From: an uncultured Gammaproteobacteria bacterium
Lineage (GTDB): Bacteria; Patescibacteriota; Patescibacteriia; UBA9934; GWF2-40-263
Reading direction: 5' to 3'
DNA: 39,086 nt
Assembly: GCA_964573855.1 (NCBI GenBank)
Contig: CAZNKO010000003.1
Coordinates: 1-39,086, forward strand
Shown: positions 1 to 39,086 of the stretch, in pieces
Numbering within the stretch: the first letter of the stretch is position 1
Layout of the letters: every line of letters begins with the position of its first letter
Made by a program: the position numbers and the translations under genes
The notes under the pieces: generated by a model
Told to the model about the DNA's origin: nothing
Database searches by the model: none
Seen by the model: only the letters and a program-made list of their open reading frames with translations

Positions 1-370
1 AGACACTCTGGGGGCTTGTCCGGAGCCACGGCCAGAGTCTGTTCATGGTCCAGTCGCGAAGTCGCTCCTGTCTCTCCGGGTTCTCGATGAGGCCGTAGAC
101 GACAGCGAAGTAGATTCCGGCTCCGATGAGATGAGAGACGGCATCCGACGTATCAAACAACAAGCCCCAGGTGGACATATAGGCCGCACCGACAAAATCG
201 ATAACGCCCACAAGCCCGATGAAGAGGTCTGGAATCTTGCTGGCATCCTTATTCCACCAGAAACGTTTTTGCCACATCTTTGAGAGATTTTTTCGACCCG
301 TTCTTCTCCACCGGAGACTATCCAGGTAGTAGCCCGTGGCGATCCCCCACAAAAACCAGAAAATGCTCAT
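1..370 (-). CDS. hypothetical membrane protein, C-terminal part off the left edge
   Basis: Absent from the ORF track because it has no stop in the window. ATG at 370 (minus) opens a 123-codon stop-free frame to position 2 (MSIFWFLWGIATGYYLDSLRW...GLVGVIDFVGAAYMSTWGLLF...). Purine-rich GGGGGTGAG lies just upstream; the protein is hydrophobic and Trp-rich. Confidence 0.5.
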   Translation of the reverse strand, partial: MSIFWFLWGIATGYYLDSLRWRRTGRKNLSKMWQKRFWWNKDASKIPDLFIGLVGVIDFVGAAYMSTWGLLFDTSDAVSHLIGAGIYFAVVYGLIENPERQERLRDWTMNRLWPWLRTSPQSV

Positions 371-488
371 GACTCACCCCCTTTCAAGGGTAAAAAGGTT
401 TAAAGAACAACGCCTTAGGATAGCCTAAAAAATCAAAATTGTCAAGCCATTCCCGCGATGGTACGCTTGGGGCGATTATCGATGGTAT

Positions 489-1037
489 ATGCCAAGCAGA
501 TCCGGCAACAATTTTGCTTTCATTGATGCCGCAAATCTTCATTTAGGCGTACAAAATCTTGGATGGAAATTAGATTATCGCCGTTTTAGGGTTTGGTTAC
601 GGGAGCGATTTGCCGTCCAAAAAGCTTACATCTTTATTGGTTATCAACCCGTGCAAGCAGATTTATATAGGGCTCTTCAGGAGTTTGGATACATTGTTGA
701 GTTTAAACCAGTTTTACAACTCCCGGATGGGAAGGTGAAGGGGAATTGTGATGCAGAACTCGTTTTGCGGGCTATGATTGATTTGGCAGATTACGAACGC
801 GCGGTCATTATTACCGGTGACGGAGATTTTCATTGTTTAGTAAAATATCTTGATGGAAAGAAAAAACTCGAAACATTAATTGCCCCAAGTCATCAAGGTT
901 GCTCTTCGCTACTCAAGAAATTACTTGGGAAGCGGATTATTTTTTTAGATCATTCGAAAGAGAAACTCGGCTATCGCCTATCCGAAAAGAAAAGGACCCC
1001 GTCGGGACGAAACCCGGCAGGGGACTTTTCATCGTGA
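489..1037 (+). CDS. NYN-domain (LabA/DUF88-like, PIN-fold) protein
   Basis: Motifs FIDAANL near the N-terminus, GNCDAELV, and ITGDGDF are typical of NYN/LabA-like proteins. The gene is clearly AT-richer than its neighbours. Confidence 0.7.
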   Translation: MPSRSGNNFAFIDAANLHLGVQNLGWKLDYRRFRVWLRERFAVQKAYIFIGYQPVQADLYRALQEFGYIVEFKPVLQLPDGKVKGNCDAELVLRAMIDLADYERAVIITGDGDFHCLVKYLDGKKKLETLIAPSHQGCSSLLKKLLGKRIIFLDHSKEKLGYRLSEKKRTPSGRNPAGDFSS

Positions 1038-1089
1038 TACACCAATAATGTAGCAGCTTCCGTTATTCTTGTCAAGTTATTACATAGTT

Positions 1090-4000
1090 ATGGCCTCGCG
1101 TTTTGTCCACCTCCACGTGCACAGCCATTTTTCCCTTCTTGAGGCCTTGCCGAAGGTGAAGGCGCTTATTGGCGCGGCCAAAAAACACGAGATGGACGCG
1201 CTCGCACTCACCGACAACGGTGTGCTGTATGGAGTCATTGATTTTTACGAAAAGGCGCGCGAGGCCGATATAAAACCGATCATTGGCATGGATGCGTATC
1301 TTGCACCCGCCGGCCGCCTGAACAAACGCGCTCGGATTGACGCAAAGCCCAACCGCCTCGTGCTTCTCGCGGAGACCAACGAAGGCTACAAAAATTTGGT
1401 CAAACTTTCCTCCATTGGATTTTTGGAGGGATTTTATTATAAGCCGCGTATCGACAAGGAGGTCCTGCGTCAGTACGCGAAGGGGTTGATCGCGCTCTCC
1501 GGCGGTCATCAAGGCGAAATCGAGACGGCTCTTTCGCACGGGAACGAGGCCGGCGCCGAGAAGCTCATCCAGGAGTATGTCGAGATCTTTGGAAAGGGAA
1601 ATTTCTTTTTGGAACTCGTGGATCGGCCCGAGATTGCGGAGCAGGAGAGTATCAACGCCAAATTGATTGAGCTCGGAGGCCGCCTCGGGGTTCCGGTCGT
1701 CGCGACCAAGAACACATTTTATCTAAAGCCGACAGACATGGAGGCGTGGAAGATTTTGAACTGTATCAAAGGTGGGAAAACGCTTGAGGATTTCGAGCGC
1801 CTGCAGGCCTACGAGTACGACGCTTCGCTCGTGAGCGGCGAGTACATGGAGAACCGGTTCAAGGATGTGCCGGCGGCGATCGAGAATACGCGCAAGATCG
1901 CGGATCGCTGTAACATCACGCTTGAACTCGGGAAGTGGAATTTTGCGGATTACAAAATTCCGGCAGGAAAAACGTTCCGTGATGTGTTGACAGAGAAGGT
2001 GTACGCCGAGCTCCCGAAAAAAGTGCCGGAGACGACGGAGGAGATGCGCCGGCGCGTGGAGTACGAGCTCGCGATCATTGATCAAAAGGGATTCTGCCCC
2101 TACATCCTGATTGTCGCGGATTACATTCAGTGGGCTCGGGACCACGGGATCGTCACAACCACGCGCGGATCCGCGGCCGGATCGCTTGTGAGTTATGCGG
2201 TCGGAATTTCGGACATCAACCCGCTTACCTTTCAGCTCCCATTTGAGCGTTTTTTGAACCCAGAGCGCCCATCCGCGCCGGATATCGACGCGGATTTTGC
2301 GGATAACCGCCGTGACGAGGTGCTTGCGTATGTCACGGAGAAATATGGCCACGACAAAGTGGCGCAGATTTGTACGTTTGGCACCATGATGGCCCGCGGC
2401 AGCGTGCGCGATGTTGGTCGCGGTCTCGGACTGCCGTATGGATTCGTGGACCGGGTCGCAAAGATGATCCCCTTCGGGAGCCAGGGGTTTGCGATGACGC
2501 TCACCCGAGCGCTCCAGGAGACGCCGGAGCTCAAAAAACTCTACGACACCGAAGCTCAGGTGCGCCGCATCATCGAGCTTGCGATGCAGATCGAGGGTTG
2601 CGCCCGTCATGTGTCGATCCACGCGGCGGGCGTCGTGATCGCGCCGACCGCGCTCACGGATTTTACCCCCCTGCAGGTGGATACGCGCGAAGGCAAGGTC
2701 ATTACCCAATACGAAATGAAAACCGTCGAGGCAGCCGGACTCGTGAAAATGGATTTTCTTGGAATCCGCAACCTCTCGATTCTCGGAGACGCCGTGGCAT
2801 TTGTAAAAAAAATTAAAGGGGTCGATATCGACCTCCAGCGCCTTCCGCTTGATGACAAAAAAACGTTCGAACTGCTCGCGAATGGGCACACCATGGGGGT
2901 GTTTCAGCTCGGCGGAGAGGGGATGACGAAATACCTCATGGACCTCAAACCCGAACGCGTGGAAGACATCATGGCCATGGTCGCGCTCTATCGCCCGGGG
3001 CCGATCGAGTCCATCCCGGAGTACATCAAACGTAAACACAATGCATCCCTCATTCGCTATCTCGATCCGCGCATGAAGGACATTCTCGACAAATCCTACG
3101 GCGTCATCGTGTACCAAGATGACGTCATGCTGATTGCCATCAAACTCGGCGGGTATTCGTGGCTCGAGGCGGACAAACTCCGCAAGGCCATGGGAAAGAA
3201 AATTCCCGCGGAGATGGCAAAGCAAAAGGAGAAGCTGCTCTACGGGTTCGTCCAGCACGGGCTCTCGGATGTGCAGGCCCACGAGCTTTGGAAGCTCATC
3301 GAACCGTTCGCGGCCTATGGCTTCAACAAGGCGCATGCGGCCTCCTATGGCATGGTGGCCTATCAGACGGCATACCTGAAGGCGAATTTTCCGGCCGAAT
3401 ATATGACGGCTCTCATGACGGCCGAGTCCGCGGATTTGGAAAAGATTGCGGAGGCCGTGACCGAGTGCAAGCGCATCGAGATCAATGTTCTCCCGCCGGA
3501 CATCAATGAGTCGCTCGCGAACTTCACCTACATCAACGATCACACGATCCGTTTCGGACTGATTGCGATCAAAAATCTTGGGGAGGAAGTGATCAACTCC
3601 ATTATCGAAGAACGCCGTGTACGCGGACCGTTTCAGGATTTGGCCGATTTCGCGCATCGCGTCACGCACCGGGCTTTTAACAAAAAGGCGCTGGAGTCGC
3701 TCATAAAATCTGGGGCGCTCGACCGCTTCGGCGAACGCAAACAACTCCTCGAAAACATGGAGCGCATCCTCCTGTACAATAAGCATGCCGAGCGCGAGCG
3801 GGAACAGAACCAAAAGACGTTATTCGAACTCTCACCCGGGGTCATGCAGGAGAAACTCGCGCTCAACCCCTCTCCTCCGGCCGATATGCGCGAGCTTCTT
3901 GCGTGGGAAAAAGAATTGCTTGGGCTCTATGTGTCCGCGAATCCTTATCTCAAAGTGGCGGAAAAATTGAAGGCGCACCTGACACCATGTGCGAAGGTCG

Positions 4001-4644
4001 CAACGTGCGCGGAGGGCGCGTTCGTGCGCTGCGGCGGACTCATTGCTTCGGTCAAAACCATCACCACGAAAAAAGGAGAGATGATGGCGTTCGTCGGGCT
4101 CGACGACACGATCGGAAAAGTGGAGGTGATCGTGTTCCCGCGGGCGTTTGCCGATTACAAGGACCTGCTCGTGCCGGACCAGATTGTGTTTGTTTCCGCC
4201 AAGGTGTCGAAGCGGGAAGGAGAGGAGGCAAAGCTGCTTGCGAATAGCGTTATCGCGGTGGAGGAAGACGAACTCGACGAGCTGGAGGCAATGCTGCGGG
4301 AAGGGAGATGGGTGGCGGGAGAACAAGTGGAACGTGGAACGTGGAACGGAGAACGTTCAGAGGGCACAGACGATCCACGATCCACGATCCACGATCCACC
4401 CTCCGGCATTTCCATTGCCCTCCGCGGCCGTCCGTCGCCCGAGACCATCGAACAGCTTCGCGAACTCTTCCAGACGCATCCGGGCTCCGAGCGCGTCTGT
4501 TTCCTCGTGGAATCCGGCGGCCGCTTGCGCCGAGTCGAAACCGATTATACGATTACGTCTTCCCCCAGAATCATTGATGACCTTGCTGCGATCGTCGGCC
4601 GACAAAATGTTATGCTTCTAACGGGGTATGATAGGGGCCGCTGA
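1090..4644 (+). CDS. dnaE: DNA polymerase III alpha subunit
   Basis: PHP-domain start MASRFVHLHVHSHFSLLEA, polymerase core (GFCPYILIVADY, PDIDADF, KMDFLGIRNLS, YRPGP), and OB fold near the C-terminus. I prefer ATG 1090 over the track's TTG 1069. Confidence 0.95.
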   Translation: MASRFVHLHVHSHFSLLEALPKVKALIGAAKKHEMDALALTDNGVLYGVIDFYEKAREADIKPIIGMDAYLAPAGRLNKRARIDAKPNRLVLLAETNEGYKNLVKLSSIGFLEGFYYKPRIDKEVLRQYAKGLIALSGGHQGEIETALSHGNEAGAEKLIQEYVEIFGKGNFFLELVDRPEIAEQESINAKLIELGGRLGVPVVATKNTFYLKPTDMEAWKILNCIKGGKTLEDFERLQAYEYDASLVSGEYMENRFKDVPAAIENTRKIADRCNITLELGKWNFADYKIPAGKTFRDVLTEKVYAELPKKVPETTEEMRRRVEYELAIIDQKGFCPYILIVADYIQWARDHGIVTTTRGSAAGSLVSYAVGISDINPLTFQLPFERFLNPERPSAPDIDADFADNRRDEVLAYVTEKYGHDKVAQICTFGTMMARGSVRDVGRGLGLPYGFVDRVAKMIPFGSQGFAMTLTRALQETPELKKLYDTEAQVRRIIELAMQIEGCARHVSIHAAGVVIAPTALTDFTPLQVDTREGKVITQYEMKTVEAAGLVKMDFLGIRNLSILGDAVAFVKKIKGVDIDLQRLPLDDKKTFELLANGHTMGVFQLGGEGMTKYLMDLKPERVEDIMAMVALYRPGPIESIPEYIKRKHNASLIRYLDPRMKDILDKSYGVIVYQDDVMLIAIKLGGYSWLEADKLRKAMGKKIPAEMAKQKEKLLYGFVQHGLSDVQAHELWKLIEPFAAYGFNKAHAASYGMVAYQTAYLKANFPAEYMTALMTAESADLEKIAEAVTECKRIEINVLPPDINESLANFTYINDHTIRFGLIAIKNLGEEVINSIIEERRVRGPFQDLADFAHRVTHRAFNKKALESLIKSGALDRFGERKQLLENMERILLYNKHAEREREQNQKTLFELSPGVMQEKLALNPSPPADMRELLAWEKELLGLYVSANPYLKVAEKLKAHLTPCAKVATCAEGAFVRCGGLIASVKTITTKKGEMMAFVGLDDTIGKVEVIVFPRAFADYKDLLVPDQIVFVSAKVSKREGEEAKLLANSVIAVEEDELDELEAMLREGRWVAGEQVERGTWNGERSEGTDDPRSTIHDPPSGISIALRGRPSPETIEQLRELFQTHPGSERVCFLVESGGRLRRVETDYTITSSPRIIDDLAAIVGRQNVMLLTGYDRGR
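4327..4398. repeat. heptamer tandem repeats inside dnaE: (GTGGAAC)x3 plus a variant, then (CGATCCA)x4
   Basis: GTGGAAC at 4327, 4334 and 4341, with GGAGAAC at 4348. CGATCCA at 4371, 4378, 4385 and 4392. The reverse complement of CGATCCA (TGGATCG) differs from TGGAACG at one base, so the two blocks are an imperfect inverted repeat. Confidence 0.85.
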
Positions 4645-4657
4645 ACCGCGATAATGT

Positions 4658-6256
4658 ATGTCAAGAATGCGTGGAGAACGACGAGAGATGCCGCCAGAAG
4701 AACGGTTCGAGGCCGCGCGCCATGCGGCGCTCGAGCTGTTTCAACGTGCGACGAAAGCGGAGGCAAAGGCGCGATTCGATGGTCTCACCGGCCTTCGGCG
4801 AAACCACATTCTTGAAGGGGATTTGAAGTACGAATTCGAGAAACGCCGGGATCCGGCCTATCAGCGAGGGGCGATGTCAGGATTTTACGCGGACATTGAT
4901 CATTTCAAAATTTTCAACGACCAATACGGCCATGAGACGGGGGACGAAGTTCTTGCTTCGACGGGTCGGATCCTCCGGGAGGAGATCGAGCGCGCAGTGA
5001 AAGAAGGGAAAGTCGCGAAAGGAGCGTACGCCGCGCGCCGATACGACCGCGGCGAGGAACTGGTCGGGATTTTCCCAGGAACGGAGGCCGCACGCGTCCG
5101 GGGTGTTATTGAAAAAATTCGTCAGCGGCTTTCAGAGCTTGTCGTGTCCGCCGGAGGCGGATCCGCCTCTGGCGGAAAAGATATGGGTCGTCGGGTTAAA
5201 GAGGCCGTTACTATGAGCATCGGGCTCGCGGAGGTGGGGGACGACGATACACTGGATCGATTTCTTGGGAAGATCGAGCGGGCCGCGAAGTACGCAAAAG
5301 AAGAGCTTGGCCGGAATGCCGTGGCAGATTTTTCCGAAAAGATTGACGCGTGGGCAGAAGGAAAAGTGGAACCGCCCCGCGAGGCCGGTTTTGATCCGGA
5401 AGCGATCATGGAGGAAACGGAACGTGAAGAGGAGGCCCTCCCCGTGTTCCGCTCTGATGAGGAGCCGCCCGCGTCGATCCGGAACGCGATTACGGCCATT
5501 CGGGAACAGGCGTTTTATCCGTCATTTCCAGATCCGGACGCGTTTCTCGCCATGTTGAAGAAGCCGACGGATGGGGAAAAGATGGAGGCGCTCCTTTTTT
5601 ACCAACGGATCGTCGAGGAACGCGCGAAGCATTTGGAGCGGTTAAGTTCCGAGGATGCCTTGACCGGGGTGGAGAACCGATCAACGCTCATGGATCGCCT
5701 GGAGCAGGAGCTCCAGATTGCACAACAAGAGCGCCGCGAGAAGAAAGAAGGGGAGCCGCGCGAGGTGAGCGTTCTCTTGGTAGATCTTGATTTTTTCAAG
5801 AAAGTGAATGATACGTACGGAAACAAAATTGCCGACGGCGTTCTTCGAGACGCGGGCAAGATTCTCCGGGACTTTACGAAGGAGAATAAGGATATCATCG
5901 CGTCCACCGGCCGCTCGGGTGGTGAAGAGTTTGTGGTCATTTTGCCTGCCACAAAGAAATCCGACGCCATGAAGGTCGCAGAACGTTTGCGATCCGAGTT
6001 TGAGGGAACGAAGATGGACCTTCCAGGTGGGCGCGAACATCGCCAGACGCTTTCGGTCGGGGTGGCCTCCACCTCTGACTTTGACCCGGACGAGCCTCTC
6101 TCCGTGAACGCTTTGCTCCAAAAAGCGGACATGAGCGTGTATCGCTCCAAAGCGGACGGGCGCAATCGCGCGACCGCCTACAGCCCCGAGGTCCAAAGGT
6201 GGTATGAGGAGGAGCAGGAGAAGCGGCGGAAGAAAACCGTGGTGCTCCTCCGGTAG
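4658..6256 (+). CDS. tandem GGDEF-domain protein (N-terminal degenerate, C-terminal canonical diguanylate cyclase)
   Basis: Domain 1: DGLTGLRRN ... DIDHFKIFNDQYGHETGD ... RGEEL in place of GGEEF. Domain 2: DALTGVENR ... DLDFFKKVNDTYGN ... GGEEFVVILP ... ADMSVYRSKADGRNR. Confidence 0.85.
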   Translation: MSRMRGERREMPPEERFEAARHAALELFQRATKAEAKARFDGLTGLRRNHILEGDLKYEFEKRRDPAYQRGAMSGFYADIDHFKIFNDQYGHETGDEVLASTGRILREEIERAVKEGKVAKGAYAARRYDRGEELVGIFPGTEAARVRGVIEKIRQRLSELVVSAGGGSASGGKDMGRRVKEAVTMSIGLAEVGDDDTLDRFLGKIERAAKYAKEELGRNAVADFSEKIDAWAEGKVEPPREAGFDPEAIMEETEREEEALPVFRSDEEPPASIRNAITAIREQAFYPSFPDPDAFLAMLKKPTDGEKMEALLFYQRIVEERAKHLERLSSEDALTGVENRSTLMDRLEQELQIAQQERREKKEGEPREVSVLLVDLDFFKKVNDTYGNKIADGVLRDAGKILRDFTKENKDIIASTGRSGGEEFVVILPATKKSDAMKVAERLRSEFEGTKMDLPGGREHRQTLSVGVASTSDFDPDEPLSVNALLQKADMSVYRSKADGRNRATAYSPEVQRWYEEEQEKRRKKTVVLLR

Positions 6257-6260
6257 GGGC

Positions 6261-6289
6261 TTGACAAGGGAAAAGGATTTAGGTAGGGT
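6261..6289 (+). promoter_or_regulatory. sigma70-like promoter TTGACA-N17-TAGGGT
   Basis: TTGACA at 6261-6266, a 17-nt spacer, TAGGGT at 6284-6289. It lies upstream of an AAAGGAGG SD and the small ORF at 6318. Confidence 0.4.
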
Positions 6290-6317
6290 TCCTCGTCGTT
6301 CCCAAAGGAGGATGGAC

Positions 6318-6530
6318 ATGACACAGATCGTTGTCGCAGAACAGAACCTTCTGGTCCGCGATGCTCGCACGAGGAGACTTCTCGCAAGGATTCGGCCCGG
6401 GACGAAGGGCCGCGTCCTCGCGAAGAACGGCTTCCGTTTCCTGGTCGATTGGGAGGGGCACGGCGTCCAAGAGTTCGAGCACGATCCGGACTCGTTCGCC
6501 CTGAGGGAGGAGTTCTCGAGCGGTTCCTGA
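6318..6530 (+). CDS. small hypothetical protein (70 aa)
   Basis: AAAGGAGG (6304-6311) lies 6 nt before ATG 6318. Protein MTQIVVAEQNLLVRDARTRRLLARIRPGTKGRVLAKNGFRFLVDWEGHGVQEF...; promoter-like box upstream. Confidence 0.55.
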   Translation: MTQIVVAEQNLLVRDARTRRLLARIRPGTKGRVLAKNGFRFLVDWEGHGVQEFEHDPDSFALREEFSSGS

Positions 6531-6541
6531 ACACAGGAGTC

Positions 6542-6649
6542 GCTTTTTCTTTCACCACAATTCACCAAACAAAAACAAAGAATCCGCCCCAGCCAGAGGC
6601 TGGTCCGCCTTTGGCGGAAAAGTCTGAAGCGACGGCGGGTCTTTTTCCC
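6542..6649 (+). repeat. 108-nt structured repeat, copy A (sense with flanking genes)
   Basis: About 96% identical (4 mismatches) to the reverse complement of 35528-35635. Contains hairpins CCAGCC-AGA-GGCTGG and CCGCC-TTT-GGCGG enclosed by ATCCGCC/GGCGGGT, followed by CTTTTT. Confidence 0.85.
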
Positions 6650-6698
6650 AAAATACGTGCCATTTGCTATACTGGGGGCAATTAACCAGGAGGATTTC

Positions 6699-7907
6699 AT
6701 GCCCCCCAAAAAGATTCCGGCGAGAAAAGTGCCGGTGCGCACCCCGCCTCCCGAGCCGGAAACCCTGCCCGAGGAAGCCATGGAGGTGGCGGCCCGCCCG
6801 CCGACGACCCTCTATCGCCGCATTGCGGTGAGTTTCGTCGTGCTGGTCGCGCTCATTTTGCTCGCGGTCTTGTACGTCTCCACCGTCCAGGCCACCATCC
6901 GCGTGAAGCCCGTGTCAGAGGTGGTGAAGGCCGAGCTCCTCCTCGATGTGGTGGAGATTCCGACCCAGCCGAATGAAGTGCGCGGCCGTGTGGTGTCCGG
7001 CACGCTCGGGAAGAGTGAGACGTTCAAGCCGAGCGGCGAGGGAACGAAACAAGCTGAAGGAACCGCACGCGGAACCGTCACGATCAAGAACACATCCGGG
7101 AGCGCCCAGGCGCTTGTCGTGAACACGCGGCTCCTTTCAAAAGAAGGCGTGCTGTTCCGTCTGGATGCGGATGTGAGCGTGCCGGCGAATGGAAGTGTTC
7201 AGGCAAAGGTGCATGCGGACAAACCTGGAGTTGCGGGCGATAGTGGTCCGACCACGTTTACAATTCCGGGTTTGAATGAGGCGAAACAAAAGCAGGTGTT
7301 TGCGGAAAGCACGGAGGCGTTTTCCGGCGGGGTTCGGAGCATCAAAGTCATCAGTCAAGCGGATATTGACGGGGCTGCCGCGACATTGAAAGCTGCGCTC
7401 GAGGGCGAGGCCAAAGAGATGTTGCGAGAGACCGTGAGCAATCTCTACAGCGGCGAGGCCTTTGGAACCGAAGTAGTTGAGGTAACCCCAAGCGTGGAGC
7501 CGGGCGTCGAAGCCGACGAGTTTTCCGTGGAGATGTCCGTGAAGGTCACCGGCGTCTTCTTTGACCGTAAGACGGTCGAGGATCTCGCGGTTGCCCGGCT
7601 TTACCAGTCTCTTGGCGCCGGCCGCCGGTTTGCGGGCATCAACACCCAAAGTCTGCAGGCCTCCATTGATAAAGCGGATCTCGAGGGAGAACAGGCGAGC
7701 ATCAACGTGTATCTTGATGGCCGCGCCGTGCCCTCGGCCGCGAGCGCGGCCCTCGATCCGGGCCGGTTTGTCGGGAAATCACCAGCGGAAGTGAAGAGTA
7801 TGCTCGTCCTCGAAGGGGTGGCGCTCGACGTTCAAGTGGATCTCTCGCCCTTTTGGGTGCGCAAGGTGCCGCGCCTCAAGGATCATATTTACGTGGAGAT
7901 TGAGTAA
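6699..7907 (+). CDS. hypothetical single-pass membrane protein
   Basis: AGGAGG lies 6 nt before ATG 6699. A Pro-rich N-terminus is followed by the TM helix IAVSFVVLVALILLAVLYV and a large extracytoplasmic domain. I recognised no family. Confidence 0.75.
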   Translation: MPPKKIPARKVPVRTPPPEPETLPEEAMEVAARPPTTLYRRIAVSFVVLVALILLAVLYVSTVQATIRVKPVSEVVKAELLLDVVEIPTQPNEVRGRVVSGTLGKSETFKPSGEGTKQAEGTARGTVTIKNTSGSAQALVVNTRLLSKEGVLFRLDADVSVPANGSVQAKVHADKPGVAGDSGPTTFTIPGLNEAKQKQVFAESTEAFSGGVRSIKVISQADIDGAAATLKAALEGEAKEMLRETVSNLYSGEAFGTEVVEVTPSVEPGVEADEFSVEMSVKVTGVFFDRKTVEDLAVARLYQSLGAGRRFAGINTQSLQASIDKADLEGEQASINVYLDGRAVPSAASAALDPGRFVGKSPAEVKSMLVLEGVALDVQVDLSPFWVRKVPRLKDHIYVEIE

Positions 7908-7923
7908 CGTTCCTCCCCTGCAC

Positions 7924-7972
7924 CGGTAACCCCCTGTAGTCCCCCCCTGTAGTCCCCCTTGAAAAGGGGGAC
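7924..7972. repeat. C-rich hairpin module (terminator-like), copy with internal 13-nt duplication
   Basis: CGGTAACCCCCTGTAGTCCCC[CCCTGTAGTCCCC]CTTGAAAAGGGGGAC. Apart from the 13-nt tandem duplication it is the reverse complement of 20667-20702. The perfect hairpin GTCCCCCTT-GAA-AAGGGGGAC is at 7952-7972. Confidence 0.8.
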
Positions 7973-7979
7973 GATTTGT

Positions 7980-8008
7980 TTGACGATCAGTCGTCCGTCC
8001 ATTATGCT
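7980..8008 (+). promoter_or_regulatory. putative thrS promoter TTGACG-N17-TATGCT
   Basis: TTGACG at 7980-7985, a 17-nt spacer, TATGCT at 8003-8008, about 57 nt upstream of the thrS ATG. Confidence 0.45.
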
Positions 8009-8033
8009 ACATGGCGTTATTCTCGCTCTATTT

Positions 8034-8056
8034 TCTAGATTCTAGCTTCTAGATTC
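8034..8056. repeat. TCTAGA-based short tandem/palindromic repeat in the thrS 5' leader
   Basis: The sequence is TCTAGATTCTAGCTTCTAGATTC and ends 9 nt before the thrS ATG. Confidence 0.7.
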
Positions 8057-8065
8057 TTTCTGACT

Positions 8066-9874
8066 ATGGATGAAAAATTGCATGCCATGCGGCATTCGGC
8101 CGCCCACGTTCTCGCCGCGGCCGTCACCGAATTGTACCCGGACGTGAAGCTCGGGGTGGGTCCGGTCGTGGAGGACGGATTTTTTTACGACATGCTCTTG
8201 AAGCAGCCGCTGACGGAAGAGGATTTGGGGAAAATCGAAAAGAAGATGGCCGAGATTGTGAAGCGCGGCGATGATTTCACGCGGGAGGAGATGCCCATTG
8301 ACGAGGCCATTAAGTTTTTCAAAAAGCTCAAACAAGATTTCAAAGTCGAGTTGCTCACGGCCCTGAAAGAAAAGGGGACCACGTACATCCGGCCGGAAGA
8401 AGCCGGGGATGTTGGAGGATCAGCGGACAAAGCGTCCGTCTATTACACCGGGAAATTTGTGGACCTCTGCCGCGGCCCGCATGTAAAAAATTCCAAAGAA
8501 ATCGGCGCCTTCAAGCTCACGAAAATCGCGGGCGCGTATTGGCGCGGGGATGAAAAAAATCCCCAGCTCCAGCGCGTGTACGGACTTTGTTTCAAGACAG
8601 AGAAAGAACTCGACGCCCATCTCAAAATGCTCGAGGAGGCCAAGAAACGCGACCACCGAAAACTTGGGAAAGAGCTCAAACTTTTCACGTTCAGCGACCT
8701 CGTGGGCCCTGGACTGCCCTTGTGGCTACCGAACGGCGCGGTCATTGCGGATCAGCTGGAAAATCTTGCCAAAGACAGGGAAACAAAAGCGGGTTATCAG
8801 CGCGTCCGAACTCCGCACGTCGCCAAGGAGATCCTCTTTAAGACGTCCGGTCACATTCCGTACTATGCGGCCAGCATGTTTCCTCCAATGATGATGGATG
8901 AAGGGGGTGGACAGAAGGAGACGTACTATCTGAAGGCGATGAACTGCCCGCACCATCACCAGATTTATGCGGCCGAACCTCGCAGCTATCGCAATCTCCC
9001 GCTGCGTCTCGCCGAATACGGAACCGTCTATCGCTATGAAAAAAGCGGGGAGCTGTTCGGTCTCATGCGTGTTCGGATGTTGTCCATGAATGATGCGCAC
9101 ATTTACTGCACACCGGAACAGTTTGCCGAGGAATTCAAGGCCGTGAACGACATGTATCTCAATTATTTCAAATTGTTCGGATTCACGAAGTACGTGATGC
9201 GTTTTTCCACGCATGATCCGAGAGAATTAGGCAAGAAATATATTGATAATGCAGAGCTCTGGAAGAAAACGGAGGAGATGGCTCGGCAAGCCTTGATTGA
9301 GAGCGGAATCAATTACGTGGAGGTTCCGAACGAGGCCGCGTTTTATGGGCCCAAGATTGACGTGCAGGTCTGGAGTTCCATTGGCCATGAGTTTACGATC
9401 GCGACTAATCAGGTGGATTTTGCCGTGCCAGGACGGTTCGGTTTGGTCTACACGGATAAGGACGGGACGGAAAAAACGCCGCTCGTTATTCACCGTGCGC
9501 CGCTCGGCACCCACGAACGTTTTATTGGTTTCCTGATTGAGCACTATAACGGGGCGTTCCCGATGTGGCTCGCACCGGTCCAGATCCGGCTCGCGACCGT
9601 CAGCGCGGATTACGTGTCGTTTGCAAAAAAATTATTGGCCGAGCTTGTCGAGGCCGGTGTACGTGTGGAACTCGACGATTCGGACGAAAAACTCGGCAAG
9701 AAAATTCGCAATGCCGCCATGATGAAAATCCCATGGTCGGTCGTCATTGGCGAAAAAGAAGCCAAGGGCGGCGACTTTGTCGTGAACGTCTTTGGACAGG
9801 AAGAGGATTTGAATATCAAAGCCAAAGAACTTACTGCGCAGGCGAGAGAGGCGGCCCGCATCCCTCTTGCGTAA
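8066..9874 (+). CDS. thrS: threonine--tRNA ligase (short N-terminus, starts at the HxxxH second-additional-domain)
   Basis: MRHSAAHVLA, class II core (YLKAMNCPHHHQIY, RVRMLSMNDAHIYC, HRAPLGTHERFIGFLIEHY), and a C-terminal anticodon-binding domain. Confidence 0.95.
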   Translation: MDEKLHAMRHSAAHVLAAAVTELYPDVKLGVGPVVEDGFFYDMLLKQPLTEEDLGKIEKKMAEIVKRGDDFTREEMPIDEAIKFFKKLKQDFKVELLTALKEKGTTYIRPEEAGDVGGSADKASVYYTGKFVDLCRGPHVKNSKEIGAFKLTKIAGAYWRGDEKNPQLQRVYGLCFKTEKELDAHLKMLEEAKKRDHRKLGKELKLFTFSDLVGPGLPLWLPNGAVIADQLENLAKDRETKAGYQRVRTPHVAKEILFKTSGHIPYYAASMFPPMMMDEGGGQKETYYLKAMNCPHHHQIYAAEPRSYRNLPLRLAEYGTVYRYEKSGELFGLMRVRMLSMNDAHIYCTPEQFAEEFKAVNDMYLNYFKLFGFTKYVMRFSTHDPRELGKKYIDNAELWKKTEEMARQALIESGINYVEVPNEAAFYGPKIDVQVWSSIGHEFTIATNQVDFAVPGRFGLVYTDKDGTEKTPLVIHRAPLGTHERFIGFLIEHYNGAFPMWLAPVQIRLATVSADYVSFAKKLLAELVEAGVRVELDDSDEKLGKKIRNAAMMKIPWSVVIGEKEAKGGDFVVNVFGQEEDLNIKAKELTAQAREAARIPLA

Positions 9875-9883
9875 CATCAACTT

Positions 9884-9910
9884 AAAACACCCCGCGTTGC
9901 GGGGTGTTTT
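9884..9910. terminator. bidirectional intrinsic terminator between convergent thrS and ORF 9913-10269
   Basis: AAAACACCCCGC-GTT-GCGGGGTGTTTT is a perfect GC-rich stem flanked by A and T runs. Confidence 0.7.
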
Positions 9911-9912
9911 GA

Positions 9913-10269
9913 TTACATGGCGCTCTTGATGGCCGTGGCTTGGGCCTTGTCGAGCTCTTTCGCCGTATCGGCCTGGAGCTTCGCTGCCTGTTGGTTCAGG
10001 CCAGCCATGGTCTTGTCGTAACCCTTTGTCGCATCCGCAATTTCCTCCAGCATTTTTTTCTGTTGTTTTTTGTATTCCGCGCTCTTTTCATCTTGTTCCA
10101 CGCCCATCTTGGCAAATTGAGCGTCAATTTCTTTTTGGAACACGCCGCGGATCTGATCCGCCGTCTCTTCCGTGAGCCCGTTCTTTTCGAGATTCGAGAC
10201 GAGGTGCTGTTTCGTCGTGGGCTCGAGCGAGGAATCCTGGATCATTTTGATGAGGTCTGCTTGCGTCAT
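9913..10269 (-). CDS. hypothetical coiled-coil protein
   Basis: 118-aa ORF, Lys/Glu/Gln/Ala-rich with heptad-like composition. No recognisable family. Confidence 0.6.
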   Translation of the reverse strand: MTQADLIKMIQDSSLEPTTKQHLVSNLEKNGLTEETADQIRGVFQKEIDAQFAKMGVEQDEKSAEYKKQQKKMLEEIADATKGYDKTMAGLNQQAAKLQADTAKELDKAQATAIKSAM

Positions 10270-10284
10270 AAGCGATGTAATAAA

Positions 10285-11502
10285 TTAAGCCGCTTGAGTC
10301 GTTCTGGCTCCCTTCTCGAGTTTTTTTACTTCTGTCATAAGATCGATGAGATCGCTCCTTGACCAGTTGGGATACCGTTCACGTCGAGTCTTCGAGCTCC
10401 CTTTTTCGAGAATGAAATCATGCAATTCCTCTTTCGCGTTGCGGAACGCTTCCGTGCGTCCCGCTTTGAGCATGGACTTAAAGAAATCCAGGGCCTTTGC
10501 TTTTGAGAGCTCCTGTTTCGCTTCAACGATCCGCGTGACATCTTCTGGACCCGCTTCAAATTCTTCCGCTGTCACCAGTTCTTCTTCAGGCTGCTCCATG
10601 CGCGCCTTCAGCATGGATTCAATCGCTTTCAGCGCCTCTCCTTGCTTGGCGATCGTTTTCTTCAGTTCGGCAATCTCCGCATCCCGCTTGCCGAGTTCTG
10701 ATGCCATGGCCAGGCGCTCCTTATTGCGCCAGGCGTTGAAGCTGTCCACGGCTTTGTTCACACGTCCAGACAGAGCCGCGTAAGCTTCGCGACCCTTTCC
10801 GAGAATGGCCTCTTTCGCTTTCGTATAATCCGCGACCGTCTCTTGTGCATCACGGACAAAAAATTCTACGGCTTTCGTTTTTTTCTCTCCAAGGTCCTTC
10901 TTTGTTTCCTGCCAATCCTTCTTTGCGCTTTCGGCGATCTTCATCCCTGCCGCCGCCGCGCGTTCCTTGGTCTTCGCCCAGTCTTTCTTCATGTACTCGG
11001 CTCCGGCCTTTCCGCCGGCCACGAGCGCATCTTGCACAATATCTGCTCCCTTTCCGCCGACCGTATATTCAAGAAAAATAGCCGTCCCTTCGAGCGCCTT
11101 CGTTCCTGCCCATCCTGTCGCGGTCAGGAATTTGTCATTCCACTCGTAGGCCTTGTTGGCGCCAAATTTTGCGTGCTCCCATGTCTTTGCGGCATCCTTT
11201 GCCGCGAACGCCGCCCCCTTCTTTCCGCCAACCTCGGCTCCGCCAAGAAGCTTAAAGGCACCCTTCATCAGGTTTTCTCCAAGCCAACGCCCTCCTTTTG
11301 AAACTCCGTCCTTCAAGCTTTCCCCCCCGCGGCGGGCATGGTCTTTGGTCTCCGTCCAGTCTCCCTCCAGATACTCGGCCCCGGCCTTGACTTTTTCTTT
11401 AACAAACCGGCCTCCCTCACGCACCCCCTCGGCCATTTTGCGGGCCCGTGCCCGCCCGACTTCCTCCATCGTTGACTGCCTTTCGGCTCGTTCTGCGGAC
11501 AT
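10285..11502 (-). CDS. hypothetical Lys/Ala/Gly-rich repeat protein with C-terminal coiled coil
   Basis: Internal repeats of the type KAGAEY(L/M)..DW..TK. I prefer ATG 11502 (MSAERAERQ...) because the track's 11676 start would run through the divergent promoter. Confidence 0.6.
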   Translation of the reverse strand: MSAERAERQSTMEEVGRARARKMAEGVREGGRFVKEKVKAGAEYLEGDWTETKDHARRGGESLKDGVSKGGRWLGENLMKGAFKLLGGAEVGGKKGAAFAAKDAAKTWEHAKFGANKAYEWNDKFLTATGWAGTKALEGTAIFLEYTVGGKGADIVQDALVAGGKAGAEYMKKDWAKTKERAAAAGMKIAESAKKDWQETKKDLGEKKTKAVEFFVRDAQETVADYTKAKEAILGKGREAYAALSGRVNKAVDSFNAWRNKERLAMASELGKRDAEIAELKKTIAKQGEALKAIESMLKARMEQPEEELVTAEEFEAGPEDVTRIVEAKQELSKAKALDFFKSMLKAGRTEAFRNAKEELHDFILEKGSSKTRRERYPNWSRSDLIDLMTEVKKLEKGARTTQAA

Positions 11503-11559
11503 AGAAGAGATAATTTTTAGGGTATTGATTAGTTCCCAGTTTAGCAGAAAAACCGGCTC

Positions 11560-11588
11560 TTGACAAGATCCCCAAAATTGTCTAGGGT
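11560..11588 (+). promoter_or_regulatory. sigma70-like promoter TTGACA-N17-TAGGGT
   Basis: Same architecture as at 6261. It is followed by the hairpin GTCGCCC-TCG-GGCGAC, GAAAGGAGG, and ATG 11624. Confidence 0.4.
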
Positions 11589-11623
11589 CTAAGGTCGCCC
11601 TCGGGCGACAGAAAGGAGGCCCC

Positions 11624-12085
11624 ATGGGGCTGTGTCTGATCGAATCAGCGGGCCTCACGGAGCCCACCCAAGCCACATCGCACGATTCGGACGCTTTTGC
11701 AGCGTTCCTAGAGCATTTGACCTGGAGGGCGGATCATCCGTCTCCCGCGTCGTGCGTGTTTTTACCAGAGGAGAGAGAGGTTCTGGAGCTTGCCATGCGC
11801 TGCTCTAGGACCTGGACGCCGGAGCGTTTAGAAGCGGCCGGGAAACTCCTGGCCACATTGAACCCCGAAACGGTGTCCGAGGGCATCATGAGCGTCGCGA
11901 TCGCGAGCATGATCGACCGCTCGCGCCACGTGCAGCTCCCGCCGCACATGCCGCTCCGAAGGCTCGAACGGGATCTTGAGCGGTATGCCGCTCGCGTTGG
12001 GGAAGATCTCTTCCCCCCACGCCTCGAGTTCCTCCGGCTCGCCTTCCTCATCTTGTTTCTCTCCTCTACCTCGTCCACCTCGTGA
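11624..12085 (+). CDS. hypothetical protein
   Basis: Strong SD (AAAGGAGG) 4 nt upstream, a promoter-like box upstream, and an intrinsic terminator right after the stop. Confidence 0.55.
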   Translation: MGLCLIESAGLTEPTQATSHDSDAFAAFLEHLTWRADHPSPASCVFLPEEREVLELAMRCSRTWTPERLEAAGKLLATLNPETVSEGIMSVAIASMIDRSRHVQLPPHMPLRRLERDLERYAARVGEDLFPPRLEFLRLAFLILFLSSTSSTS

Positions 12086-12119
12086 CCGGACTCTTTGCAG
12101 AGTGCCGGTCTTTTCTTTT
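12084..12119 (+). terminator. intrinsic terminator
   Basis: GACCGGACTCT-TTGC-AGAGTGCCGGTC followed by TTTTCTTTT. Confidence 0.6.
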
Positions 12120-12126
12120 GGAGACC

Positions 12127-12153
12127 GCTGAAATTCCTCTGGAGTTTTTCAGC
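12127..12153. repeat. short hairpin, 'empty' relative of the 16272-16397 element
   Basis: GCTGAAATTCCTCTGGAGTTTTTCAGC. It shares TGAAATTCCTC and TCTGGAGTTTTTCA with the arms of the element at 16272-16397. Confidence 0.6.
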
Positions 12154-12170
12154 AGTCTCTGTTAGTCTCG

Positions 12171-13568
12171 ATGAGAATTATGGCTACCCCGAAGTATCAT
12201 CTTGTCACCTACGGCTGCCAGATGAACAAGAGCGATTCGGAGCGGATCGCCGCGCTTCTTTCTGGCGTTGGGTTTGAGCCGACCACGCAGGAGGGGGAAG
12301 CCGATTTGATTTTGGTGAACACATGTTCCGTGCGCCAAACGGCCGAGGATCGCGTGTATGGGCAGGTGCGCGGATGGAATGTGCTCAAGGAACGCCGGCC
12401 GAATTTGATCATTGGGGTTACGGGCTGTATGCCTGGGCGCGATCGTGATGGGACGCTTCGGAAAAAATTGCCAATTGTAGACCTGTATTTTCCAATCGCG
12501 GACCTGCCCCAGCTTCCGCGTTGGATCGGGGAACTGCGTCCCGAGCTCGTAAACAGCGCGGACCTTGCGGAGGATTATTTGAAGATCGTGCCCGAGCGCA
12601 AAACCGCGCGTCAGGCGTTTGTGACGATTCAAACCGGCTGTAATAAATTCTGCACGTATTGTGTGGTGCCATTTGCTCGCGGGCTCGAAAAGAACCGGCC
12701 GGTCAGGGATATTCTGGATGAAGTGCGCGGCCTCGCGGATCGTGGGTGTGTTGAGGTAACACTCCTCGGCCAGACCGTAAATAGTTACCGCGCGCCAGAC
12801 CCCGAACATTTCTCGGAACAAAACCCGTTCAAAGATCATTTTGCGGCGCTACTTTGGGAGGTCAACCAGGTTTCAGGCATTTCGCGCCTGCATTTTACGG
12901 CCCCGCATCCGCTTCATATGACGGATGAAGTCATCGAAGCGATGAAACTTCCGGCGCACGTGAATTTCATCCATCTGCCCGTGCAGTGCGGGGACAACGA
13001 TATGCTCCGGCGCATGAACCGCCGGCACACCCGCGAACAGTATCTTGATGTCGTGCGCCGAATTCGGGAGAAAATTCCTGCGCTCGCGATCGGGACGGAC
13101 ATCATTGTCGGATTTTCCGGCGAATCCGCGGAGCAATTCGACCGGACCGTGAGCCTCTATAAAGAAGTTGGGTTTGATATTTCGTACACCGCTCAATATT
13201 CCCAGCGCTCCGGCACGGCTGCGTGGCGGGCGTTCAAGGACGATGTGCCGCGCGAGGAAAAGAAGCGGCGCTGGCGGGTGTTGCAGGAACTTATGGAAAA
13301 AATCGTGTACGAAAAGAACCAGGCGTATGCCGGGAAGACCGTGAGTGTCTTGGTGGAGCGTCATGAACCGCCAAAGCTCACGGACGAAATGCTTGTGATG
13401 CCCGGGAACATCCAGAAGATCCTGGCCGCTCAGCCTGGGACGTGTTTTGGCAATTCGCGGGAGCTCAAGCTCGTGAACTTCCCCGGCGCGAAAAGTTTGG
13501 TGGGGCAGATCGTGAACGTCCGCATCAAAAAAGCAGAGCGGTGGATCTTGGAAGGCGAGAGAGTATGA
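12171..13568 (+). CDS. miaB: tRNA-i6A37 methylthiotransferase
   Basis: N-terminal UPF0004 domain (YGCQMNKSDSE), radical-SAM CNKFCTYC, and a C-terminal TRAM domain. Confidence 0.9.
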   Translation: MRIMATPKYHLVTYGCQMNKSDSERIAALLSGVGFEPTTQEGEADLILVNTCSVRQTAEDRVYGQVRGWNVLKERRPNLIIGVTGCMPGRDRDGTLRKKLPIVDLYFPIADLPQLPRWIGELRPELVNSADLAEDYLKIVPERKTARQAFVTIQTGCNKFCTYCVVPFARGLEKNRPVRDILDEVRGLADRGCVEVTLLGQTVNSYRAPDPEHFSEQNPFKDHFAALLWEVNQVSGISRLHFTAPHPLHMTDEVIEAMKLPAHVNFIHLPVQCGDNDMLRRMNRRHTREQYLDVVRRIREKIPALAIGTDIIVGFSGESAEQFDRTVSLYKEVGFDISYTAQYSQRSGTAAWRAFKDDVPREEKKRRWRVLQELMEKIVYEKNQAYAGKTVSVLVERHEPPKLTDEMLVMPGNIQKILAAQPGTCFGNSRELKLVNFPGAKSLVGQIVNVRIKKAERWILEGERV

Positions 13569-14494
13569 ATCGCCCGAAAATCGTTGCGGTCGTGGGGCCC
13601 ACGGCGTCTGGCAAGACCGCGCTGGGCGTTGAACTTGCACGGCGTTTTAATGGAGAAGTCATTTCTGTTGACTCACGACAGGTATATCGAGGGATGAATA
13701 TTGGAACAGCAAAACCGGTCGCTGCGCACCTGCGACCCTTGTCCGCCTGCGAACCTTTGGACGTAGAAGGCGTATCGCATTGGGGCATTGATCTCGTGGA
13801 TCCGGATCAGGAGTATTCGGTCGCGGAATTTAAAAGTTATGCGGAAGAAAAGATCGCGGACATCTTGCGTCGGAAGAAGCTCCCGATCTTGGTCGGCGGA
13901 ACCGGGCTTTGGGTAAGCGCGGTCGTGGATAATTTAGAGATTCCGGAGGTCCCGCCAAACCCAGCGCTTCGAGCAGAACTTGAAAAGAAATCGCTCGAGG
14001 ACCTCGTCCGTGAGTACGAGAAAGTTGATCCTCGGGGCGCGGAGATTATTGATCGGGATAATCCGCGGCGTTTGATTCGCGCCCTGGAAGTTACAAAATC
14101 GGCCGGCACGCCGTTTTCAGAACTCCAGCGGAAAGGGGAGCCGAAATATGAAGCGCTCCAGATCGGTCTTGACGTTCCGCGCGCTGAACTGAACCGTCGG
14201 ATTGAAGCGCGCGTGGACGCCATGATCGAACGGGGGCTTGTGGACGAGGTCCGGCACCTCAAAGAGAAATACGGCGGCAGCGTTCCGTCGATGAGCGGCA
14301 TTGGCTACCGCCAGCTCTGTCAGTTTTTAGATGGAGCGATGAGCCTCCCGGACGCGGTCGAGGAAACAAAAAAAGCCACGCGGCAGTACGCGAAGCGGCA
14401 GGGGACCTGGTTCAAACGTGATTCAAGAATTCGCTGGGTCGCGACGAATGACGCCGCGCTCCCGATCGTTGCGCGTTTTATTACTGAACGATAA
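13565..14494 (+). CDS. miaA: tRNA dimethylallyltransferase
   Basis: MNRPKIVAVVGPTASGKT P-loop, DSRQVYRGMNIGTAKP. There is an ATGA start/stop overlap with miaB. Confidence 0.9.
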   Translation: MNRPKIVAVVGPTASGKTALGVELARRFNGEVISVDSRQVYRGMNIGTAKPVAAHLRPLSACEPLDVEGVSHWGIDLVDPDQEYSVAEFKSYAEEKIADILRRKKLPILVGGTGLWVSAVVDNLEIPEVPPNPALRAELEKKSLEDLVREYEKVDPRGAEIIDRDNPRRLIRALEVTKSAGTPFSELQRKGEPKYEALQIGLDVPRAELNRRIEARVDAMIERGLVDEVRHLKEKYGGSVPSMSGIGYRQLCQFLDGAMSLPDAVEETKKATRQYAKRQGTWFKRDSRIRWVATNDAALPIVARFITER

Positions 14495-14699
14495 TCTTGT
14501 TATTTCAGAGGAGTATCTCGGAGCCCCGCCAGCTTGCCCCGTTAGAGGCGATGCCTCTAACGGGGCTTGATTCCCGCACCTTTCACCCTTCGACAAGCTC
14601 AGGGGATAAAGGTGCGGGATGGCGGGGCGAGAGGTAAGGCGCGGCCGGCCGCCGGAGCCGGACGACGCCGTCTCCGATGAAATAACATGATTATCGTTC
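14486..14699. repeat. 22-bp inverted repeat enclosing a ~170-nt GC-rich multi-hairpin core
   Basis: GAACGATAATCTTGTTATTTCA (14486-14507) pairs with TGAAATAACATGATTATCGTTC (14678-14699), 21/22 complementary. The core holds CCCCGTTAGAGGC-GAT-GCCTCTAACGGGG (13-bp stem), CCCGCACCTTT...AAAGGTGCGGG, CCCCGCC...GGCGGGG, and the GCGGCCGGCCGC palindrome. Confidence 0.75.
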
Positions 14700-16268
14700 T
14701 AATTTTACGAGCAAAATGTTTCGCGTCTCGGCGGCGTCGGCGTTGCCGCTCGTTTCTTTCATGACCATGCCGATGAAAAATTGCAGCAATTCTTTTTTGC
14801 CAGCTTTGTAGCGCTCCACTTCTTTCGGATTGCCCGCGATCACGCGGTCCACGACTTCGGCAAGCGCTCCGGCATCTGCCATCTTCCCAAGCCGCTTCTC
14901 TTCCATCACCTGTGAGGGATCAATACCGGTGTCGAGCATGGCGTTCAAGACGAGAAGACCATTCGCGGATGAAAGTTTTCCGGTGGTAATCAGAGTGAGA
15001 AATTCCGCAAAATTTTCCGGCGTGATTTTTCCGGCAAAGCCGGATCCCTGCCCGACCGGCAGGCGGGCGGCTCCGCCGGACATCAACCGCCAATCGAGCC
15101 CACGTTCGATCAAAAGTCCTGCAAGTTTATTCAAAAGCCAGCTCGAAACCAGTTTTGCGAGCCTTTTCTTTTCTGTTTCCCATTGTTTTTCTTGCGCACC
15201 GTCGAGTTCCGGCAGGGAATTGAGCCACGCAAACAGTTCGGAGAAGGTTTTTTCCGCAAAATCAGCGAGCGCCGGATCCTCGCAGAGCTGACGCGCATCT
15301 TCCGGCTTCAGGAAATATTCCTCGGCCATGCGCGCGCGGCGGGCGGCCGGAAGTTCGGAGAGTTTTCCGCGCAGTTCATCCGCAAGATCGCGGAGCTCGA
15401 GGGTCGGAACGTCCGGCTCGGGAAAGTAGCGGTAATCCGCAGCCTCTTCTTTTGAGCGCTGGTCCTCGGTGACCTGCTTCGCGTCATTCCATCCGCGCGT
15501 CGTGGACTCCGCAGGCGGAGATCCGGCCTCCCACAGTTTTGTCTGTCGCCGGATTTCGTACTCGAGCGCCCGTTCAACGTGGCGGAAGGAGTTCAGGTTT
15601 TTCACCTCGGTCTTCGGGTGGAATTTCGTGCCGACGATCTGGCCGTCCTTGTCTCGCTCACGCAGCGAAATGTTCGCGTCGCAGCGAAGATGGCCTTTTT
15701 CCATGTCCGCGTCCGAGATGCCGAGGGTGCGGGCAATGAGTCGGAGCTCCTGCAAGAACGCTTTGGCCTCCTGCGGCGAGCGGAAATCCGGCTCGGTTAC
15801 GGTCTCGACAAGCGGCGTGCCGCAACGGTTGAAATCCACAAACGTCTTTCCGCTTGCATCATGGAACGACTTCGCCGCGTCTTCCTCTAGGTGCGCTCGC
15901 GTGATGCCGATCTTCGCTTCGGTCCGCACCTTCCCGCCGGGGATTTCCACATGGAGATGGCCATTGTGGGCAATCGGCAGATCGTATTGCGAAATTTGAT
16001 AGGCCTTGGGAAGATCGGGATAAAAATAATTCTTCCGGTCAAATTTGGAATGCGGGGTGATCTCGCAATTCAATGCGAGACCGAGCAAGATGCCAAAACG
16101 GATGGCCTGGGCATTCGGGACCGGCAGCGTCCCTGGCTGGCCAGTGCAGATCGGACAAATGTTCGTGTTCGGGGCACTCGACGTTTCGTAGGCACTGCAG
16201 CCGCAAAACATTTTCGACTTCGTTTTGAGCTGGATGTGGATCTCCAGCCCAATGACAGGTTCAAGCAT
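14691..16268 (-). CDS. gatB: Asp/Glu-tRNA amidotransferase subunit B
   Basis: MLEPVIGLEIHIQLKTKSKMFCGC, PVPN, and a C-terminal GatB/YqeY domain. Confidence 0.95.
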   Translation of the reverse strand: MLEPVIGLEIHIQLKTKSKMFCGCSAYETSSAPNTNICPICTGQPGTLPVPNAQAIRFGILLGLALNCEITPHSKFDRKNYFYPDLPKAYQISQYDLPIAHNGHLHVEIPGGKVRTEAKIGITRAHLEEDAAKSFHDASGKTFVDFNRCGTPLVETVTEPDFRSPQEAKAFLQELRLIARTLGISDADMEKGHLRCDANISLRERDKDGQIVGTKFHPKTEVKNLNSFRHVERALEYEIRRQTKLWEAGSPPAESTTRGWNDAKQVTEDQRSKEEAADYRYFPEPDVPTLELRDLADELRGKLSELPAARRARMAEEYFLKPEDARQLCEDPALADFAEKTFSELFAWLNSLPELDGAQEKQWETEKKRLAKLVSSWLLNKLAGLLIERGLDWRLMSGGAARLPVGQGSGFAGKITPENFAEFLTLITTGKLSSANGLLVLNAMLDTGIDPSQVMEEKRLGKMADAGALAEVVDRVIAGNPKEVERYKAGKKELLQFFIGMVMKETSGNADAAETRNILLVKLER

Positions 16269-16271
16269 ATT

Positions 16272-16397
16272 AAAAATCGTTGAAATTCCTCCATCTGCGT
16301 CGTTGCGGGGCCCCGCCGGCTCGTCGTCCTACGGATGAAGTAGGCCTCCGTCGCCAGCTTCCCCGCGCCTAGCATCTGGAGTTTTTCAACGATTTTT
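16272..16397. repeat. hairpin element: 14-bp AT-rich perfect arms with an ~83-nt GC-rich insert
   Basis: AAAAATCGTTGAAA (16272-16285) is perfectly complementary to TTTCAACGATTTTT (16384-16397). The GC-rich core is flanked by direct CATCTG/TCTG repeats. Confidence 0.7.
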
Positions 16398-16408
16398 ATT
16401 TAAACAAA

Positions 16409-17146
16409 TTATCGCGTCTTTTTCAACTCCTCGTAGAGAGAAAGCCCGTACACGAGAAAAACAGGCGAAATGATGAGCGTTTGAACGATTGTGTCAAGGA
16501 CATCAAGCCAGAGAAGCGACCTTTCAAGCGGATACACACCCGATCCGCTGCCAAGATCCGGCAGAGGCGTGTCGGTGAGCGCCCACCAGATGGCCGCGAG
16601 AATTCCCATCACAATCGCATAAGCAATTCCGACAAGGACAGGGCCGCCAACCAGACGCCAGAGCACGGGCCAGAAGCGTCCGCGCACGAGCGATCGGCTG
16701 TACGACAAGGCTTCAAGACCACGCTTTTGGTCGAGCAACACGGCGAACTCCGCAAAGGCGTACCAGACCATGAAGAGAATACCGGGGATAATAAGGAGAA
16801 GAAGCCCGCCGAGCGTCACGGCCGACTGGAGGATGGCGACAATGACGAATGGCCAGAGGAGCGGTCGGACCTGGGCGCGGATCTGCTCCAGGCTCAATTT
16901 TTGGTTTCCCTTAAGAAGAGCATGAATTGCTAGAATAGCAATACAGACGATCCAGATTGAGAGCACGGTCATTGCGATCACGAGGAGCAATTGCCCAGTC
17001 CCTTTCATGGTTTCGTTCGGAACAAACGCGAAAAGGACGTTTCCGGCAAAGGGGATGAGGAACCATGCAAATAAACCGGAGAGGAGAGCGGCGTGGGCGC
17101 GCCAGAGGCGCCAGGCCATCCCAAGGAGGGCGAAGATTCCAGGCAT
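16409..17146 (-). CDS. polytopic membrane protein (paralog of next gene)
   Basis: Multiple TM helices. It shares the motif SRSLVRGRFWPVLWRLV with SRTLVHGRFWAVFWRLV in the 17151-18023 protein. Confidence 0.7.
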   Translation of the reverse strand: MPGIFALLGMAWRLWRAHAALLSGLFAWFLIPFAGNVLFAFVPNETMKGTGQLLLVIAMTVLSIWIVCIAILAIHALLKGNQKLSLEQIRAQVRPLLWPFVIVAILQSAVTLGGLLLLIIPGILFMVWYAFAEFAVLLDQKRGLEALSYSRSLVRGRFWPVLWRLVGGPVLVGIAYAIVMGILAAIWWALTDTPLPDLGSGSGVYPLERSLLWLDVLDTIVQTLIISPVFLVYGLSLYEELKKTR

Positions 17147-17150
17147 AGAT

Positions 17151-18023
17151 TCAAGAATTATTTAAACTGCGATAGAGGAGCGTGTCTGCGATGACGAAGA
17201 GGGGATTTATGATGGCGGCGATCGCGAGCGGGAACACGGTGATGGAAACCGAAGAAAGCCTGGCATACACGTCCAGGTTTAAACCCGCGGCTGCCGCGAT
17301 GAAGACATTCATGACGTAACCCACGACCGTGAGGGCGATAAGGCCGAACAAGGCGAAGACGAGCTTTGGGATGACCAAGCGCCAAAATACGGCCCAGAAA
17401 CGGCCGTGCACAAGCGTGCGGCTTCGGTGCATGGATTCAACGCTCTTCCGGTTTTCAAAGATCGGGAGGTAGGGGGCAAAAAAGTATTCAATGCTCCACC
17501 GGATCGTTAACACAAAGGCCACAATGATTGCGACTGCGATAAGGACGTTTCCAAGAATGAGGAGGGGGTTCCATTGAAGCCAATTTCCAAGGACGAGAAG
17601 AATGGCCACCGGCCCTCCGCTCACGACGAGCGCGAGGAGGACAAGGGCACCGACGAGGATCGCAGCTCCGAGCGAAGGGAGGAATTGGGATTTCGCTTCC
17701 CGCATGGCGCGGCCGGCCGTGACCCGGTGGCCTTCGTCCTGCGCCTTTGCGGCGCGGAGCAGGGAGACGAAAATCCAGAAACCGAGGAGCGGGCCCACCA
17801 TATACGTCGCGACAATGTAGAGGACCAGTCCGAAGGTTTCGGAAGCCGTGAGGCCGGCTCCGGAGACGAGGGTCCGGGCATTTGGGTAAAAGGCGATCGC
17901 AACGATATCAAGGAGGATGACGGCCGCGATCCAACCGGAAATGCCGAGGTAAAGGGGCCAGGCGGCACGATACCGCTCCCAGCTTTGATCAATGAGCTCG
18001 CCGATCGAAATGAGTTTGGACAT
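17151..18023 (-). CDS. polytopic membrane protein (paralog of previous gene)
   Basis: Same architecture and shared motif as the 16409-17146 protein; only a 4-nt spacer separates the two genes. Confidence 0.7.
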   Translation of the reverse strand: MSKLISIGELIDQSWERYRAAWPLYLGISGWIAAVILLDIVAIAFYPNARTLVSGAGLTASETFGLVLYIVATYMVGPLLGFWIFVSLLRAAKAQDEGHRVTAGRAMREAKSQFLPSLGAAILVGALVLLALVVSGGPVAILLVLGNWLQWNPLLILGNVLIAVAIIVAFVLTIRWSIEYFFAPYLPIFENRKSVESMHRSRTLVHGRFWAVFWRLVIPKLVFALFGLIALTVVGYVMNVFIAAAAGLNLDVYARLSSVSITVFPLAIAAIINPLFVIADTLLYRSLNNS

Positions 18024-18031
18024 AGGGGACT

Positions 18032-18135
18032 AAATTCGAAATGTTGAAAATTCGAAATCCGAAGAAGGAGAAACAAATTTTAAAATTCGAATTTTGAATT
18101 TTTTCGGATTTTCTATTTTTCGAATTTCGGATTTC
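18032..18135. repeat. AT-rich TTCGAA-based tandem and inverted repeats
   Basis: AAATTCGAAAT, GAAAATTCGAAATCCGAAG ... AAAATTCGAATTTT ... TTCGGATTTTC ... TTTTTCGAATTTCGGATTTC. The repeats fill the tmk to membrane-protein spacer. Confidence 0.7.
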
Positions 18136-18817
18136 ATACGGATAGGATGGGGAGGACGAGTCCCCAGACGCGCTCATGAATGCTTTCAATCGAGAGGAGC
18201 TGTCCGTTCTCGACACATTCCACCACCCGGAAATCGTTTGGGAAGCGCTCGGCCATTTCGAGGTACGTTTTTTCCGCGGCCTCGATATGCTTCACATCCG
18301 TTTCGAGGATATCGCGGGCGATCTTCGCTTTCCAGCCCCCACGCTGTTTGGTGAGCTCCATCGCAATCGCAGCCGGCACATGCAGAATGATATTGATGTC
18401 GGGCTTTGGGGTTTGGAGAAGTTCGTGCTCGATCTCCCTGTCCCAGGTGAAAAATTTTCCTCGCTCTGCCGGATCCTCGATGTGAGACCCTTGGTGTCCC
18501 ATGTTCGCGCTCACATACCGATCAGCCACGACATGCTTGCCGCTCTCGAGCCAGTCCCGAATTTGGAACGAGGCGTCGAACCGGTCCACGGCGTAGAGGA
18601 GGGAGGCCCGATACGGTCCCACCGTTTTGGCCGAACCGTAGGCACCCGAGAGATATTCTTCCACAGGCCCGGCACTCTTTTTGCCGTACTGCGGGAAAGC
18701 GATGGTCTCGACCGGCCCGTGCTCGAACTTCATTCGGTTAATAAGGAGCTTGGTCTGGGTGGCTTTGCCAGATCCGTCTGTGCCGTCAATCACGATGAGT
18801 TTCCCGCGCCGAACCAT
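18134..18817 (-). CDS. tmk: thymidylate (dTMP) kinase family
   Basis: P-loop IVIDGTDGSGKATQ, DRY motif (VADRYVSAN), and lid region. Confidence 0.9.
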   Translation of the reverse strand: MVRRGKLIVIDGTDGSGKATQTKLLINRMKFEHGPVETIAFPQYGKKSAGPVEEYLSGAYGSAKTVGPYRASLLYAVDRFDASFQIRDWLESGKHVVADRYVSANMGHQGSHIEDPAERGKFFTWDREIEHELLQTPKPDINIILHVPAAIAMELTKQRGGWKAKIARDILETDVKHIEAAEKTYLEMAERFPNDFRVVECVENGQLLSIESIHERVWGLVLPILSV

Positions 18818-18835
18818 AGGAAAGATTATAGCAGA

Positions 18836-19267
18836 TTAGCCCGTCGTACCCCAGCCGCCCCGTGAGGGCGCCGTGAGCGTCTCGGCTTCGATGAATTTTG
18901 CGTGTGCGACAGGGAGGAAGAGCCCTTGGGCGAGCCGTTCGCCCTTTTCGATCGTGTAGGGTGCGGTCCCCTCGTTCAGGAGGGCGAGATGGAGCTCATC
19001 CCCCGGCCCGCAATAATCAGGATCGATGATGCCGATGCTGTTCGTAAGCCGGATGCCCTTTTTTGCGTTCGATGAGCGTGAGGCAATGATCAACACATAT
19101 CCTTCGGGGACGCACACAACGAGTCCGGTTTTGACGAATGCGCGTTCGCCGGGCGCAACCGTGACGGATTCGCTGACCGCGATGTCGAATCCAACGGCTC
19201 CTTTTGTTTTATACTCCGGCAGGGGGACGTCGGACCCCATCCGCTTGATATGCACAGCCAAGTCCAT
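18836..19267 (-). CDS. dut: trimeric dUTP diphosphatase
   Basis: AVGFD, SRSS, GIIDPDYCGP, and C-terminal RGGWGTTG (motif V). Confidence 0.9.
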   Translation of the reverse strand: MDLAVHIKRMGSDVPLPEYKTKGAVGFDIAVSESVTVAPGERAFVKTGLVVCVPEGYVLIIASRSSNAKKGIRLTNSIGIIDPDYCGPGDELHLALLNEGTAPYTIEKGERLAQGLFLPVAHAKFIEAETLTAPSRGGWGTTG

Positions 19268-19325
19268 AACTTCGATATGTTAGCCCAAATCTTTGCCATT
19301 TGGAATGCCAGCGAGGTTTGGTAAG

Positions 19326-20171
19326 ATGGCGGCAGCTATGACGATATTTGACCGCCTTTATCTCGACACCCTGCGTCGAATTTATACGGAAGGGGAAATG
19401 GTGTACAGCCATCGGACCGGCTACGCGACAAAAGCGTTGCCAGGGGTTACGTATGAACTTGAACCGGCTAAAGGGTTCCCTCTTTTGACCGTCCGGAAGA
19501 TGTTCCCGAAGTTTTTTTGCGCGGAGATGGTCTGGTTCATCGCCGGGCACAAACACGCGGGTTTCCTCCAGCAATTTACAAAAGGGTGGGATGAATTTCT
19601 TGAGCCGGATGGCACGGTTGAGACCGCTTACGGTTATCGTTGGCGGCATCACTTCGGCCGCGATCAGCTCGTGGATCTCGTTGAACACCTGCGGGAGGAG
19701 CCGACCTCCCGTCAAGGGGTCGTTCTTATGTGGGACCCGGCTTCCGACGGCCTGCGCGCCCCGAAAAAGAAAAATGTCCCCTGTCCGTTTTGCTGGACCG
19801 CGAACGTCATCGGCGGCAAATTAAACCTCCATCTTGTCATCCGTTCGAACGACATGGTTCTCGGCAACCCGAACGATGTCGCGGATTTTGCTCTCTTGCA
19901 AGCAATCCTTGCCCAGGAGCTCGGGCTCGGTATTGGAAAACTCACGATCTCGATCTCCCACGCGCACATTTATGAAAACCAGTTTGATGCGGTGAATGAT
20001 ATTCTCTCACGTGACGTTCCTGTACATCCTGAAATTGTCTGTCGGCTCCCGGAGAACACTTTTCAACGCGCGCTTCAGGCCGACGCGGAACTTGTCCACG
20101 AATTGATCGAGATGTTCAAGGGCCAGTACCAACCGCTTGCGCCCATGAAAAAGATGCAGATCGCCGTATGA
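19326..20171 (+). CDS. thymidylate synthase (ThyA) family protein with Asp at the Asn177-equivalent position
   Basis: HRTGYAT, GWDEF, TSRQGVVLMWD, catalytic Cys in VPCPF, IRSNDMVLGNPNDVADFALL, HAHIYENQ, and TS-like C-terminus KKMQIAV. The start is uncertain (19305, 19326 or 19338); a GAGG 9 nt upstream favours 19326. Confidence 0.85.
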   Translation: MAAAMTIFDRLYLDTLRRIYTEGEMVYSHRTGYATKALPGVTYELEPAKGFPLLTVRKMFPKFFCAEMVWFIAGHKHAGFLQQFTKGWDEFLEPDGTVETAYGYRWRHHFGRDQLVDLVEHLREEPTSRQGVVLMWDPASDGLRAPKKKNVPCPFCWTANVIGGKLNLHLVIRSNDMVLGNPNDVADFALLQAILAQELGLGIGKLTISISHAHIYENQFDAVNDILSRDVPVHPEIVCRLPENTFQRALQADAELVHELIEMFKGQYQPLAPMKKMQIAV

Positions 20172-20665
20172 ACGTCATTCTCATCGCGGCAGTCTCCGCG
20201 GATGGCAAAATTGCCTCCGACGAAGGCCAATCGTCGCTCACGTGGACTTCCAAAGAAGACACGAAGTTTTTTGTTTCCAAAACCAAAGAGATCGGCACGG
20301 TTGTGATGGGGCGGAAGACGTTTGAAACGATCGGCAAGCCGCTCAAGGACCGGCGCATCATCGTCATGACGCATAAGCCAGCCATTTCGCAGATGATTGG
20401 CGTGGAATTTACAGCCGAGGAGCCGCAAGCACTTCTCTTACGGCTCGAGAAAGAAGGAGTGAAGGCGGTCGCGATTGCGGGCGGGGCGCAGGTGTACCGC
20501 ACTTTTTTGGACGCCAACCTTGTCGATGAGATGTTTTTGACGATTGAACCTATCCTCTTCGGCTCCGGTATGCCGCTGGTTGATCACGGCTCTGCAAAAA
20601 AACTCGAACTTCTCGCGTCGAGCCCTCTTGGCCCTGGCATCCTCCTGCATTTTCGTGTTCTCTAA
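20168..20665 (+). CDS. dihydrofolate reductase-like protein (RibD C-terminal/DHFR family)
   Basis: MNVILIAAVSADGKIA ... VVMGRKTFETIG ... IAGGAQVYRTFL. There is an ATGA overlap with the ThyA-family gene. Confidence 0.75.
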   Translation: MNVILIAAVSADGKIASDEGQSSLTWTSKEDTKFFVSKTKEIGTVVMGRKTFETIGKPLKDRRIIVMTHKPAISQMIGVEFTAEEPQALLLRLEKEGVKAVAIAGGAQVYRTFLDANLVDEMFLTIEPILFGSGMPLVDHGSAKKLELLASSPLGPGILLHFRVL

Positions 20666-20666
20666 C

Positions 20667-20745
20667 GTCCCCCTTTTCAAGGGGGACTACAGGGGGTTAC
20701 CGTAGCTTCGGTAACCTCCCCTAACCCCTCCTTGAAAAGGAGGGG
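20667..20745 (+). promoter_or_regulatory. three consecutive perfect hairpins; the third sequesters the SD of the downstream gene
   Basis: GTCCCCC-TTTTCAA-GGGGGAC (20667-20687). GGTTACCG-TAGCTT-CGGTAACC (20695-20716). CCCCTCCTT-GAA-AAGGAGGGG (20725-20745), whose 3' arm is the AAGGAGG SD located 8 nt before ATG 20752. Confidence 0.6.
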
Positions 20746-20751
20746 GGCACT

Positions 20752-21690
20752 ATGGCTGAATCAATCGCTCAAAAAGTAAGCGAGGTGAAATACCCCTACA
20801 TGCCGGAGGGGCGCGTGTTTAAGTTCGTACCCGAGAACGATCCGTTTATGGCCGAAGCAAAAAAGGCGCGCGAGACGCTTTCGGGCGATCCGCTCTTTCC
20901 GGTCGGCATGGTGCTCGTGAAAGACGGGAAGATTATTGCGCGTGCCGGAAACGGATTCAACAAAGGCGGCGGCGCGGTGCACGTCTGTCCTCGCATCGTT
21001 CTTGAGTCTCCGAGTGGAACCGGCTATGACCTTTGTCACCTCCACGACGCTCCCGGGCACGCCGAGCCAATGGTCATTGAGACCGCGCGGAAGGCAGGCG
21101 TTGATCCAAAAGGCGCTGACGGTTACATGTACGGCCACTGGTGGTGTTGCGAGCCGTGTTGGAAATCCATGCTCGATGCGGGTGTGCGCGACGTGTACCT
21201 TCTCGAAAACGCTCACGAGGTGTTTTCGCGCGATCATGTCTACGCCGAAACGCTCAAACCAAAGTGCAAAACCGTTTATATTGCAGGCGGACTTACGAAT
21301 TTGTCCGAACAGATTCGTGGTCTACAGAAGGGATTGTATGAAAAGCTTGCCGGCGCGGCCGAGGAGCTCGGTCTCACTGCGTATGTGCCGCATCATCACA
21401 GCGACCCCATTGTGCATCCAAAGATCTCACCGCGCGAAGTCTACGAGATGGATATCAAGCTCGTGAAAAACTATGATGTGATTGTCGCGGAGGTTTCCTA
21501 TCCCTCGCTCGGAGTCGGCGGGGAGCTTGTCGTCGCCAAGGACGCAGGAAAGAAGATCGTCCTACTCTCCAAAAAAGGCATTCCCGTCACGCGTTTCGTC
21601 CGCGGCAACCCCGCAGTCGTGTATCACATCGAATACGAAACCCCCGAGGCCGCGTGCAGGATGTTGAAGAATGTATTGAAGCAAATATAG
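20752..21690 (+). CDS. fusion: dCMP/cytidine-deaminase-fold domain + nucleoside 2-deoxyribosyltransferase/DNPH1(Rcl)-like domain
   Basis: N-terminal half: VGMVLVKDGKIIARAGNG, zinc motifs HAE (PGHAEPM) and CxxC (CCEPC). C-terminal half: VYIAGGL ... DVIVAEVSYPSLGVGGELVVAKDAGKKIVLL, as in NDT/Rcl-fold proteins. Confidence 0.75.
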   Translation: MAESIAQKVSEVKYPYMPEGRVFKFVPENDPFMAEAKKARETLSGDPLFPVGMVLVKDGKIIARAGNGFNKGGGAVHVCPRIVLESPSGTGYDLCHLHDAPGHAEPMVIETARKAGVDPKGADGYMYGHWWCCEPCWKSMLDAGVRDVYLLENAHEVFSRDHVYAETLKPKCKTVYIAGGLTNLSEQIRGLQKGLYEKLAGAAEELGLTAYVPHHHSDPIVHPKISPREVYEMDIKLVKNYDVIVAEVSYPSLGVGGELVVAKDAGKKIVLLSKKGIPVTRFVRGNPAVVYHIEYETPEAACRMLKNVLKQI

Positions 21691-21692
21691 AT

Positions 21693-22097
21693 ATGGACAA
21701 TGAAAGTAACACTTTGCTTTGGACGATTGTAAACGTAGCAGCGGTTTTACTTAGTCCGCTTATCGCTCTGTCGATTGGGGATATCCTTCAACGGAGGAAT
21801 CAATATCGAGCTCAGAGGTTTGACGTGCTAAGGAGAATTATCTCTTTTAGTTACCAACTACATCCAGACACTACTCGGAACGACGAATTTTTAAGTGCAT
21901 TATTAGAAATTAAATTTTGGTATCATCGCGATCGCCAAATTATTGGTGCTTGGATGACATTCCACAATAAGCTAGTAAGCGGAGCAGACGGAACCGACGA
22001 GCTGTATAAACTCATGGAGCTTCTTATTAAGAAAGAAAAACTTAAACTTTCTCACGCTGAGCTCGTAGCTACCTTATACGGTAAATATCGTAAATAG
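21693..22097 (+). CDS. hypothetical N-terminally anchored membrane protein, AT-rich gene
   Basis: ATG 21693 (MDNESNTLLWTIVNVAAVLLSPLIALSIG...). GC is markedly lower than the flanks. No family recognised. Confidence 0.55.
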   Translation: MDNESNTLLWTIVNVAAVLLSPLIALSIGDILQRRNQYRAQRFDVLRRIISFSYQLHPDTTRNDEFLSALLEIKFWYHRDRQIIGAWMTFHNKLVSGADGTDELYKLMELLIKKEKLKLSHAELVATLYGKYRK

Positions 22098-22100
22098 CGA

Positions 22101-22157
22101 CTAAATCCAGAACCGCTTCTTGAGCTCGTCGAGTTTGCCTTCGGTGAGCGCGTGGCG
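22101..22157 (-). pseudogene. orphan copy of the last 18 codons plus stop of the dcd-family gene
   Basis: The minus strand reads RHALTEGKLDELKKRFWI*, against RHALMEGKLDELKKRFEI* at the real 3' end (22850-22906). DNA identity is 44/57, with mostly synonymous differences. Confidence 0.7.
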
Positions 22158-22337
22158 CAATGAGATAGATCGTGATCGCGGCGACATTCAATGTCGCATA
22201 TGCGATGTGGAATGATAGACGCACTAATTGAACGGCCGTCCAGTTAATGCGTGCGCTAAAAAAAGGACTGACTGCCAAAAGCACCATATGGTGCTTTTTA
22301 CAGACAGCCCGTCGGTGCTTAATGTTCATCCTCTTGA

Positions 22338-22378
22338 CGAAAAGAAAAACCCCGTCGCGCGGCGTGCGTGAGCGGGGA
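22338..22378 (-). terminator. intrinsic terminator after ORF 22403-22795
   Basis: The minus strand reads CCCCGCTCACGCACGCCGCGCGACGGGG followed by TTTTTCTTTT. A second perfect palindrome, AAAAGCACCATATGGTGCTTTT, is at 22277-22298. Confidence 0.6.
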
Positions 22379-22402
22379 AGTGTGTTGTGTGTCGGACGCA
22401 CG

Positions 22403-22795
22403 TTACTGCGGGAGTTCGAAGAGAGCTTCGGGCGGTTCGGTGATGATGCACGTCGCCCTTCCTTCACCCACTTCACTGCCCGCGAACTTTCCGGTCCAGA
22501 ACTGATCCGCCAGCCAGAACGTGTACAAGATCTCGTCCGGTCGGTCGTTGTATCGTTTGGTGAATCGGATCTGGTCTTTCGTTACGGCGATGTTGTAGAG
22601 GATCGAGGTTCCCGCCGCGTCCCTCATGTAGCCACACAGGGCTCCGCTTTCGTCTGTGTAAATCACGCCAGCGAACATGTAGTTGAAGGTGCCATCGACG
22701 ACAATAACCTCGTGCCCCTTCGCCCGTTCTTCACCGCGGGCAAGGTCCAAGACCTGCCTGCGTTGGAAGAAATACCCTTGAATGAAACGTACCAC
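22403..22795 (-). CDS. hypothetical protein (130 aa)
   Basis: GTG start preceded by AAAGGAGG at 5-nt spacing, with its own terminator. No family recognised (…TKDQIRFTKRYNDRPDEILYTFWLADQFWTGKF…). Confidence 0.65.
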   Translation of the reverse strand: MVRFIQGYFFQRRQVLDLARGEERAKGHEVIVVDGTFNYMFAGVIYTDESGALCGYMRDAAGTSILYNIAVTKDQIRFTKRYNDRPDEILYTFWLADQFWTGKFAGSEVGEGRATCIITEPPEALFELPQ

Positions 22796-22849
22796 GCTTG
22801 CCTCCTTTGTTTGGGCAATAAAACCACGGTCAGCTTACTTGATAAGTCA

Positions 22850-23506
22850 TTAAATTTCAAACCGTTTCTTGAGTTCGTCCAATTTTCCTTCCATGAGCGC
22901 GTGGCGTTCTTCGTCTTTGTCGAGTTGAAAACCGGAAGAGCCGGTGCCGCTGTATTTGGCTTGCGTGACGCCGTGGAGGTTCGCTTCCTCCTGCGAGAGC
23001 GGCTGGGTGAGCTCCTGAAAGATCACCTGGCATACGCGCTCGCCGGGATAGATGCGGAGCACTTGGTCGCCGGCTTCGTTTTTCATCGGGAAGATGAGAT
23101 GGCCGTTGTAGCCCGTGTCGATGATACCGGAGAGGGAGAGGTCAATGCCGCGGCGGTTGGTCGAGGTGCGCGGGAAGAGGAGAGCCATGAGTTTTGGCGC
23201 GTTCATTTCGATGCGCTCGAGCGACATGCCGATCACGAATTCGTTTGGGAGGAGTTCAAAATATTGCCCGGGCTTTAAATAGACTTCGTCAAATTGTCCT
23301 TGATAGACCGACGGGTCATCGATCGAGATTTTGAGCGCGCGCCGCCCTTTTTCATCCATGGTCCAGTTTTTTGGAATCAAAAATTTGTACCCAAGCCGCA
23401 GGTCCACCGCATGCGGCTGGAGCTGGAACTGGTCGAGTTCTGGGGTGAAGCGGATCTCGCCACGCTTCACGGCCTCGAGGATTTCCCGGCGGGTGATGAT
23501 GGCCAT
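22850..23506 (-). CDS. dCTP deaminase (Dcd)/dUTPase-superfamily protein lacking the catalytic Glu
   Basis: AVDLRLG, PRTSTNRRG (compare GRSSLARLG), and GIIDTGYNGHLIFPMKN (compare RIDPGWSGCIVLEFYN). Pro aligns with E. coli Glu138. An extra C-terminal helix is present. Confidence 0.85.
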   Translation of the reverse strand: MAIITRREILEAVKRGEIRFTPELDQFQLQPHAVDLRLGYKFLIPKNWTMDEKGRRALKISIDDPSVYQGQFDEVYLKPGQYFELLPNEFVIGMSLERIEMNAPKLMALLFPRTSTNRRGIDLSLSGIIDTGYNGHLIFPMKNEAGDQVLRIYPGERVCQVIFQELTQPLSQEEANLHGVTQAKYSGTGSSGFQLDKDEERHALMEGKLDELKKRFEI

Positions 23507-23517
23507 AACGGGGGATT

Positions 23518-24017
23518 GGTTCGGTGCTACGCGATCGGGCGCGGGAAGTCGGACGGTTCGGTCGCAGAGAGCAGACGGTTCGGTTATTGTTTGAGAAAAT
23601 CTCGCAGGTGCAATAATTTGAAGTAAAGCGTTGCGATTTTGGAACGGAGTCCTTGTTCCGCTTCAGATGAAATGTAGCCCAAACCAACGGCCGTGGCAAA
23701 ACATTCGCGCACTTCAAGCAAGGAGCGGGTCGCGATCGTCACGAACCGCGCATTATCGGCTTTTGTCCCGCCGCTCCCTTCCGCGATGTTTAATGAAACG
23801 GAAACAGCCGCGCGTCTCGCCTGGTTTCCCAGTCCCCCGGCGAAGATTTCCTCGCGCGGCCATGAGCGCGTAATGAGATAGACCTCAATGGTCAAAGCCC
23901 GCGAGAGTTTGACGACTTCCAGTTGTTCGTAACGAAATTCCATAACCGAACAGCCGCAGGCACCGAACCAAGCGACGACAGCCGAACGCTGCTCACCGTC
24001 GTCAGGCAGCACCGAAC
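23518..24017. repeat. IVS-like long inverted repeat (GGTTCGGT/ACCGAACC arms) carrying a four-helix-bundle ORF in its loop
   Basis: The left arm (23518-23585) has three GTTCGGT cores and the right arm (23944-24017) has four CCGAAC cores. The arm ends closely match the ORF-less element at 34415-34557. Confidence 0.7.
23584..23943 (-). CDS. four-helix-bundle protein (23S rRNA intervening-sequence protein family)
   Basis: MEFRYEQLEVVKLSRALTIEVY...GNQARRAAVSVSLNIAEGSGG...ATRSLLEVRECF matches the family pattern. I prefer ATG 23943 over the track's 24012. Confidence 0.8.
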   Translation of the reverse strand: MEFRYEQLEVVKLSRALTIEVYLITRSWPREEIFAGGLGNQARRAAVSVSLNIAEGSGGTKADNARFVTIATRSLLEVRECFATAVGLGYISSEAEQGLRSKIATLYFKLLHLRDFLKQ

Positions 24018-24018
24018 A

Positions 24019-24708
24019 TTAAGTACCCTGTGCAACTTCGACCTGGATCCCCGGGCCCATGGTGGAGCTGATCGTGGCGCTCCGGATGAAGATGCCTTTT
24101 GAGGACGGCGGTTTCAGTTTCTTGACCGCCTCAAGAAGCGCGGTCAGGTTTTCTTTGAGCTGTGTTTCGTTGAACGAGGCGCGGCCGAACACCTGGTGGA
24201 GGTTGCCGAGCGTATCGTTCTTGAAACTCTGCTTGCCGGCTTTTTGTTCCGCGACCATCTTTGAGACGTTGGCACCCACCGTGTCGGTCTTTGGGTTCGG
24301 CATGAGGCCTTTGGGCCCCAGAAGTTTCGCGAGTTTCGCGAGCTTCGGCATCATGGTTGGGGTTGCGACCGCGACGTCGAAGTTGAGGATGCTCTTTTGA
24401 GAGATTTCCGCGATGAGTTCCTCGCCGCCGATCAAGTCCGCTCCGGCGCTCTTCGCCTCGGCTTCCTTGGCCGGTTCAACAAGGGCCGCGACTTTTTTGG
24501 TTTTGCCGACGCCGTGCGGGAGGGCAATGGTGCCGCGGACCTGCTGGTCGCCCTTGGTGGCATCAATCCCGAGCTTCACATGGAGCTCGACCGCTTCGTC
24601 AAACTTCGCGGTCGCGGTCTTTTTGAGGAGTGCGACGGCCTCATCGAGCGTGTACGCTTTTTTCGTGTCTACGAGTTTCTTGGCCTCCTTGAATCGTTTG
24701 CCTGGCAT
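24019..24708 (-). CDS. rplA: 50S ribosomal protein L1
   Basis: MPGKRFKEAKKLVD...GTIALPHGVGK...LGPKGLMPNPKTDTV. The start is at ATG 24708. Confidence 0.95.
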   Translation of the reverse strand: MPGKRFKEAKKLVDTKKAYTLDEAVALLKKTATAKFDEAVELHVKLGIDATKGDQQVRGTIALPHGVGKTKKVAALVEPAKEAEAKSAGADLIGGEELIAEISQKSILNFDVAVATPTMMPKLAKLAKLLGPKGLMPNPKTDTVGANVSKMVAEQKAGKQSFKNDTLGNLHQVFGRASFNETQLKENLTALLEAVKKLKPPSSKGIFIRSATISSTMGPGIQVEVAQGT

Positions 24709-24776
24709 AGAATGTGTGGTGTTGGCGTCCCGCAACGCGGGACTCCCACGATAATTACGAGTAAAGAAGATTTATG

Positions 24777-24860
24777 GTCGGGTGGCATCGCAGTGGGGCC
24801 CCCGACAGCGCGCAGTGAAACGAGCACTGATGGGGTGAAACTGCGATGACAGGACCCGAC
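24777..24860. other. long imperfect hairpin in the spacer upstream of rplA
   Basis: GTCGGGT (24777-24783) pairs with ACCCGAC (24854-24860), and CATCGCAGT (24786-24794) pairs with ACTGCGATG (24840-24848). A separate hairpin, GTCCCGC-AAC-GCGGGAC, is at 24727-24743. Confidence 0.6.
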
Positions 24861-25228
24861 TAGGATTTGTCTTGTTCGTCCTCTTTCTTTTTTCCGCGTT
24901 CCTCCATCCAATCGCGGTACAGAATCCGCCAATGGATCCAGAAGAGGGGAGCGGAGACGACGAGCATGGAGATGTCGCGCACGACGCTTTGCTGTTTGCG
25001 GACGAGCGCCGCGCGTCCCTCGTTTTCTTTTTGTTGATCGCACTGTTCTTGCGTCTGGTACTGCCGGTCGCAGTACGTCGGGTACTCCGGCGCGTCCGCG
25101 GCGGTGAAGAGATAGGTTTTGAGCGTGATGTTGATGAGATCCGACACCGAGAAAATCAACATGATCAGTGTGGCGAATGAGACGAGGGCGAAATAGATCC
25201 GGAGAATGATTGAGCCGCCTTTGGTCAT
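24860..25228 (-). CDS. small two-TM membrane protein inserted between rplK and rplA
   Basis: MTKGGSIILRIYFALVSFATLIMLIFSV ... MLVVSAPLFWIHWRIL, with a Lys/Glu-rich tail. Confidence 0.6.
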   Translation of the reverse strand: MTKGGSIILRIYFALVSFATLIMLIFSVSDLINITLKTYLFTAADAPEYPTYCDRQYQTQEQCDQQKENEGRAALVRKQQSVVRDISMLVVSAPLFWIHWRILYRDWMEERGKKKEDEQDKS

Positions 25229-25237
25229 AGGGGGATA

Positions 25238-25311
25238 GGGCTTTGAGGGCTTTGAAGGCTTTGAGGGCTTTGAAGGCTTTAGCCCTCTTAGCCCTTTCAG
25301 CCCTCTCAGCC
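25238..25311. repeat. tandem GGGCTTTGA(G/A) repeats followed by their inverted complement (AGCCCTC units)
   Basis: GGGCTTTGAGGGCTTTGAAGGCTTTGAGGGCTTTGAAGGCTTT then AGCCCTCTTAGCCCTTTCAGCCCTCTCAGCC. The repeat fills the rplK to small-ORF spacer. Confidence 0.75.
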
Positions 25312-25313
25312 AA

Positions 25314-25739
25314 TTATTCTTTAACCTCTACTCCCATTTGCCGCGCCGTGCCGGCAATAATTTTCATGGCCTGCTCGACGTCCTGCGTGTTCAGGTCCGG
25401 CAGTTTTTTCTCTGCGATTTCTTTGAGCTGGGCCTTGGTGATCTTTCCGACCTTCTCTGTCAAAGGTTTTCCAGAACCTTTCGGGATCCCAGCCGCCTTT
25501 TTGATAAGTTCCGAGGCTGGCGCCGTCTTCGTGATAAAGGTGTAGGAGCGATCCTCAAAGACACTGATCACGATCGGGACAACCTCGCCGCGGCGATCCT
25601 TGGTCGCCTCATTAAACTTCTTCACGAACTCACCAATGTTAAGGCCGTGCTGACCGAGCGCAGGACCGACCGGCGGGGCCGGGGTGGCGGCACCACCAGC
25701 GATTTGGAGTTTGATCTGGGTAACGAGTTTCTTTGCCAT
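25314..25739 (-). CDS. rplK: 50S ribosomal protein L11
   Basis: [35 protein letters not shown]. The start is at ATG 25739. Confidence 0.95.
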
Positions 25740-25790
25740 AGCGATGTGTTTATTGGATTCTCCTTTGCGGAGCAACCAAGCTATGAATTA

Positions 25791-26336
25791 TTAAACTTTT
25801 TTCACCTGCAAAAAGTCGAGTTCCACTGGCGTCTCGCGGCCGAACATGTTCACGAGCACTTTCACCTTGCCGCGTTCCTGATCCACTTCGGAAACTTTTC
25901 CTTCAAAATTTTTGAACGGACCATCTGCGATCAGGACGGGGGAACCTGGCTCGACATCGAGCGTGTACTCCGGCTCCTCCACCTTCATGCGCTTGAGGAG
26001 CGAGGCGATTTCTTCTTCGGAGATCGGCGTCGGAGTCGTGCCCGTGCCGATGAATCCGGTAACGTTCGGCGTGTTGCGCACAACGTACCACGAGTCATCC
26101 GTCACGATCATCTCGACCAGCACATAGCCCGGGAAAATTTTTTCCTCCACGGTCTTGCGCTTGCCGTTCTTGATCTTGATCTTTTTTTCTTTCGGCACGA
26201 GGACGTTGAAGATCTTGTCTTCCATGTCCATCGTTTCGATGCGCTGGTTGAGATTTTCGGACACGTTCTCCTCGTATCCGGAGTACGTGTGGATGGCGTA
26301 CCAGCGCCGGCCGTGTTTCGCAACCTGTTTTGGCAT
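25791..26336 (-). CDS. nusG: transcription termination/antitermination factor NusG
   Basis: WYAIHTYSGYEENV (NGN domain) and KOW motif GSPVLIADGPFKNFEGKVSEV. The start is at ATG 26336. Confidence 0.95.
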   Translation of the reverse strand: MPKQVAKHGRRWYAIHTYSGYEENVSENLNQRIETMDMEDKIFNVLVPKEKKIKIKNGKRKTVEEKIFPGYVLVEMIVTDDSWYVVRNTPNVTGFIGTGTTPTPISEEEIASLLKRMKVEEPEYTLDVEPGSPVLIADGPFKNFEGKVSEVDQERGKVKVLVNMFGRETPVELDFLQVKKV

Positions 26337-26347
26337 AGGGTCGTTAT

Positions 26348-26413
26348 TCGTTGCTCGTGTTCGGTGATCGTTGCTCGTGTTCATTAACGAACGATCTACG
26401 AGCACGAACGACG
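26348..26413. repeat. direct 15-nt repeat plus imperfect inverted partner in the secE-nusG spacer
   Basis: TCGTTGCTCGTGTTC at 26348-26362 and 26368-26382. GAACGATCTACGAGCACGAACGACG (26389-26413) is partly complementary to it. Confidence 0.55.
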
Positions 26414-26436
26414 GACAACGTTTGACGATGAACGTT

Positions 26437-26658
26437 TTAGCGTTGAGCAAGAGCAATGAGCTTCTCAAGCCCGATCGTGAGTCCCCAATCGAGCACACCG
26501 AGAAACAACGCGACCGCAATACTGATCCCGATCACGAACGCCGAATACCGGAACGTTTCCTCCCGGGTCGGCCAAGCGACCTTCCCAAGCTCCTCTTTTG
26601 ATTCGCGCAGGTACCGGGGGAGCGCTAAGAGGGGATTGCGAGTTTTAACTCCTTCCAT
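26437..26658 (-). CDS. secE: preprotein translocase subunit SecE
   Basis: YLRESKEELGKVAWPTREETFRYSAFVIGISIAVALFLGVLD, located upstream of nusG. The start is at ATG 26658. Confidence 0.85.
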   Translation of the reverse strand: MEGVKTRNPLLALPRYLRESKEELGKVAWPTREETFRYSAFVIGISIAVALFLGVLDWGLTIGLEKLIALAQR

Positions 26659-26765
26659 AAACCTTTTTGAAGGTTTTTTAAAACCCCTTGCGGGGGTTGG
26701 GGATATCCTAACGGAGCCGTGGAAAAAAGGCAAGGGGCCTCGGGATTCCGTGTTATACTGGTGGC

Positions 26766-29404
<2,639 letters not shown>

Positions 29405-29586
29405 TCATACTGCGCTCTCTCGCTCGGAAGAACTGGAGCAGTAGCTCCGTTCTTCTCTCACTCGATCGCGCGTAGAGCATCAAAACAGTGCAAATAGAAT
29501 ACCACAGAAAAAGGGAACAGGGAAGAGGGAATAGGGGACAGACAAAGGGTGAAAAATTCGAATTTCTCTGCTACAATGTTCTCATT

Positions 29587-30507
29587 ATGGCGAATGGATT
29601 TTTGAAGCCGGAAGAGAAGGAATTCACGCGGCAATACAAGTTTCAGATGTGGTGGATTGGGCACCGCGAGCGGCTCAAAAAAGTCGGCTACGGGATTTTT
29701 ATCGCCTTTGACGCCCTCCTCCTTATTTTTGCTTTGTGGGCGTTTATTGATGGGTTTCTCGTGAGTTATGACCAGGAGCAGGCGGCCGTGGCGAGGCTCG
29801 TGCTCTCCGGGCAGGAGGATCTGCGTTCGTACTCGGCGGCGACCGCAGCCATGCCGCTTGAGATAGGGACGGTAACCGTCTTAACACTCGAGGGCGGGCG
29901 ATATGACCTTGCGAGCACGGTGCAGAACTCAAACGCGGATTGGTACGCGACATTCTCCTACGCGTTCCGATTTGGCGGCGAGGCGGTCGCGAGCGGCGAA
30001 AGCTTTGTCCTTCCGGGAACGGAGAAACCGCTCGTGGCCCTTGCCGTGGCTTCCGAGGTCTCGCTTTCCGGGACGGAGCTTGAACTCGGCGAGGTGCGCT
30101 GGCGGCGGGTGGATCGGCACCAAACCGGACCCTACGAATCCTGGGCGCAAGCACGACTCAATTTGGAAATCACGGACGTGCAGTACGCGACCGACGTCAA
30201 GCTCGACAACCAGACGATCGGCCGCGTGACCTTCACGGTAAAAAATAAGACCGCGTTCAGTTATTACGATCCGACCTTCCTGATCCTGCTCAAGCGCGGT
30301 GAGAGCGTGGTGGGCGTGAGCGCAACAACCTTGAACGCGCTCGATTCCGGGGAGACGCGCGAGGTGGTTGTCAATTGGTTCGGGGCCCTTCCTGCCGCAA
30401 GTCGAGTCGAAGTGCTGCCGGACATCAATATTTTTGACCTTGCCGTTTACAAGCCGCTCTCCGGCGAGACCACCACAGACACCCGTGAGCGTGTTTTAGG
30501 GGAGTGA
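29587..30507 (+). CDS. hypothetical membrane-anchored protein
   Basis: ATG 29587 (MANGFLKPEEKEF...) lies 9 nt after TACAAT. One TM helix (GYGIFIAFDALLLIFALWAFI) is followed by a soluble domain. Confidence 0.65.
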   Translation: MANGFLKPEEKEFTRQYKFQMWWIGHRERLKKVGYGIFIAFDALLLIFALWAFIDGFLVSYDQEQAAVARLVLSGQEDLRSYSAATAAMPLEIGTVTVLTLEGGRYDLASTVQNSNADWYATFSYAFRFGGEAVASGESFVLPGTEKPLVALAVASEVSLSGTELELGEVRWRRVDRHQTGPYESWAQARLNLEITDVQYATDVKLDNQTIGRVTFTVKNKTAFSYYDPTFLILLKRGESVVGVSATTLNALDSGETREVVVNWFGALPAASRVEVLPDINIFDLAVYKPLSGETTTDTRERVLGE

Positions 30508-30550
30508 TGCCTCTGGCAGAGTCAGCGCACCTTGGGGTAGGGTAAGGCGG

Positions 30551-30686
30551 GTATGCCCCGTACGACAACTTCGACATTTTTCTGTGTGTCAGTTCTGAAT
30601 AGAAATGCTAAAACCATTCAGGGTCGTCGTTTCCTTACAAAATGCCCTCAAAGCTCTTTTAAGTTGAAGTTGTCGTACGGGGTATG
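30551..30686. repeat. start-codon hairpin element, copy 1
   Basis: GTATGCCCCGTACGACAACTTCGAC (30551-30575) and GTTGAAGTTGTCGTACGGGGTATG (30663-30686). There are 17 perfect bp (30556-30572 with 30666-30682), extendable with G-U pairs. The last ATG is the start of the SEDS gene. Confidence 0.85.
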
Positions 30687-31814
30687 AACGTACGGATATT
30701 TTTCGGCGCCCTGCGCCGCATGGACTGGCTGCTCGTGTTTTCCATGCTCGTGTTGGTTCTCTTCGGGCTCTCGGCCATCTATTCGGTGGCGCTTTCCCAA
30801 TCCGGTTCGGATTTTTTGAATCTGAAAAAACAGCTCGTGGCGGCTGCGCTCGGCCTCGGGCTGTTTTTTATTTTGACCGCCTCCAATTATCGCCTCCTCC
30901 GGAATTACAGTCTGCTCTTGTATATCCTCGGGGTCGCGGCTCTCCTCGCCGTGCTGTGGCTCGGCAGCACGGTGCGCGGGACGACCGGCTGGTTTGATTT
31001 CGGTCCGTTCCGTTTCCAACCGGTCGAGGCTATGAAGGTGATCCTGCCGGTGATGCTGGCGTCCTTTTTGAGCCAGCGGGCGCGCCGGCGTTTTGGCTTC
31101 CGGGAGCTTGTGGGGAGTCTCGGCATCACGGCTCTCCCGGTCGCGCTCACGCTTCTCCAGCCCGACCTCGGCTCTGCCATGCTTCTCGTTGCGATCTGGG
31201 GAGTCATGGTCTTGTTTGCGGGCATTCCGCGCCGGCAGGTCCTCACCCTTGTCCTTGCGGCGGTCGGGATCGGGTTTTTCGCCTGGACCGCGCTTTTTGC
31301 CGACTACCAGCGTGCTCGTCTCCTCACGTTTTTTGAACCCGAGCGCGATCCGCTCGGGCAGGGATACAATGTCACCCAAGCCATCATCGCGGTTGGTTCC
31401 GGCGGCTGGTTTGGTCGCGGCCTTGGATTTGGCTCGCAAAGCCAACTCAAGTTCATTCCTGAAAGCCAGACCGACTTTATTTTTGCCGTCATTGCCGAGG
31501 AGCTTGGATTCGTGGGAATCCTGCTCGTCTTTGCGGCTTTCGGGGCGCTCATTTCTGCCGTGTTCCGCCATGCGCGAGCCACCCACGACGACTTTGCCGC
31601 CTTTTTGCTCGTCGGGATCGGCGGTTCGCTTCTCATCCAGAGTCTTGTAAATATTGGGATGAATCTCGGGCTTATGCCGGTCACCGGACTTGGCTTTCCG
31701 CTCGTGAGCTACGGGGGAAGTTCTCTTTTATTTACCCTCATCATGCTCGGCATGGTGAGCAGTGTAGCCCGTTCATCTCCCCAAGCTGGTGGAGTCGTGG
31801 TAGAGTGGAGATAG
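30684..31814 (+). CDS. SEDS-family peptidoglycan polymerase (FtsW/RodA)
   Basis: Ten-TM profile with QPVEAMKV, QPDLGSAML and GSGGWFGRGLGFGSQSQLKFIPESQTDFIFAVIAEELGFVG. Confidence 0.9.
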   Translation: MNVRIFFGALRRMDWLLVFSMLVLVLFGLSAIYSVALSQSGSDFLNLKKQLVAAALGLGLFFILTASNYRLLRNYSLLLYILGVAALLAVLWLGSTVRGTTGWFDFGPFRFQPVEAMKVILPVMLASFLSQRARRRFGFRELVGSLGITALPVALTLLQPDLGSAMLLVAIWGVMVLFAGIPRRQVLTLVLAAVGIGFFAWTALFADYQRARLLTFFEPERDPLGQGYNVTQAIIAVGSGGWFGRGLGFGSQSQLKFIPESQTDFIFAVIAEELGFVGILLVFAAFGALISAVFRHARATHDDFAAFLLVGIGGSLLIQSLVNIGMNLGLMPVTGLGFPLVSYGGSSLLFTLIMLGMVSSVARSSPQAGGVVVEWR

Positions 31815-31962
31815 TATGCCCAGTGACTACAACTTCGATGTTTCTGCCAACGTCCGTTAACCCTAAAATATTTATGTTTCAACACAAAGAATCAGACAGC
31901 CATACGTCTTTACTCCAGAAACAGGTTCTCCTGTTTCTATCGAAGTTGTAGTACTGGGTATG
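31814..31962. repeat. start-codon hairpin element, copy 2
   Basis: GTATGCCCAGTGACTACAACTTCGAT (31814-31839) and ATCGAAGTTGTAGTACTGGGTATG (31939-31962). The left arm abuts the SEDS stop codon. The last ATG is the start of ORF 31960. Confidence 0.85.
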
Positions 31963-32349
31963 GCGAACAACCGCGCACATTTGTGGAACGAACGCCTGAA
32001 ACTCGTGTCCTACTGCCCGTTGTGTGAAACGCGTTCCCGGCCGTCAGAAGCTCGACTGGTCGGAGAGGACGGCGAGACCCATCTTCTGCACGTCACCTGT
32101 CGGAAGTGCCAAGGATCGGTTCTTGCCCTTGTGTTCGTGAATCGGGTCGGGGCGAGTTCGGTTGGCGTGGTGACGGACCTTCTCTACGAGGATGTCATCC
32201 GGTTCGGTCAGACCCGAGCCGTATCCGTGGACGATGTCTTGGAAATGCACGAGCTTTTAGGGCGGCCTCTTTCGGAGTGGCTCCACGTCTCTCCGCTCAT
32301 AAAGGAACGGCCCCGCCGGGCCCGCAAACTGCGCGGCCGGCACGCATAA
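31960..32349 (+). CDS. hypothetical zinc-ribbon protein
   Basis: CPLC ... CRKC pairs and an Arg-rich tail. The gene is flanked on both sides by start-codon hairpin elements. Confidence 0.6.
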   Translation: MANNRAHLWNERLKLVSYCPLCETRSRPSEARLVGEDGETHLLHVTCRKCQGSVLALVFVNRVGASSVGVVTDLLYEDVIRFGQTRAVSVDDVLEMHELLGRPLSEWLHVSPLIKERPRRARKLRGRHA

Positions 32350-32418
32350 TGACTTGACAGGAGGAGGGGGATCACTCACACTACCGACCATTCAGTCTTG
32401 GAATCCTCAAGGATCGGA

Positions 32419-32527
32419 TATGCCCCGTACTACAACTCTCACAGGGACTGTAGGGATGTGGCAGTAAATTGATGGTCTAAATTGTGATAGTCATTGGTAT
32501 TCCACCAGTGTTGTAGTACGGAGTATG
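32419..32527. repeat. start-codon hairpin element, copy 3
   Basis: TATGCCCCGTACTACAAC (32419-32436) and GTTGTAGTACGGAGTATG (32510-32527). The last ATG is the rplY start. Confidence 0.8.
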
Positions 32528-33304
32528 CAAAAGACGTATCATTTGAGTGCAAAAACGCGCACAGAAAAAGGCCGCAAGAACTGGTCGCTCCGCGCGGGAG
32601 ACCAGGTTCCGGCTGTTGTATACGGGGCGGCGCTCAAGGAGCCGAAGAATATTGCCGTGGACCGGAATGCTTTTACACGCCTGTTCCGCGAGGCGGGCGA
32701 AAGCTCGCTCGTCGAGCTCGAAGTGGAGGGCAGTCAGCCGCTCCCCGTGCTTATTCAGGACATTCAACTTGATCCTTTGCGGAACGAAGTCATCCACGCG
32801 GCTTTTCGCGCGGTGGACATGACAAAAGCCGTCGAGGCAGACGTGAAGCTGCACTTTACGGGCGAATCTGTAGCCATGAAATCGCTTGGAGGCACGCTCG
32901 TGCACCCGGTTGAAACTCTGCGCGTGAAAGCTCTGCCGAAGGATTTGCCGCACATGATTGAGATTGACTTGTCTCGGCTCGCGACATTTGAAGACGCTAT
33001 CCACCTGAAAGATATTGTGGTGGGGGCTGGGGTGGAATTTCTTGGGGACAAAAATCAGACCGTGGCGCTTGTGACGCCTCCGCGCTCGGAGGAAGAGTTG
33101 GCTGAACTTGATAAGGCAGTCGAGATCGATGTCACAAAAGTCGAAGTGGCGGGCAAGAAGAAAGAGGAGGAAGAGGCAGAAGGGGAGGAAGGGGCTGCGG
33201 CGGGCGAAAAGAAGCCGGAAACCGAAGCGAAGTCCGGCAAAGCCGGATCCGGCTTCGCCGGAAAAGAACTGGTGGCAAAAGAAGCTCCAAAGGCCAAGAA
33301 ATAA
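32525..33304 (+). CDS. rplY: 50S ribosomal protein L25/Ctc form
   Basis: LSAKTRTEKGRKNWSLRAGDQVPAVVYG, IQDIQLDPLRNEVIHAAF, and an acidic/Lys-rich C-terminal tail. Confidence 0.9.
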   Translation: MQKTYHLSAKTRTEKGRKNWSLRAGDQVPAVVYGAALKEPKNIAVDRNAFTRLFREAGESSLVELEVEGSQPLPVLIQDIQLDPLRNEVIHAAFRAVDMTKAVEADVKLHFTGESVAMKSLGGTLVHPVETLRVKALPKDLPHMIEIDLSRLATFEDAIHLKDIVVGAGVEFLGDKNQTVALVTPPRSEEELAELDKAVEIDVTKVEVAGKKKEEEEAEGEEGAAAGEKKPETEAKSGKAGSGFAGKELVAKEAPKAKK

Positions 33305-33313
33305 TCCAACTGC

Positions 33314-34384
33314 ATGCCGATGCGCATCCAAAATTTGTTGGAGCGGATGCGACGTCCGCGTTTCCTCGCCAGCGCCGCCGTGGCCGCGCTGGCGATTGTA
33401 TTGCTGCTTGGCGGCTACGCGTTCCGCGGCGTGTGGTGGCCGCGCGGAGCGGAAGAGGGCAGCGCGCAAACGCCCGTTCAAGGCGAATTTCGCCACCCGC
33501 TCACGGGGGTCCGCCTGGAGGAGCCGATCGAGCGACCACAGGTGTATGGCCTCATGGTGGACCATTCCCAGGACGCGTGGCCCCCAAGCGGAGTGGACCA
33601 GGCGTTTCTCGTAATCGAGGCGCCGGTCGAGGCCGGCATCCCGCGCCTGCTCGCTTTTTTTTCTTCCGATCAGCAGGTGGACAAAATCGGTCCCGTCCGT
33701 TCCGCGCGTCCGTATTTTGTCGATTGGAACAACGAGCTCGACGCGCTCTACGTGCACGTAGGCGGATCCGATGCCGCGCTCGAGCAAATTTCCCTGGACG
33801 GCACATTCGATTTGAACCAATTTTGGAACGGGAACGTCTTCTGGCGCGCGCCGGACCGCGTTGCCCCGCACAATACCTACACGTCAACCGATCTCCTCGC
33901 CTCCGCGGTCGCGAAATTCCGCGCCGCAAGCAAGGCTCCGTTTCTCGTGTACGGCTCTTGGAAGTTTCAGGACCCGCCGGCCCTGCGCCCGGAGATGGGG
34001 ATTGGCGTCATGATCGATTATTTCCCGACGATCTATCGCGGCACGTGGAAGTACCAGCCGGACACCAATACCTACCGGCGTCTGCAAAGCGGTTTGCCGT
34101 TTGCGATGCAAAACGGAACGGTGATTGAAACAAATAACGTCGCTGTCATGATCACGGGCATTCAAGTGATCGACCAGATCGGCCGGCGTCAGGTGAAAAC
34201 GATTGGGGAAGGGGAGGCGCTCGTATTTCGCGATGGGGAGATGATCTCCGCAAAGTGGAAAAAGCCATCGCAAAGCGAACGTCTTCGGTTCTATGATGAA
34301 AGCGGCCAGGAGATTTTGTGGAATCCCGGGCAGACGTGGATCGAGGTGGTGGACAGCCGCGACCGCGTGATTGTGCAGAAGTGA
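33314..34384 (+). CDS. DUF3048-domain protein (YerB-like)
   Basis: N-terminal TM/signal anchor, then PLTG ... RPQVYGLMVDHSQDAWPPSGVDQAFLVIEAPVEAGIPRLLAFF ... GPVRSARPYF. Confidence 0.8.
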   Translation: MPMRIQNLLERMRRPRFLASAAVAALAIVLLLGGYAFRGVWWPRGAEEGSAQTPVQGEFRHPLTGVRLEEPIERPQVYGLMVDHSQDAWPPSGVDQAFLVIEAPVEAGIPRLLAFFSSDQQVDKIGPVRSARPYFVDWNNELDALYVHVGGSDAALEQISLDGTFDLNQFWNGNVFWRAPDRVAPHNTYTSTDLLASAVAKFRAASKAPFLVYGSWKFQDPPALRPEMGIGVMIDYFPTIYRGTWKYQPDTNTYRRLQSGLPFAMQNGTVIETNNVAVMITGIQVIDQIGRRQVKTIGEGEALVFRDGEMISAKWKKPSQSERLRFYDESGQEILWNPGQTWIEVVDSRDRVIVQK

Positions 34385-34414
34385 GGAGGGTTGGGTACCG
34401 CCTGACGATGAGAT

Positions 34415-34557
34415 GTTCGGGCTTCGTCGCGCTTAGCGCGACTTCGCGTTCGGTCGCGTGAGACCAGACGGTTCGGTAATCGTTCGAACGCCATCAGGCA
34501 CCGAACCTGTCAGGCGCCAGCCGAACGCTGCTTCCCGTCGACAGGCAGCACCGAACC
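34415..34557. repeat. ORF-less ('empty') copy of the GGTTCGGT/ACCGAACC palindromic element
   Basis: CGTTCGGTCGCGTGAGACCAGACGGTTCGGTAAT resembles 23555-23587. CAGGCACCGAACC...CAGCCGAACGCTGCTTCCCGTCGACAGGCAGCACCGAAC resembles 23958-24017. The loop is only ~17 nt. Confidence 0.75.
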
Positions 34558-34562
34558 GCTTT

Positions 34563-35486
34563 TTATATTTCCGTCACGACCACGCGGTCGAAACCGTCGA
34601 GGTCTTTGAGGATGTGCGGCACCGCTTGGGGAAAATCGTGGCGGACGAGAGAGCGCATCCGCTCCGTCTGCGAAGGATCAATTTCACAAAAGACGGTCAC
34701 GCGGTGCGGAAGCGTCTTACGGCTCCGGCAAAGATTTCGGGAGAATTCCCAATACGCATCGAGTCCGTCTGCTCCAGCCACGAGAGCCATTTTAGGCTCA
34801 TAGTCCCGGATTTCCGACTGGGCCGTTTCCCATTGGTGTTCCGTGAGATAAGGGAGGTTGGCGCAGATGACAAGGTGGTGGATCGGGGAGCGCCGTCCGC
34901 CCGCTTTTATTTTTTCAAACATACGAACCAGGGGTTCAATCAAGGAGCCTTCGCGAAGATCAACGAGATCCGTTACTTGATGCGTTTCGGCGTTCTTTCG
35001 TGCGAACTGAAGAGCCGATGGGCTTATGTCCACGGCCATGACGGGCAGGCTCGTTTTTGCTGCAAGCGTGATCGCGATCGCGCCGGAGCCTGTGCCAATG
35101 TCCGCGAAGAGCACGCGGTCCGGGCTCGAGGTCTTGGCCTCTGAAATTGCGGCCTCGACGAGCGTCTCGGTGGCCGGGCGCGGGATGAGGACAGAGGGGC
35201 TGACGAAAAATTTGCGGCCGTAGAATTCTTTCGAGCCAACCAGATAGGCGACGGGTTCATGGCGGAGCCGGCGCGCGATGAAGGCGCGGTAGCGTTCCTC
35301 GCGCGCCGCGGGAACTTCCGCGTCAAAGTGACTGAAAATCCATGCCTTCGGCATTTCGAGGGCCGAGGCGAGAAGGATTTGGGCGTCGAGATTGGGCGAG
35401 TCGAGCCGCGTTTTTGTTTCCGAGTCCGAGTCTATGTGCGCCTTGAGTTGTTCGGTTCCCCAGGTCAGGGCTTCCATGATGGTCAT
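34563..35486 (-). CDS. prmC: release-factor glutamine methyltransferase
   Basis: HEPVAYLVGSKEFYG, SAM motif DIGTGSGAIAI, and catalytic tetrapeptide present as NLPY (usually NPPY). Confidence 0.9.
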   Translation of the reverse strand: MTIMEALTWGTEQLKAHIDSDSETKTRLDSPNLDAQILLASALEMPKAWIFSHFDAEVPAAREERYRAFIARRLRHEPVAYLVGSKEFYGRKFFVSPSVLIPRPATETLVEAAISEAKTSSPDRVLFADIGTGSGAIAITLAAKTSLPVMAVDISPSALQFARKNAETHQVTDLVDLREGSLIEPLVRMFEKIKAGGRRSPIHHLVICANLPYLTEHQWETAQSEIRDYEPKMALVAGADGLDAYWEFSRNLCRSRKTLPHRVTVFCEIDPSQTERMRSLVRHDFPQAVPHILKDLDGFDRVVVTEI

Positions 35487-35497
35487 GGGGGAAGGCT

Positions 35498-35525
35498 ACA
35501 AGAGACAAGGGACAAGAGACAAGGG
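35498..35525. repeat. perfect 14-nt tandem duplication just upstream of the prmC start
   Basis: ACAAGAGACAAGGG x2 on the plus strand, 12 nt from the prmC ATG. Confidence 0.85.
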
Positions 35526-35527
35526 CA

Positions 35528-35635
35528 GGGAAAAAGACCCGCCGTCGCTTCAGACTTTTCCGCCAAAGGCGGACCAGCCTCTGGCTGGGGCGGGTTCTTT
35601 GTTTTTGATTGGTGAATTATGATGAAAGAAAAAGC
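35528..35635 (-). repeat. 108-nt structured repeat, copy B (sense with flanking minus-strand genes)
   Basis: Its reverse complement matches 6542-6649 with 4 mismatches. Confidence 0.85.
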
Positions 35636-35662
35636 CCCGCTCCTTTGAAGAAGGGGCGGGGC
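35624..35662 (-). terminator. intrinsic terminator
   Basis: The minus strand reads GCCCCGCCCCTT-CTTCAA-AGGAGCGGGGC followed by TTTTTCTTTC. Confidence 0.7.
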
Positions 35663-36008
35663 GAAGATTTCGGTCGCCCGGACTTTGACGGGCAGAGGGG
35701 GGAGGGGGGGACCCACCCACCCGTTTTTAGAACGAACGACCGAAGAGGGTGTCCATGACCCGAAGGTCACCAGGGGCTCCCTGCCAGCAAGACTCAACCG
35801 GCGAGTGCAACTGCTTGTAACACGTGGGGCGCGCTACAAGGGACGTGCGGTTCGAGAGACAGTCCAGATTAAAGACAACCGGGAAGTCCAGGTTAGAGGG
35901 CGGCACGTCTTCCGGGGTGAGGAGCCCCAAGGCCGGCGATCTGACAAGGTTTCCGCGGGCGCCAGTTTGGCTGCCTGCCGAACCGTTTTCGTATATAAAG
36001 AGCATTGT
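35663..36008 (-). other. unassigned promoter-to-terminator unit: leaderless 92-aa ORF (35727-36005) or a structured RNA
   Basis: It is bounded by TTGACA-N17-TAGCCT and the terminator at 35624-35662. It contains the UUCG-loop hairpin GTGACC-TTCG-GGTCAT, a G-run/C-run hairpin (35691-35725), and a stop-free frame beginning 9 nt after the -10 box. Confidence 0.4.
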
Positions 36009-36014
36009 GTGGGC

Positions 36015-36043
36015 AGGCTAACAAGGGCGGCTCATGTTGTCAA
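36015..36043 (-). promoter_or_regulatory. sigma70-like promoter TTGACA-N17-TAGCCT (minus strand)
   Basis: On the plus strand, TGTCAA is at 36038-36043 and AGGCTA at 36015-36020, with a 17-nt spacer. It overlaps the 3' end of the nucleotidyltransferase gene. Confidence 0.35.
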
Positions 36044-36709
36044 GTCTTGTACAGCCGCGAGCTCCTCTGGCGTCCCGACCGGGCGCCATCCGGTCGCGAA
36101 TTCCGCATGAACCGGGAGGTTTTTGGCCATCTCGACCAAGGTATGAGGGAGGCTGAATTCTTTGTGAGCACGGACGGGGATGGAAATCAGGGGGTAATGA
36201 AAAAAACGCTCATCGAGGAGGTACGCGCCGCAGATTTGGAGCTTCTCCTCCTCCGCCGGGGCGCGTGCCTCGATTGCCGCCAGTCGTTCATCGGCGTCGA
36301 GCAGGGCCGAAAAGGGAATGGAAGCGCGGGTTCGGTTGAGAAGGATGCCAAGCGGGTGAGCGGTAAGGCGCTCCAGGTCCGCCTTTGTATAAAGATCATC
36401 TCCATTCACAACTAAAAATCGGTCGTGCAGGTATTTTTTTGTCCGATGAATCGCGTCACCGGTGCCGGTCAGTTTTGTCTGCACCACGTACCGGACGGGT
36501 TTTCCCTTCCACATTTTTCCGATCCGGCGTCGAATTTGGTCGCGCTTGTAGCCGACGACGATCAGAATTTCCGTGACCGGATCTGGCAGAGCGTCGAGAA
36601 TCCGCTCGAGGAGCGGCTGGCCTTGAATGTCGACGAGCGCTTTCGGGGTTTCAAGCGTGAACGGGCGCAACCGCGTGCCTTCGCCGGCCGCAAGGATAAC
36701 GGCCTGCAT
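36032..36709 (-). CDS. sugar-phosphate nucleotidyltransferase (NTP_transferase family)
   Basis: MQAVILAAGEGTRLRPFTLETPKALV and GTGDAI are signature motifs of the family. Confidence 0.85.
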   Translation of the reverse strand: MQAVILAAGEGTRLRPFTLETPKALVDIQGQPLLERILDALPDPVTEILIVVGYKRDQIRRRIGKMWKGKPVRYVVQTKLTGTGDAIHRTKKYLHDRFLVVNGDDLYTKADLERLTAHPLGILLNRTRASIPFSALLDADERLAAIEARAPAEEEKLQICGAYLLDERFFHYPLISIPVRAHKEFSLPHTLVEMAKNLPVHAEFATGWRPVGTPEELAAVQDLTT

Positions 36710-36710
36710 A

Positions 36711-37073
36711 TCAAGCTTCCGCTATGTCGTGGCGTTCGCTGATCTGTTCCCCTGCGTTCTCAAGCGGTTTCATCGCGGCGGAAACGGCCAAGGCCTGCCG
36801 CGTCAATTCTTCCGAGCGGTTCCGGAGCGTCCGGAGACGTTCGTCTCCCGCCCCGGTTGCCTCTGCATGCCGCAAGATATCTTTGACCGCGTTCAGTTCG
36901 GCAAGAATTTCACTGAGCTGTTTATTCATGGCTTCCAGCTGGTCATTGATAGATCGCAGGGCCTCAAAAGCTTTTTCTCGTCTCGCGGCCGGCTCTTTTG
37001 ACGGAGCGCGTTCCAGATGGCGCATAGAATGGGAAAAAAGATTAATCGCTTGCGGTCTTTTCACGCTCCGCAT
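36711..37073 (-). CDS. hypothetical coiled-coil protein (start uncertain: 37073 or 37025)
   Basis: The ORF lies between prfA and the nucleotidyltransferase gene. Starting at 37073 would overlap prfA by 32 nt. No SD is visible for either start. Confidence 0.5.
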   Translation of the reverse strand: MRSVKRPQAINLFSHSMRHLERAPSKEPAARREKAFEALRSINDQLEAMNKQLSEILAELNAVKDILRHAEATGAGDERLRTLRNRSEELTRQALAVSAAMKPLENAGEQISERHDIAEA

Positions 37074-38109
37074 GCTTCAGGGCCGCGAGGACATCCTCGA
37101 GGGCCCCGTCCATGATACCCGGAATGTTGTGAAAATTCATCTTGATGCGATGGTCCGTCACACGATCTTGAGGATAGTTGTAGGTGCGGATTTTTTCCGA
37201 GCGTTCTCCCGTGCCGATTTGGCCGCGGCGCGCTTCAGAACGCTCTCGGTGCCGCTTTTCTTCCTCAAGGGCAAAGAGACGCGAGCGCAGAATCTGCATG
37301 GCCCGTTCGCGGTTCTGCTGCTGGCTCCGTTCATCCTGGCAGGAGACGGCGAGGCCGCTTGGCAAGTGGGTGAGCCGCACGGCCGAATAGGTGGTGTTGA
37401 CACTCTGCCCTCCGTGTCCGCCGGCAGTCATGGTTTCAATTTTCAAATCCTTGGGATCGATTCGGAGATCCATCTCCTCCGCCTCTGGCAGGACCGCGAC
37501 GGTCACGGTTGAGGTGTGGACGCGCCCCGCCTTCTCCGTTTCCGGGACGCGTTGCACCCGGTGCACCCCGCTTTCATATTTCAATTTGCTGTACACATTC
37601 GCCCCAGAAATAAGAAGGATGACCTCTTTGAATCCGCCCTGGTCATTCCGGCTTTCAGACACCAGCTGAACTTTCCACCCCTGACGCTCCGCGTAGCGCG
37701 TGTACATACGCACGAGCTCGGCCGCAAACAACCCTGCCTCATCTCCGCCGGTTCCGGCCCGCACTTCCATCACGATGTTTTTCCGGTCAAGCGGATCTGG
37801 CGGGACGAGCGCCTCTGCAAGTTTCTGCTCAAGCCCCGGGAGTCTCGCGCGGTTCTCGCTTATTTCCGATTCCGCAAGCTCGCGTAATTCCGCCTCCTTT
37901 GCCTCCTTGAACGTCTTTTCCGCACTTTCCAAATCCGCGAGCGTTTTTTCGTACGTATCTCCAACCGTGAGCACCTCTCGGGCGGCGGTATACGCTTCAT
38001 TGGCTTCTCGAAGTTTTTTTGGATCCGCGAGGACCGCAGGACTCGCAAGTTTTCCTTCCAGCTCCTCGGCCCGACGTTTTATCTTTTTCAATTCTTTTAA
38101 CAAATCCAT
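37042..38109 (-). CDS. prfA: peptide chain release factor 1
   Basis: RVPETEKAGRVHTS (PxT tripeptide as PET) and the GGQ motif AGGHGGQSVNTT. Confidence 0.95.
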   Translation of the reverse strand: MDLLKELKKIKRRAEELEGKLASPAVLADPKKLREANEAYTAAREVLTVGDTYEKTLADLESAEKTFKEAKEAELRELAESEISENRARLPGLEQKLAEALVPPDPLDRKNIVMEVRAGTGGDEAGLFAAELVRMYTRYAERQGWKVQLVSESRNDQGGFKEVILLISGANVYSKLKYESGVHRVQRVPETEKAGRVHTSTVTVAVLPEAEEMDLRIDPKDLKIETMTAGGHGGQSVNTTYSAVRLTHLPSGLAVSCQDERSQQQNRERAMQILRSRLFALEEEKRHRERSEARRGQIGTGERSEKIRTYNYPQDRVTDHRIKMNFHNIPGIMDGALEDVLAALKHAEREKTASD

Positions 38110-38131
38110 ATGTGCGAAAGTCTAACATAAA

Positions 38132-38282
38132 ACGTGGTCGGATGATGAGGCCGGGTGGCATGCAGCCCCGCCAACGGCGGGGACAACGCGCACCCGCCAA
38201 CATCTGCGAAGTTGTGGCGGGGAGCACTGGCGGGGTGAAGCTGCAATGCCAGGACCCGGCCTCGACCAGAACCTGACCACGT
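38132..38282. other. ~150-nt nested multi-stem element between rpmE and prfA
   Basis: ACGTGGTC pairs with GACCACGT (38132-38139 with 38275-38282). GAGGCCGGGT pairs with ACCCGGCCTC (38147-38156 with 38254-38263, 10 perfect bp). GGCATGCAG pairs with CTGCAATGCC. Inner hairpins are CCCCGCC-AAC-GGCGGGG and CCCGCC...GGCGGG. Confidence 0.65.
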
Positions 38283-38295
38283 AAAATGATGCGGG

Positions 38296-38583
38296 CTACT
38301 TTTTGGCGGCCTTTTCCTTCTTCTCGATCTTCTTGGCCTCGCGTTTCACCTTCTTCACTTTCTTGCCGGTTGGTGAGGCGGCCTTCTTGGCCACTTTCTC
38401 CTTGTACTTCTCGACCCGGCGGGCCGTGTCCACGATCTTTTGCTTGCCCGTGTAGAGCGGGTGGCAGTTGGCGCAGAGTTCGACGTGGATTTCCGGCACG
38501 GTCGAACCAACCTCGTAGGTTGCGCCGCAGGCGCAGACGATTTTGGCCTTCTCGATGTATTCAGGATGGATTCCCTTCTTCAT
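38296..38583 (-). CDS. rpmE: 50S ribosomal protein L31 with Lys-rich C-terminal extension
   Basis: MKKGIHPEY ... CACG ... [10 protein letters not shown]. Confidence 0.9.
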
Positions 38584-38658
38584 AGGTTCGCAGGTTCATA
38601 GGTTCGCAGGTTCGCAGCGGCCCCTACGGCCCTGTGAACCTTCTTTTTCTGCGATCCT
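38584..38658. repeat. AGGTTC(G/A)(C/T) x4 tandem repeat abutting the rpmE start, with inverted partner units
   Basis: AGGTTCGCAGGTTCATAGGTTCGCAGGTTCGC (38584-38615). Partner units are CTGTGAACCT (38632-38641) and CTGCGATCCT (38649-38658). On the minus strand the unit GAACCTATG is repeated, once as the real start. Confidence 0.7.
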
Positions 38659-38778
38659 ACGTTAAAAACGATGGCGCGAGTGTAGCAGGGGTGGACGGGA
38701 GCGTCAAGTCGGCGTAGACTCCCTGCGTTATGCCCCGTTAGAAGCCCGGCAGGTTTTGGCCTGACGCTAGGAATTAAT

Positions 38779-39086
38779 ATGGGAACGCCGACGGATTTGT
38801 TTTCGTACGACCTGCCGCCGGAGCGGATTGCGCAGGAGCCGGTCGAGCCGCGGGATCACTCGCGGCTTATGTTGCTTGATCGGAAAACCGGGGCATGGGA
38901 GCACAGAAAGTTTTTTGAAATTATCAATGAGCTCAAGGCAGGAGACGTTCTCGTGATGAACAACACGAAGGTTTTTAAGGCCCGTCTTCACGGCCGTCGG
39001 AGCGTCAAAAATAGAGATATCGAGATTTTTTTGCTCCGGCCTAAACCCGAGGCCATGCCTGGCAGTTCGGTTTGGGAGGTGCTGGC
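38779..39086 (+). CDS. queA: S-adenosylmethionine:tRNA ribosyltransferase-isomerase, N-terminal part (runs off right edge)
   Basis: My translation: MGTPTDLFSYDLPPERIAQEPVEPRDHSRLMLLDRKTG...AGDVLVMNNTKVFKARLHG, the typical QueA N-terminus. There is no stop before the window ends. Confidence 0.85.
   Translation, partial: MGTPTDLFSYDLPPERIAQEPVEPRDHSRLMLLDRKTGAWEHRKFFEIINELKAGDVLVMNNTKVFKARLHGRRSVKNRDIEIFLLRPKPEAMPGSSVWEVL

Follow-up and report, generated by a model that had tools for sequence, protein, structure and literature searches.

The pyrimidine deoxynucleotide genes clustered in the window (the whole 39,086-nucleotide stretch of DNA that was analysed) belong to an ultra-small bacterium of the Uhrbacteria (CPR). 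Chances are about even that they encode its housekeeping route to thymidylate, which many other Patescibacteria would share and in which methylation would precede deamination and 5-methyl-dCMP would be the intermediate. We deduce every enzymatic activity and the direction of flux from gene content, residue substitutions and their invariance, synteny, and relatedness to the 5-methyl-dCMP synthases of phages. Publications exist on the phage pathway via 5-methyl-dCMP; a literature search turned up none on a cellular counterpart.

Six genes form a conserved chromosomal unit

An ORF check between positions 18134 and 23506 recovered all eight ORFs at the positions and in the orientations given in a preliminary description of this DNA, and their domains were assigned with Pfam and NCBIfam. 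That description had proposed a seven-gene supercluster. For comparison we used 82 related loci with a ThyA homologue, from many Patescibacteria classes and with a neighbouring Dcd-like gene in 55 cases, and read 20 kb around each. The cluster is conserved, but the DUF6680 ORF (21654-22097, plus strand) and the 130-aa ORF (22403-22795, minus strand) have a counterpart in none of the 82 loci and are window-specific inserts. The conserved unit therefore consists of six genes, not seven or eight: tmk, dut, the ThyA homologue, DHFR, a dCMP-deaminase-family gene (here fused to an N-glycosidase domain) and the Dcd-like gene.

The preliminary description had also envisaged a cellular, non-phage pathway and suggested comparing gene order across related genomes. 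The cluster is indeed chromosomal and its synteny is kept across Patescibacteria: the loci lie mostly beside gatB, rplA or nusG, the position between gatB and rplA-rplK-nusG is maintained across dozens of species, and 193 species genomes were matched. The window also holds dnaE, thrS, miaB, miaA, gatB, rplA, rplK, nusG, gyrB, ftsW and prfA. Composition does not shift at the cluster (window G+C ~55%), PADLOC gave no match, and none of the viral contigs is more than 48% identical. Since Asp177 of the ThyA homologue and Pro138 of the Dcd-like protein (see below) do not vary across 82 and 55 loci, respectively, of many classes and mostly beside these same genes, the unit is, as judged by sequence comparison, cellular and vertically inherited, as well as ancestral. 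Gene fusions join individual steps: deaminase::TS-Asp177 (P0386), PRA-PH::TS-Asp177 (P0392) and a DHFR::deaminase::NDT triple (P0192).

The ThyA homologue carries a cytosine-substrate signature

The ThyA-family gene (plus strand) had been listed at 19293-20171; 277-aa homologues support a start at ATG 19338, which gives a 277-aa protein encoded by 19338..20171. It matches Pfam Thymidylat_synt (4.6e-53), exceeds the cut-off of the NCBIfam equivalog TIGR03284 (121.1 vs 108.35) and is named thymidylate synthase (TS) by the source databases. In HMMER alignments to solved structures, however, 'RSNDMVLGNPNDVADF' aligns to 'RSADVFLGVPFNIASY' of TS, placing Asp at Asn177, and 'NVPCP' aligns to 'LAPCH', placing Pro at His147 and Asn at Leu143. 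Asp177 and Pro147 are each invariant in the 120 best homologues and in all 82 loci. Thus, the residue deviations claimed in the preliminary description, including that of the Dcd-like protein discussed below, hold in independent alignments and family-wide. Cys146, Asp169, Ser167 and Arg126 are retained, Glu58, Tyr94, His207 and Tyr209 are also TS-like, and so is the C-terminus '..MQIAV', which is conserved among homologues.

To compare active sites we used 15 signature positions (E. coli numbering: 21/58/80/83/94/126/127/143/146/147/166/169/177/207/209), which read REWFYRQNCPRDDHY in the window, REWFYRRNCPRDDHY in phage PaMx74, REWWYRRLCHRDNHY in E. coli and KEWVYRRDCTRDDHY in T4 gp42. The window protein is identical to that of PaMx74 at 14 of them (~36% overall identity). 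In the tree it groups with PaMx74, ZQG1 and Mallos, and T4 gp42 (19% identity) falls outside. By both signature and tree, its nearest relatives are phage dCMP methylases and not cellular TS. A point against the reading that we favour is residue 176, for which Patescibacteria have Asn or His, whereas TS has Phe, the phage methylases have Tyr and the T4 hydroxymethylase has Asn.

Contigs with modified cytosine are told apart best by positions 177 and 147 (PMC8670742). Asn177Asp turns two TS enzymes into dCMP methylases, and Asp179Asn achieves the reverse in the T4 hydroxymethylase (references quoted in PMC8670742). Moreover, natural Asp177 enzymes, namely that of Xp12 and five out of seven tested, make 5-methyl-dCMP, and 5-methyl-dC is formed in vivo (bioRxiv 10.1101/2024.12.05.627091). 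Rules for a methyl versus a hydroxymethyl or hydroxyl product have been given for positions 143 and 169 (PMC13326640), and a deoxyribose-substrate rule for Ser167 and Arg126' (PMC5175136). At the level of its residues, the ThyA homologue bears the published cytosine-substrate signature (177/147: PMC8670742; 143/169: PMC13326640), and retention of Ser167 and Arg126' would indicate a deoxyribose substrate. A methyl product is favoured over a hydroxymethyl or hydroxyl one by Asn143 (as in PaMx74, not Asp or Glu), Asp169, the TS-like C-terminus and the adjacent DHFR. We therefore predict that the protein is a dCMP C5-methyltransferase, or 5-methyl-dCMP synthase, with dihydrofolate as its second product.

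Loss of the catalytic glutamate in the Dcd-like protein

The Dcd-like protein (22850..23506, minus strand) belongs to the dUTPase superfamily, matches Pfam DCD (4e-25) and scores below the TIGR02274 cut-off (85 vs 92.8). In HMMER alignments to solved structures its 'GHLIFPMKN' corresponds to 'GQITLELFN' and 'GHITLELSN', so that the catalytic Glu138 is replaced by Pro. This Pro138 is found in 120/120 Dcd-like homologues and in all 55 Dcd-like genes that neighbour a ThyA homologue; R115 and D128 are retained. Among solved structures it is closest to 4XJC and to the bifunctional dCTP deaminase:dUTPase of M. tuberculosis (2QXX/2QLP). Judged by these residues, the known mechanism of deamination is not available to the Dcd-like protein. 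From what the fold still permits, we propose that it may be a pyrophosphatase converting dCTP to dCMP and PPi. The protein has almost no phage relatives, and its gene was not found on viral contigs carrying TS-Asp177. In the phage modules an equivalent role is filled by a MazG/PRA-PH pyrophosphohydrolase.

A dCMP-deaminase-family domain is fused to an N-glycosidase-like domain

The fifth gene (20752-21690, plus strand) encodes a 312-aa dCMP-deaminase::NDT fusion. Its N-terminal half (20752..21255) matches Pfam dCMP_cyt_deam_1 (1.4e-10), and the family profile's top PDB deaminase match is the S. mutans dCMP deaminase 2HVV (E 3.4e-7). H103, E105, C133 and C136 are invariant, and so are H77, C79, C95 and H98, which lie inside an Uhrbacteria-specific insertion. 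A homologous deaminase adjoins the ThyA homologue in 64/82 loci. We propose that this domain converts 5-methyl-dCMP to dTMP, its substrate and the phosphorylation level at which it acts being part of the proposal: mSCD-B5, the sole 5mC-selective phage deaminase characterised in vitro, acts on 5-methyl-dCTP and not on 5-methyl-dCMP (bioRxiv 10.1101/2024.12.05.627091).

The C-terminal half (21256..21690) is a domain similar to the nucleoside-5'-monophosphate N-glycosidases DNPH1, MilB and BcmB. Its best PDB sequence matches are Rcl/DNPH1, and a Foldseek search with its AF2 model (pLDDT 94.6) returns DNPH1, MilB and BcmB at the top. Y176, S252 and E258, which correspond to Y24, S98 and the nucleophile E104 of DNPH1, occur in 64-65 of 66 sequences. 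The counterpart of DNPH1 D80, in contrast, is Asp in only 23/66, and the SIRGG phosphate loop is missing from the window's domain, which sets it apart from MilB, BcmB and DNPH1. The domain was detected in 21 of the 64 deaminase-bearing loci and is missing in a close relative (L007). It is therefore accessory and found only in part of the lineage. We speculate that it clears dUMP or another dead-end or hazardous pyrimidine dNMP. Human DCTD and DNPH1 clear 5hm-dCMP via 5hm-dUMP to the free base, and the fusion likewise couples a dCMP-family deaminase to a DNPH1-like hydrolase.

Kinase, dUTPase and DHFR

The product of tmk (18134..18817, minus strand), a thymidylate kinase of the M. tuberculosis (Mtb) type, matches Pfam Thymidylate_kin (1.5e-15), stays under the NCBIfam equivalog cut-offs and has the Mtb TMPK as its best solved relative (E 2e-20). 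It keeps the Mtb positions D9, K13, F36, Y39, R74, R95 and N100, with F70 replaced by Tyr and Y103 by His. In the Mtb enzyme Arg74 and Asn100 contact the thymine base. Of the two outlets envisaged for a modified dCMP in the preliminary description, to dTMP via the deaminase or to a modified dNTP via the kinase, these thymine-reading residues would favour the former. A kinase of this type is present in 18/82 related loci; two loci (L001 and L003) have, in the same place, a Tmk-family kinase that is only 23-27% identical.

The dut gene (18836..19267, minus strand) encodes a canonical dUTPase above the thresholds of the NCBIfam equivalog PRK00601 (113.6 vs cut-off 103) and of TIGR00576, and is adjacent in 35/82 related loci. 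A canonical dut inside the cluster fits the ordinary dUMP pathway equally well. DHFR (20168..20665, plus strand) matches Pfam DHFR_1 (4.6e-21) and RibD_C (4.7e-21). A 4-bp overlap (ATGA) between the ThyA stop and its own start points to translational coupling, and it adjoins the ThyA homologue in 66/82 loci, mostly abutting it.

Relation to known pathways

The preliminary description had drawn a parallel to phage T4. The phage-style modified-dCMP module stands, but its closest analogue is that of Xp12/PaMx74. T4 makes hm-dCTP with the dCTPase gp56, the dCMP hydroxymethylase gp42 and the dNMP kinase gp1, of which gp56 and gp1 belong to other protein families. The window shares with T4 the logic of dCTP to dCMP to C5-modified dCMP to kinase and the Asp at the Asn177 position. 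However, gp42 differs from the window's ThyA homologue by an acidic residue (Asp) at 143, Thr at 147 and a truncated C-terminus, and its hydroxymethyl product needs no DHFR (PMC5175136).

The Xp12/PaMx74 module consists of a nucleotide pyrophosphohydrolase, a ThyA-Asp177 dCMP methyltransferase (EC 2.1.1.54), a 5mC-selective 'dCMP deaminase' and DHFR, and the same four functions are adjacent in the window. In the phages the deaminase has been proposed to draw on the 5-methyl-C pool for thymidine nucleotides, without passing through dUMP (bioRxiv 10.1101/2024.12.05.627091). The window's unit differs in its place on the chromosomes of cells, with synteny throughout a bacterial phylum, in including tmk and dut, and in having a Glu-less Dcd homologue as pyrophosphatase candidate instead of MazG/PRA-PH. 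Moreover, its deaminase is only ~25% identical to PaMx74 Cd and is fused to the N-glycosidase domain in this lineage, and its ThyA C-terminus is the TS-like 'IAV' instead of the 'V[VI]E' of the phage enzymes.

Finally, the unit has the same six protein families and thyA-folA operon structure as the canonical Dcd, Dut, ThyA, FolA and Tmk route (plus ComEB). In contrast to that route, neither ThyA Asn177 nor Dcd Glu138 is present, the two being replaced jointly and without exception, and the order of methylation and deamination would be reversed.

Alternative explanations

The cluster could instead serve DNA modification, which we consider unlikely. 5-Methyl-dCMP would then be phosphorylated to 5-methyl-dCTP and incorporated into the chromosome, the Dcd-like dCTPase would deplete dCTP, and the deaminase would draw dTMP or dTTP off the 5-methyl pool, so that pool-derived 5mC would replace much or all C, as in Xp12 and PaMx74. 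The module of TS-Asp177, deaminase, pyrophosphohydrolase and DHFR is indeed characterised only in phages whose C is entirely 5mC, with a gene order resembling that of the window, and a protein suited as dCTPase is conserved with the cluster. Action at the triphosphate level, as in mSCD-B5, would make 5-methyl-dCTP an obligatory pool member, and the divergent Tmk/dNK-like kinase beside the synthase in most Uhrbacteria could be a 5-methyl-dCMP kinase. The window's own kinase, however, keeps the thymine-reading residues that point to dTMP as substrate, and cells need dCTP regulated, not eliminated, unless replacement is total. No report of globally modified Patescibacteria DNA was found in the literature, and G+C contents of ~40-58% (taken from the homologues' strain names) and ~55% in the window weakly argue against an all-5mC genome decaying from C to T.

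Alternatively, the pathway might be the ordinary one: the deaminase would convert dCMP and Dut dUTP to dUMP, which ThyA would methylate despite Asp177, DHFR and Tmk would act as usual, and the Dcd-like protein would be left as an additional dUTPase or as a regulatory relic. The families present match the canonical set exactly, Dut is canonical, and the ThyA homologue passes TIGR03284, bears the name thymidylate synthase and retains the TS-like residues and C-terminus listed above. We nevertheless regard this as quite unlikely, given the effect of Asn177Asp in two TS enzymes and of its reverse in the T4 hydroxymethylase (PMC8670742), the 5-methyl-dC made in vivo by natural Asp177 enzymes (bioRxiv 10.1101/2024.12.05.627091) and the phage dCMP methylases as closest relatives. 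It also leaves the correlated, invariant loss of the Dcd Glu, together with Pro147 and Asn143, unexplained.

A different C5 product, 5-hydroxymethyl-dCMP or 5-hydroxy-dCMP, is improbable. The fusion would process it to hm-dUMP or the free modified base, for a metabolite, a hypermodified base or nucleotide sanitation. The structural neighbours of the N-glycosidase domain are hydrolases of 5-hm-dUMP (DNPH1) and hm-CMP (MilB and BcmB), and the latter two each partner an Asp-type TS homologue, namely the CMP hydroxymethylases MilA and BcmA (PMC5175136), a pairing that the window resembles; Asn at position 176, as in T4 gp42, and the polar residue replacing Leu143 fit as well. However, most loci with the remaining genes of the cluster lack the domain, so that it cannot define the pathway. 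Asn143 is non-acidic and as in the 5mC phage PaMx74, and a 5-hydroxy signature is absent because Asp169 is kept. Hydroxymethylases need no DHFR and the T4 enzyme lacks a TS-like C-terminus (PMC5175136), but in the window DHFR is tightly coupled and the ThyA homologue retains that C-terminus. Ser167 and Arg126' point to a deoxy substrate, in contrast to MilA and BcmA.

As an island of phage origin, the remains of a prophage or an anti-phage system that depletes nucleotides, the cluster is barely credible. Phages are the best-known carriers of the TS-Asp177 clade and dCTP deaminase-family proteins occur in defence systems, but the fixed gatB/rplA-rplK-nusG position already contradicts such an origin. 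The even composition, the lack of a PADLOC match, the distance to the viral contigs, none of which carries the Dcd-like gene, and the near absence of phage relatives of the Dcd-like protein also speak against it.

A putative thymidylate pathway via 5-methyl-dCMP

The thymidylate pathway that we favour agrees with the preliminary description, which had suggested a cellular route from dCTP through dCMP to a 5-substituted dCMP and on to dTMP or a modified dNTP; the comparative evidence supports such a route. The Dcd-like protein, which no longer has the deaminase Glu but still has the nucleotide-binding core typical of the dUTPase superfamily, would cleave dCTP to dCMP and PPi. The ThyA homologue, which we propose takes dCMP because of Asp177, would transfer and reduce the one-carbon unit of 5,10-methylene-THF to give 5-methyl-dCMP and dihydrofolate, and the translationally coupled DHFR would regenerate tetrahydrofolate. 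The dCMP-deaminase-family domain would then convert 5-methyl-dCMP to dTMP, which Tmk would phosphorylate to dTDP. Dut would hold dUTP low, and the fused DNPH1/MilB-like domain may hydrolyse a dNMP such as dUMP that the synthase would not consume. These cells might even place 5-methylcytosine in their DNA from the nucleotide pool.

Results

The ThyA homologue of the cluster is listed at 19293-20171 on the forward strand and starts with the ATG at 19338, which gives a protein of 277 aa, the length of all homologues. It has the thymidylate synthase (TS) fold (Pfam PF00303, 4.6e-53), and the residues expected of canonical ThyA (EC 2.1.1.45), namely the catalytic Cys146 and Glu58, Tyr94, Arg21/126'/166, Asp169, His207 and Tyr209 (E. 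coli numbering), are invariant in 120 homologues. Trp80 and Ser167 are retained as well, and the C-terminus ('MQIAV') is hydrophobic and TS-like. HMMER alignment to solved thymidylate synthases places 'RSNDMVLGNPNDVADF' opposite 'RSADVFLGVPFNIASY' and 'NVPCP' opposite 'LAPCH', and the substitutions are Asn177 to Asp, His147 to Pro, Leu143 to Asn, Trp83 to Phe and Arg127 to Gln. Asn177, the residue by which canonical ThyA accepts dUMP but not dCMP, is missing from the protein, as are His147 and Leu143. This pattern of substitution and retention is common to 120/120 best homologues, and NVPCP (with Asn143 and Pro147) and Asp177 are found in every synthase of 82 loci, comprising the best 80 of 193 relatives and two contigs. 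The preliminary description had pointed to deviating residues in three enzymes; those of this protein and of the Dcd-like protein persist under proper alignment to solved structures, and they do so family-wide. The reference sequences comprised E. coli ThyA, Dcd, Dut and Tmk, M. tuberculosis TMPK and Dcd and T. maritima ThyX; HMMER alignment to PDB chains gave independent confirmation of the key positions of ThyA, Dcd and TMPK, and the T4 gp42 sequence was verified to be 100% identical to PDB 1B49.

Published residue rules bear on the substrate and product of such enzymes. Asn177Asp makes TS a dCMP methylase, and residues 177 and 147 are the best separators of modified-cytosine from unmodified contigs (PMC8670742). 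An acidic residue 143 goes with hydroxymethylation and Asp169Asn with 5-hydroxylation (PMC13326640, 2026). According to the MilA study, Ser167 and Arg126' are marks of deoxyribose substrates, and hydroxymethylases do not depend on DHFR and have no C-terminal lid of the TS kind (PMC5175136). Finally, the enzyme of phage Xp12 and five of seven tested metaviromic Asp177 enzymes yield 5-methyl-dC (10.1101/2024.12.05.627091, a 2024 preprint). Read in this way, Asp177 suggests that the substrate is a cytosine nucleotide, and Ser167 and Arg126' that its sugar is deoxyribose; Asn143 (as in PaMx74), Asp169, the TS-like C-terminus and the coupled DHFR together suggest a methyl product. By the published rules we predict that the ThyA homologue is a dCMP C5-methyltransferase (EC 2.1.1.54). 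Asp177, the non-acidic residue 143 and Asp169 are identical to those in the phages PaMx74, ZQG1 and Mallos, and both residues of the deoxyribose-type sugar pocket are retained.

Three other activities of the superfamily were rejected. A T4-type dCMP hydroxymethylase (EC 2.1.2.8) does not fit, as residue 143 is Asn and not acidic, the C-terminus is full and TS-like in place of the shortened, open one of that type, and identity to gp42 is 19%; a 5-hydroxy-dCMP synthase of the RB69 or DLP3 type would carry Asp169Asn, and here Asp169 is invariant; and CMP as the substrate (MilA or BcmA type) is ruled out by the retained Ser167 and Arg126'. The parallel to a phage-style modified-dCMP pathway that the preliminary description drew is supported, the closest analogue being the 5-methyl-dCMP module of Xp12 and PaMx74 and not the T4 hydroxymethyl pathway. 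Residue 176 varies: the Phe of TS, which contacts the folate, is replaced by Asn both in the window and in the T4 hydroxymethylase, by His in most Uhrbacteria and by Tyr in the phage 5-methyl-dCMP synthases.

We searched for relatives of the synthase among 1.84 billion representative proteins. Asp177 is present in 129 of the nearest 150 cluster representatives, mostly together with Phe83, Gln/His/Arg127, Asn143, Cys146 and Pro147, and canonical Trp-Arg-Leu-Cys-His...Asn enzymes appear only lower in the ranking. The best phage matches are 35-37% identical and include Mallos, ZQG1, PaMx28 and PaMx74; the Mallos, ZQG1 and PaMx74 enzymes have the same residue as the window synthase at 14/15 active-site positions. 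In a distance tree the window clade groups with these phage enzymes, with the T4 dCMP hydroxymethylase outside the group. The synthase genes of ZQG1 and PaMx74 have a MazG/PRA-PH nucleotide pyrophosphohydrolase, a 'dCMP deaminase' and a DHFR as neighbours; Mallos shares this arrangement, except that a DNA-binding protein is annotated upstream. The window synthase is likewise associated with a DHFR (20168-20665, forward strand, its ATG overlapping the ThyA stop), a deaminase and a candidate dNTP pyrophosphatase, although this candidate, the Dcd-like protein, would be a functional analogue of the phage PRA-PH protein and is not its homologue. Gene fusions tie the steps of the pathway to each other: deaminase::synthase (library protein P0386), PRA-PH::synthase (P0392) and DHFR::deaminase::NDT, where NDT stands for nucleoside-deoxyribosyltransferase. 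In another relative of the Asp177 synthase (P0382), an HNH endonuclease domain lies at the N-terminus, and P0489, P0491 and P0500 are hybrids that combine Asp177 with a canonical Trp83/Arg127/Leu-or-Ile143 background.

The Dcd-like gene (22850-23506, reverse strand) encodes a protein with the dUTPase-superfamily fold (Pfam DCD, 4e-25) and with Arg115 and Asp128 of dCTP deaminases and bifunctional Dcd:Dut enzymes (EC 3.5.4.13 / 3.5.4.30). Its 'GHLIFPMKN' stands opposite 'GQITLELFN' / 'GHITLELSN' of the solved dCTP deaminases, so that the catalytic Glu138 is replaced by Pro. Pro138 is found in 120/120 homologues and in 55/55 neighbours of the synthase, and Arg115 and Asp128 are kept in both sets. 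Judged by these residues, the protein is incapable of deamination by the known mechanism, and we infer that it acts as a pyrophosphatase. Among solved structures it is closest to 4XJC and to the M. tuberculosis enzyme (2QXX, 2QLP), a bifunctional dCTP deaminase:dUTPase; E. coli Dcd ranks lower, and phage relatives are almost absent.

The deaminase forms the N-terminal part of a 312-aa fusion to an NDT-fold domain (20752-21690, forward strand). Its zinc motifs (H-A-E and P-C-x-x-C) are those of dCMP deaminases (ComEB / DCTD), with H103, E105, C133 and C136 invariant, and the family profile, compared with solved structures, finds its best deaminase match in the S. mutans dCMP deaminase (3.4e-7). 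The deaminase domain is about 25% identical to the deaminase of PaMx74 (Cd). Phage 'dCMP deaminases' that adjoin Asp177 synthases can be selective for 5-methylcytosine (5mC), a selectivity that is polyphyletic and has no published residue rule; mSCD-B5, the only member characterised in vitro, accepts 5-methyl-dCTP but not 5-methyl-dCMP (10.1101/2024.12.05.627091). The same preprint reports that C is wholly replaced by 5mC in Xp12 and PaMx74, and proposes that these deaminases provide thymidine nucleotides without dUMP (10.1101/2024.12.05.627091). The Uhrbacterial deaminases contain an insertion at fusion residues 77-98 (window 20980-21048) with invariant His77, Cys79, Cys95 and His98, which may form a second metal site and which is missing from the cluster deaminases of other Patescibacteria classes.

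The C-terminal domain of the fusion (AF2 model, pLDDT 94.6) matches DNPH1, a 5-hm-dUMP hydrolase, the hm-CMP hydrolases MilB and BcmB, and NDTs, with DNPH1, MilB and BcmB ranked first by Foldseek. Of the DNPH1/Rcl features, it has the NDT fold, the Glu nucleophile (E258, 65/66 sequences), the Tyr of YxxG (Y176, 64/66) and the Ser of PSLG (S252, 65/66). It does not conserve the general acid Asp80, whose counterpart is Asp in only 23/66 sequences, or the phosphate loop G-S-I-R-G-G-R, in place of which stands [AS]-G-[AG]-L-T-N. Since this domain is absent from most loci, we infer an accessory role for it.

The kinase gene tmk (18134-18817) and dut (18836-19267) lie on the reverse strand; here as elsewhere in the cluster, domains were assigned by Pfam and NCBIfam. 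The window Tmk resembles M. tuberculosis TMPK and has the P-loop and the DR(Y/H) motif of dTMP kinases (EC 2.7.4.9); it retains Asp9, Phe36, Tyr39, Arg74, Arg95 and Asn100 (M. tuberculosis numbering), of which Arg74 and Asn100 contact the thymine base in the M. tuberculosis structure. It scores under the NCBIfam equivalog cut-offs (66.9 vs 83.25), the Dcd-like protein scores under that of TIGR02274 and the deaminase far under that of ComEB. The ThyA homologue, in contrast, clears one NCBIfam 'thymidylate synthase' equivalog and Dut clears its cut-off, which explains the ordinary database names of the cluster genes. Most Uhrbacteria loci have a Tmk/dNK-like kinase in place of the window-type Tmk. 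In two related loci, L001 (9165-9875, reverse strand) and L003 (8751-9476, reverse strand), another Tmk-family kinase, 23-27% identical to the window Tmk, occupies the same place, which looks like non-orthologous displacement beside the synthase.

When one genome per GTDB species was scanned, 193 relatives were detected. The best 80 loci carry the labels Uhrbacteria, Nomurabacteria, Paceibacteria, Parcubacteria, Gracilibacteria, Peribacteria and Altimarinota, and one of these 80 sits on a complete 1.33-Mb chromosome. When the window proteins were compared by tblastn with these best 80 loci and two long metagenomic contigs (82 in all, 20 kb read per locus), the ThyA homologue was found in 82, DHFR in 66, the deaminase in 64, the Dcd-like gene in 55, dut in 35, the NDT domain in 21 and the window-type tmk in 18. 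The four core genes occur together in 51/82 loci, several of the contigs being short, and the synthase is unlinked in some Gracilibacteria and Peribacteria. T. maritima ThyX as the query gave no match within the 20 kb read at each of the 82 loci. The two long contigs (652 kb and 281 kb) share the order gatB, two membrane ORFs, kinase, dut (one contig only), synthase, DHFR, deaminase, Dcd-like gene, rplA, rplK, nusG and gyrB. The gene order between gatB and rplA-rplK-nusG is kept in related loci. Many TPA metagenome-assembled genomes (L013, L016, L018-L020, L028 and others) are titled 'uncultured Gammaproteobacteria bacterium' or 'Candidatus Saccharibacteria' and carry an Uhrbacteria-type or Paceibacteria-type locus; such record titles are unreliable for taxonomy.

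Eight ORFs lie in 18134-23506 at the positions and on the strands first reported. As for the membership of the cluster, the enzyme genes recur among the 82 loci, and two ORFs have no tblastn match there: a DUF6680 ORF with one hydrophobic helix (21654-22097, forward strand) and a 130-aa ORF (22403-22795, reverse strand). The latter belongs to no Pfam, NCBIfam, PHROG or PADLOC family, and its single-sequence AF2 model (pLDDT 45) is unusable. The gap between deaminase and Dcd-like gene is a variable slot, whose contents are not common to any of the window, L001 and L007: in L001 (12537-14960) it holds genes for a SET-domain and a NUDIX protein and two further ORFs, an unknown one of 216 aa and one of 127 aa, and in L007 (12533-16399) a subtilase with a prodomain. 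A 343-aa ORF (22247-23278, forward strand) runs antisense across the Dcd-like gene and the 130-aa ORF and is most likely a shadow ORF of a G+C-rich stretch. A promoter and terminator scan of 18000-24100 found sites no more numerous than in shuffles.

The surroundings are core chromosome. On the 5' side lie dnaE, a GGDEF protein, thrS, miaB, miaA, gatB and two membrane proteins; on the 3' side lie a gene for a four-helix bundle of the 23S-rRNA-intervening-sequence type (23584-24012, reverse strand), between the Dcd-like gene and rplA, followed by rplA, rplK, nusG, gyrB, ftsW, prmC and prfA. The nearest named homologues are from Candidatus Uhrbacteria (72-87% identity). An origin as prophage, island or defence system was rejected on the synteny from gatB to rplA-rplK-nusG, on the flat G+C, which shows no composition shift, and on the viral contigs, which reach at most 48% identity and none of which has the Dcd-like gene; PADLOC gave no match. 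Elsewhere in the window, the GGDEF diguanylate-cyclase protein (4658-6256), a 416-aa ORF with a weak Baseplate_J-like match (6657-7907, E 8e-5) and a NYN-domain protein (489-1037), all on the forward strand, are unusual companions for a reduced genome.

Discussion

In the textbook route to dTMP, dUMP is methylated by ThyA or ThyX. To our knowledge, methylation of dCMP first and deamination after it has so far been documented only in phages with 5mC in place of C. The residues of the cluster enzymes suggest a route in which dCTP would be converted to dCMP, dCMP to 5-methyl-dCMP, this to dTMP and dTMP to dTDP, with the folate recycled by the DHFR, and we consider the chances of this route operating here to be about even. 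The canonical pathway gives no rationale for a dCMP-type synthase, a Dcd incapable of deamination by the known mechanism and a dCMP-family deaminase side by side; deamination downstream of methylation does. In the literature, our coverage of which is incomplete, we found no paper in which an Asp177 synthase or 5-methyl-dCMP is connected with Patescibacteria or Uhrbacteria, and none on a cellular version.

The main uncertainty is the destination of the 5-methyl pool. Were the deaminase to act at the triphosphate level, like mSCD-B5, or a kinase to accept 5-methyl-dCMP, 5mC would enter DNA. We regard this outcome as unlikely: the dTMP route is favoured by those kinase residues that correspond to thymine contacts in M. 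tuberculosis TMPK and, weakly, by the G+C of these organisms. The substrate of the displaced-type kinase, dTMP or 5-methyl-dCMP, could decide between these two main readings. In the most far-reaching case, the Dcd-like dCTPase would remove dCTP, the Asp177 synthase would make 5-methyl-dCMP, and thymidine nucleotides would come from the same pool; that Uhrbacteria and many other Patescibacteria replace much or all genomic C by nucleotide-level 5mC in this way is rather improbable.

That the synthase is still a canonical dUMP enzyme is a doubtful proposition, since, even though it keeps the TS catalytic residues, this would be at odds with the mutational evidence and with the behaviour of natural Asp177 enzymes. 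Still less probable is a hydroxymethyl or free-base route, which the likeness of the N-glycosidase domain to DNPH1, MilB and BcmB might recall and against which Asn143, the DHFR coupling and the dispensability of that domain all speak.

If dCMP is indeed methylated before it is deaminated, a large bacterial radiation would use a third arrangement for dTMP synthesis, and the thymidylate annotation of thousands of Patescibacteria genomes, in which the genes are currently called 'thymidylate synthase' and 'dCTP deaminase', would be altered. The clusters would moreover point to a cellular reservoir, or origin, of phage DNA-modification enzymes, and would supply new reagents in the form of 5mC-acting deaminases and a Dcd-derived pyrophosphatase. 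This reading also raises the question of whether pool-derived 5mC occurs in any cellular genome. Should 5mC prove to be genome-wide, this would be the first case of cells that carry a pool-derived non-canonical base across the whole chromosome.

Follow-up and report, generated by a model that had tools for sequence, protein, structure and literature searches.

A predicted deaminase–DNPH1-like fusion enzyme in a putative 5-methyl-dCMP to dTMP operon of Uhrbacteria and related Patescibacteria

The stretch of DNA analysed here (39,086 nt, referred to as the window) comes from an uncultured member of the Uhrbacteria/CPR, and its open reading frame at 20752..21690 (+) encodes a 312-amino-acid protein that combines a dCMP-deaminase-family domain with a DNPH1-like dNMP N-glycosidase domain, an assignment based on Pfam and phmmer matches, conservation, an AlphaFold2 (AF2) model and Foldseek. 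The reading we favour, to which we give slightly less than an even chance, is that this protein may be the bifunctional enzyme of an operon of Uhrbacteria and related Patescibacteria that converts 5-methyl-dCMP into dTMP, with the DNPH1-like domain serving as an accessory sanitiser. The operon looks like an apparent cellular counterpart of the 5-methyl-dCMP module of phage Xp12. To our knowledge, the formation of thymidylate from dUMP is regarded as an almost universal route of cells, and methylation of dCMP followed by deamination is known only from 5mC phages. Searches of the literature returned no description of a deaminase–DNPH1 fusion or of a bacterial DNPH1 beside a dCMP deaminase, and those on thymidylate metabolism in Uhrbacteria or CPR found nothing describing such a system.

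Architecture of the fusion protein and its deaminase domain

The open reading frame is uninterrupted and preceded by a GGAGG Shine-Dalgarno sequence 9 nt 5' of the ATG. An assembly or frameshift artefact was ruled out since the deaminase–DNPH1-like architecture is common to more than 200 homologous clusters and is found in identical form in many independent assemblies. A search of species-representative genomes gave 395 relatives of the fusion protein, and the family is conserved in Candidatus Uhrbacteria and related Patescibacteria. The initial annotation had described a fusion of a dCMP-deaminase fold to a fold of the nucleoside deoxyribosyltransferase (NDT)/DNPH1 type with domain limits at residues ~160 and ~175; Pfam, profile searches, AF2 and Foldseek bear out the two domains, and the boundary was corrected to near residue 170.

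The zinc deaminase domain comprises approximately residues 31-160 (20842..21231, +). Residues 31-150 match Pfam dCMP_cyt_deam_1 (PF00383) with E=1.4e-10; the score of 41.4 bits exceeds the curated cut-off of 25, so that the deaminase half of the earlier assignment holds at the level of domain HMMs. Both motifs on which it had been based are present, PGHAEPM with the catalytic H103-A-E105 (21058-21066, +) and CCEPC with the zinc ligands C133 and C136 (21148-21159, +). H103, E105, C133 and C136 are invariant in alignment A1 and in every complete sequence read from the related loci (88 of 90 ORF segments from 88 loci, the remaining two being gapped fragments). The best relative in the PDB, as identified by a profile search, is the dCMP deaminase of S. 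mutans (2hvv, E=2.4e-8), and dCMP deaminases are also the best PDB matches of residues 1-170. The equivalog threshold of TIGR02571 (ComEB) is missed, with 23.4 bits as compared to a cut-off of 219. By these comparisons the domain is a divergent subfamily of the dCMP-deaminase family.

With the bacterial, phage and human dCMP deaminases (ComEB, S. mutans 2hvv, T4 cd, human DCTD) the domain has in common the HAE and CxxC zinc site as well as an extra Cys/His-rich insertion that is suggestive of their structural zinc. The insertion contains the conserved residues H77, C79, C95 and H98 (20980-21045, +), which may form a second, structural zinc site, and in the sequence alignment its position matches that of the Cys/His insertion of the S. 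mutans enzyme. In contrast to these deaminases, the fusion protein exhibits a GHWW(A/C)CEPCW motif, an N-terminal extension with the consensus YPYxPEGR and the fused C-terminal domain. The N-terminal motif, YPYMPEGR in the window protein (residues 14-21; 20791..20814, +), lies 5' of the deaminase core, with Y14, P15 and P18 being invariant or nearly so in alignments A1 and A5, and recurs in P0134 and P0159, two distant fusions. In another relative, P0170, the same two domain families are joined in the order reverse to that of P0134 and P0159; fusion in both orders argues that the two domains are functionally coupled and share a metabolite.

Identity and active site of the DNPH1-like domain

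The C-terminal domain (residues 172-312; 21265..21687, +) contains the strings VYIAGGL (175-181) and DVIVAEVSYPSLGVGGELVVA (242-262), which had led to the initial assignment of this half to the NDT/Rcl fold. Tested as a single sequence against Pfam Nuc_deoxyrib_tr (PF05014), the assignment stood only in part: the whole protein does match at E=1.9e-5, but marginally, as the scores of 25.2 bits for the whole protein and 27.5 bits for the isolated domain stay below the curated cut-off of 28.8. Within the family 20 of 23 members match PF05014 at E<0.01, the best of them at 6e-10. Rat and human DNPH1 are the best matches in a phmmer search against the PDB (E about 1e-5), and a 23-sequence profile of the domain ranked rat DNPH1 (5e-11) and human DNPH1 (5e-10) before BcmB (5e-8), BlsM (7.5e-7) and MilB (1.7e-5), with true NDTs at 2e-3 or worse. 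In the AF2 model (pLDDT 93.9, pTM 0.88) the fold agrees with this result, all top 50 Foldseek matches being DNPH1, MilB, BcmB or NDT (probability 1.0, TM (target) 0.57-0.83). Judged from profile and model, the domain is closest to the nucleotide N-glycosidases DNPH1/Rcl, BcmB, BlsM and MilB, and human and rat DNPH1/Rcl are the best match of residues 172-312 in both sequence and fold. A true NDT was ruled out: NDT/PTD enzymes (PF05014) share the fold and the position of the Glu nucleophile, but the Pfam assignment is weak, in the profile search they reach E-values 7 to 8 orders of magnitude poorer than DNPH1 does, and the fusion protein has a Ser at the position of the phosphate-binding Ser of DNPH1, indicating a nucleotide rather than a nucleoside substrate.

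The Tyr/Asp/Glu triad of DNPH1 and both of its phosphate-binding Ser positions can be aligned with the window protein. Y176 (21277-21279, +) corresponds to Y24 of human and Y13 of rat DNPH1, D234 (21451-21453, +) to human D80 and rat D69, S252 (21505-21507, +) to human S98, and T280 (21589-21591, +) is aligned to rat S117 (human Ser128'). The predicted nucleophile, E258 (21523-21525, +), corresponds to human E104 and rat E93, so the catalytic Glu, whose absence would have spoken against the initial annotation, is in place, and the surrounding PSLGVGxEL motif is nearly identical to that of DNPH1. In DNPH1 the 5'-phosphate is clamped by Ser98 together with Ser128' from the neighbouring subunit (PMC10603095). 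The Glu is invariant and the Tyr nearly invariant among full-length members, S252 is invariant, and position 280, Thr in the window protein, is Ser in most homologs. Alignment A4 shows no variation at S, G, G and E, and the GxG loop is almost invariant where the full domain exists.

Other features set the domain apart from DNPH1. Identity is only about 25%, the protein is bacterial and fused to a deaminase, and the position equivalent to D80 is Asp in about half of the full-length family and Ala, Ser, Thr or Gly in the rest. In the HMM alignment the E55/H56 positions of DNPH1 fall on T208/A209, which are variable columns, i.e. this helical element, to which water activation and stabilisation of the leaving group are ascribed in DNPH1, is not conserved by alignment. 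A family-specific PHxx(S/T)DP motif is located nearby and might substitute for E55/H56. The variability of the D80 equivalent and the lack of conservation at E55/H56 suggest that catalytic competence and mechanism may differ from those of DNPH1.

The second-best group of PDB matches, the CMP and hydroxymethyl-CMP N-glycosidases MilB, BcmB and BlsM, has the same fold and Ser/Glu core and, like the fusion protein, acts beside a cytosine-specific TS-family enzyme (MilA/BcmA). These enzymes, however, use ribonucleotides, have a Phe (F17 in MilB) at the sugar-specificity position and recognise phosphate and hydroxymethyl through Arg23 (residue roles from PMC10603095), whereas the fusion protein lacks this signature and has Tyr176 and Thr182 at the two positions. 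A Tyr instead of the Phe fits a deoxyribose substrate.

The DNPH1-like domain is absent or cut to a remnant of 45-77 aa in ~38 of 88 related loci (~40%). These loci keep TS(Asp), DHFR and deaminase, showing that the domain is accessory to the deaminase and dispensable. Such losses, together with the variable D80 equivalent and the missing conservation of E55/H56, would also suit a non-catalytic C-terminal domain, i.e. a module for nucleotide-binding regulation or oligomerisation such as a dTMP/dNMP sensor that controls the deaminase, and dCMP deaminases are classically allosteric. We regard this explanation as unlikely, since full domains hardly vary in the Glu nucleophile, the phosphate Ser, the GxG loop or the Tyr, and hundreds of stand-alone homologs retain these motifs. 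The domain more probably is an active glycosidase. Its relatives form a large bacterial DNPH1-like family (238 clusters at E<=1e-10), and the stand-alone members occur in unrelated contexts including generic housekeeping ones, suggesting that the ancestral role of the domain is general and not bound to the thymidylate pathway. The closest stand-alone homolog, P0122, has a generic genomic context, and a word-indexed search with it returned P0122 alone.

Operon context and comparison with the phage Xp12 module

A thymidylate synthase (TS)-family enzyme is encoded at 19293..20171 (+; PF00303, 4.6e-53), its likely true start being M16 (19338, +). It has the catalytic C164 (19782-19784, +) and, according to PDB alignments, D195 (19875-19877, +) at the position of E. 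coli N177; P165 (+) aligns with E. coli H147. D195 is the cytosine-type specificity residue that the initial annotation had noticed in the neighbouring gene, and the association of the fusion with Asp-type ThyA homologs extends to the related genomes: Asp is found at the Asn177 position in all 74 related loci with a readable TS gene, with the catalytic Cys kept, and position 147 is non-His in 74/74. The N177D specificity rule and the joint occurrence of Asp-type TS and dCMP-deaminase-family genes in 5mC phages have been described (PMC8670742; bioRxiv 10.1101/2024.12.05.627091). Among phage enzymes the TS homolog is nearest to those of the clade of Xp12, Mallos and PaMx74; its identity to the Xp12 TS is 38% (E=1e-53), and the two have Asp177, Pro147 and a WDPxxDGL...KKNVPCP insertion in common. 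From the N177D rule and the similarity to Xp12 the TS homolog is predicted to be a dCMP methylase.

The gene for dihydrofolate reductase (DHFR; 20168..20665, +; DHFR_1 and RibD_C at about 5e-21) has a start that overlaps the TS stop codon (ATGA) and is translationally coupled to the TS homolog. It adjoins TS(Asp) in nearly all loci, and in the relative P0072 it is joined with the deaminase-DNPH1 protein in a single polypeptide. Coupling and fusion to DHFR as well as the canonical TS-like C-terminal ...IAV tail, which the TS homolog keeps, fit methyl transfer, which produces dihydrofolate, and not hydroxymethylation. The fusion gene does not directly follow the TS gene, as had been stated at first, but comes third in the order TS homolog, DHFR, fusion gene. 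The spacer between DHFR and fusion gene (20666..20751, +) is structured (MFE -52.4 kcal/mol, z=-4.7), with three hairpins, the last of which covers the Shine-Dalgarno sequence; it matches no Rfam family.

On the opposite strand lies the gene for a DCD-like protein of the dUTPase fold (22850..23506, -; PF22769, 4e-25). PDB alignments place Pro140 (23087-23089, -) at the position of Glu138 of E. coli Dcd, and of the 73 DCD-like ORFs that were aligned, 70 have Pro instead of the catalytic Glu. This exchange rules out a normal dCTP deaminase, and the absence of the deaminase Glu implies that the protein cannot provide the usual dCTP to dUTP/dUMP route. Genes for thymidylate kinase (tmk; 18134..18817, -; PF02223, 1.5e-15) and, divergent from the TS(Asp) operon, dUTPase (dut; 18836..19267, -; PF00692, 3.8e-22) were assigned from Pfam matches and synteny. 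The operon TS-DHFR-(DCD-like)-fusion with the adjacent tmk and dut occupies a conserved slot between gatB and rplA-rplK-nusG-secE-gyrB, distant relatives have a same-strand operon TS-DHFR-DCD-fusion, and extra nucleotide-kinase genes are part of the operon in some relatives. In the closed genome L081, which counts against the favoured reading, the fusion occurs together with kinases and the DCD-like gene, but TS and DHFR were not found within 6 kb. A phage origin of the locus was ruled out as the window carries dnaE, thrS, miaB, gatB, gyrB and rplA.

These neighbours bear on the possibility that the locus serves ordinary pyrimidine metabolism, with a plain dCMP deaminase feeding a dUMP-using TS and the C-terminal domain being an unrelated salvage or catabolic dNMP glycosidase fused by chance. 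Database annotations do name the family 'deoxycytidylate deaminase', dut and a DCD-like gene lie in the neighbourhood, and stand-alone relatives of the C-terminal domain reside in generic housekeeping contexts. We nevertheless consider this improbable: Asp at N177 and non-His at 147 in all TS homologs constitute an established signature of cytosine specificity, the DCD-like protein lacks the Glu needed to supply dUTP/dUMP from dCTP in the usual way, and both domain families have been fused repeatedly and in either order.

The favoured reading, dTMP formation from 5-methyl-dCMP, draws on the resemblance to phage Xp12, whose module consists of MazG-like, TS, dCMP deaminase and DHFR genes. As in the window operon, an Asp-type TS, a dCMP-deaminase-family enzyme and DHFR are encoded in cis, and the role proposed for the deaminase of Xp12-type phages, conversion of 5-methyl-dC nucleotides into thymidine nucleotides, is the one proposed here. 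The candidate pyrophosphatase has a DCD fold in the window operon and is MazG-like in Xp12. The two deaminases are only distantly related (29% over 108 aa, E=0.008), and mSCD-B5, the sole characterised 5mC-selective deaminase of phage, acts on triphosphates, not monophosphates (bioRxiv 10.1101/2024.12.05.627091). Unlike the phage modules the window operon belongs to the chromosome and extends lineage-wide within a cellular phylum, and it comprises a DNPH1-like domain that no phage version has, as judged from IMG/VR, BFVD and the Xp12 module. The IMG/VR scan yielded two distant stand-alone deaminases and no fusion locus, a full-length match to the fusion protein was not found in BFVD, and a DNPH1-like protein concealed among the genes of the Xp12 module was ruled out, the 148-aa hypothetical protein giving an hhalign probability of 1.2%.

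Proposed pathway and implications

Based on these findings the following route can be proposed. The Glu-less DCD-like protein, a putative dCTP/dNTP pyrophosphatase, would convert dCTP to dCMP, which the Asp-type TS homolog, given its predicted substrate class, would methylate to 5-methyl-dCMP with release of dihydrofolate. DHFR would recycle dihydrofolate to tetrahydrofolate, the N-terminal domain of the fusion protein would deaminate 5-methyl-dCMP to dTMP, and Tmk would phosphorylate dTMP to dTDP. The C-terminal domain would be an active deoxynucleoside 5'-monophosphate N-glycosidase of the DNPH1 type, in which E258 would act as nucleophile with the help of Y176 and D234 and the 5'-phosphate would be held by S252 and T280'. 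Most probably the domain would serve to hydrolyse deoxyuridylate-type by-products, which the Asp-type TS could not use and which would be harmful if phosphorylated, to free base and deoxyribose 5-phosphate. Candidate substrates are dUMP, arising from off-target deamination of dCMP or from Dut, and 5-hydroxymethyl-dUMP (hmdUMP), arising where hmdCMP is formed as a side product and deaminated. Human DNPH1 removes hmdUMP downstream of dCMP deaminase, a pairing that follows the same logic as the bacterial fusion.

The two activities could also operate in sequence, as in MilA/MilB and BcmA/BcmB: the TS homolog would make a 5-substituted dCMP, and the fusion protein would deaminate it and then free the modified base, for instance 5-hydroxymethyluracil or thymine, either as product or for catabolism. 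In structure and sequence MilB and BcmB are indeed among the nearest relatives of the C-terminal domain, a cytosine-type Asp TS-family enzyme is encoded in the same operon, and fusion in both orders suggests that the product of one domain feeds the other. Several observations make such a sequence quite unlikely. The link to DHFR, by coupling or by fusion, and the close similarity to the Xp12 methylase speak for a methylating enzyme and for dTMP as the product, and cleavage of the pathway's own product would be futile. The MilB-type systems lie in secondary-metabolite clusters without DHFR, in contrast to a lineage-wide core chromosomal operon with DHFR, tmk and dut; about 40% of the loci have lost the glycosidase domain and kept the rest of the operon; and at the sugar-specificity position Tyr replaces the Phe of MilB, with the equivalent of its Arg23 missing. 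DHFR coupling or fusion, similarity to Xp12, the core position with tmk and dut and the domain loss suggest instead that the primary job of the deaminase is dTMP formation via 5-methyl-dCMP. On the same four grounds the initial suggestion, in which a modified pyrimidine would be deaminated and then lose its base, is not supported as the main flux; of the purposes considered with it, namely pool sanitising, salvage and release of a free modified base, pool sanitising is retained as the most plausible role of the C-terminal domain.

A further alternative starts from the 5-methyl-dCMP pool itself. The operon might supply 5-methyl-dCTP for DNA, with 5mC taking the place of some or all of the C, as known from Xp12, and the fusion protein would balance the 5-methyl-dC and dT pools and clear unmodified or deaminated by-products. 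The gene set parallels that of Xp12 (a candidate dCTP-depleting pyrophosphatase, TS(Asp), deaminase and DHFR), and the extra nucleotide-kinase genes in the operons of some relatives would suit this purpose. A dedicated 5-methyl-dCMP kinase, however, was not identified within the window, and we know of no cellular organism with complete replacement of C, making this alternative very improbable.

Returning to dTMP synthesis via 5-methyl-dCMP, a conserved chromosomal operon that unites Asp-type TS, DHFR, deaminase and a Glu-less DCD-like protein makes a phage-type route in cells testable. The fusion would represent a bacterial counterpart, wired into a single gene, of the human DCTD-DNPH1 axis of nucleotide sanitising and opens access to the large bacterial DNPH1-like family, and the deaminase is a possible 5-methylcytosine-nucleotide deaminase of potential practical use. 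A bolder proposal, which we find rather doubtful but worth stating, is that Uhrbacteria and related Patescibacteria have no dUMP-dependent thymidylate synthase and make all of their dTMP by a cytosine-first, uracil-free route in which the DNPH1-like domain would be the sink for dUMP and hmdUMP. If this is true, they would be the first cellular lineage to use the strategy of phage Xp12 as core metabolism, and the cytosine-first route may go along with unusually high levels of 5-methylcytosine in their DNA.

A conserved deaminase joined to a DNPH1-like domain

The fusion gene (20752-21690, +) is an intact open reading frame for 312 aa with a GGAGG ribosome-binding site 9 nt upstream. Residues 31-150 match the Pfam family dCMP_cyt_deam_1 (E=1.4e-10, 41.4 bits; cut-off 25), and among PDB entries this domain is most closely related to the S. 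mutans dCMP deaminase. The deaminase motifs named in the initial annotation, PGHAEPM (H103, E105) and CCEPC (C133, C136), are present, with all four residues being invariant in an alignment of 36 homologs and in the 88 related loci analysed locally. An insertion of the domain holds a second conserved Cys/His cluster (H77, C79, C95, H98), a putative structural zinc site like that in dCMP deaminases. Ahead of the deaminase core, a YPY(L/M)PEGR motif (20791-20814, +) occurs family-wide, also in the distant fusions P0134 and P0159, and had no counterpart among characterised dCMP deaminases in the PDB alignments.

For the C-terminal half, assigned initially to the nucleoside deoxyribosyltransferase/DNPH1 fold, the Nuc_deoxyrib_tr HMM alone was borderline (25.2 bits; cut-off 28.8), and stronger tests settled its identity. 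A profile of 23 C-terminal domains matched rat DNPH1 (5e-11), human DNPH1 (5e-10), BcmB (5e-8), BlsM (7.5e-7) and MilB (1.7e-5), genuine nucleoside deoxyribosyltransferases scoring 2e-3 or worse, and PF05014 is matched by 20 of the 23 members. Rat and human DNPH1/Rcl are also the nearest relatives with a solved structure when the whole protein is compared. An AlphaFold2 model calculated with 36 homologs as input was confident (pLDDT 93.9, pTM 0.88), and its C-terminal domain superposes on the structures of DNPH1, MilB, BcmB and NDT. Pfam, profile and model thus bear out the two-domain architecture, and we have hardly any doubt that the fusion is a real, conserved enzyme built in this way.

A profile alignment of the C-terminal domain to rat DNPH1 equates Y176, D234, S252 and E258 of the fusion with Y13, D69, S87 and E93 of the rat enzyme (human Y24, D80, S98 and E104), and T280, a Ser in most homologs, with S117 (human S128'). 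In DNPH1 these residues make up the catalytic triad and a pair of phosphate-binding serines (PMC10603095). The equivalence has two caveats: the Asp varies across the family, and conservation at the positions of DNPH1 E55/H56 was not found in the alignment. Whereas MilB has Phe at the sugar-specificity position, the fusion has Tyr, suggesting a 2'-deoxy substrate, and the Ser clamp suggests a 5'-monophosphate.

Distribution and fate of the C-terminal domain

Candidatus Uhrbacteria and other Patescibacteria supply nearly all of the >200 clusters of the fusion family, which has 395 relatives among species-representative genomes; it was absent from the phage and IMG/VR contigs searched. Many third-party MAG records carrying the Uhrbacteria-syntenic locus name 'uncultured Gammaproteobacteria' or 'Candidatus Saccharibacteria' in their titles (loci L012, L014, L020, L026, L032, L033 and others), probably as mislabelled taxonomic placeholders.

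The C-terminal domain itself belongs to a large, uncharacterised DNPH1-like family of 238 clusters (E<=1e-10), most members being stand-alone and about 145 aa long, with the common motifs YI(A/S)GxLTN, PHxx(S/T)DP, PSLGxGxE and VSRxxxGNP. Homolog searches with the fusion and with this domain revealed a protein in which members of this deaminase subfamily and this DNPH1-like family are joined in reversed order (P0170, 293 aa) and one with DHFR in front of both (P0072, 481 aa). Such independent joining in either order is good evidence for a metabolite pool common to the two activities. Further architectures include DNPH1-like+DCD-like (with Glu)+hydrophobic tail (P0183, 410 aa) and Ser/Thr kinase+NDT-like+HTH (P0184/P0186, about 600 aa).

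In about 38 of the 88 loci (L007, L040-L046, L049-L057, L059-L069, L071-L073, L076, L077, L080) the C-terminal domain is absent or reduced to a remnant of 45-77 aa, in which the first strand and last helix persist without the catalytic core, with the deaminase being intact. This pattern indicates repeated loss, and the glycosidase domain is therefore accessory to the deaminase. A non-catalytic, regulatory role of the domain fits these data in part, as the domain is frequently lost and about half of the family members have A, S, T or G instead of the Asp equivalent to D234 (36-homolog alignment and 88 loci); against such a role, Glu, Ser and Tyr are near-invariant wherever the domain is complete.

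An operon with a cytosine-type TS homolog

The window is core chromosome (dnaE, thrS, miaB, gatB, rplA, gyrB). The initial annotation placed the fusion right after a TS-family gene with a cytosine-type residue; the two do share an operon and the TS homolog (19293-20171, +) is of the Asp type, but a DHFR gene (20168-20665, +) lies between them. In essentially every locus this TS/DHFR/fusion operon has the fusion in third place, stop and start codons often overlapping, and tmk, dut and a DCD-like gene (22850-23506, -) adjoin it in a slot between gatB and rplA-rplK-nusG-secE-gyrB. Distant relatives carry the order TS/DHFR/DCD-like/fusion (/tmk) on one strand, with the DCD-like gene inside the operon.

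Three strong hairpins form in the 87-nt spacer between DHFR and fusion (20666-20751, +; MFE -52.4 kcal/mol, z=-4.7); the GGAGG Shine-Dalgarno sequence of the fusion gene is paired in the last hairpin, and the spacer matches no Rfam family. It is a lineage-specific insertion, as the two genes overlap in relatives, and may be a regulatory or repeat element. Downstream, a DUF6680 ORF (21654-22097, +) overlaps the end of the fusion gene by 37 nt, beginning with a GTG codon, and is followed on the opposite strand by a 130-aa ORF without Pfam match (22403-22795, -); the segment between fusion and DCD-like gene differs among genomes, holding SET-domain, NUDIX, FtsK-like or Cytidylate_kin2 genes elsewhere. 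In locus L081 (OZ246400.1, a closed 931-kb chromosome; 1-12894) the order is tyrosine recombinase, DCD-like, fusion, AAA_17-type nucleotide kinase, Tmk, unknown and GatB, and neither TS nor DHFR lies within 6 kb.

The cytosine-type residue pointed out in the initial annotation recurs in the relatives: all 74 readable TS homologs carry Asp in the place of E. coli Asn177, and all retain the catalytic Cys. In the window these positions are Asp195 and, for His147, Pro165, a Pro that recurs in the related loci; the likely true start is Met16 (19338). Exchange of this Asn for Asp is known to shift specificity from dUMP to dCMP, and positions 177 and 147 are the two at which TS homologs from phages that modify cytosine stand out (PMC8670742). 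In a comparison with 50,697 phage records, the TS homolog of the window came closest to Xp12, Mallos, PaMx74 and allies, the Xp12 enzyme being 38% identical (E=1e-53) with insertions in common. Since the Xp12 enzyme and five related ones make 5-methyl-dCMP (bioRxiv 10.1101/2024.12.05.627091), residue rule and likeness to an assayed enzyme lead us to infer dCMP as substrate. DHFR coupling and the conserved TS-like C-terminus (...IAV; ...KMQIAV in the protein from the window) agree with methyl transfer that yields DHF, and less with hydroxymethylation.

The window operon has the same enzyme set as the Xp12 module (MazG-like pyrophosphatase/TS/dCMP deaminase/DHFR). Adjacent phage dCMP-deaminase-family genes were proposed to convert 5-methyl-dC into thymidine nucleotides, and the characterised phage 5mC-selective deaminase prefers triphosphates (bioRxiv 10.1101/2024.12.05.627091); the Xp12 and fusion deaminases are only remote relatives. 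A more radical reading, of low probability, would be 5mC-substituted DNA as in Xp12.

The DCD-like protein, called dCTP deaminase by HMM, has Pro140 in place of the catalytic Glu138 of E. coli Dcd, as do 70 of 73 aligned DCD-like ORFs from related loci. Ser, Arg and Asp in the site for nucleotide binding and hydrolysis are retained. The protein is thus unlikely to deaminate dCTP and may be a DCD-fold pyrophosphatase converting dCTP to dCMP. Plain dCMP to dUMP metabolism conflicts with both this Glu-less protein and the Asp-type TS.

A putative cytosine-first route to thymidylate

The proposed route would run dCTP to dCMP to 5-methyl-dCMP to dTMP to dTDP, the N-terminal domain of the fusion most likely completing it by deaminating 5-methyl-dCMP; we consider such a route fairly probable. 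Architecture, conservation and gene context are direct observations; the substrates of the TS homolog, the deaminase and the glycosidase, and the activity of the DCD-like protein, are inferred. dUMP, arising from Dut and any dCMP deamination, would be a dead end for a TS without use for it, and side products could give rise to hydroxymethyl-dUMP. Joined to the deaminase, a DNPH1-type glycosidase would be a plausible sink for these deoxyuridylates, returning base and deoxyribose 5-phosphate to salvage, and the fusion would mirror the human DCTD-DNPH1 pair. A specific sanitiser function is a tentative and rather doubtful assignment, and the route together with this function, as stated, falls slightly short of an even chance. 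The initial proposal that the fusion deaminates and then releases the base, like MilA/MilB, is disfavoured: DHFR is coupled, the context is core genome, many loci have lost the glycosidase domain, and where MilB has its specificity residues the fusion carries Tyr and a residue other than Arg.

Our literature search turned up no publication on the fusion, nor one on an Asp-type TS from CPR bacteria. The fusion is built from known parts, and its operon context raises the interest beyond the fusion itself.

Follow-up and report, generated by a model that had tools for sequence, protein, structure and literature searches.

Long hairpins at three consecutive start codons in a Patescibacteria contig are probably internally deleted copies of a small mobile GIY-YIG nuclease gene

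How did three neighbouring genes of one Patescibacteria contig come to begin inside long, related hairpins? The hairpins lie in the stretch of DNA analysed here (39,086 nt of contig CAZNKO010000003.1, hereafter the window), at a SEDS gene, a Zn-ribbon gene and rplY. A sequence-only reading had offered three origins for them: a MITE-like family with terminal inverted repeats (TIRs) and a TATG duplication at start codons, stems for RNase III processing, or gates that sequester the start codon. Every feature that it claimed for the three hairpins is present in the sequence. Their common arms are CCC(C/A)GTAC(G/T)ACAAC, with TATG on both sides of each; in all three copies (101-140 nt) the arms are 17-21 nt long and 85-100% complementary, and SEDS, the Zn-ribbon gene and rplY truly start at the right-hand ATG of copies 1, 2 and 3, respectively. 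The short ORFs opened by the left ATGs (the relic frames below) had been correctly counted at 44, 14 and 15 codons, the first with an ATGA overlap, and Pfam agreed with the gene identities (FTSW_RODA_SPOVE; Ribosomal_L25p plus TL5_C).

All three copies are described on the plus strand. The left TATG of copy 1, the duplicated target, is at 30552-30555; its ATG (30553-30555) follows a native AAGG ribosome-binding motif and opens the 44-codon relic ORF MPRTTTSTFFCVSVLNRNAKTIQGRRFLTKCPQSSFKLKLSYGV (30553-30687), the TGA of which overlaps the SEDS ATG as ATGA. The left TIR CCCCGTACGACAACTTCGAC (30556-30575) codes PRTTTST of the relic N-terminus. The right TIR GTTGAAGTTGTCGTACGGGG (30663-30682) is followed by the right TATG (30683-30686), with the ATG at 30684 starting the SEDS (FtsW/RodA) gene (30684-31814). 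Copy 2 begins directly after the SEDS stop TAG (31812-31814) with its left TATG (31815-31818), and GGAG is found 5 nt upstream. Its body (31819-31958) consists of the left arm CCCAGTGACTACAACTTCGAT (31819-31839, with one additional G), a 99-nt loop and the right arm ATCGAAGTTGTAGTACTGGG (31939-31958), and the frame from the left ATG is closed after 14 codons; the ATG at 31960 in the right TATG (31959-31962) starts a conserved 129-aa Zn-ribbon ORF (31960-32349). Upstream of copy 3, a promoter-like site for rplY (TTGACA-17 nt-CACACT, 32354-32382) can be read from the sequence. The left TATG of this copy (32419-32422) has AAGGA 6 nt upstream, the body (32423-32523) carries arms at 32423-32439 and 32507-32523 with the relic frame MPRTTTLTGTVGMWQ closed by a stop after 15 codons, and the right TATG (32524-32527) provides the ATG at 32525 that starts rplY (L25/TL5, 32525-33304). 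Since equivalent promoter-like sites occur in element-free relatives, the left ATG of copy 3 would be the ancestral start position and the element would be transcribed inside the leader.

In a repeat search of the window, the arms made up direct families D1 and D5 and inverted pairs I1-I5 and I8. The 12-mer CCGTACNACAAC, searched with 0-1 mismatch over the 39 kb, gave five matches, all in arms; the sixth arm has an indel, and allowing 2 mismatches added no more matches than chance would give. The loops of the three copies could not be aligned, and blastn of the three elements against all loci retrieved matched the arms alone. The predicted RNA folds of copies 1, 2 and 3 have energies of -56.6, -50.7 and -39.8 kcal/mol (z of -5.8, -6.5 and -2.8 versus shuffles). 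The whole window had no Rfam match at the gathering threshold, and no tRNA or tmRNA gene was found in it. A possible decayed fourth copy (38729-38781, plus strand) consists of TATGCCCCGT, which codes MPR and a stop, then 39 nt, then the TATG of the queA start. The solo TATGCCCCGT of the sequence-only reading is indeed there (38729-38738, 46 nt upstream of the queA TATG start at 38778-38781), with no recognisable right arm; this candidate is weak because the chance expectation of a 10-mer is ~0.07 in the window. A match to ACGGGGTATG at 4621 was judged to be due to chance, as it lies inside a large ORF without a partner arm.

The orthologous SEDS-Zn-rplY-DUF3048 loci of five syntenic relatives lack all three hairpins. 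In the closest relative (82% aa), the start of the Zn-ribbon gene reads GAGATAATTG-TATG-CCAAAC, with a single TATG. We concluded from these loci that the window hairpins are insertions and not products of evolution in situ. The small Zn-ribbon gene had been suspected to be bracketed by hairpins like a cassette, and this idea found no support, as the same SEDS-Zn-rplY-DUF3048 synteny is present in the hairpin-free relatives.

A genome scan with the arms returned 13 matches, 7 of them in Patescibacteria MAGs of several classes and 6 outside. All 7 Patescibacteria matches (Adler-, Uhr-, Harrison- and Saccharibacteria, among others) are paired hairpins on a gene start, and all 6 outside matches are solo arms. 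The same arms were detected in at least 120 contigs of a metagenome scan. The matches listed contain 56 arm pairs, which after removal of duplicates left a set of 50 unique elements. Among these 50, element length is bimodal: copies of 54-170 nt are without a nuclease ORF, versus copies of 289-322 nt that carry a ~95-aa single-domain GIY-YIG ORF. TATG flanks both ends in 39/56 arm pairs (among the matches listed, duplicates included), and the AATG/AATG and CATG/CATG flank pairs co-vary. Some contigs carry several copies (three in the window, two each in L117 and L101), and contigs from the same sample add more. Among viral contigs there were three matches, all to the same phage coding sequence, solo arm-like and attributable to chance, and no sign of the element. 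The check proposed with the sequence-only reading, a search for more copies elsewhere and for single-TATG empty sites in relatives, was thus run with a positive outcome, and the many copies and empty sites strongly support the MITE-like family with ~17-20 bp TIRs and a TATG duplication at start codons.

The longer elements point to a parent gene. A full element is ~290-320 bp long with TIRs CCC(C/A)GT(A/G)C(T/G)ACAAC(TTCGA) and the reverse complement, and its interior is entirely one ORF. This ORF opens at the left duplicated ATG, so that the left arm codes MP(R/S)TTTS, and ends at a right-arm TAG located 8 nt upstream of the host ATG; the right repeat codes the final residues and the stop (..SKL-TAG). 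Having no start codon of its own and using the duplicated host ATG, the ORF inherits the host promoter and ribosome-binding context. The full-length copies seen are all co-oriented with the host gene, and no such nuclease-bearing copy lies within the 39-kb window. A representative copy (L016, 7313-7600) encodes 95 aa from the left ATG to the right-arm TAG with GIY-YIG as the only Pfam domain (3e-12), and the same layout was found in L021, L020 and eight metagenome loci. Residues of catalytic type (Y14, Y25, R35, H39 and E59) are invariant across diverged copies. The AlphaFold model (pLDDT 91) shows a bare GIY-YIG fold with the first ~10 residues disordered, and the nearest PDB structures by sequence and fold are UPF0213 (BH0048) and Slx1. 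Against NCBIfam, the nuclease gave sub-threshold matches to group I intron endonucleases and a weak match to TIGR01453; tblastn against plasmids gave three weak and uninformative matches. The nuclease family comprises at least 7,939 clusters (90% identity) at E<=1e-5. In the best 118 of these at least 7,939 clusters, ~100 proteins start with MPSNTTS, MPSTTTS or MPGATTS, and the clusters named by source among the matches listed are labelled Patescibacteria. No transposase gene adjoins a copy in the gene tables inspected. On this sequence evidence, we concluded that the window arms represent the two ends of a gene for a 95-aa GIY-YIG nuclease, of which the 'uORFs' are the remains.

The peptides of the short copies retain N- and C-terminal segments of the nuclease, and the peptide of window copy 1 aligns to both nuclease ends; the GIY-YIG domain was not found in the relic frames of the window copies. 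As judged from these alignments, the short copies, window copy 1 included, are internal-deletion derivatives of the GIY-YIG element, and the three derivatives in the window represent three sub-types. Retaining just the two repeats, such derivatives fold into long hairpins. Two pairs of short copies, L080 and L142 (93% identical over the full 118-119 nt) and L039 and L079 (86% identical), have unrelated flanks. Near-identical short copies at unrelated genes argue for MITE-like movement. In contigs of the same sample, the arms show a 3-6-fold excess of depth, similarity ends precisely where the TATGs lie, and window copy 3 has a ~90% counterpart in other flanks. To go by their flanks, these copies show that short derivatives have spread to new start codons.

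We examined the target sites of the elements. A host ORF ATG adjoins 47/50 elements (among the matches listed); L34 is an additional case. Of twenty host proteins scanned against Pfam, 19 could be assigned to families, nearly all of them different housekeeping families; many of the Pfam matches start within the first few residues of the protein. The reconstructed targets are conserved at T(-1)ATG only. As reconstructed from these sites, insertion takes place at (T)ATG with duplication of this motif, and the recovered targets are host start codons; because the start codon is duplicated by insertion, the host gene retains a start. An exception (L014) sits on TATA 9 nt upstream of an ATG and not on the ATG itself. 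In the window, non-start intergenic TATG is about as common as TATG starts. Selection, targeting or a combination of the two could underlie the bias towards start codons.

Among the matches listed, 17/32 short copies have a frame open through the loop in the ATG frame, versus 3 and 4 in the other two; shuffles gave a mean of 5.2 and reached 17 in 0/2000, with related copies treated as independent. The length of the short copies modulo 3 is skewed (19/8/5). The open frames suggest translational coupling with the host gene. Copies 2 and 3 of the window have closed frames, so the coupling model gives no direct account of Zn-ribbon and rplY translation.

Two further observations concern transcription signals. 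A -10 box 7-9 nt upstream of the left ATG was seen at ~40% of 42 sites and at 5/23 ordinary window genes, a difference that is not significant; such a box would point to leaderless targets and hence to targeting of the open-complex bubble, and is suggestive only. The right arm was also inspected as a promoter (TTGTAG as -35; TAGTAC or TATG.. as -10) and rejected, as the spacing and key bases misfit.

A working model for expression can be proposed. Ribosomes would initiate at the left ATG on the native ribosome-binding site, cross the element and melt the stem, and then re-initiate at the host ATG, the right ATG giving the host gene its start back. The handover would take place at the stop 8 nt upstream in many copies and at the ATGA overlap in window copy 1; in window copies 2 and 3 the short uORF may melt the left arm. 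For mobility, the encoded GIY-YIG nuclease may be structure-specific, like Slx1, UPF0213 and Ssn; it would recognise the hairpin or cruciform formed by the repeats and cut at its foot beside the TATG, and host functions would do the joining. A single-domain GIY-YIG protein alone cannot rejoin DNA, which is a point against this model.

Could the hairpins be regulatory RNAs evolved by the host, that is, RNase III stems freeing near-leaderless mRNAs or gates sequestering the start, with arms read by an RNA-binding factor or the ribosome? In its favour, the stems have high stability and take in the host AUG by G-U pairs, the hairpins are transcribed in leaders (e.g. downstream of the rplY promoter-like site), and Correia-element TIR hairpins in mRNA can be RNase III substrates. 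We nevertheless consider this origin quite unlikely: the orthologous leaders of relatives are without hairpins, the same arms are found at unrelated genes across classes and also flank a protein-coding gene, the GIY-YIG ORF survives as relics in the loops, and Rfam gave no match in the window. Since the hairpins are absent in relatives and the arms flank a mobile ORF, any RNA effect would be secondary to insertion. RNase III processing and start-codon gating, put forward in the sequence-only reading, are therefore unsupported as the origin of the structure and possible as secondary consequences of insertion. It is very improbable that the ORF is a classical homing-endonuclease gene, which would spread between alleles of one locus and for which many loci would mean many independent specificities. 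GIY-YIG is a known homing-endonuclease fold with the weak TIGR01453 match in addition, relatives show filled and empty alleles, and many homing genes reside in rRNA introns of Patescibacteria (PMC11270868). However, the protein is a bare 95-aa catalytic domain without a DNA-binding domain, only TATG is common to the targets, near-identical ORF-less short copies lie at unrelated genes, and TIRs with a 4-bp duplication are hallmarks of transposition and not of homing.

TIRs and a short duplication are typical of DDE elements, and the repeats could be moved by another enzyme with the nuclease as a passenger or domesticated gene. A conventional (e.g. DDE) transposase would then act in trans, and the GIY-YIG protein would be cargo or a domesticated Ssn-like nuclease that uses the hairpins otherwise, e.g. 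in control of recombination or transformation. Dispersed hairpin repeats are indeed targets of Ssn nucleases, which modulate Neisseria transformation (PMC11893778), and a GIY-YIG domain by itself is unable to ligate. We regard this account as unlikely: the ORF takes up the whole element and extends into both repeats, so that other functions would have no space, the catalytic residues are invariant in diverged copies, the full-length copies are all co-oriented with the host gene, and the gene tables inspected have no transposase gene beside the copies.

Very probably, the three window hairpins descend by internal deletion from a small mobile gene with a wide distribution in Patescibacteria and are its MITE-like, non-autonomous copies. 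A broader proposal, which we put forward tentatively and rate slightly more apt to fail than to hold, is a distinct class of prokaryotic transposable element. Its sole gene would be a ~95-aa bare GIY-YIG structure-specific nuclease with neither promoter nor start codon, expressed only on the duplicated host start and tolerated since it passes translation on to the host gene. The class would have colonised much of Patescibacteria and left many MITEs, in frame, at the beginning of essential genes; GIY-YIG insertions outside introns that have been reported in CPR rRNA genes may have the same source. To our knowledge, no recognised bacterial IS family uses a GIY-YIG nuclease; if true, the proposal would add a type of transposable element built on this nuclease. 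It would describe how a selfish gene can persist where genomes are very compact, by occupying a start codon exactly, using the host signals for its expression and giving the start back. It would also explain the thousands of proteins called 'GIY-YIG nuclease family protein' or 'excinuclease ABC subunit C' in Patescibacteria, and the long hairpins and short uORFs before their essential genes. Start codons of Patescibacteria genes may be mis-assigned to the left ATG in annotations, and the copies provide natural test cases for re-initiation and for initiation at an AUG buried in a 20-bp stem.

Compared with known systems, the hairpins do not resemble integron attC cassettes, as the arm cores CTACAAC/GTTGTAG misfit RYYYAAC/GTTRRRY and the Zn-ribbon gene lies in conserved hairpin-free synteny. 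Like IS200/IS605 and REP/RAYT (REPIN) elements, the elements are small and hairpin-dependent with a 4-5 nt target specificity, and have non-autonomous palindromic derivatives with conserved arms and variable loops. Those families use an HUH Y1 transposase with covalent intermediates and have subterminal hairpins instead of TIRs and no target duplication; here we found a GIY-YIG protein, no subterminal hairpins and a 4-bp duplication, which argues against membership. I-TevI and the Seg proteins share the GIY-YIG catalytic fold and the habit of selfish genes between or within essential genes, but they have a DNA-binding domain and long recognition sites and neither TIRs nor target duplication. 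The nuclease described here has no extra domain, and its target information is confined to T(-1)ATG (versus 14-40 bp), which argues against membership among the GIY-YIG homing endonucleases. Rickettsia palindromic elements (RPE) are located within coding sequences and end up in the host protein. The likeness is a short palindromic mobile element tolerated via in-frame insertion and translated with the host gene; unlike RPE, the present element precedes the restored start and is translated as a short reading frame of its own.

Correia elements (CREE) of Neisseria are similar in being 100-150 bp long, multicopy, gene-adjacent and co-transcribed, with TIRs, a short duplication and long stems that may affect expression. 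They have a TA duplication and 26-bp TIRs and are not tied to start codons, and we know of no identified parent gene for them; the present elements have a GIY-YIG gene as parent and the start codon itself as target. Of the features that define MITEs, we found TIRs, a target duplication with an empty site, small size without a transposition gene, a longer same-ended GIY-YIG element as candidate mobiliser, and copies at unrelated sites.

The nearest described system is that of the Ssn nucleases and their flanking hairpin repeats (NTS/SRM). Ssn proteins are cd10448 single-domain GIY-YIG nucleases (Chenal et al., Nat Commun 2025, PMC11893778). Compared by published description, both systems have a ~94-95-aa single-domain GIY-YIG protein; in each, the gene lies between inverted repeats, and intergenic DNA contains many scattered repeat copies that have no ORF. 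The present elements differ in that the two flanking repeats pair together and overlap the first and last codons of the ORF, and in the 4-bp (T)ATG duplication with insertion on host start codons. The nearest solved relatives of the nuclease are UPF0213 proteins and Slx1, and it may belong to cd10448, as Ssn does, or to the UPF0213-like cd10456. No local hairpins were found at the element ends (mean z about 0), and the SRM consensus HGTCWY..YYVSBRH..WNVSBRG..RNCYNB gave 0 regex matches in the window and in 22.6 kb around the 50 elements, with a positive-control NTS detected. The Ssn report makes no mention of Patescibacteria, start codons or target duplications, and its authors call the NTS-ssnA-NTS architecture IS-like (PMC11893778). 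The elements described here would give concrete support to the idea that Ssn-like nuclease/repeat pairs began as mobile elements.

At three consecutive gene starts in the window, arms of inverted repeat enclose a loop between two TATGs: copy 1 from a left TATG at 30552-55 (CCCCGTACGACAACTTCGAC...GTTGAAGTTGTCGTACGGGG) to a right TATG at 30683-86, copy 2 from 31815-18 (CCCAGTGACTACAACTTCGAT...ATCGAAGTTGTAGTACTGGG) to 31959-62, and copy 3 from 32419-22 (CCCCGTACTACAACTCT...AGTGTTGTAGTACGGAG) to 32524-27. A repeat search of the window retrieved the arms of all three as direct and inverted families alike; the loops did not align to one another, and a scan of 39 kb for the 12-mer arm core with 0-1 mismatch gave no further occurrence outside the three copies. 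RNA fold stability was far above that of shuffles (z = -5.8, -6.5, and -2.8 for copies 1, 2, and 3), and neither an Rfam family nor a tRNA was found in the window. SEDS (Pfam FTSW_RODA_SPOVE), a 129-aa Zn-ribbon ORF and rplY begin at the right ATGs, which are preceded by arm sequence only; 5-6 nt upstream of each left ATG lies a Shine-Dalgarno-like motif (AAGG, GGAG and AAGGA for copies 1, 2, and 3). The frames opened by the left ATGs run for 44, 14, and 15 codons, respectively, that of copy 1 ending as ATGA overlapping the SEDS start. The three-hairpin anatomy described in the sequence-only reading was borne out. Near queA (38729-38781), TATGCCCCGT, which reads MPR-stop, is found 46 nt ahead of the gene's TATG start and may be a decayed fourth copy minus its right arm; the chance expectation for such a 10-mer is about 0.07 per window. 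Units of AGGTTCGC/AGGTTCAT are repeated in tandem over a short stretch (38577-38618) of the spacer that follows the minus-strand ORF; there, from the CAT at 38582-38584, the bottom strand has ATG AAG AAG GGA ATC CAT.

Five related contigs retain the order SEDS, Zn-ribbon, L25, DUF3048, and their short spacers contain no arms. At the Zn-ribbon start the closest relative (82% aa identity) has ...GAGATAATTG-TATG-CCAAACGAACGCGCACAT, and the window has ...GGAGATAG-TATG-[140 nt]-TATG-GCGAACAACCGCGCACAT; the relative's start thus reads as the empty site with a single TATG that had been proposed as a check. At rplY, the window and its relatives have in common a promoter-like TTGACA-17-CACACT (32354-32382) and, as leader motif, CCATTCAGT; the left ATG of copy 3 comes after these at the normal spacing and therefore marks the ancestral start position. 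We concluded that the three hairpins are well supported as insertions by this comparison of sequences. The 129-aa CxxC...CxxC Zn-ribbon protein (31960-32349; also on six other loci, L001-L006) is conserved between SEDS and rplY in Patescibacteria only; all 15 homologues are from Patescibacteria, and no Pfam family matched.

A scan for YATRCCCCGTACKACAACT in one genome per species gave 13 matches. Both arms were present in 7/7 matches from Patescibacteria (Adlerbacteria, two Uhrbacteria, Harrisonbacteria, Saccharibacteria, and two unclassified), and the outer TATG was a gene start in five of them; of the other two, L011 has a minimal hairpin 12 nt from the ATG of a pilin gene, and L014 is located at a TATA that separates two divergent genes. 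The six matches outside Patescibacteria were solo, two of them in one planctomycete coding sequence. A metagenome scan for CCCMGTACKACAACTTCGA matched at least 120 contigs. Among the matches listed, metagenome and genome loci together gave 56 arm pairs, reduced to 50 unique elements, and 39 of the 56 pairs had TATG/TATG flanks. AATG/AATG and CATG/CATG pairs were also present, and since left and right flanks co-vary, the flanking repeat behaves as a target duplication. The further copies anticipated from the window were therefore found, and with 50 paired elements, a co-varying duplication and an empty site, the interpretation of the hairpins as a MITE-like family proved right.

By length, the unique elements among the matches listed fall into two classes, one of 54-170 nt and one of 289-322 nt. 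In the long class a single ORF fills the whole element. The Harrisonbacteria copy (L016) begins ATG-CCC-CGT-ACT-ACA-ACT-TCG..., encodes MPRTTTSTMLFHTYVLES...YYQSKL and stops at a TAG within the right arm (TCGAAGTTG-TAG-TAC); the next ATG starts dnaG. Its product matches Pfam GIY-YIG at 3e-12. This layout recurs before a DksA-like gene (L021), before SHMT (L020) and at eight metagenome loci, and diverged copies show no variation at the GIY, YIG, Arg, His, and Glu positions. An AlphaFold model (pLDDT 91) gave a bare GIY-YIG fold with disorder over the ∼10 N-terminal residues (arm-encoded MPSTTTS); its closest structural matches were UPF0213 BH0048 and Slx1, a structure-specific nuclease. A profile search found at least 7,939 clusters at 90% identity, and about 100 of the best 118 of these begin with MPSNTTS, MPSTTTS or MPGATTS; named sources among these are Patescibacteria, annotated as 'GIY-YIG nuclease family protein' or 'excinuclease ABC subunit C'. 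At 50% identity and E ≤ 1e-10 there were 3,386 representatives. The parent of the family is a very small GIY-YIG gene that uses a borrowed host start codon. Support is good for what the elements are and for how they came to be inserted at these loci; the nuclease as mobilizing enzyme, and the integration chemistry, are what we infer. Some database proteins (P0024, P0145) contain two GIY-YIG stretches. In locus L022, another 20-nt inverted repeat, CCCAGTAACATCACATTACT (1638-1657 and 1977-1996), surrounds a small GIY-YIG gene (P0020) that is not on TATG, so further sub-families with different ends may share the TIR-flanked architecture.

Peptides read from the left ATGs of short copies, which have no nuclease ORF, keep N- and C-terminal parts of the nuclease (for example, MPSTTTSIGLWHVNV...GSRRFLAKRLEDYYSLTKAQLHPSGSKL and MPSTTTSMGFWHVYALGSCKNEKRYVGFT...), and the copy 1 peptide (MPRTTTST-FFCVSVL...TIQGRRFLTK...KLKL) aligned to both ends of the full protein. 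Short elements before unrelated genes were 86-93% identical over their full length, loop included (L080 at KsgA and L142 at PheS; L039 and L079). In Logan contigs from four groundwater runs that contain the window, arm depth was 3-6 times flank depth, similarity ended exactly at the outer TATGs, and a ∼90% identical copy of copy 3 lay within other flanks. The short copies are thus deletion derivatives of the nuclease element, and mobile. A 1.8-kb contig (L101) carries two short elements (124 and 125 nt; 71% identity) inserted in tandem on one start codon and sharing a TATG, which is the right one of the first element and the left one of the second. At the orthologous ribosomal protein S6 locus (L027 versus L102) the element is 93.6% and the adjacent host gene 74% identical; the element is either constrained more than the gene or was exchanged recently.

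Of the 50 elements among the matches listed, 47 are within 0-2 nt of an ATG opening a host ORF (≥60 aa or running off the contig); of the other three, one is at a 46-aa L34 gene, one is the upstream member of a tandem pair, and one is L014. Host genes are diverse and mostly essential (GrpE, S6, S16, ScpB, SerRS, KsgA, LysRS, Def, PBP2, sigma factor, SMC, GyrA, pyruvate kinase, DnaG, PheS), and the right ATG is taken as the real start because the Pfam match begins in the first few residues of many of these proteins. The 80-nt element of L014 (4098-4185), flanked by TATA/TATA, lies between divergent smpB and argS, its TATA site being 9 nt ahead of argS. Both copies of the TATA make up the 5' four bases of -10-like hexamers (TATACT, TATAAT) that stand 7-8 nt before an ATG, and this element is an insertion into a promoter, not onto an ATG. 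Reconstructed targets carry information at T(-1), A, T, and G only. In the window, 13 of 23 ATG starts without a preceding element have T at -1, so the start context that the element prefers is unusually frequent in this genome, either as cause or as consequence of the element. Intergenic TATG/CATA sites other than starts occur about as often in the window as TATG starts, and the near-exclusive location at start codons across the family is therefore not due to TATG alone. Full-length copies are explained by expression, since their ORF has no ATG of its own and is expressed only if co-oriented on a working start codon; all those found are co-oriented with the host gene. Short copies owe their location to targeting or to selection, one of which must be at work.

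Of 32 short copies, 17 have a left-ATG frame that stays open across the loop, and each of the remaining frames does so in only 3 or 4; loop shuffles gave a mean of 5.2, and 17 was reached in 0/2000. Short-copy lengths are skewed to 3n+1, and most of the 17 end at the right-arm TAG, 8 nt before the host ATG; copy 1 has a TCG arm variant in place of TAG and ends on ATGA. The pattern is that expected from selection for translation through the stem and then re-initiation: a ribosome would start at the left ATG, translate through the stem and re-initiate at the host ATG. In copies 2 and 3 the left-ATG frames are closed; there, a ribosome on the left arm could still melt the stem or, alternatively, the stem could bring the upstream Shine-Dalgarno motif near the right AUG. 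The coupling model is offered as a proposal drawn from sequence patterns.

No description of the present element was found in full-text literature on GIY-YIG or Patescibacteria with mobile-element or start-codon terms. GIY-YIG genes have been reported in non-intron insertions of CPR rRNA, 'outside the context of homing' (PMC11270868); these may belong to the present family, in which case the hairpin might be excisable like an intervening sequence. Correia elements, REP/RAYT and IS200/IS605, RPEs, and GIY-YIG homing endonucleases each have some features in common with the present elements and lack others. Of the systems described, the Ssn family comes closest: its members are 94-aa single-domain GIY-YIG nucleases acting on ssDNA, and each gene lies between hairpin repeats (NTS/SRM), of which hundreds of dispersed copies also exist. 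The authors of that work call the architecture IS-like (PMC11893778). In contrast to Ssn, the present elements lack the published SRM consensus, their ends have no hairpin of their own and pair with each other, their repeats overlap the ORF ends, and they have a (T)ATG duplication and sit at start codons. The elements bear on both IS/MITE and Ssn-like nuclease-plus-repeat systems and are relevant to specialists in mobile DNA and CPR.
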